Shown: positions 1 to 64,000 of the stretch, piece by piece | Position numbering within the stretch: position 1 is the stretch's first letter | Layout: each line of letters starts with the position of its first letter | Position numbers and translations under genes: made by a program | The notes under the pieces: generated by a model | Told to the model about the DNA's origin: nothing | The model's input: the letters and a program-made list of their open reading frames with translations, nothing else | Databases searched by the model: none | NCBI GenBank assembly: GCA_964234715.1 | Contig: OZ174287.1 | Reading direction: 5' to 3' (one strand) | Source of the DNA: Podarcis melisellensis | Taxonomy: Eukaryota | Length of the DNA: 64,000 bases

Positions 1-829
1 ATCTCTTAACACTTTCTCTCCTCATATGTATGGTTCTTGCCTATTGTGTGTCAATGAGATGCACCTTAGGTGCCAAGGAAACTCTAATTATGCCGATATG
101 CTTAGATTTTGTGACGAGCATGCTTTGCTTGATTTTGAAGGTAGTGGTTGAGTTTTTGCAAAAATTGCACCATCTACCATCCACGGAGTAGTTAGAAGAA
201 ATTGGGCATAAGGATACCTTTAGGAAAGGGAAAGGTGATAATGTATATAGCATAGGAAAATGGTAACCATCAGCAAAACCAATCATGAGGGCTAGAAACC
301 TTTTTTTAAAAAAAAGAATGTTAAGGTTTTAAATTCTAATTGCACAGAATCCACAGCCTTGGGTTTATCTTTCTTATCCCTACATTAATGCCCCCCCCCA
401 GTTATGTGGTACCCCACTCCTCCATTCTTTCCAATTGCATCACCCTTCCTGATTGTCTTTTGTGTCCCTAGCCGCTCCATTATCTTTTCTGTTTGATTTT
501 CTGTGCATAAGTTGTTGCTTCCTTAATATGAGATAGCCCCATGCCCCAATATAGCTTAGGGCATCCTTTGCCCTCTCCATCAGTCTTCTTCCATCTCCTC
601 GCCCCCCCCCCCATCTTGCTCCCAGTTGTCTCTCCCCTGTTCCCTTCCACCATCCTCCACTTCAATTTCCCTCTTTCCATACCTCCTTGCTGTTGTTTTT
701 TCAACATGCCACTTTTGTTTTAAAGCCACATGCTTCCTTTCTCAAATTCCCTTCTTTGCAGCCCTCTGCTCTTTCACCAATCCTCCCCAATCCGGCGCTT
801 AGCCTGGTTTCCAAACACGCCAACCAAGT

Positions 830-1472
830 CCGGAAGTTCAGGAATGCAGTGAACTTTATAAGGCAATGGAGAGGCTTTTTGTGTTTTTCAAATTTCCTCT
901 CCCCTCTTCTTGGGACAATATTTTTTTTGGCTCCTGGATCCCAAGCGTCCCCCCCCCCCCCATTTGGGGCTTGTGTCTCCTCCCCCCCACCACTTCTTTC
1001 TTTTCTTTGGGGCAAGCGGTGTGTTTGGTTTTGCTTGAGCTTCTGACATCTACAATTTCATCTTTCTAATGCAGGTATAAATAAATAAAATTCCGGGCCA
1101 CCACCCAAGAAGGGAGGAGTGAAAACTCGTGACGAAGAAGAAGTGGGTGAAAGAGAGAGAGAGAGAAAGAGAGGAGTGTGAGAGGCGGACAAATGAAAGG
1201 AGAGAGAGAAGAGGAAATTTTGCTGGGGATTTCTGAGAACTGCGAGCAAACTTCCCGGACCTAGCTAGACAAAAGTGGCGACAGGATCCAACTGCAAATA
1301 TCCAGGGAAGGATATACGCGTTTTGTGGCTCTGCTTCACTTGGCACTGCCTCTTGGCGGAGGCAGCGGATCGGGGCGACTACAAAAGCAGGAAAAACGAC
1401 CGGGACAGTCCTGTGAGTCACCCCGAGCTGTGGGGGAAAGGAAAAGGACGTTGGAGTGTTTTCTTTGCAAAG
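830..1472 (+). promoter_or_regulatory. CDC42EP5: Putative CDC42EP5 promoter and first non-coding exon ending at donor AAG|GTGAGT (1472/1473)
   Basis: CpG-enriched segment; ETS CCGGAAGT 830-837, TATAAA 1076-1081, AP-1 TGAGTCA 1414-1420; consensus donor; the CDS ATG directly follows an acceptor, so upstream UTR exons are required. Confidence 0.45.
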
Positions 1473-3644
1473 GTGAGTTTCGCTAGCGCCTGGGAGAGCT
1501 TCTGAGCAATGCTTTGTGCCAGCTGACAGCTCTCAGCCGACTGCTGCAAGTCAGAAGGCGAGAGAGCGCAGCAGGCTGTCTGGACTCCTGAGTTCCCGGA
1601 GACAGGATTGTGGGGTCAGCAGGGAGTGGCTGCCAGACAGGCCTTGTGGGCTCCCCCACAAGGCAGGGTGGGATTTAGCGGTTTCGAGCCAGCCGGCAGG
1701 GAAGTAAGATTCCTGGTTCCTCTAACAGAGGACTGGGGTTTAGGAGCCAAGGCGCAGGAAATCTGGAAGAGGTGGGGGAAAAGCTGCAGGGTTCCTGAGT
1801 TGTGTTGTGGGGCTGGGGAGTGGGCTTGAGTGAGGTGGGCAGGTGTGGGTGGTTCTCTCCTTGAAAGGTGGGGTGGGTGGGTGGAGATGGTCTTCAGCCC
1901 TTGGGTGCCTCATCCCAGGAGAGAAGGGGGCGGGGAGGGAGAAGCCACCATTTGTGTAGCAAAAGGGGTGTGTGTCTGGCAAGAGGAATGAGTGAGTGGC
2001 CATAAATCAAAGAGCGGCTGGGCTGGGAGCAGGAGAGGGTGTTGGCTGGGGCTAAAGTAAATAGGCCCCCTAGCCTGAGCTTCTTGGCATGCTCAATCAA
2101 AAATCCTGGCTTGCAGCTAAACCTCCCCTATGCCCCCTTTCTTGACCCCCCCTCCTAAAGAACCCAGGAGTCCTGGCTTTCCCCCACCCCTGTAAGCCTC
2201 CAATCAGTGAAGGGGACCTAATTTGCACCCAGCCCCTCATTATGCTGAAACCCCCATATCCCACCTCTCAGCCAGCAAACCCACGCATTCAAACACCCAT
2301 GTTGGTTTCGCCGCCACCACATCAACTCAATTAAATCCTGTCCCTTTCCAAGAAGAGCTCTGGCTCCCAAGCCCTTCGATGGCACTTTGTATTCACTTGA
2401 TCACTGTTCCATTCCAAGGAACCCAGGTGTCCGGGCTAAATGGCTCTGCCCCATCACATCCCCCCTCCCCCTCCCCCAATTTCCGATCATTTCCTCAACC
2501 TCGGCCACATCTGAGCCTTTCAAAGGACTTCATTTCATTTACCAAAGGAAATTCCGTCATCGTACTCAGGGGCTCGTAACCATATCTGTCATCCGCAGAG
2601 AAGGGAAACATGGACGGGAAAGGAGGGAATAGATATCTTCTCCCAAGAGGCTGGAGCATAAGCCTCTCTGGGTTCGTGCCAGGACCATGTCAGACCCCAG
2701 CCCTTCTGGATCTCAGCTGTTCCCCGTCTCCCTGTTAAGTTATTGCATGCACAATTGATGAGTTATAGTGCGTGCTCCCAAGAGTCCACTTTCGTTGGGG
2801 GGGGGGTTTATTGTGGCATTATCCCCTGGTCTCCCCTCCCCACACCCCTTGCCTGAAATCAGCCTTGTGTAGAGAAAACTTCCCGTCCACAAACTGCCTC
2901 CCGCTTCTTATTAGCTAACGTGTCCGCACAGACTATGTTGGTCAACTGGGGCATTCATGAAAAACAAACAAGTTATAACGTTTTCCTGCTAGTCGCCTTG
3001 AGGAGAGTCTGAATTTGACACAGGTGACCAGGTGAGCAGCTCTTGGCAAGCTGGATTTGTGAATGCAATCTCTTTTATTCTTGGGAGAATGCGATACTTC
3101 TCCCACCACCCCCAAAACAAACCCGACTTCCAATGTAGTTTTCCCAGTACAATTCTGGTTGTTATATGTACGCTGTTAGTGCAAGTGTTGCTTGATAGAT
3201 CTCTTCTGGACTGCAGTTAATGACACAAGTGCCACATCCCTTTCCCATCCACTGGTTACCTGTACCATTTAGTGATCTTCCGTTCTTCTGTTCTTTTAAA
3301 AGCCACTTTTTGAATTTGTCTTCCTGCTCTGCATGTCCCGGGACTTAGCTGTCTTCATGTAAACTCCGGCTTAGAAGGAGGAGAGCATACATTTAACCAG
3401 GTTCATGTTGACCAGGCTGGGCTTCCCATCCTACCAACTTTTCTACCTCTCACCCCCCCAAAAAAACAACAACAACCAGTGGAGCATTGCACTGTTGTTG
3501 CTGGCTCAGGGTTGGTGTTTATCATTTATGGCCTTCGGGGTGGGAGATATGCCAGTTCAGGCAAAGAGCACTTTGGCAGAAGTTATACGACGGATGCAGC
3601 CACTTTGAAGTGGTCTGTTCACTAAAGCTGCCTTGAACTTCAAC

Positions 3645-3690
3645 AAAATCTGAAGCTAAGCAGGGCTGGATCTAGTGGGAAAATCCACCT
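3645..3690 (+). mobile_element. Degenerate 5S rRNA-like SINE head
   Basis: ctgaagctaagcagggctggatctagt resembles 5S rRNA GAAGCTAAGCAGGGTCGGGCCTGGTTAGT; short and diverged. Confidence 0.3.
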
Positions 3691-4072
3691 TGCAGCCCTG
3701 TCTAGTCTAGGCTGGGTTGTGTTCCATAAAGTCCAGTAACGGTAGTGATAAGTAAAACATACACACAGTGCATTGCTGACTTAACCTAAGCAGTGAAGCT
3801 GGGTCTCTGCCCCAAGGGCTTTACAGTATAGTCTTGACAGTGGGGAGAGGTAGCTAAGGGGAATAAGGGATGGACAGAGTCAAGAAGAGATGGCTGTGAG
3901 GGACATGCAACCAGAGCTCAACCTTAGAGCAGGGGGGGAAACCATTTCAGCTCGGGGGCTGCATTCTCTTCTATGGAGCCTTCCAAGGGCCACATGTCAG
4001 TGGTGGGCGTGGCTAGGAGAGAAAGTGGGTGGAGCCAGTTTGCCACATGACCTTCTCTTATTCTTTTTCTAG

Positions 4073-4146
4073 GCTGGCAAGAAGCATTATCAGAGTTCAA
4101 AGACTCTCCAGCCAGGCAAAAACACAAAAGGAGGGTGCAAAAGAGG
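4073..4146 (+). other. CDC42EP5: Candidate CDC42EP5 5'UTR exon 2
   Basis: Strong acceptor ccttctcttattctttttctag| at 4072, donor GG|GTCAGT at 4146/4147, 74 nt with no ATG. Confidence 0.4.
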
Positions 4147-5237
4147 GTCAGTGAGGGGTGTGGCTTGGGGAGAGTCTTGAGGGCCATGTAGAGAGGCCTG
4201 GAGGGCCACAATCAGCCTCTGGGTCTGAGCTGCCCTACAGACATATCTCAGTATTTTTATTTTATTCTTAATGGAATTTACTGACCTCCACAAAAACATA
4301 TGTTGGTTTCCCCCCCTGCTGCTTTTGCAGCAGAAAGCTATGCCCAAAGCAGTTCAGAACACATAGGAAAATAAATGAAAGAAGCAATGCAGAACGAAAG
4401 AGAAACCATCAGCATATCTAACCACTCAGTATAAAAAAAATAATAGTTGCGCCAAATATTGGCATATGCCCCCACAGTTGAGGGATGCATTTCTGAGGCA
4501 TGATGAAGAACCAGCATTTTATCTAAATGCTGGTGGAACTTAGTGAGCGGGCAAGATTCAGGACCATTAGACTTTGCCTGTTATTGTAGATTTTTAATGC
4601 ACATTTCATGGGTTTTTTAAAAGTGAAATTTCCCTTGTACGGAAAGGGCTCAGTCCTTCCCCGTTCCAGGTTTTTTTGGTACCTGAAGAGTTAAGAGCTG
4701 GCTAGGAGATTGGCAGCCAGCTACCTTCCTGTGTTCTGCTGGAAGGGTGTGGTGTTGCGCGGCTGAGAGGAAGGGATGCTGGCAGCCAGGACTCCTGGGT
4801 TCTTTTCTCTCCTTGCCTCCTAATGTGTTTGGGTTTCTCTTTCTCTCCCACCTGTGCTGACTCGACTCTCCCTCCCTGCCCTTTTTTCCACTTCTGTCAG
4901 CGCTTTCTGATCTTCGGAGCTTGCCGGCTTCCTTCTAACTTGGCCTCCACCCCCTCTGTGTTGTCCTCCTTCTCCTCCCCTCCCCAGTACTTGCCCAGAC
5001 TATGTCTCCTACCCCCAGCGCAGCTGCTGCGTTGTTCCCCATTAAAGCATGAATCATCCCCGGCTCTTAGATCATCACACCTGAGATCATCACATGCAAT
5101 AGGCAGGCAGCACCCAGGAGACCCACCTTGTATCTCCAAAGCACCATCCATGTCAGGGCCAGCCCAAGACATTTTGACACCTGAGGCGGACCCCAAAATA
5201 GCTCCCCCCCTCCCTGCCATGGAAGAAGGGGGTTAAA

Positions 5238-5584
5238 GGGACACAGGTGGAGCTGTGGGTTAAACCACAGCACCTAGGACTTGCCAATCAGAAGGTTGAT
5301 GGTTCGAATCCCCACAATGGGCTGAGCTCCAGTTACTCGGTTCCAGCTCCTGCCAACCCAGCAGTTTGAAGTGCAAGTAGATAAATAGGTACCGCTCCGG
5401 CGGGAAGGTAAACGGTGTTTCCGTGCACTGCTCTGGTTCGCCAGAAGCGGCTTAGTCATGCTGGCTACATGACCCAGAAGCTGTACGCCAGCTCCCTCGG
5501 TCAATAAAGCGAGATGAACGCCGCAACCCCAGAGTCGTCCACAACTGGACCTAACGGTCTGGGGTCCCTTTACCTTTACCTTAC
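5238..5584 (+). mobile_element. Sauria SINE
   Basis: GGGACACAGGTGG...GGTTAAACCACAG head, B-box GGTTCGAATCC, (ACCTTT)n tail; near-identical copies elsewhere in the window. Confidence 0.9.
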
Positions 5585-5669
5585 ATTGAGAAGGGGGGGG
5601 CAGAGGGAGAAGGATCAGTGTCAGGGTTTGCTCCCCCAGTGAACACTGCCACTCATGGGTGAGCCAGCC

Positions 5670-6080
5670 CTTCTTTACAATTTTATTTGATTTTACCAAT
5701 ATAAAATTATAACAATCCAAATGCTTATCCATATATAGAGATTACTCTGAATCTCAAGACTTGCCCCCACCCCCTCCATGGGTCCTATTGTCAGCATTTA
5801 TAACTGCATATTATTCGATAGTCTACATTTTATATCAATCCATATTATCCATAATATTTGTTACGTTACAAGTGAGATTAAAATTCTGCTAATGTTTTCC
5901 TCTGCTTGCAATGGTCTCTTAAATAGATTATAAATTTTCCCCATTCCTTTTTAAAGATTTTGTCCTCTTGGTTCCTGAGCTTTACGGTCAGCTTTGCCAT
6001 TTCCTCTTAGTCCGTCAGCTTAGCTTGCCATTCCTCCCTGATAGGGACCCTTTCTTCTTTCCATCTCTGGGCTAGTAGCA
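5670..6080 (-). mobile_element. 5'-truncated L1-clade LINE 3' fragment
   Basis: 16-bp TSD CATGGGTGAGCCAGCC (5654-5669 / 6081-6096); minus strand encodes a degenerate ORF2 end LLAQRWKEERVPIREEW...EMAKLT...FKKEWGKFIIYL. Confidence 0.75.
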
Positions 6081-6322
6081 CATGGGTGAGCCAGCCTTGA
6101 TCCATGTGTCTGGCACAGTACAGAGTACAAAAAAGGTAGGTCGTTCCTCTGAGGCACTCTGAGATTGAGGTTGGGGTAAACAGGGAGAGAATGTGTTCCT
6201 TTCAGCTACCCACTCTGGGGCTCATTCCCCAGGCTGTACTGATTTCTCCCATGCTTAAATCTGTGGTGTCCCAATGATCCCATTATCTTCAGCTGTGATG
6301 CTAACTAAACCCCACTAGGCTT

Positions 6323-6357
6323 TCACTTCTCGGCCTCTTGGCCGATCAAGTGTAGTA
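6323..6357 (+). pseudogene. 3'-truncated U2 snRNA retrocopy (5' ~35 nt)
   Basis: tcacttctcggcctcttggccgatcaagtgtagta versus U2 ATCGCTTCTCGGCCTTTTGGCTAAGATCAAGTGTAGTA. Confidence 0.75.
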
Positions 6358-6404
6358 GCCAAAGATTTCCAGTCCCTGTTCTTTTCCATTTTAGCAGTCC
6401 CCAC

Positions 6405-6850
6405 CAGGGCCGGATTTAGGTTTGATGAGGCCCTAAGCTACTGAAGGTAATGGGGCCCTTTATATGTCCACCCCGTCCTTTGTCAACAACAAATTGTCAC
6501 TGTTTTTTGTGTTGAATATATGCTATATGGTAATTTATGGACCTAATAGGTATCTAAAGCCATTTGCACGTGTTGTCATGCAACCAGGCCATGCAGAATG
6601 TAGGCACCCTATATATAGAAATGAGCAAACCAGTGATATTTTAGGGAGCAGGCTAGCAGGCTTATATCTTAGGCGCCTACACAACACAAAACACTGTTGC
6701 TGTTATGTAGGTTTTATTTTATTTGTTTTCTATCTTATATTTTGGAAATGTACATCCAGGTTTCTTTTTCCTTTAAATTTTTTTGGGGGGCCCCAAGAGA
6801 GTGGGGCCCTAAGCTATACCTTGTTTAGCTTATACATAAATCCAGCACTG
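6405..6850. mobile_element. Non-autonomous hAT DNA transposon
   Basis: 8-bp TSD GTCCCCAC (6397-6404 / 6851-6858), imperfect TIRs CAGGGCCGGATTTA...TAAATCCAGCACTG. Confidence 0.8.
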
Positions 6851-7345
6851 GTCCCCACCCTTTTTCTCCATGCTCCACACCCCCAACCTTCTCCTTCTCT
6901 TAAGGAACCCAGGAGTCCTGAGTCCCAGCTCCCATGGCAACCTAGGCGTTCCTTGTTCTAGGAACGGGTTGAACAAGTTGCTGTCCTCTGGACTGCAAGA
7001 GTGGGAGCTCAGCACCCTACAGTGGGGCAGGAACAGTTCCTGCCGTCACTCATCCCAGGCTCTGCTTCTGATAATCTCAGTCAGGAACTGGGGAAGGAGG
7101 GAAGGAGCCTCTGGTCCCTACCCTTAGTGCCAGTGAAGTGGATTGATCAAGGATGTAGACCTGGGTTTAAACCTCTACTTGGTAATACCCTCAGAATAAG
7201 TAGCAGATTCTCTGTGTAGCCTACCTTGCAGGGTTGTTGTGCAAATAAACTGGGGTAGCCCTCCATTGAGCTCCTTGGAAGGAGGGACAGAATACGAATC
7301 TGTCAGAGATGAGGCAGCCGCCAAGACAACTGCAAATTCTATATA

Positions 7346-7590
7346 CAGTTGTACCTCGGGTTACATACGCTTCAGGTTACATACGCTTCAGGTTACAGAC
7401 TCCGCTAACCCAGAAATAGTGCCTCGGGTTAAGAACTTTGCTTCAGGATGAGAACAGAAATCGTGCTCCGGCGGCACAGCGGCAGCAGCGGGAGGCCCCA
7501 TTAGCTAAAGTGGTGCTTCAGGTTAAGAACAGTTTCAGGTTAAGTACGGACCTCCGGAACAAATTAAGTACTTAACCCGAGGTACCACTG
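7346..7590 (+). mobile_element. Tc1/mariner (Tigger/pogo-like) MITE
   Basis: TA TSD, TIR CAGTGGTACCTCGGGTT; same family at 19746, 45357, 49102 and 62052. Confidence 0.85.
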
Positions 7591-7811
7591 TAGTTTTTAA
7601 AATGATTATGGGGGAGGGAATGAAAAGAGGGTTTCAACGTGTGTCTCCACAAAGCCCTGTACGGTAGGCTATTGTTTCCTTTTTGTGGCTGGGGACCAAG
7701 ATGGGCGAGTGAGTTGCCTAAGGTCAAGTGAGGACTATGCTGGCTCCGTTGGGAAGCTTCCAGCCCTTTCTCCTTCTCACACATTTCTCTTTCTCTCCCC
7801 TCCCCCCCCAG

Positions 7812-8474
7812 ATGCCCATCCTCAAGCAGTCCCCTGTCTCCCACTCCAAGAAGCGGCCGCGTTTGGACCGGGCCATGATCAGCGCCCCCTTGGGTGATTT
7901 CCGGCACACGATGCACATCGGCCGTGGGGGAGATGCTTTTGGCGACACGTCTTTCCTCAGCAACCACGGGGGCTCCAAGGCCAACGGGCTGCCTCCCGAT
8001 GTGTCCCCTGGGGCCTTCTCCAGCCCTGGAGATGCCCGCTTTGAACTGTTGTCTCCCCCCGGGAGTGGGAACGGCATAGTTCAGAGCCCGGCGACGTCGA
8101 CCCCGGATGGCAGCTTCGTGGCCCTGCAGACCCCAGAGAAGGCAGAGCGGCAGAAGCCCTCTAACGGAAGGGACTGGGACCTGCCTCAGAAGTTCCCCTT
8201 GGAGAGCCCCACATTGGAACATGCCGAATCCCTCCTCTCTTTCCAGTTGGACTTGGGGCCTTCCATCTTGGACGATGTGCTGGGAGTGATGGACAAAGAC
8301 TGGGACAGCATCAGAGGGCAGGAACAGGAACCGCTGAGGGTCGAAAGCCCAAAGGGGCACCTCCATCGCGGTGGTGAAGAAGATGAGGAGGCGGCGGAGG
8401 AAGAAGAGGAGGAGGAGGACGAAGGGCAGGGCTACAGTTTTGAGGATGAACAGGATGAAGAGATTGGACTATAG
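7812..8474 (+). CDS. CDC42EP5: Cdc42 effector protein 5 (Borg3), 220 aa, single coding exon
   Basis: MPILKQ start directly after a polypyrimidine tract and cag|; CRIB ISAPLGDFRHTMHIGRGGDAFGDTSFL; BD3 septin-binding LLSFQLDLGPSILDDVLGVMD; ends in IGL as I recall for human CDC42EP5; adjacent to LENG9. Confidence 0.93.
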   Translation: MPILKQSPVSHSKKRPRLDRAMISAPLGDFRHTMHIGRGGDAFGDTSFLSNHGGSKANGLPPDVSPGAFSSPGDARFELLSPPGSGNGIVQSPATSTPDGSFVALQTPEKAERQKPSNGRDWDLPQKFPLESPTLEHAESLLSFQLDLGPSILDDVLGVMDKDWDSIRGQEQEPLRVESPKGHLHRGGEEDEEAAEEEEEEEDEGQGYSFEDEQDEEIGL

Positions 8475-9056
8475 AAAAGTAGAAGCGCGGTATTGGTTTT
8501 TATCGCTTTGGTTTCTCTAGCTGTCCCCCACCCCGGCACTCCTCCTGCCCTCTTTTTGATGGAATTTCTCTGCCCCTCTGATGTGAGTTGGTCTATGGGC
8601 CAAATGTTGTCTGCAGGTGACTGCTGGTTGACCCATCCCAAAGAGCCATTGATCTCAAATCTCATGGTTGCGTTCAAGAGGAAAATGGACAGGGGCAGGC
8701 AGGCTGCACCTCCAGTGTGATTCTTGCCGTCTCCCTTCTCTTGTGAGAGAAAAGCACTGTGCAACTGAGAAACACACACACACACTGACCAATTATTGTA
8801 CTCTCCCTAGGCATGGGATGATACAGATATTTTGATGCACTAAAAAATGCATCTTGGTTATAAGGCGTCTCAGAATCCAAGGTTGTGCACCACTGATACC
8901 ATCTCTGTCTCACCTTCCACTTCTCTGTTGTTTTAGGCAACCATCCACCAGGCTACCTTGCCAAGGACGATTCCATCTCCTGCGCTTGTACTGTTGGTTT
9001 CAGTCTCTAAACCTGAAACTGTTTTTTGAGAGTGCTGGAAGGACAGGCGGGTTGGA

Positions 9057-9062
9057 AATAAA
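9057..9062 (+). terminator. Candidate CDC42EP5 polyadenylation signal AATAAA (alternative at 9544-9549)
   Basis: First AATAAA after the stop codon. Confidence 0.35.
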
Positions 9063-9626
9063 TTGGCATGTTTATGGAAGGATGGAGGAAAGGAGGATGC
9101 ACAAATATTCTGGTGTACCTGTCCAGCTATTTAGCCAATCATTATATTGTTCTGTTACCCCACTAGCATATTTAGCAGTGTGAAGTTATCCCTGCTTATT
9201 TGCTGCCCACCATTTTCTTTTCATCTGATCCACACCTTGACCCTGGTGCTCTTCTGTCTGTCCAGATACCCATTCACTGGCTACTTCTTTCTCTGCATTC
9301 AGTACATCATTGTATCTGTATATCCAGCAGCAGCAGGACTGACAACACTGCAAGGCCTCCCTGCTATTGGGGAGAGTGAAGAGGCTGCTTCAGGCAGCAG
9401 GTGCTGAGGGACAGAAGCTGCAGGCCTTGGCTATTCCTCCTGAGCCAGCATGTGTTGCCATGTGACCTGCCCTGAGCGCCTTAATCTGGCTCGTTCCCTT
9501 GGGGTGGTGAAGGATCCCATCTCATCATCAGCACTGAAGTAGAAATAAACTGCAAGTCAAGTTGGCTTTTGCATGGGGTGGGGTGGAGCCGCCATCTTTG
9601 CTTCAGCAAAGGAAGACAGGGTAGAG

Positions 9627-9770
9627 CAGGGCTTCCCAAACTTGGGTTCTCCAGCTGTTGTTTTTTTTGGACTACAACTCCCATCATCCCTAGCTAGCAA
9701 GACCAGTGTTGAGGGATGATGGGAACTGTAGTCCAAAAAGAAGCTGGAGGCCCAAGTTTGGGAAACTCTG
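9627..9770. mobile_element. Palindromic MITE (GGACTACAACTCCCATCATCCC family)
   Basis: Near-complete inverted repeat CAGGGCTTCCCAAACTTGGG...CCCAAGTTTGGGAAACTCTG; related copies near 41690, 47580, 51673, 60765 and 62340. Confidence 0.8.
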
Positions 9771-10187
9771 ATGTAGGGGAAGGAAGACAATGGAAGCTTT
9801 TGGAGAGGAAGTTGAGGGCAATGGGTCTGCTGTTTAAGGTGAAAGAAAGCAGAGGAGCTTTCTCACCTCCCTTCTCAAAGGGCCAGTCAAGAGATTATGG
9901 GATGGATGAAGGAAAGAGGAATGACTTGGGCGTAATGTGAACTGATGGTTGAGCAAAAGTGTAAACAATTTACAGTTCTTGGAATTGTTGAGCAATTCAC
10001 TTAGTCACTGATGGTTGCTGTAACAATTGCCTGCAGGCAGCTAAGCAAAAATGAGTTTCTGATTGTAAGAAGAAAGGTGTGGGTTCCCAACCCCCCATCC
10101 CACCCCATTCCTCAGTCAACCAAAGTACCAAAATGACTAACCAAGATACATGTGGGAAAGTGTGTTTACATTCTCTGTGTATATCTG

Positions 10188-10194
<7 letters not shown>

Positions 10195-10219
<25 letters not shown>
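10195..10219. repeat. (CA)n microsatellite
   Basis: Direct reading. Confidence 0.9.
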
Positions 10220-13200
10220 TGTTGTCTCATTAGTAGCTTTTTGTAAACTTATTTGCCAATGGCCAAACTGGGAAATGCACAACTGAAGAAATAGCACACT
10301 ATCTTTTATTTTATTTTATTTTTTCAGTTGTTGCCGTTTAAAGCTATAATGGGGTCAGGGTGGCATCAACAGATCACCTCTCCATCAAACATGAACTGGA
10401 CAGCCTTCTAAATTAGGTGCTTTTAAAGCTGGATACAATTTAGTGGGCTAGAGAGGATAATAACTGGAGGGGAATCTACTGGCTGATACTGACAGACCTT
10501 TTTTTTAAAAAAAAATTTAAAACCCCACAACAAATAAAAAGGCCAGATCCCCAACCATCCCCTAATCATCTGTCCTTTCATCCCTTTGTTAAAAATAACA
10601 TTCTTATAGATGTTCTTGCCTTCCTAAACTCTCCTGCATGGATATGGTTGGCAGAAATCTGTTTTAATTCGTGTCTTGTGTCTTGTCTCCTGAGCACAAT
10701 ATCAGCTGGTCCGTGGTGAAAAGTTAAGCTACCCCTTCACCAAATCACCAGTTGTCTCTCTTGTTCTATCTTTCCCACGTCTATCTCTGGTGCCAACGAC
10801 GACCTTTTCTTCGTAAGCTTGCTAATCCATCACCAAACTCCTGTTACAGTGAGATAAATAACGCAGCAAGACAGCTTTAAGAGCTGGGAAACGATTGCTT
10901 TTTTATTTCCCTAGGTGCTTGCGGGTGTTTGTTTCTTACTTAGGCTCTGTGTAACATTTGCCAGATTCGTTAATCACAGTTGTAAAGGTGTAACTGGATT
11001 GTACGGTGCCCTTCTATGCAGAGTTCTTAACCTGCTGGGACAAAATCAGTAGTTTGCATTGCCCCAATGGGATTTAGCCGCTTCTTAATCTTCCCACATA
11101 ATGGGGACAAGGCTCCACTGTGTCAGTAAGAAAACTGGATGGTGGTGGCTTGTACGTTCTCACTGTCAACTCTGGGGCTCATAGCTCGTATCTCTGGGTG
11201 GCCCCCTCTTCGGGTGGCATTTTTTCCTACACAGATCTCTGTGCTCTTGTTAGTGAAACGGTGATTTTGAAAAAAGTAGGAATAGATGGGCTGTTCTTTA
11301 ATATCGCCACCGCGAACTGCACTTGTTATGGCCTTTTCTTGCCATGCGCGGTGATAAGATTTGCTTTTTAATGTATACAGTAGACCTACAACTTATTCCG
11401 GGGATTGTGCATAAACCCAAAATCACATATAGTCAAAACGCATTGGGTGCAATAGCAGGTGGAATTGCCAAAGTTCCCCCCGCCAATGCCCCCCCCTTTT
11501 AACATCTTTCCCCACCAAGTGCGTAGAGGGTGGAGAGGGGAGCAAGTTAAATGTGCATAAGTTGCAGGTCTAGTGTACTGCATCTCCCAGCAAGGAGCTA
11601 CTTTAAAAGGGGAAGGGATGATTGTGAGGCTGGGGCTCATTGCCAAATAATTGGTGTGTAACGTGGACTTTTGATGGATGGTGAGGGGGAACCTAGAGCT
11701 ATCCAAGTCTCTCCATCTGGGAAAGGAGGGGAGGTTTTAATATGTTAAGGAGCTCAAAGGAATTCAGTTGAGTTTCCCAGAAACTGAGTAGAGTCGAGTC
11801 AGTCGGGAGGGAAGCTCCGATCCCCTAGAATGTCTAGACAGAGAAGTGCAATTTCTGGCCCTCCCCATGTTTGGAGTCTGGCATCATGGCCAATGGCCAG
11901 AGAAAATGGGAATTGTAGTTCAGTAACATCTGGAGGGCCGCCAGTTCCCACTCAGTCTAAAACGCTCAGTCTCTGCTGAAGTTGTTTTGGGGTGAGGAGG
12001 TAGAGGACCCACAATCAAGCCCCACCTCCTGCTTCTCTCGAAAATCTTAGCCATATAATGCCCCACAGTAGCCGCCTAAAACCAGAATCTATGAGGTCTG
12101 TCACAGAAAGCAGAGGGTAGAATCCCCACGACCCTCTACAATGAGCTCTAACTGCTTGGGCTTGCTGGATACGATCTGCAGCCGCCATTTATGGGGATTA
12201 CTCAAACACATTGGTCTTCAGTGAATATGCACTGGGATCCAAAAGAGCAGTGGGTTGCTGGAGGAGGAGGCAAGTAGAAATATAGGTGGGGTGGAAAAGA
12301 AGGGGGGGGAGAGGCGGGAAGTATATCTACGCTACCATCTAATAAATTTATTCCAAAGCTTGTTTCACTTTAATAGCTTTCCCACTCCCCAATCCTGGCA
12401 ACTGTAATAAAGTGTTGATTGATTGTTGTTTGGGGGGGGGGGAATAACCTCTGTAGGACTTCTCTACCCAATGCCATGTACACTACAACTCCCAGGGGCT
12501 CCCTGGGGAAAAGGAATTACTGTTAAACCACCCTATCTGCAATGTGGATTTGCTCCAGAGAGAGGAGGGGGGGTGTGCACATCCTGAAAATTGCGCAGGA
12601 CAAAGCGAAAGCTGGGACCAGAGTTGGAGAAGGTTGTGGTTGTAGGAGACTGAGGAGCCTTTTAATTGGAGAGCTGGAATTCCTGTGGATTCCTTCTCTG
12701 AAGGGAGTGGGCAGTTCATTGGTTTTAAAATATATTTCCTGTTTTATGCCTTAACTTATTGCGTAACCTCAAGTTGTTGTCCTCTCTCACTGTGGACTCT
12801 CCCTCTTTTTTTAAAAAAAAGGGAAATGTGAAAAATGATTTCCTGCAGTGACCGTGTGTCTCTGATATATGTCATTCCAAGCATGCATGAACAAGGTCCA
12901 GCCACAGACTGCAAGAGAGATGAGGGCTGGACTCTGATCTCTGTTCCCTTTGGGAGGGCAAAAGCTTTCGTTGTTATCCTCATTTATTCACCCCACCCCC
13001 CCAGATCTAAGCCTGAACCCTAGGTCATAGATGTCGCTGCCTTTTCGCAATCCCTTTGATCAAGGCAGCAAGAGGGTTCTATATGTACATTTATTATTTT
13101 ATAATAGCTCATTTTATGGATTCCTGTGTAAGAAAATGTCTATGTAGCATCTCTCCCTTCTCGAAATCATGTTAATTTTGATCCTACGTAGCATAATATT

Positions 13201-14256
13201 TGTACAGCGACCAAAGTGTTTGATATCTCTTGTAATTAAAAGCAAACTAGTTTCGGATATTTTTCTCTGTCCTTCCCTCAATCCCTCTTCACGATCTCAA
13301 TTCCCTACAGCACTGATTGTTGGGTTGGTCAATGTGGGCTGAGTCCAGCACAACAAGTTGATTCACTAAATTTTAATACCTTATTATATATATATATTTA
13401 AACTCCTTCAAGATTCTCTTGCAACCAAGCGATATATAAATTTTGTTAAACAAATAAATAGCATTTCCATGGGGATTACACCAACTGCTGTTTGCTGGCG
13501 CAATCCAATGTGGGTTGCCTACCAATGGGCGTATCCAGACAATTACAACTGATCCAGTTAATTACTGTGCTTCCATTTTAGTTATCTATGCATATACGCC
13601 CAAAATTGATTAGATCTCATTGTTCAAATGAGATCTAACCCTTTCACTGAAAGAATATATGGCTCTGCCTTATGCTGACCCAGATTGGTGGTCCATCTAG
13701 TTCAGTTCTCTCTACCCTGAGTGGCATCTGTGCTCCGAGGCCTCGAGGAGAGGGGTCTTTCTCTAGCCTGTTATTACCCACCCCCCCAAAAAAACCTTTT
13801 AAACTGGTGACATCAAGGAGTGAACCTGGAACCCTATGGGGATGTAGAGCTTGAGCTCTGGCAGTGAGTTAATGTTATTGCTCCCATCTTTGCCAGCCAT
13901 CTTCTTCCTTAGGTCTAGCATGGCACACAGGGTATTTTGCCCCACTTTGCCTCTTGTCTTGCCTGCATTTGCAAGGCAAGGTGATGTGGTGAGGATTGGG
14001 AAGTGAGAAGACTTTGGAGTCCTCGAATGCTTCTACAGTGATCTTCAGTTGTGCAACCTTATCTAAATCAGAGCGCTATCTGAACATGCATGGCAGGAAG
14101 GTTTGTTTTGTTTTGTTTTATTGCATTGCACTCAGGGGCAACATGCCTCTTAATTAACATTTCCTCCTGTTTCATCTTGGCACTGCCATCCTGCAGCATC
14201 TTGGAAGCGTTCTTTAGGAAGAGTTAAGCAGAACTGGTGGCAAAGAGAGTAAAAGA

Positions 14257-14567
14257 TAAAGGGACCCCTGACCATTAGATCCAGTCGTGGCCGACTCCGG
14301 TTGTGGCGCTCATCTTGCTTTATTGGCCGGCGTACAGCTTCTGGGTCATGTGGCCAGCATGACTAAGCTGCTTCTGGCGAACCAGAGCAGCGCATGGAAA
14401 CGCCGTTTACCTTCCCGCTGTGCTTTGACGTGCTTTCGAAGTGCTAGGTTGGCAGGAGCAGGGACCGAGCAACGGGAGCTCACCCTGTCACGGGGATTCG
14501 AAACGCCGACGTTCTGATCGGCAAGTCCTAGGCTCTGTGGTTTAACCCACAGCGCCACCCGCATCCC
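14257..14567 (-). mobile_element. Sauria SINE
   Basis: Reverse complement of the family at 5238; 12-bp TSD TGGCAAAGAGAG (14238-14249 / 14569-14580). Confidence 0.9.
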
Positions 14568-16717
14568 TTGGCAAAGAGAGAGAGAGAGAGCTGTAAAAAA
14601 ATAATAACTTATTCAGAAAAATATAGCAAAAAAATGCCAGTTCTTCAGTTCTATCTCTTGGTCAAATGTTGGTGTGACCAAGGAAGCAAACACAATGTAG
14701 GGGTAGGCATATAGGGAAAGACAGTTCTCAATAGTGTTTGTTTCAGTTCTATTGTAGGAAGTAGAAGTGCTGAAACAGAGAGAGAGCGAGAGTGCACATG
14801 GCACAAATCTTTGGGGCTGAAGGCAGTTGAGGCCACCAACTGGTGGAAGCTACAGCAGGTTTGGGACTCTTAGATGCCTGGATGGGTGGCCAGCCGGTAA
14901 CCGCACAAACACCTCCTTGGGTTTCATGACAGAAGAAAGGCAGGATATGCGCATATGAAGATAAATAAAACCTGTTTTCTCAGCACTGAACCAGATCACC
15001 AGAGGCATGTTTAACCCCCTCTTCCCTCTGCCAGGGATACCTTTTTTACTTTTCTCTCCCATAGGAGAGGATGTGCTGCACTGGGGGGCATTGGGGCATA
15101 GTCCTCCTGCAAAGCGTATGGTATACCGCAGAGCTACATCCCCCCTCCCAAATAAGCACAGTTTAAAAATAAATACTCTTAAGAAGGCAGAGCAGGGATC
15201 TTGCAGTTCCCAAACACACACAGGGTCAGGGTGCCACAGTCTTCCCCACTATTGTATTTCTATTTAACTTAACAGTCGTTTCTAGTCTTTCATCTGTGTA
15301 CATATAAATCAGCATACACATTTTTTTAAAAAAATGCTAATATGCCAACTTTTCCCTCTTTTTGTCAGGGGGAGGCCATGTGTGAGTGGCCACTTAACTC
15401 CTGTCTGTTTCTCATTCCACTTTGCTGGCCTAACAGAAATATTTACATGTTTACCACACAGATATTTATATCTTCATCTTAATGTTTCTGGAATCTGGGC
15501 ATATCGAGTTATCATCTGGGGCAGAAAACCCCCACAAGCGTTTCTTCCCCCCCACCCCCAGCAGTAACAATCCACATTTATTTATTATTTAGAAAACAAT
15601 TTGCTGCCCTGTCATTGCTGCCTGAGACGGCTGCCAGAATGCTTTGAAATAAGAAGACGAAGTCGTCTAGAACGCTTATTGCACGTTTTGCGAGGGGCCA
15701 AGTTTTGCATTGAGCCCAGCAAAACGGGGCACCTTCTCCAGCTTGCTGACGCTGCGATTTAGCTTTCGCCACAGAACAAGGAAAGTCAGAGGCTCTTATT
15801 TTCCAGCAATGGGGACCAGATCAAAGTGAAAGCATTTGCGGATCATGCTCCCTACCCCCAGTCCCCTCCTCCTTGCCCGTCAGTAGACTCCAGCTGTAAC
15901 ACATCTCTGGAGCCTTATCTAGGACTCTGGTGCCTCTGTTTGCTGGACGATCCCAGCTGTGAATTTCCTGCCAGGGGATAAACAGATCAGGGGCCCTCGC
16001 TGACACAATCCAGGCCTGACAGGATAAAGGAAACCATTGCAAAGGCAACTTGTGAAGCACACCAGCTGGGAGATACATGGATGGGAGTCCAGCCGTCAAA
16101 TTCCCTCTTCACACAGCCCTTCTCCAGTTGGTGGAAGTCTCTGATCCTGGGCTCAAAAATGCCTTACAGAAAATGTGTTTGCATTTTCCTCTAGAGGGTA
16201 CAGATGCAGCCCCTGATGCAGAATCCACACCATATATTAAAAAAAAAAACACTATAGTGCCATTTTAAAAGTCATAAGGGATATGGAGGGGCAGGGCTCT
16301 AGTTTGCTAAAAGTGCTGGGAAGGAACTGTAGCTGCATTGGCAGCAAAATGATTGGGAGTTGTCTGCTCTGTGGTGGGTAGACTACAGTCCCCAAGGTTC
16401 TTTAGGGAGGATGTCCTTTGATGGATGGCACATACAGAGCCGCCTCTGTATAAGTTCTACAATGGCAACCCTAAGACCAAGGAGGAAGTTGGTAGGCAGT
16501 GCCACCCCTTGGACTGGTTGAGATGGGTGGGGCAGGGTCTCACTTGCCCTAGGGAAGCAGCCTCCACTGCCTGGGTAAATGAAGCAGTAGCGCGCGCGCA
16601 CACACAAACACGCCCCACTACACACTAATTCTACTCATGTAGCCCATTGCATTATCTATTGCACTTTGGTTATTGCATACAGCTGCCATTCAGGTATTGG
16701 CAACGTTAAGTTGTGGG

Positions 16718-16944
16718 TGAACATATCAGACGACACAGCGATTCTTCAAACAGCTCTTGTTTATTCAGAGGCCAGAACTGAACTGAAGGGTTCAGTCAGC
16801 CTGCTTATATAGAGCTCCAGTACACATAATTGTAACAACTTTCTAAAACTATCCAATCACTGAATGTCACTTTCAATCCCTTATTTGCATAACTATCTAC
16901 AGTATCCCTCTGCTGGCCCAAGGTGAGAACTTCAGTACATAACA
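16718..16944 (-). mobile_element. Solo LTR (TGTTATGTACT family)
   Basis: TG...CA ends; minus-strand TATA-like box and AATAAA; same terminus AGTACATAACA as the element at 49405-49702; TSD not clear. Confidence 0.55.
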
Positions 16945-17555
16945 GGTAACTTAAACTGGTTGGTCTACAAGGTTAAATACAGCTGCCTGGCAGGCTGCTG
17001 AACACAGGCCTGCAACAGGGCTTCTCCTAGTCTGTAAGTAAGGGGTGGGAAGGCAGGGATGGGGACCTGCAGTCCTTGCCCTGATTTCATGCATGTGGCA
17101 AGGGGAGGGTGGCAGAGAAAATGGGTGGGGAAAGAAGGGGAAAGGGTGCATTCTTCCCCCACTTGGCTTGGATCCTGGATGCCTGCCAGCATGCAGCCAT
17201 GGCAGATAACCCCAAGTGAGTGTGGCTCTTGACAGGGAAGTGGGGGGGGGAGCGTTCAGTTAATGTCCTGCACTTGCATACAAAACTCACACCGCCCAAA
17301 TACTGAATGGGTTCAGTTCTCTAGGACAGGGCACAGCAGGAGCAGGTGGGACCCAGGGTGCTTCACATCCTTGTGAGTAACGTTAATTCATCTTAATAAA
17401 TCCGGAATACGTGCCAATTCCAGCTCTGGAGCTAGAAAGCACTATTGCAGCTTTTAGCCTCTGCTCTTTACCAAACAAAAGTGGGCACAGAGATTGGCAC
17501 GGTTCAAGACTGACATAAGGCGACCAGGTGACAAATCAGGTGTACAATGTAGAAG

Positions 17556-17688
17556 TGTGTGTATCTGAAGAAGTGTGCATGCACACGAAAGCTCATACCA
17601 AGAACTAACTTAGTTGGTCTTTAAGGTGCTACTGAAAGGAATTTTTTTTGTTTTGACTATGGCAGACCAACACGGCTACCTATCTGTA
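17556..17688 (+). mobile_element. Penelope-like element pLTR fragment
   Basis: 10-bp TSD AATGTAGAAG (17546-17555 / 17689-17698); typical reptile Penelope end CTGAAGAAG...CACGAAAGCTCAT...TTTAAGGTGCTAC...GCAGACCAACACGGCTAC. Confidence 0.75.
17561..17598 (+). ncRNA. Minimal type I hammerhead ribozyme motif
   Basis: GTAT-CTGAAGA-A-GTGTG(CATG)CACAC-GAAA-GC-TC-ATAC: core boxes, stem II, stem I GTAT/ATAC and palindromic AGCT helix III. Confidence 0.6.
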
Positions 17689-18779
17689 AATGTAGAAGCG
17701 GGTTATTCTTGCCCCACATCCTCTGCGACAGGCCCCCCAACTCAGCCAGTAGTGCGCAGCATATGCATTGGAAGCGTCAGCGGCATCTTACAACTGCTAT
17801 GGGGGCACCATCTTGTCTTAAGATGGCGGTTGCTCCAATCAACTGCACCTGCGTGTTGAGGGAGGAAGGACTGGCTCTGTCCAACAGGCAGCAGAAGTGG
17901 CCAAAGGGCCTATGGGGCAGCAAACGATGAGGCCATCTCCCCCTGGCAGCCCAGGCTCAGAAATACTCCTGGCTCATGGGGAAATCTTTCAAGATGGAAC
18001 AGAGGTCCACTCCTGGCCTTGGTAGTGCAGGTTCTGAGTACAGATGGGACTCCCTTTGCCCCTAGTTTCCCTCAGTCGCTTCTCCTTTCCCCTCACGTAA
18101 CCTCATAAAATGATCCCTGAGGATAGGAGGAGTGGCAGCCGGGAAAATCCCTGAAGAGGAAATGCAGCTAATTACAGCAAAATGGGTGCAGTTGTTTTGG
18201 GCCTGGGTATCGACGTTAATTTTCAACCAAGGCCTAAAGCAGGGGTAACCAATGTGGTCGTCCCTCACCCCACAACGTGACAGGACTACAACTCCCATAA
18301 TTCCTCCTATGTTTGCTGGCCATGCTGGCTCAGGGGTTGATGGGAGGCGTAGTCCAACAACATCTGGAGAGCATCACTTGGTTACCTCCGGCCTAGTTGG
18401 TCCACGTTGGAGGATCCTTTGGTTAAGAAATGCTCCATGGGATGGTGGGGGGGGGGGGGCAATTCAAGGCGCCCACCCTCCATGGCACCAGGGCCCAGGG
18501 GGCTCTCCTCAGTGGGTGTGACATATGGCCCCTCTTTTAGCACCTTGTGCGCTGCCACTCCTTGTACCAGCTTTGTTCAAGGCGGTGCTGTTTTCTTTAA
18601 AAGCAAACCAATATACAGTGCGTGCCAGGGCTCAAACCGGTCTGGGAACACCACCTGCCGCCTTTGTGAAACCTTTTTATCCTGAGTGTGGGAATTGGGT
18701 GTAATTACTCGGGGGAGAAGAAATGGCACTCTGCCCATGCTCGGGGGCACCTTCCTTCCTTATTTTCTTTTTTCCCCCC

Positions 18780-19088
18780 TCTGCGCGCCAAGCTCGAGTC
18801 CCAGCGCAAATTAAACCCTGGTGGAAGGATTCCAGCCTGCGCGGCGCGTCTTAAAAATAGAAAGCTAAGGGAGGATAGCGTGGGGCCTTCGCCCTCTGCT
18901 GGCTGTGGGTGCAAATGGTTGCAGCACTTTGCAAAAAAATAATAACAACAGAGGATTGTGGGATCGCGAGCTTCCTTCTTCTGTCGTTGCACGCGAGGAG
19001 GCGGCGGCGTTGAGCTGTCGTTCCTGGAAGCAGAGTCGGGGAGTGGCACACCCAGCCCACGAAGTCCCTGGAAGTCTGTCGGGCCACG
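18780..19088 (+). promoter_or_regulatory. LENG9: LENG9 CpG-island promoter and non-coding exon 1 ending at ACG|GTAAGT (19088/19089)
   Basis: CpG-rich, ATG-free leader, perfect donor; matching acceptor ttttctttcttccatag| at 21098, 20 nt before the ATG. Confidence 0.65.
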
Positions 19089-19374
19089 GTAAGTGGTGTC
19101 TCGCCCCGTCCTTAACTCGCCTGCCCTTTCTTTCTTTTTTTACTTAAGGCTCAGAAGAGGGTCGATTTAGGAGCTGCGAGACCTGGGTTCTGATCCTCCC
19201 ACCGGGCCATGAAACTCACCGGTTGACGCTGGGCCAGTCAGTGCCTTTCCGCCCAACAACAGCGAGCCGCATGCTGAGTCGATGCAGGAGGAGCTTCCCA
19301 TAAATGCTTCGCTTCATTCCATTAAGAGAGCTTCCAGACGAACGGGGCATTAAGGTTGTGCTGTTTTTTTTTAG

Positions 19375-19585
19375 TGCAAATGCCCTCCCACCAGATGTCA
19401 AGGAAATAAACAGCAATCTGACTTTTAGAAGACATCTGAAGGTAGCCCTGTTTAGGGAAGTTTCTAATGTTTGGTGTTTTATCCTGTTTTTAATATTCTG
19501 TTGGGAGCTGCCCAGAGTGGTTGGGAAAAGCCAGCCAGATGTGTGGGGTATAAATAATAAATTATATTATTATTATATTATTATT
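19375..19585 (+). mobile_element. L2 LINE 3' fragment
   Basis: Encodes NALPPDVKEINSNLTFRRHLKVALFREV (L2 ORF2 end), then GGGGTATAAATAAT(TAT)n tail; related tail at ~50548-50700. Confidence 0.7.
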
Positions 19586-19745
19586 CTGACCCACCAATCT
19601 CAGTCTGCCCTCAGCCAGCCGCCACTTGCCTTCTTTCTTCCTTAAAAACAGTCCAGGGCATGGCACTGGCTTTAAGTTTGTTCCTCCTGCACTTTCAGTA
19701 TTGCCTTTTGTAGAACAGAAGCAGGAGTGCGGGGGACTTGAATTA

Positions 19746-19971
19746 CAGTGGTACCTTGGGTTACATACGCTTCAGGTTACAGACTCTGCTAACCCAGTAA
19801 TAGTGCTTCAGGTTAAGAACTTTGCTTCAGGATGAGAACAGAAATTGTGCTCCGGCGGCACGGCAGCAGCGGGAGGCCCCATTAGCTAAAGTGGTGCTTC
19901 AGGTTAAGAACAGTTTCAGGTTAAGAACGGACCTCCGGAACGAATTAAGTACTTAACCTGAGGTACCACTG
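19746..19971 (+). mobile_element. Tc1/mariner (Tigger-like) MITE
   Basis: TA TSD, CAGTGGTACC TIRs, near-identical to the copy at 7346. Confidence 0.85.
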
Positions 19972-21118
19972 TAGTTGGCTCCACCTGTCATTGTCTTGAT
20001 TTACAGCTGCTTTCCTTGCTTTCCATCCTACTAGCCTAAATGGACCCTGCTATTCACCCGTGATCTCACACTTTCCCGCTTTCTCTTTTCAATTCTGCCT
20101 CTTGCCAGGCACACCGATTAACACACCTTGCCGATATGTCTCAGGTCTGTTATTTTGCCCCTCCCTCTACTGTTACCGTTCTGAGCATGCGCACAAGTGC
20201 TTCTGTCCCTGTGCATCACATCACATATTTTCTTTTCTTTTAAACCACCACCACCACCAGTATTTTCCAGGAAGGGCACGAGAGCAAACATTACCCAACC
20301 GCATGGAGTTGTTATCTTGTTTCACAATGGACAAGATCACCTCCACCAGCAGCATCTCTCATATTATATTGCTCTTTTATTTTGATACTAATTGTAAGTA
20401 AGCAGCTTTGGAGGGGAAATCACTCTTGGTTGAATGTCAGGGTATAGATGTGATCATTAATATATGTATACACACACACAGACACACACACACACACAAT
20501 AAAATTTAAATCTGATCTACAGAGACCACTGAATGCAAGGTTTTGTGGGTGAGCAGTGTCGCACCTCCTCTTGTTTTTGAAGCCTTACAGGCCCCTCCCC
20601 AGGTGTTGTTGTTTTAAGGTGGTTGTGGTGACTTTGAGGCAGAGAATCCCTTCCTGGTTCAAGCCCCTACATTTCATAAGACACACCTAAGGGAGAGATT
20701 GCTGTCCGGTTGCTACACCTACAGAACCAATTGTCATCATCTTAGTTGATGTGTTTGACCACATTCCTTTCCCACCTAGTGTTCAAAGTTCACATGTATT
20801 TGCTCAGCCATCCACCTAACATGCCTGTAAATGCATGTCGATATTGCCTTCGTTGTGCTCACAGGTGCGGGTGGATTTAAACCAGACACTTCCTGGTTCA
20901 TAATTCCAACTCTTCAGCAGCACCCTGTGCAAACTTGGTCCCTCATTTCGTTCCCGTTTTTAAAGAACAGCATACCACTTCCCAGGCTCTGATTATTCCT
21001 TAAAGCTGCCCTCCTTATGACCCACTGTCCCAGGAACAGCATGTGAGAACTGGTTACAGTAAAATTCCGTCTTCTAAATAATTTTCTTTCTTCCATAGAG
21101 TAATTCCCATTTTTAGCT

Positions 21119-22546
21119 ATGGCTGAACTGGTTCCCTCCCCTGAGGACTCTCCCACTGACCTCTGTTCTGATACCCCTGTGGAACCACTGGCAGCCCCCG
21201 ATTCTCTTCCAACTGAGCAATCCCTTGCTGAGATCGACCTCCCTTGCCGCTTTTTCCTAGAAGGTCGTTGCCGCTTTGGTTCCCGCTGCCGGAACAGTCA
21301 CCCTGGTGACATGGGAGCTGCTCCTCGTTCAGAAGATGGTGGATCCAACTGCAGTCGTTCTCCACAAGGCAAGAAGCCCCCCATGAAGACTGCGGAGGAT
21401 GTTATCTCTCGTCTCCTCTGGGACCCCCAGCTGCCTGCTGAACATTTTTCTATCGGTTACCTCGATCGGTTCCTGGGGGTATTGGAAGAGCCTTTTACTG
21501 CTTTCTCCTGGGAGGACCTGGCTTCAACTGGGCCTGGCGTGCTGGCTATCCCCAAACATAGGATCCACTATTTCAAATACAAGACTCGCATGGTGTGGGA
21601 CAAGGTGAGCCGCACAGACGACGTCTTTGGGTCTACAGGAAGTGGGAGAACCATCTTGGAGGTGATGAAGGAAGTCGACGAGGCAGCCAGAACCATTGAG
21701 GAAAAGGCTCAGGACCATCCTTCAAATGGAGACAGAGAAAGGGAGATGGGAGGTGTTGGACCAGGGGCAGCTAGAGGCAGCGGAGAAGAGGCAGTCAGTG
21801 GTTCAGCCAGAGAAAAACAGGTGGCCGAGACAGCTGACAGACAGGATGAGCTGGATAATTTGGATGCCTTCAGCATCACAAAGGAAAATGACCCAATAGT
21901 GGAAGAGGAGGAAAACACGGCTTTGCAGAGCAGGAAGGTGGGACACCTTCCGCATCGCAAACAGCGTCCCACCCATTTCATAGCTATCCAAGTCACCAGT
22001 CGAGAGACCTGGGAAGCTGTGAAACTCTTCCAAGGCGCCCTCTCCGAGGTTCAGCCAGGCCTAGAAGAGTTCTATACCCCTTTGCCTACTCTGCACATCA
22101 CACTGTGTCTGCTGCACTTAGATACCTCGGAACACATTTGCAAAGCTGTTACGGCACTCCAGGAACTGCAAGCCAACAGCCAGCGCCTGCTGCCCCCTGC
22201 CTTGCTTCTCTCCTTCCACAAGGTTGAAGCTTTCCATTCTCGTGTGCTTTACTTGTCACCAGCACCTACACCTGGGCTGGGATCACTGGCCCGGACTTTG
22301 GAGGATGCCTTTAACAAGAAGGGCTTGGCAGTGATTCCTCCTCCGGACAAAGACAATTTCCACTTGACCATGGTGAAGATCCCACGGGCAAAGGCAGATC
22401 TACGGCTGCCAGTAGATTCCTCATGGATTCCAACTGTTAATGATTTAGGAACACAGGCTGCAGAGGCATTATGTCTGTGTGAGGTTGGAAAAGGTAGGAG
22501 GACTGACGGGTTTTACACCACGGTTCTGAAAATAGATCTATACTGA
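21119..22546 (+). CDS. LENG9: Leukocyte receptor cluster member 9, 475 aa: CCCH zinc finger, MJ1316 domain and AKAP7-like 2H phosphoesterase
   Basis: CRFFLEGRCRFGSRCRNSH; TAEDVISRLLWDP...GYLDRFLG...IPKHRIHYFKY; RPTHFIAI...LHITLCLL...FHLTMVK; convergent with LENG8. Confidence 0.95.
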   Translation: MAELVPSPEDSPTDLCSDTPVEPLAAPDSLPTEQSLAEIDLPCRFFLEGRCRFGSRCRNSHPGDMGAAPRSEDGGSNCSRSPQGKKPPMKTAEDVISRLLWDPQLPAEHFSIGYLDRFLGVLEEPFTAFSWEDLASTGPGVLAIPKHRIHYFKYKTRMVWDKVSRTDDVFGSTGSGRTILEVMKEVDEAARTIEEKAQDHPSNGDREREMGGVGPGAARGSGEEAVSGSAREKQVAETADRQDELDNLDAFSITKENDPIVEEEENTALQSRKVGHLPHRKQRPTHFIAIQVTSRETWEAVKLFQGALSEVQPGLEEFYTPLPTLHITLCLLHLDTSEHICKAVTALQELQANSQRLLPPALLLSFHKVEAFHSRVLYLSPAPTPGLGSLARTLEDAFNKKGLAVIPPPDKDNFHLTMVKIPRAKADLRLPVDSSWIPTVNDLGTQAAEALCLCEVGKGRRTDGFYTTVLKIDLY

Positions 22547-23675
22547 GAGGCATGGGTGGCATCTCTTGTTCTGCTGCTCGAGGTGAAAGAGTAAGTTTTG
22601 CCATGCTGCTGCTACTGCTACCATGCACCCTTGATTTTGGGCAAGATTGTGTTGATTTCAGGCGAAATCTTACCTCAAATGGACAGGTTTTGTTCGAAAT
22701 CTGTGCCAATGGCAATGGCACTTCTCTGCTGCTGGCAGAGGGCCAGATGGGACATGCATGTGAGGTAGCAGCACCACCCTGCCTTATGGCTGAGCTGCCT
22801 CTGCTGAGGCAATTGTTATCAAGCAGCAGGTAAGCATCTTTGCGGTCAAGATCCACTCTACAGAAGGGGGTATAACCCTGTAAATTGTATTATTGTGAAC
22901 AGCAGGAACACAGCTAAGATGGTGAACTAGCCTTGAATAACCTGGGCTGGCTACCTACAGAAGGGATTTAAGAGGAAGGATACTATACTCATACTGCATT
23001 AAGCTATTTTGAGGCAACAGTAGGAACTATGGTGTCCTTTCCCCATTTATTCAGGCAAGGTACATCTGGTAGACTAGAGCATAAATACACTGGGGTACTG
23101 GGAGCTACAACTTCCATGTGAATGAGAACACCAAACTTGGACAACAGGGACACACAATAGGGAAGTGGCTTGGATGACATGCCGTTTTTCCTCCCTTAGG
23201 TAACAAAATGAAGCAAGACTTTTGAATGCAGATAAACGTGTTCTGACCATTAGTCATGACCAAGACCTTTTGAGAAGAAAGTCACTCAACTGTGCACTTT
23301 TAGTTGTACTGATTTCAATGGATGTTTGTCATGACTAAATGGCAAGGACTGCAGGCCACTGTCCCTCTACTGTACCATGTAAGGAGGAAATCTGCAAACA
23401 TTGCAGCTGACTAGCTTAGAAAGGCTGTAGGCTCCTATGTTCCTCTAACAACCTCCTCCTCTCTCCCGTCCCAACACTTTGTATGGTAGCTTTTGCAAGT
23501 CAGCAAAACTAAACACATCACACACGCCTTGCCTGTTACTTTCTGGGGGGCAGATGAAAACAAGCTAGAGATTAATCTCCCTTTGCATGTGTTCTGTTCC
23601 TGTGTTTTGTTCCTAGAGACTGCCCCCCTGTTCAATTTTAGACACCAACACAGATTTTTGTTTTCAAAAATTTGC

Positions 23676-23681
23676 TTTAAT
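23676..23681 (-). terminator. Candidate LENG8 polyadenylation signal ATTAAA
   Basis: First AATAAA/ATTAAA on the minus strand after the stop codon, followed by GU-rich ctgtgttggtgtc. Confidence 0.5.
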
Positions 23682-25265
23682 CAGTTGGAAAAAGATTCAG
23701 AGGTTTCTGTAAAGGAAAAAGGAATCTTTGAAAAATCCAGCCCAAGCCAAAACATCCCAAAATTACACATGTTCAAAAATAAAAAGAGAAAGAAAAGAGG
23801 AATTAGAGCAAAGGAGAAAGGGTGGGGAAGGGATTATGAGAAGGCTAGAGACTAAGGGTGGAAAAGAAGGGAGAGAGAGAGAGAGAAATGGGGAAGGGAG
23901 AAAGACAATTGGACAATCTTTCAAAACTTTAAACAAAATTGAAACAATGTGAAGGAAGAAAAGTGGAAATGGGGTGGTGCATTTTCTGAGTTTACCTGTA
24001 AAGAACTGAGGACAGAGGGAGAAAAATAAATAAATCAATTAAAAAAAAAACTGAGCATGACAACTCCAGAACACAATAGAAAAGGAAGAGATTGCAAGGA
24101 TCATCTTGTGTGTTGATTCAATTCCTCTGTGGTTCCTTCTTACTGCCTTGATTTGATTCTCTTTACATCGCCACATCCACAATCAGGTGCAATTTACAAA
24201 GAAGTCTTTTGCATTCTCTCTGCACAGGAAAAAGTCACTGAAACTGGTAGGAAACACGACAAGGCAGGCTTTGCTTTGCTCTTCCCCCTCAGGGCTGGTT
24301 TTTTGATCGGCTGGAGAGGTGGCATCTCTCTTTCTCCCTCTCATGCTCTTTTGGAGCCAGGCCGTAGCTCGGAAGAGGAAAAAACTGAGACAGCGTTAGT
24401 TTTTGAGGAGCACAATGGAGAACACAAAATGCGCACACAAAACAACCTGGATTTTTCATCTTCAGAGAAAACCATCTGTTAAACTCATCATTATAAAAGT
24501 AGAAAAGCACAGATTTTTTTTTCCTCTTAGAAAACAAAGAGTTTTCCTAGCATTATTTACAACTTGTAGCTTCTGTACAAAATCATCATTCCACATATTT
24601 ACACAAGGGAACCGTTAGTTCTCATGTACCGCTGACTTCTCAAGTGTTTTCCCAGGTGGAATCTAGATGAAATTACGCCTCTGTAAAGATACTTGTGTGG
24701 TTTTAGAAAAATCTGGACAAAGGGATCCCCTGTAGCTTAGGGAGAAATCATTCTAGCTTCCTGAACACTCTTGTGAGGGTGAAGGGATGGCAACACAAGG
24801 AGACAGCAGTTAATTCCGCATCTCCCAGTGATTCACTTAGAGATCCCTGTTTCTTTCCCCAACCCTTTTATCTCACCCATTTCTGACCAATGAGTGATGG
24901 GTGGGGTCTTGCAGCTATGGTCTCTCATGCATCTTGACACGAGGGGAAGAAAAAAACAGATGATCATAAACTGATGCTCACGTATTCCCCAGCACCTCCC
25001 TACCCCACTGCTGGCAAAAAACACAATCGTTAGACTGAACTCTCTGCTCTTCTCCGTTCCTGGTGGTCTCTGACGCCATCCGATGTCCTTGGATCTTACC
25101 CCTCTTCTCTCCGTGTGCGGCGTGGACAGCGGGAGAGGCGCAGCACAGCTAGGTTCCGGCATGCCCACAGCAGCCAACTGAATCTGGTTTTATATATGTA
25201 TAAATATATATACATATGTACATAGGTTAAAAACGGGGCAGGGCGGGGAAGTGGGCCTTATACTT

Positions 25266-25428
25266 TCAGAAATTGGCCAGGACCGCCAAGCTCTGCTTGC
25301 AGTCAATCTTGGTGGCGTCGGGACTAGTATACACAAGGGACAGAGCTGCGAGGAAGGCTTGGCACTCCTCCTCGCTCTCGAAGGCCAGCTCTGACACAAC
25401 GTAGGAGACTGGAAGCACCGGGCGGAAA
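25266..25428 (-). CDS. LENG8: LENG8 last coding exon (FRPVLPVSYVVSELAFE...IDCKQSLAVLANF*)
   Basis: Acceptor ctcag|, phase 2, TGA at 25268-25266; matches the recalled human C-terminus. Confidence 0.92.
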
Positions 25429-26431
25429 CTGAGGGAGATAAAAAGAGACACTGGTGAATGGGAAAAGGCAGCAGATGAAATCCAGGCTAAGACGACAAGC
25501 AGAATCCTGCCCCTAAGTATGCAATTAGTTACCGTTAGCTACCCTGGCAACGTGAAGAAACTGCACTTGAGAGCGTTTCGTATTTAAGCTCCTAGCCCTC
25601 ATGGTTGTTTTTAAGGAGACTTTGAAAAGGGGTCCATGTGGGATGGGCTTTCAATGTGCTGCTTAATTTGTGAAGAGGATCCAAAGTTCAGCTGGCATGA
25701 AGCTGAGTGTGTGTACAGAATTATGCAGATATGGGGCTGGTTGCAATAACAGGCATTCTATCCTTGCTCAGAAGCACATTCAGGAGGCCTGCAGGTTATA
25801 CTAAGTCCTAAGCTATGAACGACAAACAAAAACTAAACCTACCCCTACATCCCAATGCAATGGTAATAAACATACAAAGAGGCAACTAGCTACACACAAG
25901 GCAGGGAGGAAAGAGTCGTCCAGACTGTACTGGCAAATAAATAGCAAGTTAGTGATGAAGCGCCCACAAATCCTGAAAATGTAAAATAGTCAGGACTGGC
26001 ATTGGGCAGGTACTGGCTCCCCTCCAAGTGGAAGGAAAAGCTTAGAAAAATGTACACAGCTGTGCCTGTGGAGCAAGTGGGAGAAGAAACCCACTTCAGG
26101 GAACTCTCCTACGTCCAAGTAGAATTGACTTTACATTGTACCAATTGTTAAAAGGGTGACACCGCAGAAAGAGATCTTGGGAAACGGGGCAGGAAAGAGT
26201 ATGCTATGACAAAACATGCTAACTTGCTGTTCTAAGGAATCCTATTAGTCGTTCACAACCTTGCACATAATTAAAATTTGCTCCTTCAACTCCCTAAATA
26301 TAGATATATATATTAGGACAAAGCAACTGCTCTACCCTCAAGTGCTGCACTGCATTTTTGCCCTCTTAGCATCTTTTACTAGGCACGGCCACCTTGTAAG
26401 TCCTCAATCTATTTTTGCTTCCTATCTTTTG

Positions 26432-26779
26432 GGTAAAGGTAAAGGTACCCCTGACAGTTAGATCCAGTTGTGGACGATTCTGGGGTTGTGGCACTCATCT
26501 CGCTCTATAGGAGCAGGCGTTTGTCCGCAGACAACTTCCGGGTCATGTGGCCAGCATGACTAAGCCGCTTCTGGCAAACCAGAGCAGCGCACGGAAACAC
26601 TGTTTAACTTCTTGCTGCAGCGGTACCCATTTATCTACTTGCACTTTGACGTGCTTTTGAACTGCTAGGTTGGCAGGAGCAGGGACTGAACAACGGGAGC
26701 TCACCCCGTCACGGGGATTCGAACCGCCGACCTTCTGATTGGCAAACCCTAGGCTCAGTGGTTTAAACCACAGCACCAC
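26432..26779 (-). mobile_element. Sauria SINE in LENG8 last intron
   Basis: GGTAAAGGTAAAGG tail and family similarity. Confidence 0.88.
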
Positions 26780-27745
26780 TTCTGGACTAATGGGCCGTTA
26801 CCACTGTCACTAATTACCACAGTGCTTTGTAAGCTTTTGGACCTGACAACCATTTTATTAAATCCCTGTAGACAGAGACCCCCCCCCCCGGCACTTTAAA
26901 GGCTTCTGGCATAAACTGAAGGAGCATGCAAAGCATATGTGAGCACAGATACCACCCATCTATGCAAGCCCCTTTTTCAGTGCAATGCACACTCGGATTT
27001 CCTTTCTTACTAGGATGTAACAAGGCTGCACCCCACTCAAAGCAGCAGAGTGTAGATAGATGGCATCCATGCTCAGATGCACATCCAAGGGAGGCCCAGA
27101 GTTTCCAGTTCCAACAATTGATAGCTATGCAAGCGGCTGCCTTCTTGTGCAGCTCTCTTTATCTGAACCAGGGCAGGCACTGTGCCATGGGACAGTCCTA
27201 TTCCTTACCCTGCCTCCATCCCTCTTCAGGTATGGGATGCAGCAGCAGCAACAAAATAAAATCTCACAGGTTTGCTCCTGTAATTAGTATTTCTTTCCCA
27301 TACACCAATTTTGTTTTTTGTCTGGGGCAATGGCTCTTTATTGCTTCTTGCGCCCAAATAAAATCTCAATGCTGTATTTCCGGAATCAAGTAAAAATAAG
27401 ATGAGCACTTCAGCTGTTAAGTTTACTTAGATTTCTTAAGTGAATCCAAACAGCCCTAGTGGGTCCTCAACCTGGTCTGTGTTTCACAGCCAAACTGCTA
27501 TTTAAAACCCAAGGGATCAATGGTGGCTTAAGCCATCTTCCTACTTACCTGTGAAAGACATGGCCCTCTAAGCTACAGTCGCAGAAACACAACCCTCTTT
27601 TACCCACCTCTAGCTACAAGGGACTTAAATCTCCCTCTTTGCTCCTCAAAGGAGTTGGGGCAGAGGGGAGAGGCAGGAGAAGGGTGCAAGTGTGAGTCAT
27701 CTCCCCAGCCCTGACCCCAGGAGTGTCTGGTCTGACTTCACATAC

Positions 27746-27953
27746 GTTTTGATCATGGCTTTGAGGGCCGTTTTCCTCTCTCGCTCAGCAAACTTGTCAA
27801 TGAGGTAGCCGGACATGCAGGGTGCCTGGCGGTACAGGCAGAAGAAGCGGTGGTAATTGGACAGGGCCCAGGCAGCCCGCAAGGCGAGCGCATGTGCCAC
27901 ACAGGGGTCTGCTTTCATCTCTTTCGTCAAATACGCCAGCTCTGTAGTGATGT
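27746..27953 (-). CDS. LENG8: LENG8 exon ([23 protein letters not shown]...[14 protein letters not shown])
   Basis: 208 nt, cag| acceptor, AC|GTATGT donor; PCI domain. Confidence 0.95.
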
Positions 27954-28640
27954 CTGGAGGGGAGAAAACGGAGTCATCAAGACTCATTCTCATGCTATAA
28001 CCTTCCTCATTTTCTTGCTCTCAAATGCCCATTATCTTTGGCTTAAATATACAGGCCTATTCTTTATGCCTACATTTAAGCTTGCTTGGCTTGGCACAGT
28101 CTATTAACACAGTTGGTCAAGAATTTAAGCTCTTCTTTCCCTATAGTCTGGAGCCTTTATCTGCTTTACAGTCTTTTGAAAGCAGGTTTAGCAATATGCT
28201 TGACATCCTTCTAGGACTGGCATTGATTGAAAGAACACTAGCCTTTGCAGGGGCAGGCTGTGGGAAAGAGAGGCGCAGGGGCTGGGAATTCTTTATGGGT
28301 CTCACACTACAGTCCAATGTGTAGTGACTGCATCTTCCGCCTACAGGCACGGTGGCTACAAGGACACATTCACGGGCAAAATGCCACAAAAAAGGGATCC
28401 CCGAGTGCCAGAGGAACTCGGCAGACTAGCCTTGAACTACCAGAGACTCCTGCACCCCTTCCCTTCAAGAAAAATTTGCTATACAGCAAATCACAGGAAT
28501 TGGTTTTCTAATTGCAATTTACATATAATATGGGCAGCCTTACCACAAAACTGCTGCAGGGTCAATTCAGATTAAGCTATGATCATACAGGTCTTCCTCT
28601 CCACCCATGCACCCCTCCCCTCCCCAGCCCCAGCACTCAC

Positions 28641-28770
28641 CCCCTGAGTTTTTTGTGAAAATGTAATAGAGGATGCGGTAAGCAGTGAATTCTCCAACAT
28701 TCCCAGGGAGGTTCTCCGCATAGAGTGACTTCAGCTGTGTCTGGCACTGGTTGAACTCCTCATGGTCACC
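28641..28770 (-). CDS. LENG8: LENG8 exon ([43 protein letters not shown])
   Basis: 130 nt, tag| acceptor, G|GTGAGT donor. Confidence 0.95.
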
Positions 28771-29936
28771 CTAGAGAAGATACTCCCATTATTATGGAAC
28801 TGTTTCAAGTTGCCACACACCCCTCCCGCTCCTAGAGCCAGATACAAACTTGGCAGTCGTGTGCTCCCTTCACCAAGCCAGAAAGGCTCTGTGCCTTCCC
28901 TGAATTAGCACCGCCCTCCTCCAGTGTAATGTGTGAATGGACCCTTAATCCTCACAGGTTCTCATCTGGCTAGTGTAAGAGAAACTCTTTGTGCCACAAG
29001 GACTACCTGCGTTGGGAACTCTGACACACCTGTGCCTCCCTCCCTCAAGTTCTGCATGCAGCAAGTTCTAGATGTAATTCAGTTTACTAATATTTTATGA
29101 AACAAACTGGAAAACAATCAGTATGTGATAGGTGAAGGAGATAGGAAAAAGGCAGAGGATAGACCAGGGGTTATAATGTTTTGGGGATCTTGGGCACACC
29201 TTCAAACTGGAGACTGCCATGGGCACCCCACCTGCGCCACATTTCTCCTCTCCCCAGCTGTAAACCCCCAACTGCCCCCTGACCCACAATTCTATGTGAA
29301 AAAGGCTTCTATTGGCTCACTAAGGCTTCTTTCAAACCTGATTTTGGGGCGAGGGAGCAGAGGATAGGACCCTGTGGGGACCAGAGAAGGTATCTGAGGA
29401 TACATGTGTAATCATGAGCACTAAGCTGGCAACACATTAACTAGGAGAACAAGGCACCTATGTCCTTCCCCAAGGCATCTTCTTGTTTTTAAATAGGTGC
29501 AAGAAACTACAGGCAGATTTATAAAGTTCTCCAAGGTTACAAAGTGACGTACACGTTTTTTTTTTCCTTACTAAAATGCAAAAGGAAAAGCAGGGATTCT
29601 CCAGTTTGAGAATACCTTGGTGCATCTGACAAAGGGCGGCAGCCACTATAGCTCTTCTCTACTGAGAAGGGCAAGCAACACATTTCCTGGGACATGGTCT
29701 GAAGAAATGCCATGAAGCAATCTTGTTGAAGCTAATTAGTTCTGGGTCGGGTGATTGCTTCAACCTAAAGGTTATGTACATGGTTCTCCCCCCTTTTCTC
29801 CTCATAGCAACCCTGTGAGGTAGGCTAAGCTACAAGATGGTGGTTGGCCCAAGATGATCCAGTGAGCTTCATGACCGAGGAAGGATCTGAACCTGGATCT
29901 CCCCCGCTCTAGCTGTGACATCCCATTGGCTCTTAC

Positions 29937-30005
29937 CTTCTCCAGTGCTATCCTGGCATGGGTTTCATAGACCTCCACAGTGAATTCTGTACGAATTCCC
30001 TGAAC
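29937..30005 (-). CDS. LENG8: LENG8 exon ([23 protein letters not shown])
   Basis: 69 nt, tag| acceptor, AAG|GTAAGA donor. Confidence 0.95.
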
Positions 30006-30744
30006 CTAAGCAGGGCAAGAGAGAGGGTTAGCAAGCAGTTATAGGTCAGTAAATATTTACATATTCATCAATGGCTGAATTCCTTTCTGTTTTCCCCAGT
30101 GAAAGGAAGGTTTGGAATATACGTGGATAAATGAAGTGCAGGCTGCTTCTGAAGCTATCAAATTTAGGAGACACGTTGCAGCCTCCTGCAATGGGTGGAG
30201 AGACTTTGTTGGCCATACATAAAATGCTCTCTTAACACCGCCCCTTGGCAAATAGAAGTTTATACAAGGCATTGATGCCAACCTGAACATCCCTTCCATG
30301 TTCTTGCTTGATTTATGGATACGGGCAGTAACCAAATCAGAAGCATAAAAGTGTTCCGATACCTCAAATGAAGCAAGCTAGCTCGAAAGCCCAGTTATTT
30401 TAAAACAACTCGAAAGATAATATAGATCATCTGTGCCACAAGCAGCAGAAGACCAAGGTGTACCAAACCCTACATTAAAAATAGCCTTTAAATCTGCTGC
30501 ATCGTATGAAACTTGCATTTTAAAAAACTTTTCTAAAAGCTTTTATCTTGTGTTACAGTACCTCCTGCTGACAACTCTAATACGGCTCCCCCAAATAATT
30601 TATCTCCTTCGCTCCCTGCCCCCAAAAGTAACCAACAACCCAAGTTAGAACTTGGAAAGCTACAAAAACTACATTTATTTTTTAAAAAAGCTGGACCTTT
30701 TTGGACTAGCTTTACTGTACTGTTGATGCCACCTGCTCAGAGCT

Positions 30745-30944
30745 NNNNNNNNNNNNNNNNNNNNNNNNNNNNNNNNNNNNNNNNNNNNNNNNNNNNNNNN
30801 NNNNNNNNNNNNNNNNNNNNNNNNNNNNNNNNNNNNNNNNNNNNNNNNNNNNNNNNNNNNNNNNNNNNNNNNNNNNNNNNNNNNNNNNNNNNNNNNNNNN
30901 NNNNNNNNNNNNNNNNNNNNNNNNNNNNNNNNNNNNNNNNNNNN
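30745..30944. other. Assembly gap (200 N)
   Basis: Run of N; a round length suggests a placeholder. Confidence 0.99.
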
Positions 30945-31164
30945 ATGGGACTGATAAGTGCTCTGGATGCAATCAAGTATTTACCCACATGCGCCTTTCA
31001 AGAAAAATCTGCCATGAAAAACCATGGCCCCCAACATGCCTCTCTCCAAACGCCCTGGATCTCACTCAGAATAGCAAGGACAGCAAAACTAGCAACTAAG
31101 ATCAGTGCTCCCAAGTCTGAAATCAGAAATCCTATGTAACATGCCTGGCCTTGCAGCTACTTAC

Positions 31165-31350
31165 CCTGGAAGTGGCTCTCTGCTCCAGTCAATGGTATAG
31201 GCAGTGCCATCTTGCAGCCTGGCTTGTAGAACTTCCTTGAGCAGCTTCTCAGTGCGGTCCTTGTCCTCTTCCGACTCGCAGGCAGTGAAGCAGCGTTGGA
31301 CGTACTCCTTCATGTCTGGTGGCCAGTCTTCTGGCTTCCCCGTTGAAGAA
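31165..31350 (-). CDS. LENG8: LENG8 exon ([62 protein letters not shown])
   Basis: 186 nt, gcag| acceptor, GG|GTAAGT donor. Confidence 0.95.
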
Positions 31351-32807
31351 CTGCAAGGAAATTTTTTTTTATATTTCAAGGCTCCAGTAACATATTCTCA
31401 GTCATGCTAAGCCCTTTATTAGGCCTTCAGTACACTTTGAAGGCTTTTGCCATGTTTAAGTAGGAAGCAGAGAAAAAGCAAACGTTTTGGGAAAACACCA
31501 TCTTATTTATTATATACCTTCAGACTACGTCTAACTGTGTTAGGCTGGCAAACATAGCAGCAAACAGCATTCAGAAACAGAAAGAAACCCCTCACCAAGA
31601 GTCATGCCACTCTTCAGGGTATGGCCTCTCTGAAGCGTTACCAACACGGTCCAAAGTTTTTATGAAAGAGACTAATCTATATTGCATAGTAATTTCTTCT
31701 GAGCCAACCTCGTTTTGAAATTCACTGAACTTAGCTCTTTCAACACTAGCTCACTAACAGTTTGAAGGCCACATCTTCCTATAAATGCATCAGCTGGAGA
31801 TGGACCAACCTCCAGAAAGAAATGAATGTTTTAGAGGCTTCAGCAATGAAACACAAAAAGCCTTTAAGCAATCTTCTCATTTAGTACTGAAAGGTGCTAG
31901 CTAGCTGCAAAGAACACCTGGCTACAGAGCATGCCTGGAGTGCTTCTCAATGAGGAAGGAGGGAGTGGCAGCTAGAACTTAGTTGGGGCTCTCAAGGAAG
32001 GACAGAAGTAGGCTCAATGAGGGGCAGGGCGTGGGGAGAAAGTACAGCAAGCCAGAATGAGAGGCCTAGTGGGCTGCATTCAGGCTGCGGACCAGAGATT
32101 CCCATCTTTGCATGTACACCTCTGTGCTGTGAGAACTTTAGGGATTTGAGAGTGAGACACTATAGTAAAAGTCCAAGAGCAGCGATGGCCAAGCAAAAGG
32201 CAGCACTGCTCCCAGGCTTCCCTCCTAGCATAATGGCATCCTAGTTGGTGAAATGGGGACCAGATATGACCATGATGTGGAAATCACTGGTATATTTAAT
32301 AATCTGGGCTGGATTGAAGTGAACAGATACAAAGTAAGTAAGGTGCTTCATTTCTACAGGCTGAACATCAGCTGCTGTTCTGAATCAGAAACCTTGGCTT
32401 ACAAGAAACTCAGCAGTGCACAATCTTAATTATAGTGGCAGCAAGAATTTTTGCTCCCAGAAACCCTACACTGAAACCAAGCAACCAGGTGCTTCCCAGC
32501 CTCTTCCTAGAACTAGAAGGCTAGAAACGTGTTAGCCACCGTGAGCCCGGCCTTGGCTGGGGAGGGCGGGGTATAAATAAAAATTATTATTATTATTAAA
32601 CGTACAAAAATGAAAATGAAGTATTCCCAGGAATATGGAACAATCACTGACACTAACCCCCCCCCCCCGAAAGCAGAGCCACAGGCAAGGGGATTTCTGC
32701 AACCTAGAGATTTGCTTGCCACCATCCCAGTTTCCTTCCCCTTACTAGAAGTCTGAGAGCCTACCACCCAAACATAAATAATGAAAAACTGAGGAACTTA
32801 TGCACAC

Positions 32808-32961
32808 CTGTGATTGTGGCGTTTCTCAGAATTCTGCTGGGAACCAAAGTTGCTGTGTTGTTGTTGTTGCTGCTGTTGCTCTGAGGAGTTGAAGTTCTGA
32901 TTTGTTACCACAAAGGGGCGTTTTGGTAAGTTGAATTTCAGACCACCAGACCCAGGTGCTT
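32808..32961 (-). CDS. LENG8: LENG8 exon ([25 protein letters not shown]...EKRHNHS)
   Basis: 154 nt, acag| acceptor, AG|GTGTGC donor; phases fit both neighbours. Confidence 0.88.
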
Positions 32962-34180
32962 CTGTTGGGAAAGAGGGGTTTTGTGGTGATTCTTTTTTGG
33001 AATTTGGCCTTCAGCCTCCTCCAGGCACAGACTTAAAATGCCATAAGGGAGACTCTTATTATAGTTACTGTGGCCACAGACAGTAAGTGGTACCATTCGT
33101 CTCTGTAAAACTAGAAAGAAACAGCAGTTCCTTTGAGTGAAAGCCCAGCAATAAAGGAGTATTTTAACTATTTGGAAATGCAGTAAGCACTCCCAACTAG
33201 TCAGGACTGGGTGCCAGGTCTTTTATAAGAAAAAAGAAATCTCCTTCCCATTGAAATCAGTGAGACAAGAGTAAAGACACAGCTAACTTATTGCATCAAG
33301 CACCTAAGTGCAACTATCTCAATGTTGATCCAGTGAGCTTTTTGGGTTACTGGGAAGCGCTTCAACTTGCCCAAGGGGGTTCCCTATCTTGCTGATTCTC
33401 CCCTCTAAGCTCTCTCATGTCACTAACCATGCGGGTCTAGAAGGCTCCCAACTCTAAAGAGCAGCTTTTTGGAGGATTCAATGGGCTGCAGTAGGAAATC
33501 CACACTGCACGTGAACCAGTGTGCTGTAGTGGTTAAAAAAGTGTTGGAATAAGACAGGAGACCGCCTAGATTCAAATCCCTATGAAGACCACTGTGTGAC
33601 CTTGGGCCAGTCACCGTCTTTCAGCCTAACCTAACTCACAGGATTGCTTTGAGGGGGAAAAACAGGAAGAGGGAGAACCATTTTCATCACTCTCAGCTCC
33701 TTGGAGGAAAGGTGGTATGTAATGATATGCATGCACGCAGAAAAGAAGCTGTTTGTGTTTCTCAAGAGTCCAAGCCCATATATTAAAACTTTACTAAAAT
33801 GATATCAACAGTTCACAATTCTTGGCTGGATTCAGTGGCTTCTAGTACCATTTCAAGCAATTGACAAGGCTTGACTTTCTTAGCTTTTGTTAGGCTTTTC
33901 CATAAGGGGCCCCCACCACCCAGCAAAGAGGAGAAGGTCAGCACCCGCATGTCTGCAGCATCCTCTCTTCCCTCAACCTATGATGTGAGTCTGGTGATAC
34001 GTGTTTTTCCCTCCTCTAGCGCAGGGGTTGCCAAGAACACTCTAAAAGATGTGGACCAGAACTTCTGTCAGCCCCACTTAGTGGAGCCAGGGGTCTGGGA
34101 TGGTGGAAGCAGCCTTCCAAAGCATCTGCAGGGCACCATGTTTGCTGCTGCTGCTACTGCCCTGGCCCTTAGAAACTCAC

Positions 34181-34463
34181 GTTTCATGCGGTTCCACAGC
34201 TGGTGTCCTTTCTTGGGCTTGGCGGCATCCTGGTAGGAATGCTGCTGCTGGTTGTACTGGTTTGAAGACTGGTTTTGCTGGCAGTGTGGCCCTCCAGGAG
34301 GCCCCCCCTGTTGCTGCTGCCCCCCAGAGCCCATGGGATGGTTGCTATGTTGTGAAGGATGGCTGGGATGTTGCATAGGGGACTGCGGGGGATTGGGGAC
34401 TTGCATCTGTTGCTGTTGGCCTGGGTAGGACATCCCTCCATCTTCCATACCTGGGACTGGAGG
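34181..34463 (-). CDS. LENG8: LENG8 exon (PPVPGMEDGGMSY...AAKPKKGHQLWNRMK)
   Basis: 283 nt, cag| acceptor, C|GTGAGT donor. Confidence 0.92.
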
Positions 34464-35259
34464 CTGAGAGAAAAAGGAAGGTGATTGGCACCATCACCAT
34501 CTCTGGAAGCCACACTCATGGACAGTAAACATTAAGTGTGCAAGGCCTCAAATCAGGCAGGAGTCAAATACACCATGGCTTCACACTTCTGCCTGAAAAC
34601 CTAGAACCCCGGCCTCCCTTTTTCCATCCCCTCTCAGAACTGGGAAGGAAAGTCAGAATCTGTTTTGATCCCCTGGCTGCGCAGATATGTTTCTATGTGC
34701 TGTATTTCTTTTGCATCACACTCCAGTCATTAACTACCATCACCGCAAACTTCTGAAGCAAGAATTTGAAACACCAAAAAACCCAAGTCATACAGACAAA
34801 CTGCACAGCACAATACAGAGCTGGCCTTGCCCACATCCATGGTAGCATCACACCCAAAAGAATTTGGCTGAGTCAGACAAGTTTGGCTAGACATATGGGA
34901 AGGCAAAGAATTAAAGCTCATTTCCTCCTGCTGCCTTTAATACAGGCAACACCCTCTTTTCCAGAGAAGCTGTTTACTATTGGCAGCGAAAGAACAGATC
35001 ATCCAACAGCCTTTCTGTAATCCACCAAGCCCTCGTCAGCTAAAATAGCTCTTTACATTAAGAGATAAGACAGTATTTGGATAAATTATTTAGAAATTAA
35101 ATTTTTATCTGTCCTTTCTAGTGTTGCCTGGCTTATAAAAAAATGCAAGTTTTTCTGGCAAGATTTTGTAAATTTTGTTTAATAAAATGTTCTGTAAAAT
35201 CAATTTTTGACATCTAATTGCAAGTGTAAAAAATTAAATAGAGTTTAGGTATCCATTAC

Positions 35260-35373
35260 CTGGTTCATGTTTCCCTGATGCTGTCCAGGAACTGGTGGTT
35301 GCTGGGATGCTGTGGAAGAGTAAGAACCTGGAACACCGTATTGTCCAGGAGAGCCATACCCAGGGTAGACATT
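35260..35373 (-). CDS. LENG8: LENG8 exon (NVYPGYGSPGQYGVPGSYSS...HQGNMNQ)
   Basis: 114 nt, cag| acceptor, CAG|GTAATG donor. Confidence 0.9.
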
Positions 35374-35917
35374 CTGTGGGAGGGCAAACCATGGAATCAT
35401 ATCAGAAGAGACATATTCAACATAAGAAGGCACTTCACATGCAATATAAAAGTTGGCCACTTCCCCATGCCTTCTATACGGCAGTTCATAGTGGTGGCCA
35501 TAATCTCACTTGACTGAACAGAGGGCTTTTTTTCTTGCCCTGCCTTTCCTGCCCTCCAGAACCAAAGGGTTTCACTCAACAAGCTTTCTATCCATGTTGA
35601 CATCCAAAGACCTCTTTGCTTCAATATTGCTTTGAACCGCAGAAATAAACAGCTCCAGCAGCAAGTTATGCTTCTGTGGCACAACTTCTCCGCAGTTTGC
35701 TTTGCAGTTACCCTGTTGATTTGGTACAGGATGGAGGGAGGGCATAGGTGAAGCCCAACTGATGTGGTGGGAACTGCCTTCCCTTCCTGCCCCCCCCCAC
35801 ACCATTCCGAAATTCTAGGATCCTTGCTGAAGATGTCTCTCAACTAAAGAAATGGAGTTACGATGAGCAGGCGTTCTGGGAGGGAGCTTAGGAGGCTGGC
35901 CAGCTGCTGTTACTTAC

Positions 35918-36031
35918 CATAGGGTAATAGTAATTATAGGGGTAGAGGTAGTTGTACTGCTGGTACCACTGGTAGTATTGCTGCTGTTGCTGTTGCTGCT
36001 GCTGCAAGGATTCTCCTTGTTGGGCTGCATA
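35918..36031 (-). CDS. LENG8: LENG8 exon ([10 protein letters not shown]...[21 protein letters not shown])
   Basis: 114 nt, tag| acceptor, ATG|GTAAGT donor. Confidence 0.92.
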
Positions 36032-36580
36032 CTATAGAAGAAAAGAGCACAAACATATATCATAAAAGGATGCTCGCGAATTTGTTTCACCTTGTTGAAA
36101 TAGGAGCTAGGCTAGCTGTCCAATCACTCCAGGATCTTACTACTTTAATTTCAGAATGACAGATTTGGTTGTGTGTCTGTCTGTCTGTTCAGTAATACAA
36201 TCATGCTACCCAGGCATCCAAAGTCCCAATAATGCAGACACCAAATCTGTCCCAGAAAGCTGAGGCTCCTGGCCTAGTCTACATCCTCCCCAAATCAAGA
36301 AGAATCTGTTCTTCACACTATGGAAGACATGCCAACAATACGCTCGTAGCATTCATGCTCATTTCTATGCAGTTACTGTATGCTTTAGGCTATGGAGCCT
36401 TGGCCAAAGCCTCCCCTTTGGCTTCTGAGCAGAGTTCCAGCTAGCAAGTTAAGATTACATTTCTAAAGGTTTGTCAAAAGCAGACTTGCACAGTATGAAA
36501 ACCGGCAAAGAATTGTGCAACCTCTTGGATTACTCCAAGATGCCTTTCCAGGCAGCTGAAGAAATATTAAACCTTCTTAC

Positions 36581-36758
36581 CTGTGCATTAGCCTGTCCAT
36601 TGGTGGCACCTTTGTTATTGCCAGAGGCAGCAGCAGCACTGGCCTTACTAATGCTAGCTAGTGCTTGACGGGCCTTCTCCCATTCGGGGTTCTCATGCAT
36701 GGGGCCTTCCATTCCATTCTCTCTGCTGCTCCCGTTGCCCAGATTGTACTGGGGAGCC
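36581..36758 (-). CDS. LENG8: LENG8 exon ([38 protein letters not shown]...NAQ)
   Basis: 178 nt, tag| acceptor, CAG|GTAAGA donor. Confidence 0.93.
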
Positions 36759-37338
36759 CTACAAGGTGACATATTGGGATGAAAGATTAGTGAATTCCAG
36801 GCTCAGTTATTACACAGCCTATTATTATTATTATTATTATTATTAAAACATTTAATTGAGCAGTGTTTTCAGTTTCTGTTTGCCATTCCTTGATCATTCT
36901 TCTGAATTTACAGGACTGAACGCTCAAGGCGACCCAGTCATTTGAACCCAGATCCAAATCCTCTCAATATTCACAGCTAGAGAGTCTCACATGAGTAAAT
37001 TATACTAGGTTCATGTCACAGGACTACCTTATAAGCTATTCCTTTCCAGCTAAAGCATCTGAAACCATTCAATTGATCAGCATCGAGAAGGTGTGACCAG
37101 GATGCTCATGGCACATTGCCACCCATCAGAAGCGTCAACACTGAAGTTTAAGGCCTTCTAAATCTGGGATGGGAGAACCTGTGGCACTCCATTTGTTGTC
37201 AAACTCCCAATTCCTACCAGCCCCAGCCAGCATAGCCAATAGTTAAGGATGACAGTAGTTGTGGCCCATATATGGAGGCTAAAAAGGCTCCCCTTTTGTG
37301 TTCAAAACTCTCACTAATTTAGACCAAGGCTGACTTAC

Positions 37339-37700
37339 AAGGTAAAGGTACCCCTGCCCGTACAGGCCAGTCGTGTCCGACTCTAGGGTTGTGCGCCCAT
37401 CTCACTTAAGAGGCCGGGGGCCAGCGCTGTCCGGAGACACTTCCGGGTCACGTGGCCAGCGTGACGAAGCTGCTCTGGCGAGTCAGCACCAGCGCAGCAC
37501 ACAGAAACGCCGTTTACCTTCCCGCTATAAAGCGGTACCTATTTATCTACTTGCACTTAGGGGTGCTTTCGAACTGCTAGGCGGGCAGGAGCTGGGACCG
37601 AAAGACGGGAGCTCACCCCGCCGTGGGGATTCGAACCGCTGACCATGCGATCGGCAAGTCCTAGGCAATGAGGTTTTACCCACAGCGCCACCCGCGTCCC
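37339..37700 (-). mobile_element. Sauria SINE
   Basis: Full-length CpG-rich copy; flanking repeat GCTGACTTA (37329-37337 / 37704-37712). Confidence 0.9.
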
Positions 37701-40389
37701 ACAGCTGACTTAAGCCCCTTCAAATCAACGGCAGCTAAAGGGCCCTGGCAACAGAAGGCACCACATGCAGCCAGGTAGCTGACTCACAAGGCCAATAGAG
37801 GCCCTTTGTGACATCAAACCAGTTCAAGGACTGATAACTGAAGCAGCAAATGCAGATAAAACGGACACCGGAGGACAGCTGTTTCCCCCCTTCTGAAAGC
37901 CTTGTGCTCCCACTCCCCCCCCCCCCGGAATTGAGACAATTTATATCCTAATCTGAACCAGGATTACTTGTAAATAATCACTATGGAAGATCAGGCAAAG
38001 TCTTTGTTTTGTTTATTTTCATGACAACTCTCAACCTTGAAATGAGCTCCATAAAAGCTACTAGCCTGCAATCTCATACTTCTATGTTGACCATTTGTAG
38101 CCTACGCATAAGCACACCAGGTTTTGTGTCCTTCTACTTGGTTCCCTTGAGACCACTCTTGCTCCCCAAAGTAAGGCTGGGCATTTGATCAGTCCAAAAA
38201 GATCCGGGTGAACTGATTGGTGAAGTATTTGCAAAAAATGGGCATATATTTTTTAAACATTAACTGCATTAGAACAAAAAAAAAAAAACCTCAAGTTGTC
38301 CATAAAGTTGGCATATATACTAATTACAGAAACAAATTAGTTAATAGGTTATTGTTCCACAATAAGTGTGAACAAGTTTCTAGACTCTAGACCTCTCTCA
38401 CACAGGAGCTTGACAGAGCAGACAGCCAATCACACAAAGTAGGCAGACTGGTCTCTGCTACAAACAAGTTGAAATTACTGGTGATCTGCCAGTGATGACT
38501 ACATTCCTGTTTGAAGATGGCTACACTTATGGCAGATTAAAGATGGGTAAGCTCCCTCACTCCCAGGCTTTGCTAATAGGTGACACAATAATAAAAGGTG
38601 ATTCCTACATAGTGCCAACTTAGGCTTTATCTGACTGTGATCAAATAATTAGTTGTCAACAGACAACAACCAACTATTCGACTGGTAATCCTAGTAACTG
38701 GGCAAGTTGCTGTGAAGCTTGCCTTAACCATGTTATTTTTTTCTGCTCGAAACCACCACTAGATCTTTATTCATTTAGAAAGCGGGTGGCTAACCTATGG
38801 TCTTCCAGATGTTACTGAACTTCAACTCCTATCAGTCTAAACCAGCATGATCAATAGTAAGAGACAATGGAAGCTGTAGTCCAGCAACAGTTTGGGAGAC
38901 AAGCTTTGTCTCCAAAGTAGAATAAAATAAGCCAGCTTTTCTGCTGTTGGTTTGTTTGATTTGTGTTTGTTTGCATTTGACTCTCAATCAGTTCTAAATT
39001 TGTTAGATGCTCTGAAGGCCCACAGGCACAAAAAGTAGTCTAGAAATACTTAAAGAAAACATTCATTTAGTACAGGAATTTATATGCTGCTCTATAACCA
39101 AGTTCTCAAGAATAGTTACAATGCCGATTAAAAGGAAAGAAAACACAAACAACTCAAGAACAGAACTTGTCCCAAAAACGTAAAGAACCTTACTTAATGA
39201 AAATGATAACAAAGCTTTTTTTTTTTAATTGCCCCAGGGACAATTTTCTGCAGAGAAAATGCAACACTCACCCACATTTGATGACTAATGGAAAAGCAGA
39301 GGCCTGAAAAAGATAAGTACTATACATTTGACACTCTGGTCTCACTTTCCTTCCTCCTGAATGTCCTGTTATAGTCAACTCTGCAAGACCAGCAGACTTG
39401 TGAAATCATTGCCATTATGATGTCACAAGGTGAAATTATGATCTCAGTGACCAAAGTCTCAAAAACATGTTGGCATGTGTCCTCAATACAACTCTACTGC
39501 TGTTATAGCTGGCCACTGGTCCTATCTCTTAAGACATCCACATTTCTCCTATGAGATGATAGCATGCAGTTACCATAAAATCTGTCAAAACATCTATGCT
39601 AGATGCATCTCTTCTGCACTGGCTAGCCAACAAATTTGGTACACAGTATTTGGGTTTCACTTCCTGTTATGTGACACATAATTTTGTGGGATTAAACTTG
39701 ATTTCTCATTCTACAGAACCAGGGCCATCAATCTTGAGCCAAGACATCAGACTTTACCTTCATCCAGAAAGCTGTTATAGCTGCAAGCTTTCATCTATGA
39801 GAGACCTAGCCCCTTCTTGAGCTCTGATCAGTACCTCTTCTTTCCTCCACAAGCCTATCCAGCCACGTAAAAACTGATCTCAATTTGCTCCTCCACCTGA
39901 TGCTTGAACCTATAATACAGGCTTACACTGAACCAGGCCACTGGCCTATCAAGCTCAGTGCTAACTAGCAGTGGCACTCAGAGGTATCCAGCAGGGGTCT
40001 TCCCTAATGCTCCTGAGATTGGGGCAGGGAGAGAGAGAAGGTAAATTCTTCTCTGGGTTTGAATTTTAGCCACATGGAATTTCAACGTTGGAAACGAACC
40101 AATTTCCTTAGTCACACTCATCTGGTGAGTTAATATCTTTTAACAGCAACAATTTCCTAGCCCTTTTATGTTATGAGAGATAACAGCTTGTGTTACAGCC
40201 TGAAAAAGCTGGCTTATTATTCCAGCCACACAGCAACATTGTTATGAGCATAGAATGAGGAAGCAAATGCAGATCAGGTTACCAGAAGTACAGTGGACAG
40301 CCTTCTGCATTTTAAAACCACTCGGCTATCCCAAATTCCTCCTTTAAAGACACCCCACCGACCAAGTTAAAATAAACCGCTGCAATCAC

Positions 40390-40427
40390 CATTCCGAGGC
40401 ACGCTGGTCGCCTAGATTGGCAGCCAT
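40390..40427 (-). CDS. LENG8: LENG8 first coding segment (MAANLGDQRASEW); exon may begin at acceptor 40628
   Basis: Resembles the recalled human MAANVGDQRSTDW; donor TG|GTGATT; phase 2 fits the next exon. Confidence 0.88.
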
Positions 40428-40599
40428 CCTTAGGTCCGTGGAACCGACAGCCGAAACCAATCCTTCCCCCGGCGACCTTCTCTTGGAGCGACTGCCCGCC
40501 CCCTTTTCTTCTTCTTCTTTTCCACAAGTAGAGGCCAAACAAAGGAAGTTAACTGGGCGAGATGAACATCCCGCTCGAGGCACCGCCGACACCTGGGGA

Positions 40600-41620
40600 C
40601 GCCCCTTGGGCACCCTCGACGCCCACTTCTAGGGCGCCCAGCACAGGGCGAGAGGAGGGGGCAGGGAATGAGGCTCCCGAAAAGCCAAAATCCTAAAGAG
40701 TGAAAGGTCAGGGATCTCCCTCTGAAGCCCCCTCCCAGTAAGAGGAGCTGTGGTCTGCAGAGGCCGATGCGCCCTCCTTGTCGCCCCAACCCCGGGGTCT
40801 AATATCCTGTGTACCCCCGGCTGTTTATAAAAAAACTGTACCCCAAGTTAAGTGTCTTTTCTCTCCTACCCCGCCCCACCCAAGTCTCCACCAACGCCCC
40901 CCTCCTTTCCCTGGCGAAGGAGACCCCCTGCCCTTGTGCCCCCTCCCAACTGGCAGCCCCCCACAAAACTCAGGGGTCCCCCTCCCGGCCTGCCCAGCGC
41001 AGGCCAACCTCGCTCTCCCCGACTCCGCTCGGCCTCGTCCTGCCTCCCTCAGTCGCCCGCTTCTTCCCTCATCCGGGTCTCGCCCCCTCCCCCCCTTCCT
41101 CTCTCCCCTCAGCCTAACAGGGCGGAGGGAAATATAAAGGGTGGAAGCGGCTCTCTCGGCCTCGCCGCTGCTGTGGTGGCGACGGGAGGCGAAGCGGGGC
41201 GGCTTTTCGGGGTTTTTTGTTGTCGTCGTTGTTCTCCTTCCGGCGCCGCAGCGAGAAGCGGGAAGCGCTGCAAGGCCGTTGGGTCTCCGCGCTGGCAAAA
41301 TAGCCGGAGAAGGAGCCTCTCGCTTTTCCAAAATGGCGCCCGCCGCCTTCTCCGTCTCCGTCTCCTCCTCCGTCTGCCTTTTCTTCCTTCCGGCGGCCAA
41401 GCAGGAAGAGGCGGGGAGGGAGCAAGAGGCGTTCGAGGCTTCGTCCTGTCAGTCAAAAGTCTTCTTGCGGCGCTGAGGGGAGGAGGTCTGCGCAAGTCCG
41501 GTAGGAGGGAGGCACGGGCACCGGTTCTTGGCTCTGCGCCCCGGGTTCGAATCCCCGCCTCTCCCCCGCAACTGTTGGTAGGTCAAAGTGTGCCAAGTAG
41601 GTACTGCCCCTGAGACGACG
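40600..41620 (-). promoter_or_regulatory. LENG8: LENG8 CpG-island promoter and non-coding exon 1; TSS probably near 41390-41400
   Basis: Very high GC and CpG; YY1 motif GGCGCCATTTT (~41330-41340), ETS CCGGAAG (41387-41393), GC box (~41408-41416). Confidence 0.75.
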
Positions 41621-41807
41621 AATGGGATCAAAATGGAAACATGCAGGATCGCTAATAGACATTAAAATGGTTTTAGACTCTAGAGGCTATTGGACTTCAA
41701 CTCCCATCAACCCCATCCAGCATAGCCAATAGTAGGGGATGATGGGAGTTTGAGTCCACATCTGGAGGGCAACAGCTTCCCCCTTCCTGTTTTAGTGCTC
41801 GCTCTTT

Positions 41808-42009
41808 GAAGAAAATTCTGATGTTGGGTACGATTGAGGGCACAAGGAGAAGGGGATGACAGAGGACGATATGGTTGGACAGTGTTATAGAAGCAACCAA
41901 CATGAATTTGACGAAACTGTGGGAGGCAGTAGAAGACAGGAGTGCCTGGCCTGCTCTGGTCCATGGGGTCACAAAGAGTCGGACACGACTAATCAACTAA
42001 ACAACAACA
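41808..42009 (+). mobile_element. RTE-BovB LINE 3' fragment
   Basis: ...GAGGGCACAAGGAGAAGGGGATGACAGAGGACG...GGGTCACAAAGAGTCGGACACGACT...(AAC)n tail. Confidence 0.85.
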
Positions 42010-42520
42010 CACACACCTCCTTTTATTTTATTATTAGTCCCACTATTGATTTTCCATCTCTATTGCTTCTGTTGGGGCATCTGGGACGCTTCTCAGATCT
42101 CTGTCGGCAATTGGCTGAAAGGCACTGTCTGTCATTTGCTTTCACCAACTGGTGGTGACTAAAAGTGGGACAATGATGCCACAGATTCTATGCCACTGTG
42201 GTTCTTATAGAGGTAGGGCAGTGTGTAGACAGACACACAGCCTGAAAGACAGCACTGGTTTGATCCCCGAGATTTTCCATAGGTGCAGGGCAGTGTCACT
42301 AGCATATGGATTCTAGGCAATAGCATCACTGTGATGAACCATTCACACTGGAAATAAGACTGGAACATCATACCAGATGCATAGGAGGACGTTGATGGTG
42401 TGCTTGCTTCTGTTTCTCTACTTACTAGTGCAATTAAAGTCCTTGTCATTTACTCCTACACAGACTCTGGAAATGGTTAGGTTCCTACTGCACCATATTT
42501 TTAAACCCTCACTCGCTGGA

Positions 42521-42932
42521 TCATCACCTTGTCGTGGTGAGTGTTCTTACACGTTCCTATGACCCTTGTGAGGGAAGCCGTCAGGAATCTCGTACTCGCA
42601 GCAGGGTCAACCAAGGCAGTAAGGTCAAAGGGAAGGAGCTAGGCAAAAAATGATCCAAGAAGTCCTCTACGGCAGAACAGGTGGATGATAAGCGGTATGT
42701 TACAACGGCTGTGAAGGCGGATGAAGGCTGAAGCATATAAGAATCTACTGGTCATTGTGACTACTCATGCCATCGGAACAGAGCCTTTCTGCGAAGACTG
42801 TGCGTTGGTCAGCATGCAATGATCTACACACATAAAATAAATTCACGCACAGGTGTCTTCCAAAAACCCACCCCAAACCATGCTTATGGAAGACAATCTT
42901 ACTCGGCTACGAGTGATCACCAAAGAAGAAGA
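42521..42932 (+). mobile_element. RTE-related non-autonomous retroelement remnant
   Basis: Starts with CACCTTGTCGTGGTGAG, resembling RTE 5' ends, and ends in (GAA)n; family not confidently assigned. Confidence 0.35.
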
Positions 42933-43488
42933 TTTTTAAAGCACATAACCAAAGAAACCTGAGAATTATAGTCTGTTAAAGGTTTTGGGAACTACAGTTT
43001 CCACGATTCTTTGGAGGAAGCCATGTGCTTTAAACACGTTTTAAATGTATGGTGTGAGCACAGCCATAAGTCTCAATAGGACTTGCTACCAGGTTAATGT
43101 GCAAAGAATTGCATCCCTATAGCACAGGAATTAGGAACCTTTGGCCCTTTCAGAGGTTGGTGAACCACAACTCTCATCAGCTCCAGCAAGCATGGACAAT
43201 AGTCAGGGATGACGAGAGCTGCACCGTAATTAAAATATATCTGGTATTCTTTAAATATGCTTCTAGTAAGATAGCATCCATAATAAAACTGAAGCATCAT
43301 GGCCAATTGGTGTGGTGACAACCTAGTGAGCTAATGCTTGTTTGAGACATTTATGCTCATATATTCATTGATTTTAAAACATATCCCAAACTGCTTATTT
43401 GGTCCTATCATTTCATTTCAAGTTAGGTGTCTTTAACCCAGCTAGAATGAAAACTTAGTATAAAAGAACCTTGCAGTTTCACTAAAAG

Positions 43489-43661
43489 TAGTGCTTTTTT
43501 CTGGGGGTACGCAGGGGTATGCATACCCCTAAACATTTTATGAATCTTTGTACTTTTGTCCATTTACTGTATTTATTTTTCGCGATTCAAACTATAAAAT
43601 AGTGATTTTCTTGAGTCAAAATGAGAGTATCCCTAAACATTTTTTAGGGGGAAAAGCACTA
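43489..43661. mobile_element. Small MITE
   Basis: Inverted termini TAGTGCTTTT...AAAAGCACTA. Confidence 0.5.
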
Positions 43662-45356
43662 ACAGTAATCTTGGATATAACGGTTCAAGCCTTAGCAACT
43701 GCATAGCAACCCCACTGCAGAAATGATATAATTGTATGTGTGTGAAGATGAATGGTCTTTGCTTACACAGGTTGGAAGCCAAGAATCAAGTTTGGGCTAG
43801 TGGTTGTGAGGTCTGAAAAATGTGATGCAAGCAATCTGGATAGTGCTAGTTGAATGTACGGGGACTCTGGGCCTATGTGGTAGATGTTTCCATGCTTATG
43901 AATATTGAGACAAACCTGGATTTTGGCAAAGGATAAGGCTACTTTTGTAACTTTGTAGATCCTGTGGGATAAGACTTGGTTCTTCATCCTATATAAACAG
44001 GTCTCTCTAAGTGCCAATTAGGCTACACAGTAAAACCCAAAGAGGCAGTGCATGTCTGCAACACCTTGTTCTCTAACCTTTTCCTATTCTTCCTTCCCAC
44101 AAAGATCCCTGGCCAGGATCCTTTGTGTACGTATCACCCCATCCTTGCTATGCGTGGATTAGGGTTAGTCTGTTTAGGATACATAACCCCTTCACTCCAA
44201 TTTCCATTTCCTATTTCCCAAGCTTTCCCTTAGGTAGAGGACACTGCAGCTGTGTCAAGTCTGGATGGGGAACAATGCTTTTAAACTTATATTTTTATCC
44301 TGGCTTTCCCTGCCCAAGAAAGAAAGGTATTCCCCAACTGTAGATTTGGGAATTAGTTCTGAACAGAGATACATAGCATTGCAGTGTTAGAGATTCAGTC
44401 CATTGATCTTGTTTGTGGCTGAAGAAACAGCTCAGAGGAAGTGTAGATCAATTACTCATCATACGGCATGCAGAATGCAACAGGGTATCTGAATTGCCAG
44501 CATTTTTCTTAGCAAGGCTCCTCTGGCTGTGCGATGGGCAGAACCTCAATAGGCACATCCTGTATTCTATCCTGGGAAAGGTGACGTAATAATGAAGATA
44601 GTGTGACCTTTTGTGCATGCGCAGAAGATCCCCATGTGTTTGCTGTCTTCATAGGTAGGACGCCCAAGGCCCACCCTTATTCCTATATTTATAACCTACC
44701 TTTTCCTTCAATGAGCTGACGGTGGCTTGCTTGGTTCTTCCACCCCTCCCCATTTATCATCACAACAACCTTGGGAGGTAGAACAGATGAGTGACTGACT
44801 GACCTAAGATCACTCAATGAGCTTCATGCCCACTAACAACATGGGAGCCACTTTGCTTCTGTTCCTTTTTTTTAACCACATACATGCACCTTACTAGAGA
44901 AGCAAACTGGAAAGGGAGGTCATTCGGTTGACCAGTTGAAAAAGAGAAGGCACCTTGAGCTGTTGTGTAGTAGAACGTGCCCGTCTGCATTTCTTAGTAC
45001 AGAAAGTATTGATCAGATGTGTAGAGAGCTTTCCTATTCTAATTAATTCAAGAGGGTTCTGGAAGCTTCTCTGTGAGAAACAAGCAGAAGGTTCATGATG
45101 TTTGGGATTATTCCTTCAGAGAAGCTGGCTTAAACTGGTTCTGTTATCTCTTCTGTCAAGGTCATGCTGACTATAAAAGTAAGGCCAGAAGGAGCCTGGG
45201 TTTCACTTTCACTTTCAATCTCTTTTCCTTCTGGTGTGGTGTTCTGTACATAGTATGCTATAGTGTTAAAGGTTTAGACTTATTATAAGTTATTGTAAGT
45301 TTAGGTTAGGTCTGCTGCAACTGGATTTCTTATGGACAGTGCCAATCCTGAATGTA

Positions 45357-45582
45357 CAGTGGTACCTCAGGTTACATACACTTCAGGTTACAGACTCTGC
45401 TAACCCAGAAATAGTACCTTGGGTTAAGAACTTTGCTTCAGGATGAGAACAGAAATTCTGCTCCAGTGGTGCGGCGGCAACAGGAAGCCCCATTAGCTAA
45501 AGTGGTGCTTCAGGTTAAGACCAGTTTCAGGTTAAGAACGGACCTCCGGAACGAATTAAGTACTTAACCCAAGGTACCACTG
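45357..45582 (+). mobile_element. Tc1/mariner (Tigger-like) MITE
   Basis: TA TSD, CAGTGGTACC TIRs. Confidence 0.85.
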
Positions 45583-46750
45583 TATTGGATTCGTGACCAT
45601 TATGCTCATTTGCCTTCAGTAGCAGTAAAGCTCTGCTGGATGAAATACAATTGCCTCTGATTTATTTTTTGGGAATCCTGCAATGTGGTTTTTACTCTGC
45701 TAACTATATGACGGAGTTCTGCTTTGGTACAATATTGAGTAGAATTCCATGACAGAACAGTGCATCTCAAACTATCTGATAAGGTGGACTGGCATTCCCC
45801 CCCATGTACCAGAGAGTGGTACCATATTTGGTTCCTGAAGCATCCCACCCAACCTGGGCTAAGGTGGAGTTGCCACAGACCCGCAGCTGATGGCTACTTT
45901 GAGTAGCACTAGTGTAGAAAAGGGAATATCAGCTTGCATGGGAAGGTATGCCTGGGAAAATCTTCTATTTTCTGCACAAGTATTAAACAGGAGCCCCACT
46001 CTCTTTTTCACCCCCTGGGTCACCCCCTGACTGTTTAAATGGAAACAAAATGGTTAGGGGGCCACACTCTTAAGAAGGAATGAAGCGAGGCACCCATCCC
46101 CTCTCCCCCTGCCACCACGGACTGGGCAAGGTGGGGAAATGATAGAGGGCTCAATAACAGGAATCGCCCAACATCCTCATCTCCTCAAGAAGAAGCGAAA
46201 AAGGAGCTATTATCACAGCAGGTGAGAATGAGCATTTGGGCCTTTTGCTGCTTCACTAAATTTAGCTTGGTTGAATCACTGGGAGAGAGGAGCAGCTGGC
46301 TGCAGAGGACTCATGTGTGTCTCTGCTGTCTCTCAACGTTGTTGTTTTTTTAAAGATGCCTTGCCCAAGGCTGAGGAGGGCATGCTAGTTGTTTTTACAG
46401 CAGCAAATGTAAGCCAGACCCCGACACCCAGTGAATCGGGTGCATAATTCAAAGCCTCTGTTTCTGAAGCTGTGTGCCCCAATTCTAAACTTTGAAAATG
46501 CAGGTTGCGCCAGCTGATTTTTAGTCTATTTTCCATTCCTGATTTGCAGTTCACGGCATGTTTTGAACTGGTTCCTTCAACGCCGAGCTCAGGTTGTGAG
46601 AGCCCGCAGGAAATGGAGCCAGAATGGGCCCCGGAGAAACAAGAGGGAGGTGTCAGTATCTGAACATCACTGCAGGTGAAGGTCTCCTGCAGATATAATC
46701 TTATTAGAAGGTCCATTCCACATAGACCTCTGGTGTGGTGGCACTTACTC

Positions 46751-47108
46751 CTGAGCCTCTTGGGCTTGCCGATCAGGTCGGCAGTTCGAATCCCTGTGAC
46801 GGGGTGAGCTCCTGTTGCTCTGTCCCAGCTTCTGCCAACCTAGCAGTTCGAAAGTATGCCAGTGCAAATAGATTAATAGGTACCACTGTGGCGGGAAGGT
46901 AAATGGTGTTTCCGTGCACTCTGCCTTCTATCATGGTGCCCCGTTGCGGCAGAAGCGGTTTAGTCAAGCTGGCCACATGACCCGGAAAGCTGTCTGTGGA
47001 CAAATGCCGGTTCCCTTGGCCTGAAAAGCGAGATGAGCGCCATAACCCCAGGGTCGCCTTTTGACTGGACTTAAGTGTCCAGGGGTCCTTTTCTTTTTTT
47101 ACCTTTTT
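46751..47108 (+). mobile_element. Sauria SINE (variant subfamily)
   Basis: B-box GTTCGAATCCC, family body, degenerate ACCTTT tail. Confidence 0.8.
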
Positions 47109-47786
47109 CATTCCCTTCCCTTGATAGGCATCACCTCTCATGTTTTTTCAGCACTGACTGAGGACCTCCCTTTTTCAGCATCTCCATCTCTTTTAAGGTG
47201 TTTTTATTATCATTTATTGCTTCCTGCCCTGAACTCCTCTGGAAAGGCAAGATTTAAATCAATAAGATAAATACACAAGTCTTTCAAAAACAGCTATTGG
47301 GATTACTTCCCTCCCCCTGCCCCAAATAGCCCAATCAATATGGAAAATAGCCAAGGAATGCTAACTTGATAGATACGGCAACATTTTGTCGCAGACCCCC
47401 TTGTCAATACAGTTCTACTGTATTGTCCTGTACAGTTCTACAGGACTGGTATTTCAAATTGCGGCTGAAATTTTAGGATGCCAAATCTGCAAAAAGGGGT
47501 TCCAAAATTTAAACTTGAGGGAGATCATTAAATTCTGCCCTGTTCTTTCATCTGCACTAGGCTCCCAAAGCCTGCAGAACATCCTTCTCCAAAGCTGGGG
47601 CCCTCCAGATATTTTGGACTACACCTCCCATCATCACTCACCAACAAAGGAGTACTAAGTGGGGTTGACAGGAGTTGTAGTCCAAAACATCTGGAAGGTG
47701 TTGGGGAAGGCTGTCCCAGAAGAACCCGGAGGACCACACACACACACAAAATCATACGTAAACGCCATGTAAAATAAAGTTTCCCT

Positions 47787-47792
47787 TTTATT
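47787..47792 (-). terminator. TTYH1 polyadenylation signal AATAAA
   Basis: First AATAAA on the minus strand ~1.07 kb after the last stop codon, followed by a U/GU-rich element (ttttgtgtgtgtgtgg). Confidence 0.6.
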
Positions 47793-48857
47793 TTTAAACT
47801 GGGCAAATTCCAAACGCTTGTTAGTGTTGGGAGGGGGCTCTAATTCGGAGCAAGGAGGCTGGTGGGGAGCAGGGCTGGTTCTGGGCCCCTACTGGACTCC
47901 CCTCTTTCCTTGGATCTCCCTGGTGGGCCCAGCAGTGTGTGCCCCACCTGTCTGGGGTGCCCACAGTGAGATGGTGCAGCGGGGATGAGTGTCTCTCGCT
48001 GGGTGGCTTAGCAGTTCCTGTATCTCAAGCTCGGATCTGAGCCTCCCTCGCCCGCCTGCGCTTTCAGCCTACCCCTCGTTTCGTTCCTTCAGCCCCTGCA
48101 TCCTTTCCCTCCTTCGCTGGCTCTCGTTTGCACACCCTCGTTTGCATATAAATGTCCATTTGTTCACTCTATTTTTACCTATCTATCTACACACCGCCAG
48201 CTGTTTCCTGCCATTCCTTCTCTCGGGGCTCATCCACACTTTCGCCTGTGCTTAGAAGCTCAGCGTCTGAGCGATTTGGGTTTTCCCAAGGGTCGCTGTT
48301 TGCTCCGACTGGGTGGGGAAATGGCAGGGGCAAGGGTGCTCAGACGCAGGGCTCTAAAGCATGGAAGGGGCCTGGCAGGAGCAGAGGGAACCTAAGTGCG
48401 GACAAGCCCCCATTCTGGTACCTATTCACCCATTTGGCCTTTGGCTTGGCTCACCCTTGTCCTGCTTATCCGTCCTGCCTCTATCTTTTCCTTCGTTCTA
48501 TTACATTCTCCTTCTTTGATTCCCTTTCCTTGGCCTTTTGCTCACTCCTCACTCCTGCTTCTATTAATGCCCCATATAGTCGCATATGGGGCATTAATAT
48601 TCATATATATGTATTCCTATATACGCATGGGAATGAGATATAACTGCTCCTGTCTCCTTTTCTCTTGCGTTCTTACAGAAGGCAGGCAAATGGAATGAGT
48701 GAAGAAGAGACCCAAGTGAAAGGGGGTGGGGGGCAGACAAGACGCAGCGACGTGGCTAGCCTCATGGAAAGAGGTGTGTGTTTTGGGGGGTTGGGATCTG
48801 CTCTGTGTTAGTTGGATGGCATGGAGGTGGGTTGGGTCGGGGTCTTCTGGGGTTCAT

Positions 48858-48938
48858 CTAGGGCAGGAATCCGGTCCGGTAGGGAAGGTCCACTTCTTCG
48901 CTAGCACCGACGTAAGACGCTCTCATGCTGGGAGAATA
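48858..48938 (-). CDS. TTYH1: TTYH1 exon 14, coding in the long isoform (YSPSMRASYVGASEEVDLPYRTGFLP*)
   Basis: ccccatag| acceptor; similar to the recalled TTYH2 end YSPSMRATYLSVADE; TAG at 48860-48858. Confidence 0.82.
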   Translation of the reverse strand, partial: YSPSMRASYVGASEEVDLPYRTGFLP

Positions 48939-49101
48939 CTATGGGGCAATACATAGACAGGAGTAGCGGGGTTATTATTACCCAAGAGATATATCACAAC
49001 AGCAATAGGAACAGCTGCAGGCGGGGAACTTGTGGCCCTGCAGATGTCACTGGACTCCCAGCTCCGGTCAGTTCTCGGGACACAGACACACCTTTAAAGT
49101 A

Positions 49102-49331
49102 CAGTGGTGCCTCGGGTTACATACACTTCAGGTTACAGATGCTTCAGGTTACAGACTCCGCTAACCCAGGAATAGTACCTCGGGTTAAGAACTTTGCTTC
49201 AGGATGAGAACAGAAATTGTGCTCCGGTGGCACGGCGGCAGCGGGAAGCCCCATTAGCTAAAGTGGTGCTTCAGGTTAAGAACAGTTTCAGGTTAAGAAC
49301 GGACCTCCGGAACGAATTAAGTACTTAACTG
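49102..49331 (+). mobile_element. Tc1/mariner MITE with damaged right TIR
   Basis: Same family as 7346; abuts the next MITE via a shared TA. Confidence 0.8.
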
Positions 49332-49333
49332 TA

Positions 49334-49877
49334 CAGTGGTACCTCGGTTTACGAACTTAATCTGTTCTGGTAGTCCATTCTTAAACCAAAACCGTTCTTA
49401 AATCTGAAATATACTCAGAGTCGAGAGTGGATTTCATGCTCTTTATTCAGCTCATAGTGGTGAAGACGAATGGGAGTTCCCCCAGAATGTCTGCTTTATA
49501 TACATTATTTACATAATGGGCCCCACGTGATTGGCTAATTCTGGGATTCACCTGTAGGCCAATCAGGTTGCGGATTCACTTCTACCTGGAGCTGGATTGG
49601 GTGGCTCCTGTGGACCAATCAGACTGCTGCATTCTGGATCCTATTGTTCTAGGACCAATCAGACTGCTGCATTTTGGATCCTATTCAACTTAGTACATAA
49701 CAAAATCGAGGCGTGCTTTCCCTAATGAGGTCTCCCGCCACCGGTGCCCTTCCACCGTTCGGATTCCGTTCTTAGACCAAGGTAAAGTTCTCAAACCAGG
49801 ACACTATTCCCGGTTTCGTGGAGTTTGTAAACCAAATGGTTCTTAAACCAGACTGTTCTTAAACCAAGGTACCACTG
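49334..49877. mobile_element. Second Tigger-like MITE, interrupted by a solo LTR
   Basis: TIRs CAGTGGTACCTCGGTTT...AAACCAAGGTACCACTG with TA TSD. Confidence 0.75.
49405..49702 (-). mobile_element. Solo LTR nested in a MITE
   Basis: TG...CA ends, 5-bp TSD AAATC (49400-49404 / 49703-49707), minus-strand TATAAA and AATAAA, repeated CCAAT boxes. Confidence 0.8.
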
Positions 49878-50865
49878 TACATGACTCTCCCCCAAAGAAT
49901 CTGGGGGAGTGTAGCTAGTTGCAGTTGCTGGGAATCGTAGCTGTGCAGACAACAGTTCTCATGATTCTTTGGCAGGCGGGGGGGGGGGGAGATGTGTTTT
50001 AAAGGTAGTGCATGAATGTGGCCAATGGGAGTCTGCAGTCCAGCAAATTCTGGGGTGCCACAGGCTTCCCATCTCTTCACTGCTTCATCGTTCTCTATCC
50101 ACCGGCAAATGCATATGGCAGACAAGCAAGACACAGGTTGGGGAAAATGAGTTGGCAGAATATGTGAACATTGCCCAAGCATTTCTGCGTCACGTGGCCC
50201 TTTCTTCAGATATTACTAACCAGTGCTGCCAGACAACTGTGGTCGCACAGGATATTAGCAGCATCCAAATTTGCCCTCCCGTCCCCTTTTTATACGTGAT
50301 GTGCTCATTGACCACAGAGTATACCTATTCCTCAACGCAGCATTCTATATTTGGAGACTTTGTTTAACCCTTCAGGTCCATTTTTTTTTTTTAAATGCAG
50401 CGTTCTTGGCAGTTGACAAGTAGTCATTCTGTGCAGCTTTAAGGGAGCAGAATTCCTGTACAATTGCATCAAACTGCTTATACAATACCAGCAAACACAA
50501 TCCCCTTTTGCTTTCCACTGTGTGTATATGGTCCTGTTATAGCAAGAGGAGTTTTTAATGTTTGATGTTTTATCATGTTTTTAATATTCAGTTGGGAGCT
50601 GCCCAGATTGGCTGGGGAAACCCAGCCAGATGGGCGGGGTATGTATGTATGCATGCATGCATGCATGTATGTATAAATAAATAAATAAATATCATCATCA
50701 ACATCATTACATTCTGGCTCACCAGATTTTCAATAGGCCCCCCTCTACTGTTTTCACAGCACAACCATGGCCACAAAACTACAGTGGTTTGTTCTGCAGC
50801 TGTGTGGCCACTGTGTATGACCCTAGTGTGCCACATCTGGGCCCCGTGCAATGTTGCAAACTTAC

Positions 50866-50944
50866 CGAAGGGGGTGGGGAATGGCGGTCGATGAGGGGGA
50901 CGCTCTCAAATCGAGGACTGCCACTGTACGAAGCGCTTTGACTC
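50866..50944 (-). CDS. TTYH1: TTYH1 exon 13, dual-frame: ESKRFVQWQSSI* (phase 0) or SQSASYSGSPRFESVPLIDRHSPPPS (phase 2)
   Basis: 79 nt, gcttgcag| acceptor, TCG|GTAAGT donor; both frames match known TTYH C-termini. Confidence 0.9.
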
Positions 50945-51672
50945 CTGCAAGCAACACCGACAAAGAAGCTGAAAACAGGTCCCCCCTCCCTCCCTTCGCA
51001 GACCACTACCCCAGAACTGGAAGGTCAAATCCACTCTCAGAGATACTCAAAAGCCTCTACTCTGACTGTCTTTCACAAGTTCCCAGAGAGCAGGCAATTT
51101 ATATGGTTCTCGGTTTATTTTGGTCACAATTCAGGAAGCCGTAAACCAGAAGGCGGATCCTCGTTTCACCAAGGCGTGATTGATACGCCTGCCTGGGCTG
51201 TGGATGCTCTTTGTGTTTTGGAGTCGATGAATTCCCTCCTTCCGTCATATAGAACCATGGAATCGTAGAGTTGTATGTGTTTGAAAGTTTAATAGGAGAA
51301 CTCCACTCGCAGGGTTTCATATGCACAGGCACAACTTGTGCAATTCTTCCTTCTCAGAAAAAGGAAGGGACAGAGCCGGCCCACCCAAGAGGCAGGGTGA
51401 AGTGCCTGCCTCGGGCGGCAGAAGGGCAAGGGGCGATGCTCTGCCTGTCCCACCACTTCTGCTGCTGCCACTGAGAGAGAGGTGCTCCTGCGTGTGCCAT
51501 AGCCACTTGCCATCCTTGTCCCTTGGCAGAGAAGCCAAACAGCAATGCTGATTCCTGCTAAGTCTGGCCTTGGCTCCTGCTGAGTTTGGCAAAAGCCAGG
51601 GTATTTTTCCATGCCACGTCGCTGCTCGGATTCCCTGCCCTCCAGGGCGGAGAAGCCAAGTGGCGATGCTTT

Positions 51673-51807
51673 AAGGCTTCCCAAACTTGGGTCTCCAGCT
51701 GTTTTTGGACCACAATTCCCACCATCCCTGATCTCTGGTCTTGCTAGCTAGGGATGATGGGAGTTGTAGTCCAAAAACAGCTGGAGGCCCAAGTTTGGGA
51801 AACCCTG
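51673..51807. mobile_element. Palindromic MITE
   Basis: Same family as 9627-9770. Confidence 0.8.
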
Positions 51808-52721
51808 ATTTAAGGAGTGCCTCAGCTCCCTTAGGTGGCAAACCGGGATGGGCCACGGCCCAGGAAGGTGACAAGATGGAGGAAACGATACTGTACTCAT
51901 ACACAGTAGGAGGAGGGCAATGGCTAACCCTCCACTATACAAAGAGGATTCACAACCCAGGTTAAGTGAATCAGCCAGATCTAAGAAAAATCTGGCCCCG
52001 GTCGCTTCAAAAAATTTTAGTGGCATTTGTAGCACATTCCGATCTGAATCTTGCCCCAGATGTTGGGCCAGGGCAGTAACAAAACAGAACAGTAAAAGGG
52101 TCATGAGAAGGAGGAAAGGAGAAGAATAAAACAGAATGTTTGTTGGAGAAGTTGACCCTACATTGGGAAGCTTTTGGGTGAGAAAAGGAGCAGCAAAAGG
52201 GAGTGCTGTCCACGCCAGAAGAGCCTCTCTGGATTTGGGATTTGGATTTGGGAAAGCAGGATTTTGGAAAAGCTTCTGTCTTGGGATGGGAATAAGGGGT
52301 GAGAATGAGTGCTGGGACAAAGCAGTTGTTGGCTAATTCCTGTGCAAACAGGGTGGGAATGGGAATGGGAGAGCAGGACACGTAAGTGACAGAGAAGTGA
52401 AGGAAACTAAAGGATTCATTATCCATAACTCCCATGGAAAACTGCTTGATATGGGCTGGATTGTGGTGGTGATGGCAAAGGACGTCCATGGCTGGCACTT
52501 AATGGATACAGGTTTGGGTTGAGGAGGAGCAGCTTTTGAAATATAAAGGATTGTGGGGGTTGGTTTGGGTCTCAACCACGCATGCGATTTTGTATTTGTA
52601 AGGCTGCGGTTTGTCCGCAGAAGGAACTGCTGAACGGGTCAAACCAGCCTGTTCATTAAGCCAGGCATCCTGTTATCATCCATCCTCTCACTTCACCCTG
52701 TTCACATGTCCAAAGGAGCTG

Positions 52722-52958
52722 GTGAAGAAGAGTTTGGATTTGATATCCCGCCTTTCACTCCCTTTAAGGAGTCTCAAAGCGGCTAACATCCTTCTTTCCC
52801 TTCCTCCCCCACAACAAACACTCTGTGAGGTGAGTGGGGCTGAGAGACTTCAGAGAAGTGCGACTGGCCCAAGGTCACCCAGCAGTTGCATGTGGAGGAG
52901 CAGGGAAGCGAACCCGGTTCACCAGATTACGAGTCCACCGCTCTTAACCACTACACCA
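52722..52958 (-). mobile_element. tRNA-derived SINE
   Basis: Minus strand begins TGGTGTAGTGGTTAAGAGCGGTGGACTCGTAATCTGGTGAACCGGGTTCG (A/B boxes) and ends in a GGCGGGATATCAAATCC...CTTCTTC tail. Confidence 0.8.
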
Positions 52959-53183
52959 AGCTGGCTCACATAGAGACTGTTTGGTGATGATGTTCTTTCA
53001 GGAGAGGGGAAGCCTCCTACCCATTCACTTGGGTGGATGGCCTGCCATCCTACAGGGCAGGAGAACAATAAGCCAGGGAGCTAGTCTTTTGTTTCAGGCT
53101 GATCTGAAGCTGAAAAGAGACACCAAGGCGTGGCTCGCTCTGTGTGCTGGGAAACCTAATGGGGAAGAAAGGTCTGTTGAAGT

Positions 53184-53644
53184 TGTTATAGCCAGAGGGT
53201 ATCCGAACCAAGTACTCTCAAAGCCCTAACTCAGGAAGAGAGAAGTGTAAATAGTTTTATTGTTCTCTGGAAATCGGGTAATTAAAAAGGGTCGGGGAAA
53301 TAGCAGTGATGAATGGGGTGAGCTACGTACACATGTCATCACATGACAGCCACTCCCTCTTTATGACCTGTTTGTGATGTACTGATGATGCTGTTGGAAG
53401 TGTATTATGGGAAAGGGGTGGATAAGTCTTAAAAGTTCATGCAAGCCCATGCTCAGGGTTCCTACTCTTTGTGTGTTTGAACCTTGTTGCAACAAATAAA
53501 GATCAGGTCTACTGACCGCTGTTTTGCTTCTTTAACTTGGCTGGGGACTCCTTCCTTTGACTGACCAGAGGGACCCTTGGGGAGTGGCACCCCAATGAGC
53601 TGGGCAGTGGAGTAAATCTGCACCCCAGGATTTTTTCCTTATCA
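53184..53644 (+). mobile_element. ERV-like solo LTR
   Basis: TGTTATA...TATCA ends, near-TSD AAGT/GAGT, AATAAA; similar to the LTR at 61103. Confidence 0.55.
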
Positions 53645-53688
53645 GAGTGCTAATGCTTTGGGCTCACCCATCTTATGCTCAGGTGGTA

Positions 53689-54031
53689 AAGGTAAAGGGA
53701 CCCCTGACCATTAGGTCCAGTCGTAGCCAACTCTGGGATTGCGGTGCTCATCTCGCTTTATTGGCCAAGGGAGCCGGTGTAAAGCTCATGTGGCCAGCAT
53801 GACTAAGCCACTTCTGGCGAACCAGAGCAGCACATGGAAATGCCATTTACCTTCCCACCGGAGCGGTACCTATTTATCTACTTGCACTTTGATGTGCTTT
53901 TGAACTGCTAGGTTGGCAGGGGCAGGGACCCAGCAACGGGAGCTCACCCCGTCATGGGGATTTGAACTGCTGACCTTCTGATCGGCAAGTCCTAGGCTCT
54001 GTGGTTTAACCCACAGCGCCACCCGCGTCCC
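53689..54031 (-). mobile_element. Sauria SINE
   Basis: 16-17-bp TSD (C)TTATGCTCAGGTGGTA on both flanks. Confidence 0.92.
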
Positions 54032-54526
54032 TTATGCTCAGGTGGTATATATGTGTAAATAAAACCATATATCCTAAAGTCATGCCAAATCCAGGGCAAG
54101 CACTTGAACTCCTGGGTGCTCTTGCTGCTTGGAGACTGACGTGTGTGCAAGTGTGCGTGTACACACATATATACACAAACATCTCTCCGTGTGTTTGGCT
54201 TTAGAACACAGGAATGACATGCAGGAGTCAGGAAACGAATGAGCAATGGCAGGTAGAGAAATGAAGAAAGCACGACTGGGAATGAGGGTGATGCTGTAGC
54301 AGTAGGCGAGGAGGAGGAGGAGGAGAGGAGGAAGGAAAGGGAGAGGAAGCACTCAGATGCAGGTTGGGAGGGAGGGGTGGGGACTGCCCTCCCTTCCCCC
54401 CGCCACTCGCGCACTCGGATCTGTGCCGGTTGCTGGCCGCTCCGAGCCCCTCCCGCCTCGCAGGGGGCACCGTGACCGAGCGAGCGGGGAGGGGGGGTTG
54501 GGAGGTGGGCGCTTGGGGCTACTCAC

Positions 54527-54718
54527 ATGTACTGTGAGACGGGGGCGTTGGAAATGGGGGGGGCTGAGAGGCGCAGGCTGCCACGGCTGCCCCAGCTTGA
54601 ACAGTGGCTATAGGAGCCGGGCAGGGTGGGCCCGGCCCCCCCCGCGCGCACCGTCGGCTGCCTACGTGCCTGGGGCGTGAAAGGGTCGTCGTCCTCCATG
54701 TCGTCGTAGTCCGAGTCC
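54527..54718 (-). CDS. TTYH1: TTYH1 exon 12, long form (DSDYDDMEDDDPFTPQ-ARRQP...ISNAPVSQYM); short form would end at 54670
   Basis: gtctag| acceptor; acidic DYDD..DDDPF motif; AT|GTGAGT donor; internal CAG|GCACGT candidate donor. Confidence 0.9.
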
Positions 54719-54912
54719 CTAGACGGGAACGCGAGGAGAAAGAGAAAAAGGGAGAGTGAGGGGCAAGGTTGGCAGATGGGTGGCAAACCTCTCAAGAAGG
54801 GTGTGGCCCCACAATTGTACTCAAGAGGCAAGAGAGCGGAGTCCTCTTTTGTACCATGGCGGGCCAGGTGTCCTACTTTACAGAGAATGCTTCTCTCCTT
54901 GAAGGATTCTAT

Positions 54913-55120
54913 TTTTATTTTTAATTTTTTTATTGTATCTTTTTTATTATTATTCGAGTTCAGGATTTTTACATACATTATATTATCTCCTTCCAATTTT
55001 TAAATTTCCCGCACAATTTTTTCCTTTCCCTCCCTTCCCACCCATATCCATTGGAAAGGTTCAAACAATTATCCTCAGCCACAGGAATAGCATCTTTAGT
55101 TTCCACCAAATGTCTTTTGT
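54913..55120 (-). mobile_element. Short retrotransposed 3' fragment, probably L1
   Basis: 19-bp TSD TCTCCTTGAAGGATTCTAT (54894-54912 / 55121-55139); A-rich tail on the minus strand. Confidence 0.75.
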
Positions 55121-55242
55121 TCTCCTTGAAGGATTCTATACCTTCCAAGTGCCAAAGAAAAAATGGTGGCCATGCTCTCGCTCCGATAAAGTGTTTTTCG
55201 GGGCCACAATCCCATGCGGCACCCAAAAACATGTGTTCTTGA

Positions 55243-55389
55243 CAGTGGCGTAGCGTGGGTTGTGAGCACTCGGGGCAATGCAAGTAATTTGCGCCCCCTA
55301 ACCCGTGGATTTGCGCCCCCTAACCCTAACCCCCAGATGTTGCGCCCGGTGCGGCCGGCCCCCCCTGCACCCCCCACGCTACGCCACTG
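55243..55389. mobile_element. hAT MITE
   Basis: TIR CAGTGGCGTAGCGTGGG, 8-bp TSD GTTCTTGA. Confidence 0.85.
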
Positions 55390-57021
55390 GTTCTTGAGCA
55401 CCGGGTGAGATCACGTCCCCCAAAAGCACTTTTTCCAGGGAGAGGGCGAGGTGCAGGTCACATGACACACTCGGGAGCATGTCCTGGAAGACACACGTTT
55501 TGCATCGGAAAATGTTGGACCCTAGCAAAGGGCAAAGCCCTGATCCACTGCGGTCCTGCTCCAAATGGGGACCCTGACACCTGGAAACAACTGTTCTGAA
55601 CTGGTATCGAAGCATGGGATGAGGAGTTAATGTTCTCCTAATCCTGCACTAGGTTCCAATTGTACCTGCAGTTTCCTTTAAAAAAAACCATTTGCACAAT
55701 TGTGTGAATAGCGTGATCTCTAGTTTGGCCCTGATGCTAGACCAGAGCATAGGCTGGTCAGTTGGCTGGGGCTGGCGGTGGGGCTTCTTTATCAACAGGA
55801 GAAGCTTTTCACAGAATGGAGGTAAGTATCATCACCGGCTAAATGCCTGCACATCAAGACAGACTGTTAAAGGCACAGGACAGAAAAGCTAGATAGAAAG
55901 CTGCCTGTTCAAACCAGGCTGCAGCCCACATGTCAGATGCTGCAGCTAGAATGCCTCTGGCCACAAGTTGACCGCCAAGTACCCTTTTGCAATTTTGCAC
56001 GGGAACACGACCACACACCTAGCTGATGCTACAGCCCGAATGGCTGATAGTTATCCATCTCCCAAGATGTATTTGCTCATGGCTTAATTGCACATAATTG
56101 CACATAAAATCTGACCAGAGGAATAAATTCTAGATCGGGAAGGCAAATAGCCACTTGTCCGGTTTTCTGTGGCATAGAAGAATCGCCTCCAGGCAAATCT
56201 TAACGATAAAACAATTAACAGGGAGGTGATACAAAGACTACTGCAATCGACACAAGATAATATCACCAAGTGCTGAACCACTGGTATATTATGAGTGAAC
56301 TCTCTATTTACTGAGTTTGCTGTTGTTTAAGATAAAGCCCATTTGGGAAAGAAACTACTTTTGCCATTTTATGGACGTTCATTGCTTGTTTACAGGTAGT
56401 TGCCTTGGTGATATTGTCTTCTGTCGATTCCAGGCAGATCTGGCAGGAAAGCAAGAGGAGGGGCCAGAGCTGAGCCTTGGAGGACACCGTACATGTGCAA
56501 AAGGTCAGAGTTCACTCTCCTATTGAATCAGACCAAGGGGTCCATCCATTCCAGCATCCTGCCTCTCACAACAGCCAATCAGATGTCTTCTCTGGGAAGT
56601 CCAAAGGCAGAGCATGAAAGCCATCACCCTGTTTAATTGTTGCCCCCCCCCCCCGGCAACTGGACTCCAGCTCCCATCAGGCACAGCTAGCATGGCCAGT
56701 AGTCAGGGGTGAAGGGAATTGTAGTCCAACAGCATCTGCATTATGGATCTGGCCAACGGCCCATCCAGTCCAAGCATCCTGGTCAACCAGGTGACATAAG
56801 TTCAAGACAGCTTCATATGTTCAAGTTTTGCAAAAGTGGGCTGTTGTTGTTTGGGGGGGGAGCTTTTTAAAGTCAACAAATGACCAACATAAGATGATGT
56901 CTGGGGAAATAGGGCAGCAGCTGCCCCGCCCCTGTGGGCTAATAAACTTTAAAGGGTCCATTTGCAAAGTTGCATTAAATCTGATGCCCAACTCGATGAC
57001 GCCAAGGCTGTGGGTGCTCAC

Positions 57022-57164
57022 CTGTTCTGGAACCTCTTCCACGCCCGGGGCAGACTGCAGACGGCAGTGGTGAAGGAAAGGGCAGAGAGGAAGGAGAAGA
57101 GGAGGAGGAAGAGCAACCCTTCCATGCCATCGTAGCACAGCCCTTTCAGGGCATCCACATAGTC
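57022..57164 (-). CDS. TTYH1: TTYH1 exon 11, TM5 (DYVDALKGLCYDGMEGLLFLLLFSFLSALSFTTAVCSLPRAWKRFQNR)
   Basis: 143 nt, ttattag| acceptor, AG|GTGAGC donor. Confidence 0.93.
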
Positions 57165-57167
57165 CTA

Positions 57168-57510
57168 ATAAAAATAAAAATAAAAATTTTTATTTATACC
57201 CCTCCCTGCACGGCCAGAGCCGGGCTCAGGGCGGCTAACACCAGTAAAATTACAATAAAAATATAATGGGGGGAAAAACCATTTTAAAATACAGGTTAAA
57301 ATACAATTTAAAATGCAGCCTCATTTTAAAAGTAGCCCATAGATCAAAACCATAAGGGGAGGGAAACATAAGGGTCAGACTGAGTCCAAACCAAAGGCCA
57401 GACGGAACAGCTCTGTCTTGCAGGCCCTGCGGAAAGATGTCAAGTCCCGCAGGGCCCTAGTCTCTTGGGACAGAGCGTTCCACCAAGTCGGGGCCAGTAC
57501 TGAAAAGGCC
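57168..57510 (-). mobile_element. L2 LINE 3' fragment inserted at the TTYH1 exon 11 acceptor
   Basis: Encodes RAFSVLAPTWWNALSQETRALRDLTSFRRACKTELF (L2 ORF2 end) with a GTATAAAT(TTTTTA)n tail; TAGG repeated at both ends. Confidence 0.82.
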
Positions 57511-57538
57511 CTAGGGGAAAGAGGAAGGCACACGCAAG

Positions 57539-57546
<8 letters not shown>

Positions 57547-57574
<28 letters not shown>
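57547..57574. repeat. (CA)n microsatellite
   Basis: Direct reading. Confidence 0.9.
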
Positions 57575-57580
<6 letters not shown>

Positions 57581-58496
57581 GAGCAGGGTTAACAGGAGAA
57601 CGGGCCTGCCCAGATGCTCTTCTCAATAGCTTCTTTGGTCATTCTTAAACTCAGTTTCCCTAGAGCAGGGCAGGACAGACTCCAAGCTTGCAGGACCTAC
57701 ATTAAGATTCTTGGAGGGTTTTTTTTAACTAGGACCCTGGTGGTAGCACTCCTTTTGCAACCCACCTTGGATCAGGCCAAGAGCCACCAGCTGAAGACTA
57801 AACTACCAACTCCCGTTTCTCTCTTCCTCTTCTCAGCTGGCAGGATGCTACCTTCTCTAAGCTCCGATGGGCATCTCATTCAAACATACAAAGAGATTCC
57901 CAGTTATCAGGAGGCCATTCTCCTAATCGTTGGCTCCTTTTGATGAACCATCAATTGACTGCCCTGGGTTATTAGCCAGCAATAATTTATTCCGAACATT
58001 GTCACGAGACAATGTGTTGGATGTTCGGAACAGCTGCCCAGCAAGATTTTGGCTGAAACACATCAGTCCTTTGAATGAAGTTTAATTTGGGCAGTTTGAA
58101 TGATGCTGTGCTGATGTACTACAATGGATAAATTTGGAAGCTCTCTTCAGAAATGTCATGCTACGGAGACGAGAGACACCGTTCCTCAACGGCATTGTAC
58201 GTGCTGTGAATGACGGACACGGTATTCGACAAAACTGCTGAAATCATAGTAATTGTTCCAGAATAAAATGTAGGGGTCTTTATTTATTTATTTTGCTTCG
58301 GTGTTGGGGTGGCAGGAGCCGCTCTCCCTGTCTTGTAGTTCCCAGCAGTTCGTATTCAGAGGCATCTTTCAGTGGGAGTGGTATGCAGCCGTAGAAAAAT
58401 GAGAGGTATAGGACAAGTAGGGAGAAAGGGGTTCAGTGGAGGGGCCAGTGAGTGTCAGTGGATCACTTAAAGGAAGAATAAGAGTGTGTGGGTTAC

Positions 58497-58589
58497 CTTA
58501 TGAAGTCCCCGGCAGTTGAGCAGAGCAATAAGGTTATGGAATTTGCTTTCTGTGTTGTTCAAAGTGCTCTGGATAGATAAGATGTTTTT
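58497..58589 (-). CDS. TTYH1: TTYH1 exon 10 (KNILSIQSTLNNTESKFHNLIALLNCRGLHK)
   Basis: 93 nt, gcag| acceptor, AAG|GTAACC donor; N-glycosylation sequon NNT. Confidence 0.92.
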
Positions 58590-58763
58590 CTGCAATGCAC
58601 AGAGGATGTGAGGAGAGAACCCAGTAGCCCTGGATTACACAGCCCTTTCCCCTCCCCTCATCCTCCTAACCCACCAGATCCCTTTCTGGACCAAGAGAAT
58701 CAAGAGTCCAGGCACCCAGTGTTTTTCTGCCCCCCACCCTCCTATCTGGGCATTCCTACTGAC

Positions 58764-58856
58764 CTCCGCTGCTGGGAAATGTGGGATGGCTTCTCTTTCC
58801 AATCCGTACAGCTGAGAATGTATGTTGGACAATGCCCTCTGACACATGGTGAGCCT
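58764..58856 (-). CDS. TTYH1: TTYH1 exon 9 (RLTMCQRALSNIHSQLYGLEREAIPHFPAAE)
   Basis: 93 nt, ctgcag| acceptor, GAG|GTCAGT donor; close to the recalled human RLTLSQRALANIHSQLLGLEREAVPQFPSAQ. Confidence 0.93.
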
Positions 58857-59541
58857 CTGCAGAAACGGTGGGAGGAACACAGGGCATGTTGGGTTAGAAA
58901 ACTTCACAAGCCCACCACAAGGGGGGAAACTTCCAAGAGTTCTTCTGGCGAGGCCTGTAGCCACACAAGAGCTCATGGGCTGAATGCCACACTATTCTTT
59001 GTGCAGAAAACCACTGTGGGCAAATGCACACCACGCACTGAAAGCACCTGACTTCCCCCAAAGAATCCTGGGAGTGTTAGTTTGTTGAGCGTACTGAGAA
59101 TTGTAGCTCTGTGGGGGAGAAGCTACAGTCCCCAGGATTCCACATGCTTTTAAATGTATAAGGATGTAGATCTGCATCTCAATGCCATCTCTTAAGGGCT
59201 GCATCCAACCAACATGTCTCCTCAGCTCAAGGATTTACACTTGCGCAATGGAAATCTCCCCCCTCACCTGCTTGGGCCCTCCCCAAATATGCAAATCTGG
59301 GAACTCCTAGAACAGATTTAGGAGGCACACCAGGGAGGGAAGGAGTTCCATTGTGCAAGTTTAAATATTTGTGCTGAGGGGATGTGTCAACAGGAAATGG
59401 CCCTGAATTTCTAGGTTAAAAAACAAACATAGCTTTTGAGATTTTGTTTTGCTTTCCAGTCCATTCTGGGACAGCTTAATATTCAGTTCAGCAAATCATA
59501 ATGGGCAAAACTCTTGTTTATTCCGCAATGTTGCGATGGTA

Positions 59542-59846
59542 CAGTGGTGCCTTGCAAGACGAAATTAATCTGTTCCGCGAGTCTCTTCATCTTGCGGTTT
59601 TTTCGTCTTGCGAAGCACGGCTATTAGCGGCTTAGCGGCTATTAACGGCTTAGCGGCTTAGCGGCTATTAACGGCTTAGCGGCTTTAAGAAAAAGGAAAC
59701 AAACTCGCAAGAACTCGCAAGACGTTTCGTCTTGTGAAGCAAGCCCATAGGGAAATTCGTCTTGCGGAACGACTCAAAAAACAGAAAACTCTTTCGTCTT
59801 GCGCTTTTTTCGTCTTGCGAGGCATTCGTCTTGCGAGGTACCACTG
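59542..59846. mobile_element. Tc1/mariner MITE with internal (TTAGCGGC)n repeats
   Basis: TA TSD, TIRs CAGTGGTGCCTTGCAAGACGAA...TTCGTCTTGCGAGGTACCACTG. Confidence 0.82.
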
Positions 59847-59953
59847 TACCAAGTGCACCGACATAAAACTAAAAAGAAAGAAAGGAGCGGCAAGTTTCTA
59901 GTCCCTGCTGCTGTGAAGAAAAGCACGGGCAATGCTTGGAAGAATCCTGTGTG

Positions 59954-60247
59954 CAGGGCCGTCTTACCCATAGGCGCTAGGGGTGCAGGCCACCTGGGCG
60001 CCGGGCTCTCAGGGGCGCCAGGCCAAGAGTCCAGGGCCCGAGAGTTGAGTCCGGGGAAGAGCCGGCCCATTGGCTGGGCTCTTCTGCTGCGGGCGCCCCT
60101 GCGCCATGAGTTCGGGGGTGAGCAAGCCAGCGAGACGCTGAGGTGGCCGGCCAGCTCCGCCCTCCTGCGTGCCTGGGACTGGGCAACTGGGGGGCGCGAC
60201 GGGCAGATCTTTGCACCCCAGCACCGCATATGCTTAAGACAGCCCTG
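59954..60247. mobile_element. GC-rich hAT MITE
   Basis: TIR CAGGGCCGTCTTA...TAAGACAGCCCTG, 8-bp TSD CCTGTGTG. Confidence 0.82.
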
Positions 60248-60531
60248 CCTGTGTGGGTATGTGGCTGGAGGTGGTGGGAGCAGAGGGGTGGCTGAACCAC
60301 ATGAGTGGCCCATGGCGGTTCAGGGTTCTGCATAATTCTTTGCCCTTTTTGACACAAATGAGAGTGAAACAAAGATTGCATGATGAGAGTTTCTTAATTC
60401 TCAATATTTGGACATAGTGGTCGATTCTAACATTGCATGGTAGGGAATTTGGGATAGGTTGGCCCAGAGTCACTCCACGCACCCACATGCAGCACACGTC
60501 TTAAGCCTTAAAGAAGGGAGGGGAAGCCTAC

Positions 60532-60587
60532 CTGCTGGAAAGGGTTAAAGACGTCTTGGCTGCAGGTTAAGTAGTATTGCAGGATTT
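60532..60587 (-). CDS. TTYH1: TTYH1 exon 8 (ILQYYLTCSQDVFNPFQQ)
   Basis: 56 nt, cccacag| acceptor, CAG|GTAGGC donor; conserved YYLxC...NPFQQ. Confidence 0.92.
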
Positions 60588-61102
60588 CTGTGGGATTGGG
60601 AAGAAAAGGAAAAGGAAATCAGACCGTGGCTCCCTATCAAGGCACCAGGCTTTTCCCATGCTCCTCCTGGATCCTGTGTTTGTTTGCTCTAACTTGGGTT
60701 TTACATGTTCAAAAAGAGGGTCTCTGCCCTTGATAGCAATAGGACAGGCCATGTGACACATTATGCAGGGATGGGGAATCTTTGTGTGCCCCCCCCCGCC
60801 CAGATGTTGCTGGACTACAGTATCCATCATCCCTGGCCATTGGCCATACTTGCTGGAGCTAATGGGAATTGCAGTTCAGCAATATATGGGGGTCTAGCAA
60901 GATGACATGCAGTGGTGCCTTGGTTTTTATTTCACTGTTGAGTAGCTGCTGTGGGGAGAGCTATGGGGAGCAGTTGGAAAGGGCCACCCTTTCTTCTCTC
61001 ACTCTGGACAAATATTGCCTCCCCTCCCCTTGCAGCAATTATTAACTCCAGAAGCACAGGCTCCCCTATATGCCTAAGGTGGTGTTACAAGAATTGTGGT
61101 GG

Positions 61103-61749
61103 TGTTACAAGATATAGAATAAATATAAATGCACACATATCTAAATATATGAACCATGTGTCTGATATAGTATGGGAGAGCAATCCTGATGCCATTTTGA
61201 CTCTCCCAATAACGTCAAATATTCCTCTGCAGTAAGGGAGGCAAATAGGGAAAGCCTTCCCATTGTCTTTTTGCTTGCAGATCCTGTCTGAAGGGCATAT
61301 TTGTGTATGAATAGGGTGAGCCTGTGACCTGGACTCAGGAACTAAAGTATTGACCATCACAAAAAGAATGGCCAGGCTGCCCAGGTAATGCAACCAGTGA
61401 CCATTATCAGGTATCCTGGCAAGCAGGATTTCTGCTGGAGACCGCCTCCTTCTGTGATGTATGTATGATTATTTGGGGGGGTCTTGGTCTACAGGGTGGG
61501 CAATTTCAAAAGTCTATATAAGGGCTTGAACACCATTGTTCAGGGTTCTCCTCCCTCCTGCGTGTGATGAGTGGGGACCCTGTTGCAACAGTTCCTTGAA
61601 TAACGATCAGGCTTACTAGCTTCTTTGCTTCTCAAATATACTCTGGTTGGCCTCTGTTATTTCCTCCTACTGATAGGGAACCCACTTAAGGACTCTATAC
61701 AGGCTCTGGAATACCCCATAAGAGAAAGGGAGCAGTTTTTCTTATAACA
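61103..61749 (+). mobile_element. ERV-like solo LTR (start 61083 or 61103)
   Basis: TGTTA...TAACA ends, 4-bp TSD GTGG, internal TATATAA. Confidence 0.7.
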
Positions 61750-62051
61750 GTGGTTTGCCTGTGGGAAGGGGAGCAGGCAGGATTTCCACCAAGGCTGCAG
61801 CAGGGGGTGATTTATACTTCCCTGCATGATGGTCCTGGTGAAAATAGCCCCGCCTTGTGGGCACAGTGACTATTAATAATTTTAAAACCATTTCCAGGAG
61901 CTGGGAAGTAACCTCGGAGCTATCACTGCAAAGCGAGTGTTCCCAAGCATGGCGAATTGCGCTGGCTGAAAAGCTGACACATAATTATAGATTTTGAAGG
62001 GGGATTGGCTAATCCTCGTGCATTTGACTCTATATGGCTCCCATTCTTATA

Positions 62052-62266
62052 CAGTGGTACCTTGGGTTAAGAACTTAATTCGTTCTGGAGGTCCGTTCTT
62101 AACCTGAACCCGTTCTTAACTTGAGGTACCACTTTAGCTAATGGGGCCTCCTGCTGCCGGAGCACGATTTCTGTTCTCATCCTGAAGCAAAGTTCTTAAC
62201 CCGAGGTACTATTTCTGGGTTAGCGGAGTCTGTAACCTGAAGTGTCTGTAACCCGAAGTACCACTG
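62052..62266 (-). mobile_element. Tc1/mariner (Tigger-like) MITE
   Basis: Reverse copy of the 7346 family, TA TSD. Confidence 0.85.
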
Positions 62267-63380
62267 TATTTTGTAAACACAGGTGTTTGGCCTCTTACAC
62301 AAGGCAGGAGTCATGTTGGAAGGAAGCGCACTTCAGTCTATCAACGATTCTCAACGTGTGGGTCCCCAGATGTTGTTGGACTACAACTCCCATCATCCCT
62401 GAGCTCTGGCCTTGCTAGCTAGGAGTGATGGGAGTTGTAGTCCAACAACATCTGGGGACCCACAGGTTAAGAAAGGCTGGAATGATTATGTTTCTATGAT
62501 GATGGCAATGTTTCTGTGGCATGTCACTCAGTTTCACGAAGGAGGATCCAGGGCTGGCTCAATGAGTTTGAGCACCTGTGGCGAACCACAAAATGATGTT
62601 CCTCCTCACTCTGCCAGGGAAGAAGGGGGGTAAAGAAGATCCGTTTCGTGAACAAGGGGTGGTTAGAAACAAGGGGGGAATCAAATCAACCCAACGGTTG
62701 ATTTGGGGGAATCAAATCAACCCAACGGTTAAACTAGGAATCAAGGGCCGTCGTGGGGGGAAAGCGGCTCACTCTGAATCGCGACAGGTGGGGACAGAGC
62801 CTAGGAGACCCCGGAGGGCAGCCCCCACCTAGGAATGGGAGGAGACCAGCAGCACCTCTGAGAGGCCACAGTGGAGGCAGAATTGGGTGAGAGGGGCTGC
62901 CAAGGAGATGGCAGATCCAGACTGGAAGAAATGTGCTACTGATGAGTTCCTTGGAAGCCGGATTTGCCGCTCCTGTGGATCCTGCTGCCTAAGGTGGTCG
63001 CCTCACCTTGCCGGCCCTGAGAGGACCATGACCTCACAATAGGAGGGGATAAATAAAAGGGTTCCGTTTCATTGTTTATTACTTTGGATAGCCATACCGG
63101 TTGTAGTTCAACGTAGTTCTAAAGAGGTTTCTGCTTCCTCAGTGGAAATATCTCCCCTTTCTTCCCCCCATGGGCTGTTGTGGGGGTTCTCTCCACCCTC
63201 CAAAATAGGTCTGAGGGAGGCGTGAGATCAAAAAGATGGGGAGGAAGCCCCGCTGTGCTAGTGGGGATCCTTATGCTGGCTTCTGCTAAGGGAGCCAGGG
63301 GGTTGAATCCAGCCTATTTATTATTAACTAGATGTCTCCATCAGAGAACCTCTGTTATAGGCCCATTGAGAAGCGAATCA

Positions 63381-63887
63381 AGTATCTGGAAAAGTATTAC
63401 AATAACAAATATCTCCTGGTAGAAATAGAATGAACCTTGTAAAATAACAAATATAATGCTTTTTTGATATCTGATGAAAACAAAGAAAGAAATATAATAA
63501 CTTGGAACTGTGTGTGAAAAAAATTGTAGAAATAATAATACAATGAGTCTAATCGGAAGTTAAATATGTTTGTTTTGCTTTGGGGTTTTTTCTTCATCTT
63601 TCCCCCCCTTCCCTTCACTCCCCCCCCTTCCTCTTCTCTTTCTTTTTTCTTTTTTGTGTTTCCTTTCTTGGTCTCCCCTTTTTTTATTCATTAAGAAAAA
63701 GATAAAGAGAGGAAAGTGTATTATGAAAACCTCAGTAAGTTAAAAGTGATGTTGTGTGATTTCTTTATTAGTATTTATAAAATGTTAAAATTGGTTAATT
63801 GTAATGATTTGATGTTGCAACTACTGTGGTCCCCCCCCCCCATTATCGTTGAACTCTAAATAAAGTTTTATTCTGTTAAAAAAAGAA
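63381..63887 (+). mobile_element. L1-like LINE 3' fragment
   Basis: 12-bp TSD AGAAGCGAATCA (63369-63380 / 63888-63899), AATAAA and A-rich tail. Confidence 0.72.
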
Positions 63888-64000
63888 AGAAGCGAATCAG
63901 CTGGAGAACGAATGCCCCACAAAATACCCTGGCTTTCAATTCTTGTAGACACGGATGTTAGGTCTGGGGGACAATCTAGATTGCCTGAAACAGGTTCAGT

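Follow-up and report, generated by a model that had tools for sequence, protein, structure and literature searches.

A two-donor 3′ end and an ancestral, PPSY-bearing C-terminal tail in lizard TTYH1, with possible Nedd4-family control of its predicted long isoform

Does lizard TTYH1 carry a C-terminal tail of a kind found in its paralogues TTYH2 and TTYH3, and could such a tail bring the protein under the control of Nedd4-family ubiquitin ligases? The locus that raises this question lies in a 64,000-nucleotide stretch of Podarcis melisellensis DNA (contig OZ174287.1), hereafter the window, in which positions 48858–54718 hold, on the minus strand, the 3′ end of the TTYH1 orthologue. The window contains exons 8–14 only of the 14-exon gene. 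These exons were searched one by one, by reference.

The tail is spread over three exons. Exon 12 begins with a core (xDSDYDDMEDDDPFTPQ; 54670..54718, minus strand) that is entered at the acceptor ...gtctag/G at 54718 and ends at an upstream donor, CAG/GCACGT (slashes mark splice junctions). The exon 12 extension that follows (54528..54669, minus strand) comprises ARRQPTV...SAPPISNAPVSQY and the first two bases of a methionine codon; read from 54669 to 54528 it gives ARRQPTVRAGGAGPTLPGSYSHCSSWGSRGSLRLSAPPISNAPVSQY(M), and it ends at a second donor, AT/GTGAGT. Exon 13 (50866..50944, minus strand; acceptor ttgcag/G, donor TCG/GTAAGT) is 79 nt long and has two frames. Frame B, entered from the long donor, reads (M)SQSASYSGSPRFESVPLIDRHSPPPS, and frame A runs into a stop at 50908–50906, 40 nt short of the exon end. 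The coding part of exon 14 (48858..48938, minus strand) starts at the acceptor ccatag/TAT at 48938, encodes YSPSMRASYVGASEEVDLPYRTGFLP and closes with TAG at 48860–48858. The 3′ UTR lies further downstream, with a candidate first AATAAA at 47792, 1,065 nt beyond the stop.

As the preliminary description had proposed, the extended exon 12, the second frame of exon 13 and exon 14 join without a stop, yielding a tail of 100 residues, and a PPSY motif crosses the last junction (SPPPS/YSPSMRASY). Residues P-P-S of the motif are the final three codons of exon 13 (50866..50874, minus strand), and the tyrosine is the first codon of exon 14 (48936..48938, minus strand), the junction being in phase 0. 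About 100 open codons over three correctly phased, canonically spliced pieces are beyond chance. Because exon 14 supplies the tyrosine, a transcript would carry the motif only if it joins exon 13, read in frame B, to exon 14.

A PY-bearing tail would simply be expected if the gene were a TTYH2 or TTYH3 paralogue mislabelled as TTYH1. Exons 8–11 match the Tweety domain (Pfam PF04906) collinearly. Three of them were located by tblastn with squamate TTYH1: exon 8 (EILQYYLTCSQDVFNPFQQ; 60532..60588, minus strand; residues 293–311 of the 537-aa squamate protein, Pfam Tweety 283–301), exon 9 (RLTMCQRALSNIHSQLYGLEREAIPHFPAAE; 58764..58856, minus strand; Tweety 298–332), the boundaries of which were inferred from the 93-nt Anolis/Varanus exon, and exon 10 (KNILSIQSTLNNTESKFHNLIALLNCRGLHK; 58497..58589, minus strand; Tweety 332–363). 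Exon 11, which encodes TM5 (DYVDALKGLCYDGMEGLL...PRAWKRFQNR; 57021..57164, minus strand), matches Tweety 364–411 (E = 7e-21) and is identical at 48/48 residues to Varanus and Podarcis TTYH1. In searches of the PDB, exon 9 scored 47.3 bits against human TTYH1 vs 21.5 against TTYH2, and exon 10 scored 32.3 vs 25.9, whereas exon 11 scored 64.9 bits against TTYH2, 55.5 against TTYH3 and 54.4 against TTYH1; by these per-exon scores (exons 9–11), TTYH3 came last or tied. Exon 11 and the tail thus both favour TTYH2 over TTYH1, as a mislabelled paralogue would, but TTYH1 in the PDB has no tail to match, and the length of the mammalian TTYH1 branch (0.34 in our maximum-likelihood tree) accounts for the exon 11 scores.

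Further evidence speaks for TTYH1. Frame A of exon 13 (50944–50909) reads ESKRFVQWQSSI*, identical to residues 440–451 of human TTYH1 (7p5j). This end also occurs in TTYH1 of lungfish, frogs, turtles, alligator and mammals, and no short alternative end of this type was present in the TTYH2 or TTYH3 sequences compared. The tree was built from TTYH1 and TTYH2 only, with the tails removed and with near-identical squamate database proteins standing in for the window, the exons of which are 95–100% identical to them. The split between TTYH1 and TTYH2 received support of 100/100, and the squamate 537-aa proteins fell within amniote TTYH1.

The window also contains a conserved TTYH1 neighbourhood. 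The downstream neighbour has an exon with a SAC3/GANP domain (27700..28020, minus strand; Pfam PF03399, E = 1e-9) and is LENG8-like; in sheep too, a SAC3_GANP gene is next downstream of TTYH1 on the same strand. A single-exon ORF of 475 aa (21119..22546, plus strand) combines a CCCH zinc finger with MJ1316 and AKAP7 2′5′ RNA-ligase-like Pfam domains, and an ORF at 7728..8474 (plus strand) has PBD and BORG_CEP domains. We take the former to be LENG9-like and the latter to be CDC42EP5-like; in the human genome, LENG8, LENG9 and CDC42EP5 are neighbours of TTYH1. Frame A, the scores of exons 9 and 10, synteny and the tree together contradict a TTYH2 or TTYH3 identity, the chance of which we regard as vanishingly small, and the TTYH1 assignment of the preliminary description, including the orthology that it had proposed to check by phylogeny, is upheld.

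The tail is neither peculiar to lizards nor new to the databases: NCBI and UniRef already list "TTYH1 isoform X1" across many reptiles and amphibians, and for Anolis, Varanus, geckos and snakes the NCBI annotation has the long isoform as a predicted model under the name "protein tweety homolog 1 isoform X1". Isoform X1 of Anolis carolinensis (XP_062813426.1), Varanus komodoensis (XP_044304010.1) and Pseudonaja textilis (XP_026567820.1) is 537 aa long, shares the lizard's 14 exons and carries PPSY at the same junction. Its exon 13 and 14 peptides are identical to those of the window in Varanus and Anolis, and its exon 12 matches at 64/68 to 66/68 residues, with no substantive difference. An identical 14-exon structure with the tail is annotated in Anolis, Varanus, Pseudonaja, Heteronotia, Candoia, Podarcis, turtles, frogs and caecilians, the annotated long forms measuring 537 aa in squamates, 516 aa in turtles and 536 aa in frogs. 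One teleost fragment carries the tail as well, and the exon 12 extension is present in a TTYH1-like protein of a shark. This distribution bears out the idea of an ancestral tail. The "sauropsid" scope first given to it is borne out for squamates and turtles; the alligator shows the 449-aa form only, and no long form was seen among the bird and crocodilian TTYH1 records encountered.

The paralogues point to the same ancestry. Exon 12 matches residues 420–481/482 of the mouse TTYH2 tail (E = 4e-9), with human TTYH2 likewise, and exon 13 frame B matches residues 483–507 of TTYH2 (E = 8.5e-4) and also residues 477–501 of TTYH3. The mouse and human TTYH2/3 tails (PDB 7rtt, 7p54, 7rtw, 7p5c) are collinear with the lizard tail over its whole length and share with it the blocks ISNAPVS.YM, ...PR.E..PL and SPPP[ST]YSPSMR; the place of the exon junction, just after PPP[ST], is common to them too and falls in a stretch that is intracellular and unmodelled. 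They belong to paralogues of lizard TTYH1, not orthologues, and differ in the diverged middle of the extension and in an NPRY (TTYH2 and some frog TTYH1) that is SPRF in squamate TTYH1. The comparison supports homology and collinearity of the lizard tail with the tails of TTYH2 and TTYH3.

The tandem donors of exon 12 would select the C-terminus of TTYH1. From the upstream GC donor (CAG/GCACGT), exon 13 would be read in frame A, giving a 12-residue end and a mammal-like protein of ~449 aa. The downstream GT donor (AT/GTGAGT) would add 47 codons and lead through frame B into exon 14, for a protein of 537 aa with the 100-residue tail. Five squamates and a turtle share all six splice sites and the stop; the GC donor of the short form is kept in four other squamates and a turtle, and the long donor is identical in all squamates compared and in the turtle. 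Both frames of exon 13 are retained in squamates, turtle and sheep. The tail exons stand out as islands of 91–94% nucleotide identity amid introns of 57–68%, with the extension at 94% among squamates and exon 14 at 91% vs 57% for the preceding intron and 62–74% for the 3′ UTR. Ratios of dN/dS are 0.46 for the extension, 0.15 for exon 13 and 0.36 for exon 14 vs 0.036 for exon 11, in the membrane core. Values so far above the core are expected of a disordered region, and weak constraint beyond the motifs could produce them too.

Such conservation could in principle reflect constraint on splicing or on 3′ UTR regulation, the long form being a minor or non-productive splice product and the short protein dominant. 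Short 449-aa isoforms are indeed annotated in squamates too (as predicted models), dS in the extension is unusually low (0.096 vs 0.33 in exon 11), and the 150 nt past the long donor are 82% conserved, a hint of constraint at the nucleotide level. Nevertheless, from teleost to squamate, and in the paralogues as well, the frame has stayed open and the phases, stop position and motif have been retained; dN/dS stays under 1, exons 13 and 14 showing many synonymous changes; and conservation falls at the stop codon (91% to 74% to 62%). Moreover, it is the short form that needs a weak GC donor, the long donor being the consensus GTGAGT. We find a minor or non-productive long form, conserved for regulatory reasons, very improbable, and prefer a translated tail.

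What would a translated tail do? By analogy with TTYH2, it would be cytosolic and disordered. The P-P-S-Y across the exon 13/14 junction matches the [LP]PxY consensus, and all 17 tails compared (12 long TTYH1 and five TTYH2) have SPPP[ST]YS without exception. He and colleagues reportedly found in 2008 that Nedd4-2 binds TTYH2 and TTYH3 through their PY motif. The lizard PPSY aligns column for column with the PPTY of TTYH2, in a nearly identical context (SPPPSYSPSM in long TTYH1, SPPPTYSPSM in TTYH2). A review table assigns PPTY to the Tweety proteins as their NEDD4-2 motif (PMC8950476). Nedd4-2 regulates TTYH2 and TTYH3 (PMC8273234; PMC2824488), and the C-terminal region of TTYH2 (415–532) is intracellular and unmodelled in cryo-EM (bioRxiv 10.1101/2021.08.15.456437). 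A literature search returned no published binding or ubiquitination data on any TTYH1 long isoform. By this analogy, we infer that the long isoform of lizard TTYH1 may be regulated by Nedd4-family E3 ligases, to whose WW domains the invariant SPPPSYSPSM would offer a PPxY ligand. Since the PPxY lies in the long tail, ubiquitin could then act on the surface and total level of the long isoform but not of the short one.

The block might instead serve a partner other than Nedd4-2, such as another WW-domain protein or a phospho-regulated trafficking signal (SPPPSYSPSMRxSY), leaving long TTYH1 outside Nedd4-2 control. The conserved block does reach past the PPxY (YSPSM and a second Y/F), and, with SPRF in place of NPRY in squamates, the motifs of the tail have not been retained as one set. 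The title of He et al. (2008), as cited in PMC8273234, states that Nedd4-2 interacts differentially with the tweety family, and the review table links surface and total level control to TTYH2 only (PMC8950476). Weighed against this is a motif context almost the same as that of TTYH2, the reported Nedd4-2 target, and we consider a different partner unlikely, if well worth keeping in mind. Taken as a whole, an ancestral tail at a two-donor 3′ end of lizard TTYH1, with putative Nedd4-family control of the predicted long isoform, is in our view a very probable explanation of the locus.

Canonical mammalian TTYH1 does lack the tail, as the preliminary description had it: the human protein (7p5j) and the sheep locus (L007) are orthologues that finish on the same short end from exon 13 frame A. 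Sheep exon 13 measures 81 nt (79 nt in the lizard) and has a terminal exon after it; the stop lies ~40 nt before the last junction. The sheep short donor is a canonical GT (CAG/GTACCG) vs GC in the lizard, and a 120-nt intron 12 stands where the lizard has the extension. Frame B is read in sheep only in models that skip exon 12 (RNPSA.CSGS...RRRPH), with no PPxY. That the sheep has no extension and that no tailed mammalian TTYH1 was found suggests that the ancestral tail was lost in mammals. The last mammalian exon had been proposed as a relic of exon 14. Its position agrees (an 81-nt exon 13 with an equivalent donor and a downstream terminal exon in sheep), but in sequence no remnant emerged, tblastn of YSPSMRASY giving nothing significant (best E about 1).

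A broader reading would make the GC/GT pair, with the GT 142 nt downstream, a conserved switch of non-mammalian TTYH1: with the 79-nt exon read in one or the other of its overlapping frames, the protein would end either in 12 residues or in a Nedd4-regulable tail of 100, and the switch would have become fixed in the short state on the mammalian stem. Under this reading, both frames of exon 13 would have been kept from teleosts to turtles, and on the mammalian stem the GC donor would have been converted to GT and the extension and intron 12 would have collapsed to about 120 nt. We put it forward tentatively, as a scenario that falls somewhat short of an even chance. To our knowledge, TTYH1 has been reported not to be a Nedd4-2 target; if the switch does exist as outlined, that trait would have arisen anew in mammals instead of belonging to the paralogue as such.

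Lizard TTYH1 encodes two C-termini, through two exon 12 donors and one exon 13 that is open in two frames, and the longer carries a conserved PPSY motif at the position of PPTY in the tail of TTYH2. The core of exon 12 (54718-54670, minus strand; acceptor ...gtctag) encodes xDSDYDDMEDDDPFTPQ, and the donor of the short isoform, of the GC type (CAG|GCACGT; 54660-54676, minus), is found directly after its glutamine codon. A second donor, AT|GTGAGT, lies 142 nt beyond the GC donor, and the sequence between the two translates without a stop as ARRQPTVRAGGAGPTLPGSYSHCSSWGSRGSLRLSAPPISNAPVSQY(M). Exon 13 (50944-50866, 79 nt, minus) has the acceptor ttgcag|G and the donor TCG|GTAAGT. When entered from the GC donor (frame A) it reads ESKRFVQWQSSI and meets a stop at 50908-50906, 40 nt before its end; a stop so close to the last junction evades nonsense-mediated decay. 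When entered from the long donor (frame B) it reads (M)SQSASYSGSPRFESVPLIDRHSPPPS. Exon 14 starts at 48938 (minus) after ccatag and reads YSPSMRASYVGASEEVDLPYRTGFLP up to a TAG at 48860-48858. The exon 13/14 junction is of phase 0, and the PPSY motif is therefore split as PPS|Y. After DPFTPQ the tail comprises 48 + 26 + 26 = 100 residues, of which SAPPISNAPVSQYMSQSASYSGSPR is an example peptide. The preliminary description had thus correctly placed a tail in three pieces here, open and in phase, with a PY motif across its last junction. All searches of the window were run on single exons.

That description had also assigned the gene to TTYH1, and the orthology holds on five lines of comparative evidence that agree: the short end, the exon scores, Pfam, the neighbouring genes and a tree. 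The peptide of exon 13 in frame A and the C-terminus of human TTYH1 (PDB 7p5j; QESKRFVQWQSSI) are identical, and proteins named TTYH1 from lungfish, frogs, turtles, alligator and mammals share this short end. In a search of PDB, TTYH1 scored above TTYH2 for exon 9 (47.3 vs 21.5 bits) and exon 10 (32.3 vs 25.9 bits), with TTYH3 last or absent for both. Exon 11 scored slightly higher against TTYH2 (64.9 vs 54.4 bits), which is explained by the long stem branch of mammalian TTYH1 in the maximum-likelihood tree (0.34 substitutions per site vs about 0.08 for squamates). The Pfam Tweety family gives collinear matches to exons 8-11 (positions 283-411), and window exons 8-14, each with 95-100% identity, cover residues 293-537 of the squamate 'protein tweety homolog 1'. 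The maximum-likelihood tree, built from 22 database proteins as proxies for the window exons, with everything after DPF removed and TTYH3 left out, resolves TTYH1 and TTYH2 as distinct groups (support 100/100), with the 537-aa squamate proteins nested among amniote TTYH1 sequences. A TTYH2 or TTYH3 identity for the gene was rejected in view of the frame A end, the scores of exons 9 and 10, the neighbours and this tree. Judging from the branch lengths, loss of the tail and faster evolution of the TTYH1 core occurred on one and the same lineage.

Downstream of TTYH1 on the same minus strand, Pfam identifies a SAC3/GANP-domain exon of a LENG8-like gene (27700-28020). Farther on, the plus strand carries an intact single-exon, LENG9-like ORF of 475 aa with CCCH, MJ1316 and AKAP7 domains (21119-22546) and a CDC42EP5-like ORF with PBD and BORG_CEP domains (7728-8474). 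A SAC3_GANP gene likewise follows TTYH1 in the sheep locus, and the lizard neighbourhood agrees with that of mammalian TTYH1. The GC-richest stretch of the window (40000-42000; 0.557) contains long ORFs on both strands, which gave no match in Pfam; it is likely to be where the LENG8-like gene has its CpG-island promoter or its first exon. A run of 200 Ns (30745-30944), either an assembly gap or a mask, is also located in the LENG8-like gene region.

The exon 12 extension matches residues 420-482 of mouse and human TTYH2 (E=4e-9) as well as residues 443-476 of TTYH3, and frame B of exon 13 matches the next TTYH2 residues, 483-507 (E=8.5e-4), and TTYH3 477-501. The 26-aa exon 14 peptide had no match in PDB; its homology rests on a local tblastn alignment with YSPSMRATY of TTYH2 and on its identity to squamate proteins. 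Comparison loci from Anolis carolinensis, Varanus komodoensis, Pseudonaja textilis, Heteronotia binoei and the turtle Mauremys mutica each comprise 14 coding exons, the last three being the same throughout. The exon 12 acceptor, exon 13 acceptor and donor, exon 14 acceptor and TAG stop are conserved across them, the long donor TACAT|gtgagt is kept in all, and the GC donor gcacgt (gcatgt in Pseudonaja) is kept in five squamates and the turtle. The three tail pieces stand out as conserved islands of nucleotide sequence, with a mean pairwise identity of 91-94% in the tail exons, 57-68% in the flanking introns, and 74% and 62% in the first and next 150 nt of the 3′ UTR past the stop. Among the five squamates, dN/dS (summed pairwise Nei-Gojobori) is 0.46 in the exon 12 extension, 0.15 in frame B of exon 13 and 0.36 in exon 14, and 0.036 and 0.035 in exon 11 (membrane core) and the exon 12 core, respectively. 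These values and the conserved islands indicate that purifying selection acts on the tail as protein, more weakly than on the membrane core, as would be expected of a disordered region with short motifs. The dS of the exon 12 extension is unusually low (0.096 vs 0.33 in exon 11), and the first 150 intron nt past the long donor (about 54378-54527, minus) are 82% identical among squamates, against 57-68% for the other intron flanks, which hints at constraint on the nucleotides themselves, perhaps for splicing. Within frame B of exon 13, at positions 50902-50913 (minus), the squamate sequence is SPRF and the turtle sequence SPRY, where TTYH2 and some frog TTYH1 tails have NPRY (NPxY-like); squamates have retained the PY motif and not this second tyrosine motif.

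A word-index search, for which fragments from shark and snake and the window exons served as seeds, retrieved 132 TTYH1 proteins; a representative search with exon 12 had returned chiefly fragments, and its shark and snake entries were used as entry points. The long forms were retrieved by tail-restricted searches with one cobra and one turtle protein as queries. The 537-aa 'protein tweety homolog 1' of Varanus is the representative of 79 sequences clustered at 90% identity, among them isoform X1 of Anolis carolinensis, A. sagrei, Pseudonaja, Candoia and Heteronotia, and a 442-aa Podarcis isoform X3 with the same tail. Further long forms include turtle isoform X1 (516 aa; cluster of 23), frog isoform X1 (536-538 aa; cluster of 56) and caecilian isoforms; a teleost fragment (Characodon) has ...DRQSPPPSYSPSM, and a shark TTYH1-like protein contains the exon 12 extension. 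The SPPP[ST]YS columns are invariant when 12 long TTYH1 tails are aligned with 5 of TTYH2. The short 449-aa 'isoform X2', ending in ESKRFVQWQSSI, is annotated in the same squamates as the long form. In teleosts, both ...HQDSKRFLQWQPWL and the long form are present, and back-translation suggests that these are the ends that one exon in two frames would yield.

Given this span of long forms from squamates, turtles, frogs and caecilians to a teleost, with the extension also in shark, sequence comparison identifies the PY tail as real and as the ancestral vertebrate state of TTYH1. The long isoform is already publicly annotated in dozens of species and is neither a new kind of biology nor a peculiarity of lizards. 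We found no paper in the open-access literature searched that deals with a PY-bearing TTYH1 isoform. The label 'sauropsid' in the preliminary description is borne out for squamates and turtles only; the retrieved proteins include no long form from birds or crocodilians and, in alligator, the 449-aa form only. Among snakes, exon 14 is present in Naja and, after a 1.3-kb intron, in Pseudonaja. In the Crotalus adamanteus locus (24267-30893), the 6.3 kb past exon 13 yielded no exon 14; Crotalus gene models (KAK9395508.1 and others) end at a TGA after the long donor and look like read-through annotation errors.

Human TTYH1 was reportedly described by He and colleagues in 2008 as being without a PY motif. 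As had been claimed, the tail is absent from canonical mammalian TTYH1. In sheep (Ovis canadensis), exon 12 ends at a canonical donor (CAG|GTACCG), intron 12 is 120 nt long (18646-18765 of the locus) and the extension is absent. The 81-nt exon 13 of sheep is dual-frame like that of the lizard, reading ESKRFVQWQSSI followed by a stop, or NPSASCSGSHQSEPF..., and is followed by a 100-nt intron and a terminal exon. Where exon 12 is skipped, as in some mammalian models, frame B is read to an end in ...SFPGCRRRPH, without PPxY. The short intron 12 is also found in a monotreme-like sequence. The proposal that the mammalian last exon is a relic of exon 14 is supported by position, the exon skeleton being kept, and finds no support in sequence. 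Lizard, turtle and frog tails gave only weak proline-rich tblastn matches in the sheep locus (E about 1), which lie in the intron 13 polypyrimidine tract and were rejected as decayed counterparts of YSPSMRASY or ISNAPVSQYM. The 120-nt intron 12 may be a shrunken remnant of the extension. In one of its frames there is a weak resemblance to the beginning of the lizard extension (RTPWSEGGGAG vs RPPTARAGGAG), an alignment not significant alone. The GC donor, which is GT in sheep, is a candidate for the element through which evolution shifted between the long and the short form.

The C-terminus of TTYH2 is intracellular, with residues 415-532 unstructured (bioRxiv 10.1101/2021.08.15.456437). TTYH2 and TTYH3 are ubiquitinated and regulated by Nedd4-2 (PMC8273234; PMC2824488), which controls the surface and total levels of TTYH2, the Tweety motif being listed as PPTY (PMC8950476). 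In the open TTYH literature that we consulted, such regulation is described for TTYH2 and TTYH3 only. A Nedd4 role for the long TTYH1 tail is plausible: the lizard long isoform would be a substrate of a Nedd4-family ligase and the short isoform would not.

The contrast between TTYH2/TTYH3 and TTYH1 in Nedd4-2 regulation is easily read as a fixed difference between paralogues, whereas the comparative picture points to loss of the PY tail in mammals. Exon 13 is a tidy case of a deeply conserved dual-frame exon, and the long and short isoforms amount to a clean natural experiment on tail function. In frogs, turtles, lizards and fish, an alternative TTYH1 isoform retains the same PY tail, which bears on the use of Xenopus and zebrafish ttyh1 as models of mammalian TTYH1.

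Follow-up and report, generated by a model that had tools for sequence, protein, structure and literature searches.

Two overlapping C-terminal reading frames in one exon of TTYH1 from the lizard Podarcis melisellensis

The DNA in this report is a 64,000-nt stretch of contig OZ174287.1 from the lizard Podarcis melisellensis, referred to in its entirety as the window. On its minus strand, the window holds the 3' half of the gene for the Tweety protein TTYH1. The representative proteins that best matched the window exons in database searches were TTYH1, and seven exons are, within exons, 100% identical by tblastn to Podarcis muralis TTYH1 isoform X3 (P0210), spanning approximately residues 293 to 537 of that 537-residue protein; the 5' half of the gene lies outside the window. 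Single-exon queries matched the Pfam Tweety family (PF04906) for exon 11 (E = 2.8e-20) and exon 10 (E = 5e-8). These Tweety matches, the identity to P. muralis, and the LENG9-like and CDC42EP5-like neighbors together identify it as the TTYH1 orthologue of a lacertid.

Both neighbors lie on the plus strand. The LENG9-like gene is a single exon at 21104-22543, with a 480-codon open reading frame (ORF) that includes a CCCH zinc finger, an MJ1316 domain, and an AKAP7 2'5' RNA ligase-like domain, and the CDC42EP5-like gene is an ORF at 7722-8471 with a P21-Rho-binding domain and a BORG_CEP domain. A 298-codon open frame at 7575-8468, on the strand opposite to the CDC42EP5-like ORF, is probably a compositional artefact. 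The Gln/Pro-rich open segment at 34071-34493 on the minus strand gave no Pfam match; its location might suit an exon of the LENG8 orthologue, which is to be expected between LENG9 and TTYH1, the gene order in the human map being TTYH1-LENG8-LENG9-CDC42EP5. Alligator and bat have a SAC3_GANP gene downstream of TTYH1. The letters at 30745-30944 are 200 consecutive N, an assembly gap or a masked stretch, and a dinucleotide microsatellite in TTYH1 intron 10 (approximately 57480-57620, minus strand) reads CVCVCV... in two frames.

All TTYH1 exons are on the minus strand, and a slash marks splice junctions throughout. The first matched segment is the 3' part of coding exon ~8 (60532-60588; 100% identical to P. 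muralis X3 by tblastn), which is followed after 60532 by the donor gtaggc. Coding exon ~9 (58764-58856; 93 nt, phase 0-0) is an exact peptide match with the acceptor ctgcag and the donor gtcagt; it is included in two of the database proteins (P0002 and P0210) and omitted in Pelodiscus X2. Coding exon ~10 occupies 58497-58589, matched by tblastn to P. muralis X3 and by Pfam as above. Exon 11 (57022-57164; ag/GAC...AACAG/gtgagc) carries the last transmembrane helix, ends in phase 2, and is 100% identical to its counterparts in Varanus and Podarcis.

Exon 12, which begins at 54718, could end at either of two candidate donors. The part common to both isoforms (54670-54718) encodes the acidic DSDYDD...DPFTPQ segment. 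It is followed, after 54670, by the putative 5' splice site of the short form, CAG/GCACGTAGG (54661-54669), a GC donor in phase 0 whose bases are read as Ala-Arg-Arg in the long form. With the acceptor of exon 13 this site gives the layout of a GC-AG intron, CAG/GCACGT ... ttgcag/G; positions -3 to +1, +3, +5, and +6 fit the donor consensus, and +2 and +4 deviate from it. The extension specific to the long form (54527-54669) is an open frame of 143 nt, i.e., 47 codons plus 2 nt, that aligns with TTYH2, and it ends at the second donor, ACAT/GTGAGT, of which GTGAGT occupies 54521-54526. Because the donors are 143 nt (2 mod 3) apart, exon 13 falls into frame 1 when joined to the GC donor and into frame 2 when joined to the GT donor. 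The full-length long exon 12 (54527-54718) begins in phase 2 and measures 192 nt, which is divisible by 3; leaving it out would therefore splice exon 13 onto exon 11 in frame 2. The snake Notechis (P0217) and marsupials have annotated models of this kind.

Exon 13 extends from 50944, after a ttgcag acceptor, to 50866, before the donor gtaagt (50860-50865), a length of 79 nt. Its first 39 nt (50906-50944) can be read in two ways. Frame 1 gives the 12-residue tail ESKRFVQWQSSI followed by TGA (50908-50906), and frame 2, which starts at 50943, gives the first 13 residues of a run of 26 codons that reaches the donor without a stop. The remainder (50866-50905; VPLIDRHSPPPS) codes only in frame 2 and would be 3' untranslated region in the short form. 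Frame 3 is likewise without a stop in the window. Frame 2 continues into exon 14, whose coding part (48858-48938) lies behind a pyrimidine-rich acceptor and supplies the long form's final 26 residues and a TAG stop. The frame-1 TGA ends at 50906, 40 nt before the exon 13/14 junction. An earlier note on this DNA had given these exon 13 coordinates, both peptides, the two junctions into 50944 (from 54670 and 54527), and the 40-nt distance, and all of them proved correct on rereading the sequence.

The two tails resemble different members of the Tweety family. Mammalian TTYH1 proteins of the database, one of them labeled Homo sapiens, end in a C-terminus identical at 12 of 12 positions to the frame-1 tail, as the earlier note had stated for the human protein. 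The same note had likened frame 2 to TTYH2, and the alignments bear it out: exon 13 frame 2 aligns with residues 483-508 of the TTYH2 chains 7rtt_A and 7p54_A (E = 8.5e-4 and 7e-3), and TTYH3 gave an alignment as well. Upstream, the long exon 12 aligns with TTYH2 chains at residues 420-480 (E = 2.5e-8), and its alignment to a human TTYH1 chain covers only its first 19 residues. The exon 14 tail is identical to those of P. muralis X3 and Varanus. Its peptide had no match in a search of PDB sequences; its homology rests on tblastn and on the annotated tails of orthologues. The tail of approximately 100 residues that had been predicted is intact over the three exons and resembles those of TTYH2 and TTYH3 along its course. 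A PPSY motif, of the PPxY (PY) type, is built across the exon 13/14 junction, with the first Tyr of exon 14 completing it; PPxY is kept in the long forms of non-mammalian TTYH1 and is homologous to the PPTY of TTYH2.

We compared exons 12 and 13 at eight non-mammalian loci, namely the window, Varanus, Naja, Mauremys, Alligator, Xenopus laevis, Microcaecilia, and the reedfish Erpetoichthys, together with one bat. In this comparison, of the kind proposed earlier and reaching from reedfish to squamates, the two-frame layout recurs in all eight non-mammalian loci, and exon 13 is invariably 79 nt long, with TGA at nt 37-39, an AG acceptor, and a GTAAGT or GTATGT donor. The 40 nt between stop and junction are the same in 8/8, and the intron between exons 12 and 13 ranges from 1.0 to 6.3 kb. 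The extension of exon 12 varies in length (143, 143, 143, 77, 92, 137, 137, and 122 nt), and it is always open and always 2 mod 3. The long donor is ACAT/GTGAGTA in all seven tetrapod loci and CTACAC/GTGAGTAC in reedfish. Recurrence in eight independent loci places this two-frame layout far beyond chance.

The short donor is equally constant. It reads CAG/GCACGTAG in seven of the eight loci and GCATGTAG in Naja, for an overall pattern of CAG/GCA(C/T)GTAG, and it stays fixed although changes at the A of GCA or at the T of CGT would be silent in the long frame. In Naja naja (L008), where the short donor lies at approximately 41552, GCATGT replaces GCACGT, a change at donor position +4 that turns Arg into Cys in the long form (PQAC...); Pseudonaja shares this residue. 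The conserved G and T could alternatively mark a GT donor 4 nt downstream (GCAC/GTAGG), which would account for their conservation and would bring exon 13 into its third frame. Frame 3 is indeed open in the window, Varanus, Mauremys, alligator, and reedfish, but it contains stops in Xenopus and Microcaecilia, and the corresponding junction is absent from the database proteins examined. All short forms in the database instead read PQ/ESK (HQ/DSK in fish), a junction that needs the GC site; long forms read PQ/ARR...YM/SQS. The downstream GT donor was rejected on account of the frame-3 stops in two amphibians, and we consider it scarcely credible. For the GC donor itself, the PQ/ESK junction of the Xenopus protein Q6AX57, mapped on its own locus (L003), permits only the GC-AG choice.

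Constraint was analyzed in each frame across the seven non-mammalian tetrapods. Within the overlap, all eight variable columns of nt 1-36 fall at third positions of frame 1 (P = 1.6e-5 under uniform placement), with pN = 0, pS = 0.45, and 0 nonsynonymous against 70 synonymous differences summed over pairs. The same changes, read in frame 2 (nt 2-37), are all nonsynonymous (pN = 0.117, zero synonymous), although the replacements are mostly conservative (S/N, Y/F, and A/G). After the TGA the pattern is reversed: in frame 2 (nt 41-79), 11 of 19 variable columns are at third positions and pN/pS is 0.29; the control frame (nt 40-78) gives 1.94. Purifying selection is thus very strong on the short tail and also acts on the long tail where it codes alone, and the phase of codon constraint flips exactly at the stop of the short frame. 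Inside the overlap, frame 2 changes at about the synonymous rate, with a frame-1 pS of 0.45 compared to 0.47 elsewhere. Selection on both frames, which the earlier note had supposed, therefore holds for the whole exon, by way of frame 1 and of frame 2 after the stop, but is not demonstrated for frame 2 inside the overlap. There, only frame 1 is demonstrably constrained on these counts, and frame 2, with no constraint beyond that set by frame 1, seems to absorb the latter's synonymous drift.

These patterns bear on two simpler accounts of the locus. The lizard might make the long isoform only, leaving exon 13 frame 1 as a by-product of conservation in the long frame. The P. muralis entries would agree with this, being either long-form (P0210) or truncated (P0324 and P0325), with no short-form Podarcis entry among the members listed, as would the non-canonical GC dinucleotide of the short donor. 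However, conservation driven by the long frame predicts the opposite of what the eight variable overlap columns show, the position of the TGA and the GCACGTAG donor are kept from reedfish to squamates, and short-tail models exist in at least six other squamates; we regard this account as very unlikely. Conversely, only the short isoform might be functional, with the exons of the long frame persisting as decaying relics. Mammals did lose the long tail, and the alligator RefSeq models within the clusters examined are of the short form only. Against such decay stand the open exon 12 extension of non-mammals, whose indels preserve a length of 2 mod 3, the pN/pS of 0.29 in exon 13 past the stop, the intact exon 14 with its good acceptor, and the identity of the long tail in the window to the annotated tail of P. 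muralis X3. We hold relic status to be highly improbable. The reading that we prefer is that both tails are made, and the first 39 nt of exon 13 would on this evidence be genuinely dual-coding.

Both forms are annotated widely among vertebrates, although most TTYH1 gene models of the relatives are Gnomon predictions. The short tail ESKRFVQWQSSI is invariant at 12 of 12 positions in database proteins of lungfish, three frogs, axolotl, and alligator, and it is the frame-1 reading of the caecilian Microcaecilia locus. It is also present in a turtle X3 model, in the 449-residue X2 models of Crotalus, Erythrolamprus, Ahaetulla, and Rhineura, in further squamate models from Tiliqua (X2, 419 residues) and Phrynocephalus (450 residues), and in monotremes, marsupials, and placentals. 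Ray-finned fishes have variants of it: GSKRFIQWQSSI in sturgeon, DSKRFLQWRSSL in reedfish, where it was taken from the DNA, and DSKRFLQWQPWL in many teleosts. Annotated long tails of the TTYH2/3 type are known from 537-residue proteins of the squamates Varanus, Anolis, Candoia, Heteronotia, and Pseudonaja, as well as from turtles, frogs, caecilians, lungfish (X1), and teleosts.

In several species the two forms are assigned to one gene. The Xenopus laevis ttyh1-A pair consists of a curated short form (NP_001087415/Swiss-Prot Q6AX57, 449 residues) and a long form that is a RefSeq model (XP_018080041, X1, 538 residues). Protopterus annectens (X1 and X2) and Caretta (X1 and X3) have comparable pairs, and many squamates have RefSeq pairs of 537 and 449 residues. 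The frame-switching system that had been proposed has its counterparts in public data, in the PQ/ESK and PQ/ARR isoforms annotated in relatives. The isoform switch is already public at the level of annotation and is not a discovery of this work. A literature search on TTYH1 and dual coding returned no paper that says outright that both tails are encoded by the same nucleotides in different frames; the public gene models imply it. Teleosts also have a third isoform (P0250, P0288, P0290, P0297, and others), in which the short donor is joined straight to exon 14 (HQ/YSPSM...) and exon 13 is omitted; it keeps the last-exon peptide but is without the prolines of PPxY. Further teleost TTYH1 tails end in ...TLPAC.

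The distribution of the tails gives an indication of their age. The earlier note had suggested that the short tail is a mammalian one that arose by overprinting on an ancestral exon. A mammalian origin is refuted by the occurrence of ESKRFVQWQSSI from lungfish to placentals and of its variants in sturgeon, reedfish, and teleosts. Since the short tail is found in both lobe-finned and ray-finned fishes, any overprinting predates their split, and the two-tail arrangement appears to be at least as old as the common ancestor of bony vertebrates. Of the two frames, the long one is probably older, since the paralogues TTYH2 and TTYH3 share it, with the short frame probably overprinted on it. From the genetic code, the TTYH2 residues N-P-R-Y-E would possibly allow a frame-1 reading close to Q-S-S-I-stop.

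Mammals have lost the long tail and kept only the short one. The bat Miniopterus natalensis (L007) has a GT donor, CAG/GTATCC, and a 102-nt intron 12 (19879-19980); the long-specific extension of exon 12 is gone, and frame 2 is degenerate and no longer encodes the VPLI..SPPPS motif. No mammals appeared among the database matches to the long tail. In monotremes and marsupials, models whose exon 13 is in frame 2, through intron retention or skipping of exon 12, are without the PPPSY tail. In our reading, the loss took the form of a change of the donor to GT, deletion of the extension, and decay of frame 2. In the bat, a mammalian tail that skips exon 13 (PQ/FLP...) begins in an exon approximately 200 nt downstream of exon 13.

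The overall explanation that we favor, and consider highly probable, is that the choice of donor in exon 12 sets the frame of exon 13 and gives TTYH1 a tail of either 12 or approximately 100 residues. It draws on the anatomy of the locus, the conservation across eight loci, the switch of constraint at the frame-1 stop, and the presence of both forms in the annotation of relatives. Splicing from the GC donor after 54670 would bring exon 13 into frame 1, and the protein would end after ESKRFVQWQSSI; splicing from the GT donor after 54527 would add 143 nt, bring exon 13 into frame 2, and lead on through exon 14 to the TTYH2/3-like tail. Competition between the weak GC donor and the strong GT donor may set the ratio of the two forms. 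From the conservation and the gene models of relatives, we infer that both junctions are used in the Podarcis lizard.

Three functional consequences can be considered. First, the 40 nt between the short-form stop and the last junction are consistent with escape from nonsense-mediated decay under the 50-55-nt rule, so that the short form would be expected to persist. Second, the switch would exchange a tail with a PY motif, a candidate ligand of Nedd4-family proteins as in TTYH2, for a short tail without the motif. Among Tweety proteins, a tie of the PY motif (PPTY in TTYH2) to Nedd4-2, by binding or regulation, is known for human TTYH2 and TTYH3 only (He et al. 2008, as presented in PMC8950476 and PMC8273234). 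Third, the earlier note had described the -SSI ending as a class I PDZ-type motif. The short tail, which ends in -S-S-I, does fit the class I pattern, [S/T]-x-hydrophobic, but its teleost orthologues end in -P-W-L, which does not, and a literature search for PDZ proteins linked to the TTYH1 tail found no paper making that link, with incidental co-mentions only in the papers checked. The teleost ending and the absence of supporting literature weaken the idea, and we give a PDZ-ligand role little weight.

More tentatively, these elements can be joined into one module, of approximately bony-vertebrate age, in which a GC donor embedded in coding sequence would switch between a Nedd4-regulated PY tail and an overprinted 12-residue tail. 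We put this forward as a possibility that we ourselves rather doubt in its full form; no explicit description of such a switch was found in the searchable literature. If it is true and the PY form disappeared in the mammalian stem, that disappearance would explain why only mammalian TTYH1 goes unreported among the Nedd4-2-regulated Tweety proteins.

For genome annotation the locus is routine, both isoforms being RefSeq models already in sister species. Its value is more didactic and evolutionary: it could serve as a textbook case of a clean, deeply conserved dual-coding exon, with a GC splice donor fixed within coding sequence in 8/8 non-mammalian loci, whose span reaches from a basal ray-finned fish to the squamates. 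Studies of mammalian TTYH1 deal with the short-tailed form only, and the PPxY tail of non-mammalian TTYH1 is one that comparative studies of trafficking and ubiquitination in Xenopus or zebrafish models may have to take into account.

Compared to known systems, the lizard gene is closest to the annotated TTYH1 pairs of squamates, Xenopus, and Protopterus, with which it shares C-termini, junction positions, and exon sizes and from which it differs in nothing substantive. It also resembles TTYH2 and TTYH3, in which a tail built from three exons, like that of the lizard long form, has PPxY at the same place (PPTY in TTYH2, PPSY here); unlike lizard TTYH1, the TTYH2 and TTYH3 proteins examined include no short-tail form. 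Splice variants of the mammalian TTYH1 C-terminus have been reported (Suzuki and Mizuno 2004; Matthews et al. 2007, both cited by PMC8273234 and PMC7158864), and in them splicing of the same gene region alters the cytoplasmic C-terminus as in the lizard. In contrast to the lizard gene, mammalian TTYH1 is without the TTYH2/3-like tail, and its alternative tails come from other exons or from intron retention. The lizard arrangement also belongs to a more general class, in which alternative donors separated by a distance that is not a multiple of 3 shift the frame of a shared downstream exon, with a weak GC donor in competition with a strong GT one. Relative to dual-coding exons and GC-AG introns in general, the conservation of the TTYH1 arrangement is unusually deep, extending across the bony vertebrates, and its GC donor differs from those of GC-AG introns at large in sitting inside the Ala-Arg-Arg codons of the other isoform.

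What the first reader, a model, noticed from the sequence alone, without database searches (positions are those of the whole stretch)
54660..54676. Candidate non-canonical GC donor (CAG|GCACGT) controlling the TTYH1 frame switch
Seen: directly after PFTPQ the sequence is CCC CAG|GCACGT (54670/54669), in phase 0. This is exactly the junction needed to reach ESKRFVQWQSSI*. The competing canonical donor AT|GTGAGT is 143 nt downstream (54527) and shifts the frame. The nearby GT (CAC|GTAGGC) is in the wrong phase. Recalled: the human protein reads PFNPQ-ESKRF at this position. Inference: a weak GC-AG site competing with a strong GT site makes a tunable switch. A single C>T change (GCA>GTA) would create a canonical donor, a plausible route to fixing the short isoform in mammals.
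Basis: partly seen in the sequence, partly recalled or inferred. Interest (0 to 1): 0.78.

Follow-up and report, generated by a model that had tools for sequence, protein, structure and literature searches.

The report
Conserved GC splice donor in TTYH1
The lizard TTYH1 gene has a real, rare "GC" splice site, unchanged from fish to reptiles but converted to the usual "GT" in a mammal, that lets the gene choose between a short and a long protein tail; it is a neat but ordinary example of a known kind of splicing switch.

Summary
On the minus strand the TTYH1 exon starting at 54718 reads ...PFTPQ and then CAG|GCACGT (last exon base 54670). A canonical CAT|GTGAGT donor lies 143 nt downstream (last exon base 54527). 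Both can join the acceptor at 50945/50944. Only the GC site gives ESKRFVQWQSSI-stop; the GT site gives the TTYH2/3-like long tail.

Comparative evidence says the GC site is a working 5' splice site:
- **Conserved DNA.** The same CAG|GCACGTAG is present in a snake, an alligator, two frogs and a teleost. A gar TTYH2 paralog encodes the same residues QARR with other codons.
- **Matching gene models.** Models with the exact PQ|ES junction exist for six squamates, alligators, sea turtles, frogs, an axolotl and a lungfish. One is a Xenopus laevis protein with cDNA-type accessions, and its locus has GC at that junction.
- **Selection on the short frame.** In the shared next exon, 8 of 9 variable columns among non-mammal tetrapods fall on third positions of the short frame.
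- **Mammalian change.** Tupaia has CAG|GTACTG at this position, an 81-nt intron and no extension.

No RNA from this lizard could be checked, and regulated "tuning" is inference. The junction is already implicit in public annotation, and one full-text search found no paper describing it. This is a new member of a known kind, of moderate interest.

The parts
54670..54718 (-). Common (short-form) part of the TTYH1 exon, encoding xDSDYDDMEDDDPFTPQ. The acceptor AG is just upstream at 54720-54719.
   Evidence: tblastn of Podarcis, Anolis and Varanus TTYH1 proteins matches here at 94-97% identity.
54664..54672 (-). GC 5' splice site CAG|GCACGT (positions -3 to +6). The cut is between 54670 and 54669, and the C at +2 is 54668.
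   Evidence: Flank score is 5.49 bits against 5.01 for the canonical site. The motif is identical in snake, alligator, two frogs and a teleost. Tupaia has GT here.
54527..54669 (-). The 143-nt alternative extension. It is exon in the long isoform (ARRQPT...SNAPVSQY+AT) and the first part of the intron in the short isoform.
   Evidence: homologous to TTYH2 residues 420-480 in PDB chains. It is identical to the tail of Podarcis isoform X3.
54521..54529 (-). Canonical GT 5' splice site CAT|GTGAGT (last exon base 54527), in phase 2.
   Evidence: Conserved as TACAT|GTGAGTA in snake, frogs and alligator.
54647..54655 (-). Weak phase-0 GT, ACG|GTGCGC (last exon base 54652). This is the rival route to the short tail.
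   Evidence: flank score 1.42. U1 duplex energy is -4.0 kcal/mol. There is no GT at the corresponding place in alligator or Ranitomeya, and no model carries the six extra residues it would add.
50945..50950 (-). Shared acceptor ttgcag| (AG at 50946-50945), used by both donors.
50866..50944 (-). The 79-nt dual-coding exon. The short frame gives ESKRFVQWQSSI plus a TGA stop (50944-50906). The long frame gives SQSASYSGSPRFES...SPPPS. It is followed by the donor TCG|gtaagt.
48858..48938 (-). Last coding exon of the long isoform (YSPSMRAS...FLP-stop). It completes the PPSY motif across the junction.

Best explanation
CAG|GCACGT at 54670|54669 is a genuine U2-type GC-AG 5' splice site. It is the upstream (distal) member of a pair of alternative donors in the third-from-last coding exon of a lacertid TTYH1 gene.

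Splicing from the GC site to the acceptor at 50945/50944 enters the next exon in phase 0 and ends the protein after 12 residues (ESKRFVQWQSSI). The stop lies 40 nt before the last exon junction, so by the usual 50-55 nt rule the mRNA should escape nonsense-mediated decay.

Splicing from the stronger GT site 143 nt downstream enters the same exon one base out of register and yields the ancestral TTYH2/3-like tail with a PPSY motif.

**Shown here**
- The geometry of the two donors and the shared acceptor.
- Deep conservation of the GC motif in TTYH1.
- Gene models for both products, including a Xenopus protein with cDNA-type accessions.
- Purifying selection on the short frame.
- GT at this site in one mammal's genome (Tupaia), and intron-retention models of several other mammals whose read-through starts with V (a GTN codon).

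**Inferred**
- That this particular lizard uses the site.
- That the C at +2 is kept because it weakens U1 pairing enough to leave the choice between tails open to regulation.
For: - **Sequence and phases.**
- **Chance expectation.** About 0.012 such sites are expected in this exon in the right phase.
- **Nucleotide conservation.** CAG|GCACGTAG is identical in lizard, Crotalus, Alligator, Ranitomeya, Xenopus and the teleost Characodon. By my own reading of that alignment, among the five non-mammal tetrapods 9 of 11 neighbouring codons with an unchanged residue vary at their third base.
- **Paralog control.** Gar TTYH2 encodes QARR as GCG CGG CGC, so the residues do not force these bases.
- **Models with the exact junction.** Erythrolamprus, Crotalus tigris, Tiliqua, Rhineura, Ahaetulla, Phrynocephalus, Alligator, sea turtles, Xenopus, Bombina, Ascaphus, axolotl and lungfish.
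- **Same-assembly DNA.** It shows GC under the alligator and Xenopus models. The Xenopus model is 450/451 identical to the protein with accessions NP_001086174 and AAH74289.
- **Selection on the short frame.** 8 of 9 variable columns in the 36-nt overlap are short-frame third positions (binomial P about 0.001). After the stop the bias moves to long-frame third positions, 11 of 19.
- **U1 pairing energy.** -5.2 kcal/mol for the GC site against -7.2 for the GT site, and -9.5 if +2 were U.
- **Background from the literature.** GC sites make up about 1 in 20 alternatively spliced introns against about 1 in 200 constitutive ones, and they have stronger flanks (PMC3167603).
Against: - No transcript from this species was seen. 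A search for short transcript-derived protein fragments found none from squamates.
- Predicted isoforms may partly rest on protein homology rather than RNA.
- +4 is C, a mismatch to U1 on top of the one at +2.
- The conserved bases also code in the long frame, and the paralog control is a single sequence.
- The codon-position statistics count alignment columns in 6-7 related species, not independent events.
- Nothing tested here shows that the isoform ratio is regulated.
Confidence: 0.85

Rival explanations
1. The short tail is made in this lizard from the weak phase-0 GT donor ACG|GTGCGC (last exon base 54652). This would give PQARRQPT-ESKRF..., and the GC dinucleotide would be irrelevant.
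For: The site exists, is in phase 0 and has a canonical GT. A GT persists at the same place in Crotalus (ACA|GTGTGC).
Against: Its flanks are poor (1.42 bits, U1 duplex -4.0 kcal/mol). There is no GT at the corresponding place in alligator or Ranitomeya. None of the proteins inspected has extra residues between PQ and ESKRF, apart from a single Q in some mammals that comes from a tandem acceptor.
Confidence: 0.03
2. The GC site is not used in this species and only the long isoform is made. On this view GCACGT is conserved because it encodes Ala-Arg of the long tail, and the intact short frame is a leftover or a by-product of long-frame constraint.
For: No RNA from this species was available. 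The TGA of the short frame is forced by the conserved long-frame Phe/Tyr-Glu codons, and gar TTYH2 has a stop at the same place in that frame.
Against: The substitution pattern in the overlap follows the short frame, not the long one, including the differences between lizard, snake, turtle and alligator. The long-frame residues there vary while the short peptide is identical in 6 of 7 tetrapods, the exception being one R-to-H change in Crotalus adamanteus. Six squamate models carry the short tail. The paralog encodes QARR with other codons.
Confidence: 0.1
3. The C at 54668 is an assembly or sequencing error, or a private variant, and the true base is T, which would make an ordinary GT donor.
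For: None beyond the rarity of GC donors.
Against: Five other non-mammalian genomes from independent assemblies have C at this position.
Confidence: 0.01

Closest known systems
Alternative GC-AG 5' splice sites of vertebrate genes (U2-type GC donors, as surveyed in PMC3167603 and PMC2490688)
   Same: GC at +1/+2 with AG at the 3' end. Flanks match the U1 consensus well (CAG before the cut; A at +3, G at +5, U at +6). U1 pairing is weaker than at the competing GT site. The site takes part in alternative rather than constitutive splicing.
   Different: The GC state here is old (teleost to reptiles). In the mammal examined it is GT, the rarer direction: 40 GC>GT against 298 GT>GC events were inferred in primates and rodents (PMC2490688). 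The two donors are 143 nt apart, not the common 4-nt offset, and the choice switches the reading frame of the next exon.
Mammalian TTYH1 short isoform (about 450 aa, C-terminus ESKRFVQWQSSI; solved chain 7p5j_A)
   Same: The exon ends at the same place, after PF(N/T)PQ. The acceptor and the 12-residue tail are the same.
   Different: Tupaia uses a canonical CAG|GTACTG donor, has an 81-nt intron and lacks the 143-nt extension with its GT donor. In mammals the other frame of the next exon is reached by skipping the acidic exon instead (models reading ...ALFPP-RNPSA...).
TTYH2 and TTYH3 C-terminal tails
   Same: The long lizard isoform is homologous: PQARR..., SNAPVS(Q/E)YM, then PR(F/Y)E...SPPPSY.
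   Different: Gar TTYH2 has GCGCGG, not GCACGT, after CAG, and its alternative frame reads an unrelated peptide. No short isoform of the paralogs was seen here.
Dual-coding alternative exons (one exon translated in two frames through upstream alternative splicing)
   Same: A 36-nt stretch is read in two frames depending on the donor used. The substitution pattern shows constraint on the frame that is not the ancestral one.
   Different: The overlap is very short, and the second frame only supplies a 12-residue C-terminus.

Membership tests
U2-type GC-AG intron (GC 5' splice site) | GC at intron positions +1/+2 and AG at the 3' end | tested here: met
   GC is at 54669-54668 and AG at 50946-50945.
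U2-type GC-AG intron (GC 5' splice site) | Remaining donor positions fit MAG|GYRAGU closely, compensating for the +2 mismatch | tested here: met
   In CAG|GCACGT, positions -3, -2, -1, +3, +5 and +6 fit and +4 does not. The flank score of 5.49 bits is reached by only 25 GC sites in 128 kb. The matrix is approximate and typed from textbook frequencies.
U2-type GC-AG intron (GC 5' splice site) | Not a U12-type donor (no RTATCCTT motif) | tested here: met
   The intron starts GCACGTAGG, which has no resemblance to the U12 donor box (own knowledge of that motif).
U2-type GC-AG intron (GC 5' splice site) | The junction is observed in transcripts | not testable with these tools
   No RNA data exist for this species. 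Indirect support: the X. laevis protein with accessions NP_001086174 and AAH74289 crosses the orthologous junction, and its locus reads CAG|GCACGT. Six squamate models have the junction. No squamate transcript fragment was found.
U2-type GC-AG intron (GC 5' splice site) | Conservation of the site at the orthologous position | tested here: met
   The site is identical in six non-mammalian genomes and is GT in Tupaia.
TTYH1 ortholog (Tweety family, Pfam PF04906) | Exons match TTYH1 proteins rather than TTYH2/3 | tested here: met
   tblastn of Podarcis, Anolis and Varanus TTYH1 gives 94-100% identity over the last exons. The tail is identical to Podarcis X3. The closest solved relatives of the extension are TTYH2 chains, at lower identity. 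Only the 3' part of the gene (from about residue 293 of 537) matched within the window.
Dual-coding exon | Both frames open and both under selection in the overlap | tested here: inconclusive
   Short frame: 8 of 9 variable columns are synonymous third positions. Long frame: it stays open and is clearly constrained after the stop (11 of 19 variable columns at its third positions). Inside the overlap its residues vary, so constraint on it there is not shown.

The most novel reading that the evidence does not exclude
The C at +2 has itself been held by selection since before the teleost-tetrapod split, because a deliberately weak distal donor keeps TTYH1 switchable. The choice is between a tail with a PPSY (WW-domain/Nedd4-type) motif and a 12-residue tail without it, so splicing would decide whether the protein can be regulated like TTYH2/3. 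On this reading, mammals hard-wired the motif-less form by C>T at +2 together with deletion of the extension and its donor.
Probability: 0.3. Interest if true: 0.55.

Novelty: new member of a known kind. Interest (0 to 1): 0.4.

Why it matters
This is a clean natural example of a non-canonical GC donor kept unchanged across lineages from teleost to reptiles as one arm of an alternative-donor pair. In Tupaia the ancestral state has been resolved (GC to GT, with the extension and its donor absent).

It also shows that the "mammalian" TTYH1 C-terminus is old and under selection in amphibians and reptiles. Non-mammalian TTYH1 can therefore toggle a TTYH2/3-like tail with a PPSY motif. TTYH2 and TTYH3 are reported to be regulated through Nedd4-2 (review PMC8273234). 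That PPxY motifs mediate this, and that mammalian TTYH1 lacks one, is my own recollection.

Practically, annotation pipelines that forbid GC-AG introns will miss the short isoform in non-mammals. It does not change any general principle of splicing.

Tried and rejected
- **Transcript evidence.** I searched for squamate transcript-derived protein fragments that cross the junction, using the C-terminal 150 residues of a squamate short isoform. Only genome-derived or mammal- and fish-like fragments came back. The mammal-like Logan fragments (P0033, P0193) and a JGI fragment (P0043) could be human or primate, so I did not fetch their contigs. No contig that I take for human was fetched or compared.
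- **Failed locus look-ups.** P0030 (bat), P0035 (hyena), P0046 (hamster) and P0072 (Xenopus cDNA protein) had no gene on record. Tupaia (P0120) and the Xenopus genome model (P0191) worked instead.
- **Turtle donor.** The donor exon was not found in the Chelonoidis locus L002. It probably lies in the N run 27462-29651, just upstream of the short-tail exon. I left the gap as it is, so there is no turtle DNA at the donor.
- **RNA structure.** The fold of 54500-54730 is no more stable than shuffles (z = -1.16), so there is no support for a structure that hides or exposes either donor.
- **Literature.** The only paper holding both "Ttyh1" and "GC-AG" mentions them in unrelated passages. Matthews et al. 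2007 and He et al. 2008 are not held.
- **Joined model.** Exons were searched singly by reference, and full-length comparisons used database proteins.
- **Scoring.** MaxEntScan is not available. Donor scores come from an approximate matrix typed from textbook frequencies and from U1 duplex energies.

Full report
**What is in the sequence**

The feature lies on the minus strand in the 3' part of a TTYH1 gene. After the acceptor AG at 54720-54719 the exon reads xDSDYDDMEDDDPFTPQ, and its last codon CAG occupies 54672-54670. The next bases are GCACGT (54669-54664).

A canonical donor CAT|GTGAGT follows 143 nt later, with its last exon base at 54527. The GC site is in phase 0, the GT four bases on (CAC|GTAGGC) is in phase 1, and the strong GT is in phase 2.

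The next exon is 50944-50866. It is preceded by ttgcag and followed by gtaagt. Entered in phase 0 it reads ESKRFVQWQSSI-stop. Entered from the GT donor it reads SQSASYSGSPRFES...SPPPS and continues into a last exon, 48938-48858, that starts with Y and so completes a PPSY motif.

tblastn of Podarcis, Anolis and Varanus TTYH1 proteins places the last exons in the window at 94-100% identity. The long tail is identical to Podarcis isoform X3, so the window comes from a lacertid or a close relative. The window has one N run (30745-30944), which is irrelevant here.

**Is it more than chance?**

I used an approximate donor matrix, scoring the flanks only. Just 25 of 7306 GC dinucleotides on both strands of the window score as well as this one. 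The expectation for this exon in the required phase is about 0.012.

Pairing with the 5' end of U1 is predicted at -5.2 kcal/mol for the GC site and -7.2 for the downstream GT site. It would be -9.5 if +2 were U. The site is therefore a good GC donor, yet weaker than its competitor.

**Homology of the two tails**

The 63-residue translation of the long form of the exon matches TTYH2 chains in the PDB from PFNPQARR through ISNAPVSEY. The solved TTYH1 chain 7p5j_A follows it only as far as PFNPQ and then reads ES.

The long form is thus the ancestral, TTYH2/3-like reading. The short form is the one known from mammalian TTYH1.

**Proteins in public collections**

I searched the exon by reference, which led to a Crotalus adamanteus fragment. 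I then used database proteins as queries and read one cluster.

The exact junction PF(T/N/S)PQ|ESKRFVQWQSSI is present in models from these groups:
- Squamates: Erythrolamprus, Crotalus tigris, Tiliqua, Rhineura, Ahaetulla (all named isoform X2) and Phrynocephalus.
- Both alligators.
- Three sea turtles.
- Xenopus laevis 1-B (accessions NP_001086174 and AAH74289, which are cDNA-type records), Bombina and Ascaphus.
- Axolotl and the lungfish Protopterus.
- Echidna and many other mammals.

Long-tail models exist in the same clades and sometimes in the same species. Dermochelys, for example, has X4 against X5/X6.

Hence the short isoform is not a mammalian invention, and both donors are in use outside mammals. 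That NCBI names extra isoforms mainly where transcript data support them is my own understanding, not something tested here.

**DNA at the orthologous site**

Genomic loci fetched through these proteins show the following.

| Species | Sequence at the junction |
|---|---|
| Lizard (window) | CAG\|GCACGTAGG |
| Crotalus adamanteus | CAG\|GCACGTAGA |
| Alligator sinensis | CAG\|GCACGTAGA |
| Ranitomeya imitator | CAG\|GCACGTAGA |
| Xenopus laevis | CAG\|GCACGTAGA |
| Characodon lateralis (teleost) | CAG\|GCACGTAGA |
| Tupaia chinensis (mammal) | CAG\|GTACTG |

- **Same-assembly checks.** In the alligator and in Xenopus the DNA comes from the assembly that carries a short-tail model. The Xenopus model is 450/451 identical to the protein with the cDNA-type accessions. 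No other near-canonical intron assignment gives PQ|ES there, so a GC-AG intron is used at this site in a frog.
- **Neighbouring codons.** Among the five non-mammal tetrapods, 9 of 11 codons upstream of the site that keep their residue vary at the third base. GCA and CGT never do. This is my own reading of the alignment.
- **Paralog control.** The gar TTYH2 paralog encodes the same QARR as GCG CGG CGC, so the residues do not dictate GCACGT.
- **Mammal.** The Tupaia intron is only 81 nt, and there is no extension or second donor. Several mammalian intron-retention models read PQ followed by V, a GTN codon.
- **Turtle.** The donor exon was not found in the turtle locus. It probably lies in an N run, which I left alone.

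**Selection on the short frame**

I aligned the 79-nt exon from eight species. The short peptide is ESKRFVQWQSSI in lizard, turtle, alligator, both frogs and Tupaia. It is ESKHFVQWQSSI in Crotalus adamanteus and DSKRFLQWQPWL in the teleost, always ending at the same TGA.

The long-frame residues over the same bases differ widely.

Among non-mammal tetrapods, 8 of 9 variable columns in the 36-nt overlap are third positions of the short frame. Those same bases are second positions of the long frame (binomial P about 0.001). Past the stop the excess moves to third positions of the long frame (11 of 19).

The counts are of columns in a handful of related species, so the P value is only indicative. 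The switch of pattern at the stop codon is nonetheless what a translated, constrained short tail predicts.

The TGA itself is forced by the long-frame Phe/Tyr-Glu codons, and gar TTYH2 has it too. The stop alone is therefore not evidence.

**Mechanism**

- **Shown:** two donors share one acceptor, they are 143 nt apart (2 mod 3), and the second exon is read in two frames.
- **Shown by comparison:** the GC donor is functional and old.
- **Inferred from position:** the short-form stop (50908-50906) lies 40 nt before the last junction (50866|48938), so by the 50-55 nt rule (own knowledge) the mRNA should not be a target of nonsense-mediated decay.
- **Inferred, not shown:** the +2 C keeps the distal site weak enough for the ratio to be set by trans-acting factors.

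The literature fits this reading. GC donors pair less well with U1, have stronger flanks, and are about ten times more frequent in alternatively spliced than in constitutive introns (PMC3167603). GC>GT conversions are the rarer direction in primates and rodents (PMC2490688).

A fold of the region gives no sign of a special RNA structure.

**Comparison with what is known, and novelty**

The kind of element is well known. The junction is already implicit in public gene models of other squamates. The one full-text search I ran for TTYH1 together with GC-AG found no paper that describes it, and a review of the family says only that the variants' relevance is unknown (PMC8273234).

What seems unreported is threefold:
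- The GC state is conserved from teleost to reptiles.
- The short tail is under selection outside mammals.
- Tupaia has GT at this position and lacks the extension.

I file this as a new member of a known kind, with moderate interest. Two earlier notes of this scan on the same window, the dual-coding exon and the long tail with PPSY, agree with what I found.

Noticed in passing
window 54636-54643 (minus strand): A run of eight G lies 27-34 nt downstream of the GC donor, inside the extension. Crotalus has seven G at the same place, but alligator and the frogs have none. G runs can act as splicing enhancers for a nearby upstream donor (own knowledge). This one is lineage-specific if it is functional at all.
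   Followed up: partly
L005 19319-19399 (Tupaia chinensis): The intron between the acidic exon and the short-tail exon is 81 nt. It is a multiple of three and free of stops, so retaining it would insert 27 residues in frame before ESKRF. A meerkat model (P0095) reads through its intron into the third frame.
   Followed up: no
proteins P0040, P0082, P0098, P0100, P0112, P0153, P0170: Some primate, horse and rhinoceros models read PQ-Q-ESKRF. The extra Q suggests a tandem (NAGNAG-type) acceptor in those mammals. The lizard acceptor ttgcag|GAG does not offer this.
   Followed up: no
L001 about 24356-24394 (Crotalus adamanteus): The short frame reads ESKHF... here (CGC to CAC), while the Crotalus tigris X2 model reads ESKRF. 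This is the only non-synonymous change in the short frame among the tetrapods compared.
   Followed up: partly
mammalian models such as P0086, P0093, P0116: In mammals the other frame of the short-tail exon (RNPSA...SEP...) is reached by skipping the acidic exon. The resulting tail has lost the PRFE and PPPSY motifs kept in reptiles and frogs.
   Followed up: no
L008 about 46290-46370 (gar TTYH2): The paralog's corresponding exon also has a TGA at the same place in the alternative frame, but the peptide there (EPVGAVRGEPSL) is unrelated to the TTYH1 short tail.
   Followed up: partly
hit list: No bird TTYH1 appears among the best 120 of 456 hits, although crocodilians, turtles and squamates do. 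This could reflect gene loss or poor assembly in birds.
   Followed up: no
window 50640-50700 (minus strand): A short tetranucleotide microsatellite (tttattta, then catg and atac repeats) lies in the intron about 170 nt downstream of the dual-coding exon.
   Followed up: no

Follow-up and report, generated by a model that had tools for sequence, protein, structure and literature searches.

Retroposon hits on splice acceptors are known mainly as disease alleles, as in NF1 and canine merle. In merle, as described in the cited sections of PMC7349775 and PMC6091007, a SINEC_Cf retroposon lies at the boundary of PMEL intron 10 and exon 11, the duplication contains the acceptor AG, a T-rich tail serves as the pyrimidine tract, there is competition between two acceptors, and the tail is microsatellite-like in its behaviour. 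The SINE is in antisense, and its oligo(dT) serves a cryptic AG within the element itself. The allele is polymorphic, has not reached fixation in any breed and does harm in its long form. For NF1, the cited section of PMC3219598 describes one AluY in sense within the AG of the intron 14 acceptor and gives exon skipping as the outcome of all reported acceptor insertions (4/4). Introners, in the cited section of PMC11282704, draw a splice AG from the duplicated target and are spliced out; they insert into exons, where they give rise to new introns, and most of them are DNA transposons with terminal inverted repeats. Inserts of the zebrafish element ZfL2-1, obtained in cell culture in a study with splicing outside its subject, show 5' truncation, duplications of 1–8 nt (peak ~5) and microhomology at the 5' join (cited section of PMC4245944). 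Finally, the cited sections of bioRxiv 10.64898/2026.01.30.702498 and PMC2553571 deal with transposable element (TE)-rich cryptic last exons and L2-derived poly(A) signals, respectively.

Here we describe a 346-nt 5'-truncated sense-strand L2, as read on the minus strand, within the TAG|G acceptor of TTYH1 exon 11. A literature search of titles and abstract openings, with subscription papers outside its scope, found nothing on this locus or on an L2 tail that serves as the tract of a constitutive exon.

The insert, its family and its host gene

The window, i.e. the whole stretch of 64,000 nucleotides that was analysed, carries TTYH1 on the minus strand. The gene was identified by exon 4, which matches TTYH1 at E 1.7e-16 vs TTYH2 at 0.017 and whose named records with 99% identity come from Podarcis. 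Exon 11 taken alone has a higher score on TTYH2 than on TTYH1, and the genome contains three Tweety loci. Thirteen exons, using the acceptor at 57164, give an intact open 449-aa TTYH1 frame. The exons and parts of the insert are listed below in minus-strand order of their starts, with "orphan" for the displaced ancestral acceptor; organism I is a relative compared in the next section.

58764..58856, minus strand: TTYH1 exon 9 (joint 58589>58764 in two RNA-type contigs)
58497..58589, minus strand: TTYH1 exon 10, ending at the residue that matches human TTYH1 376
57587..57592, minus strand: branch-point-like TTAAC, candidate ancestral branch point (motif match only), its A ~79 nt upstream of the orphan AG
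57538..57580, minus strand: (TG)n/(CG)n repeat upstream of the orphan acceptor, also in organism I
57511..57529, minus strand: orphaned ancestral polypyrimidine tract and AG (25/30 letters equal to the functional acceptor flank of organism I)
57510..57513, minus strand: 5' TAGG, target duplication and/or microhomology with the L2
57167..57512, minus strand: 5'-truncated sense L2 with the last 45 codons of ORF2 (stop at 57377-57375), 3' UTR and tail
57457..57459, minus strand: TAG stop that the TTYH1 frame would meet on use of the orphan acceptor, for a 390-aa product lacking the last TM segment
57165..57198, minus strand: L2 tail (TTTTTA)n and new AG, the present exon 11 acceptor region
57189..57194, minus strand: AATAAA 25 nt before exon 11, from the L2 3' end; a candidate polyadenylation signal that overlaps the zone in which the new branch point is likely to lie
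57022..57164, minus strand: TTYH1 exon 11, 143 nt (Pfam Tweety 364-411), starting at the residue that matches human TTYH1 377

Read along the minus strand, the (TG)n/(CG)n repeat is followed by the pyrimidine tract and AG (57529-57511), 346 nt of foreign sequence, an AT-only tail, a second AG and the coding exon. An earlier sequence-only reading had placed the orphan AG at 57512-57511, the new AG at 57166-57165, the start of exon 11 at 57164, the exon 10 donor at 58497|58496 and a TAGG at each junction. All of these positions hold, the two TAGG lying at 57513-57510 and 57167-57164. Its insert length of ~345 nt agrees with the 346 nt measured, and its quoted tail proved one A short.

The foreign sequence belongs to an interspersed family with a common 3' end and ragged 5' ends, the shared 5' extent varying by hundreds of nucleotides. 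A genome search with 481 nt around the site gave 3519 candidates, of which 40 were scored; all 39 others (39/39) match only the insert, at 92–94%. The 29 fetched copies (29/29) carry element sequence, without the pyrimidine tract, 5' of the break, so the tract is host sequence and was ruled out as a part of the element. RVT_1 (Pfam) was found in both longer family copies tested (2/2; E 3.5e-23 and 2.4e-10), and 46 of 68 other family rows have a (TTA)n 3' tail, i.e. short tandem repeats rather than poly(A). We provisionally take the family to be L2, as opposed to other LINE clades such as CR1 or RTE, from its ORF2 C-terminal motifs. For the family majority, 59 copies were matched and self, two duplicates and short ones were dropped, leaving 55 copies. 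The window copy differs from this majority at 10 of 303 non-CpG sites (3.3%), and four of the ten differences are common to 19–23 copies, which puts the divergence at about 2–3.3%. Two L2-bearing loci, L065 (G000:C2) and L067 (G000:C134), are 99.5% identical over 1,739 nt including flanks and represent either an unplaced duplicate haplotype or a recent duplication.

The element reads AGG at its own 5' break and its tail ends in TA. Because the last letters of TAGG match the 5' break of the element and the first letters match its tail, the letters allow any duplication length from 0 to 4 nt. As proof of a 4-nt duplication TAGG was rejected, since blunt insertion with 2-nt microhomology at each end fits equally. 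Under either reading, TAG|G is rebuilt. Duplications of ~5 nt and microhomology at 5' joins are described for L2-clade inserts (cited section of PMC4245944), and among 27 sibling copies 13 have 3–5-nt duplications under a loose rule, which lets chance matches through as well. The combination that marks an L2 copy, a short duplication or microhomology together with an empty site in a relative, is thus present here.

TTYH1 exon 13 can be read in two frames, both open (minus strand; 54718-54527, 50944-50866, 48938 onward). A GC-type donor within exon 12 (CAG|GCACGT, after 49 nt) leads to the 449-aa form and a later GT donor to a long form with one further exon; TTYH1 models of 449 and 537 aa exist in other squamates. 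RefSeq isoform X3 of two Podarcis species (P0024, P0025; 442 aa) skips exons 2 and 3 in frame and, by our reading of the models, is without the first two TM segments of TTYH1. Two neighbours on the plus strand, at 21104-22546 (CCCH, MJ1316 and AKAP7-type domains) and at 7722-8474 (CRIB/BORG domains), are presumably LENG9-like and CDC42EP5-like, respectively, and we assume that both are syntenic with TTYH1 in human. The nearest assembly gap in the window, 200 N at 30745-30944, is >26 kb away from the insert.

Empty site, carriers and age

Relatives were compared through assembled contigs of 7 of the 24 available runs. A first, longer contig comparison skipped the tandem repeats at both junctions, dropped one joint and 11 loose ends and covers the flanks only; missing cover in it (X2 at ~57520-57735; introns in X15 and X17) carries no evidential weight. 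Both runs of organism I (2/2, one sample) have an empty site, on contigs of depth 2.7 and 5.4 that contain exon 11, TAG and then the tract that lies 5' of the L2 in the window. In run X22, 25 of the 30 shown letters are identical to the orphan tract of the window and all differences are transitions. The tract joined directly to exon 11 is the empty site that the sequence-only reading had predicted. Its account of the locus, with an L2 on the acceptor, the old tract displaced and the tail now before exon 11, is likewise supported, as organism I has the same acceptor on exon 11. In run X23 of organism I, a tract form 7 nt shorter occurs at window position 57167, with the longer form in a probably chimeric contig; the shorter form is a heterozygous deletion or a contig error and, if real, means that the ancestral acceptor tolerates variation. 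Organism I also has the (TG)n/(CG)n repeat, which is therefore older than the insert. The (TG)n repeat was considered as a later silencer of the orphan and ruled out, since in organism I it stands beside a working acceptor.

Two other organisms have tail-type sequence directly before exon 11, namely (ATTT)n in organism B (27 loose letters) and (TTA)n in organism E (12 loose letters), in both cases with the view limited to the tail. By hand counts, intron 11 differs from the window by 5 substitutions in ~261 nt in B, 13 in ~259 nt in E and 11 in 235 nt in I, and exon 11 of E has no listed difference. The B and E runs possibly have the same source as the window DNA; for E, the divergence speaks against this. 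The 3.3% distance of the copy from the family majority is about half the 5–6% intron distance to E and I. With the tail in E and the empty site in I, the insert is about as old as the split from these two organisms, in agreement with its distance from the family majority. So the insert is old and common to several lineages and not a fresh allele.

The L2 pool of organism I differs from the pools of B, F and G at 57363, 57390, 57465 and 57471, which suggests a subfamily burst on one lineage and a usable phylogenetic marker. At these four sites the pools of F and G match the pool of B and the window copy, and in exon 11 F and G have one listed difference each from the window. F and G are likely to belong with the insert carriers, because of these single exon 11 differences and an L2 pool like that of B and not that of I.

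Use of the two acceptors

The contigs of runs X15 (organism F, depth 336) and X17 (organism G, depth 138) run from exons 9, 10 and 11 into exon 12. Exons 10 and 11 lie at record positions 153-246 and 254-389 in X15 and at 617-710 and 718-853 in X17; the 7 letters between them are exon letters skipped by the comparison, and the exon 10–11 join is thus exact and without insert. Both runs were taken as RNA by guess, and assembled contigs drop rare isoforms, so that minor use of the orphan would be invisible in them. Among 29 AGs tested from 57696 to 57142, only that of the tail (exon from 57164) keeps an open in-frame exon, and the exonic differences tested are all synonymous (6/6). The end of exon 10 is reached by 32 of 34 fetched proteins. 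In 28 of these the normal sequence follows, among them all Podarcis models (4/4), and four models of other reptiles run into the intron after exon 10. We consider it very probable that the L2 insertion represents a rescued and tolerated acceptor, with the TAG|G of the tail in routine use and full-length TTYH1 likely still made. Among the alternatives left by the sequence-only reading, the rescued splice site is thus favoured, a new hypomorphic allele is unlikely, and a poison acceptor was not seen in the X15 and X17 contigs.

The two acceptors were compared by composition measures only. The orphan has a pyrimidine fraction of 0.85, a pyrimidine run of 16, an AG-free zone of 93 nt and TTAAC at -79. 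The new acceptor has a pyrimidine fraction of 0.75 (all T, broken by A), a run of 5 and an AG-free zone of 35 nt, and the branch-point-like motif nearest to its AG is TTTAT with the A at -17. Among 12 TTYH1 acceptors it has the shortest pyrimidine run (5 vs 6–20), the tied-lowest pyrimidine fraction and the highest share of T. Three donor-like sites were found inside the L2, all weak. Read-through from the orphan meets a stop after 17 codons, 435 nt before the next junction, with loss of the last hydrophobic segment.

In the mechanism we propose, a sense L2 would have landed in TAG|G and shifted the ancestral tract and its AG 346 nt upstream. Priming of the (TTA)n tail on the target TA would have recreated TAG|G whatever the duplication length. 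U2AF would bind the U runs of the tail, and the branch point used would be a weak one within the L2 3' end. The orphan, stronger on paper, would lose the competition, as it would define an exon of 489 nt vs 143 nt without a good donor in the L2. Under exon definition, a 489-nt internal exon is poorly defined compared with a 143-nt exon, and this difference is the best, if putative, explanation for the success of the new acceptor over the orphan. Any read-through product of the orphan would be a target of NMD, its premature stop being the one predicted by the sequence-only reading (17 codons, then TAG at 57459-57457). In the protein, TM2–TM5 form a tight bundle (cited section of PMC8361169). 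The tail may later have drifted, or have been selected, toward more U.

Tail composition was measured in 46 of the 68 other family rows, the remaining 22 being too short or cut at C or G. In the window tail, T makes up 0.80 of the final 20 letters, a value reached by none of the 46 (two reach 0.75; mean 0.63), and the (TTTTTA)n unit occurs in none of the 68 rows. The tail of B is 0.75 T by hand count, and E has the tail usual in the family. A gain of U in two lineages, by a different route in each, hints at selection on the tail, a post hoc reading of two cases for which slippage alone can suffice. A wider reading, tentative and on the whole unlikely, is that sense L2 insertions self-heal at TAG acceptors: the tail would prime on TA, rebuild a U-rich TAG|G and be tuned by selection, and the insertion would also leave behind, in a brain gene, a complete and switchable cryptic last exon made of the strong former acceptor, the stop and the AATAAA. 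It includes tuning twice, to TTTTTA in the window and TTTA in B, with TTA unchanged in E. If true, L2-rich vertebrate genomes would hide constitutive exons with TE-tail acceptors and a dormant truncating switch upstream.

It is improbable, in our estimate, that normal splicing dominates beside a regulated cryptic last exon made of the orphan acceptor, the stop after 17 codons and the L2 AATAAA. Such an RNA would escape NMD and encode a 390-aa TTYH1 without the last TM helix, perhaps gated by TDP-43 at (TG)n. Acceptor, stop and poly(A) signal are all present, although AATAAA is commonplace here (12 in 11,648 nt of TTYH1). The orphan is undecayed, yet at the age of the insert an intact orphan is expected even without selection. 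In human, the 3' ends of plus-strand L2 copies are preferentially located upstream of poly(A) sites and carry AATAAA (cited section of PMC2553571), and cryptic last exons are described as TE-rich, repressed by TDP-43/SFPQ and able to be physiological (cited section of bioRxiv 10.64898/2026.01.30.702498). The working acceptor of organism I is flanked by the TG repeat, however, which argues against silencing by the repeat alone, and the main X15 and X17 contigs cross the junction unbroken. No exon 10–L2 contig is listed in these two runs, under a 5% filter and a deep L2 pile-up with rare forms dropped, and the L2 peptide occurs in 0/34 fetched proteins, the models of which are partly homology-driven. 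The sequence-only reading, which spoke of a poison acceptor, had overlooked the L2 AATAAA; a cryptic last exon would be the more interesting leak product than an NMD poison exon.

Very doubtful is an orphan that works as an NMD-coupled poison acceptor, with read-through to the exon 11 donor, an exon of 489 nt and lower TTYH1 output. The orphan is stronger on paper, its branch-point-like motif is kept and NMD would hide the product from steady-state RNA, but an internal exon of this length would be poorly defined, the L2 offers only the three weak donor-like sites and the allele has persisted across lineages ~5% apart. Large inserts also weaken exon definition in NF1 (cited section of PMC3219598). 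Most improbable is a hypomorphic allele of recent origin that still segregates and is confined to this animal or species. The whole insert is visible in one assembly only; against this, tail-type sequence replaces the tract in both other close-group organisms compared (B and E, 2/2), and the copy is 2–3.3% away from the family majority. The L2-type tail that two other organisms have at this position and the conservation of exon 11 make a hypomorphic effect unlikely as well. An assembly artefact, i.e. a repeat mis-joined at the exon boundary, has a negligible probability: the 5' junction is without a sighting in independent runs, but a tail at the 3' junction is present in independent runs of two organisms, the two flanks of the insert, put together, give the empty site of organism I, and the closest assembly gap in the window is >26 kb away.

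A probable rescued acceptor among known systems

The preferred reading, a rescued acceptor fed by the L2 tail, does not call for a rare landing. With ~200,000 acceptors per genome, 1–4 usable positions, 1.57 Gb and two strands, the chance is roughly 0.6–2.5 in 10,000 per insertion, or ~0.2–0.9 landings for 3,500 copies. By this rough estimate, one acceptor landing per genome is not improbable, and survival is what the tail explains.

With merle, the locus shares a retroposon at the boundary with the acceptor AG inside the duplication, a T-rich tail as pyrimidine tract, two competing acceptors and a microsatellite-like tail. In place of the antisense poly(A) tail of the merle type it has a sense tail of the (TTA)n type. 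Unlike in merle, the AG served by this sense LINE tail is the one at the position belonging to the exon, and the allele is an old one that several species have in common. The sense AluY of NF1 has the same geometry as the TTYH1 insert, with exon skipping as the opposite outcome. By analogy, the difference between disease and rescue is likely to be explained by the ends of the elements, poly(A) in a sense Alu and (TTA)n in L2. As in introners, the splice AG comes from the duplicated target and the element is spliced out; unlike introners, the TTYH1 L2 adds length to an intron that was already there and takes the place of its 3' end, and organism I has this intron without the element, so no new intron arose within an exon. 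The 5' truncation, short duplication and 5' microhomology are those of ZfL2-1. Like TE-rich cryptic last exons, the orphan combines an intronic acceptor, an early stop and an AATAAA; unlike them, it is the gene's former constitutive site, and no use of it was seen in the X15 and X17 contigs.

As an insert without demonstrated change of protein or phenotype, the TTYH1 L2 is instructive rather than astonishing. It belongs to a natural series (no insert and TTA, TTTA and TTTTTA tails) that bears on how a newly formed acceptor can prevail over a stronger one that is still intact and on whether a microsatellite tail is selected as a tract. Set beside the disease alleles of NF1 and merle, it is a hit that a conserved brain gene has tolerated and that several species retain, with a relative providing the empty site. 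Tail chemistry, the U-rich tail of L2 vs the poly(A) of Alu and L1, suggests itself as a simple reason.
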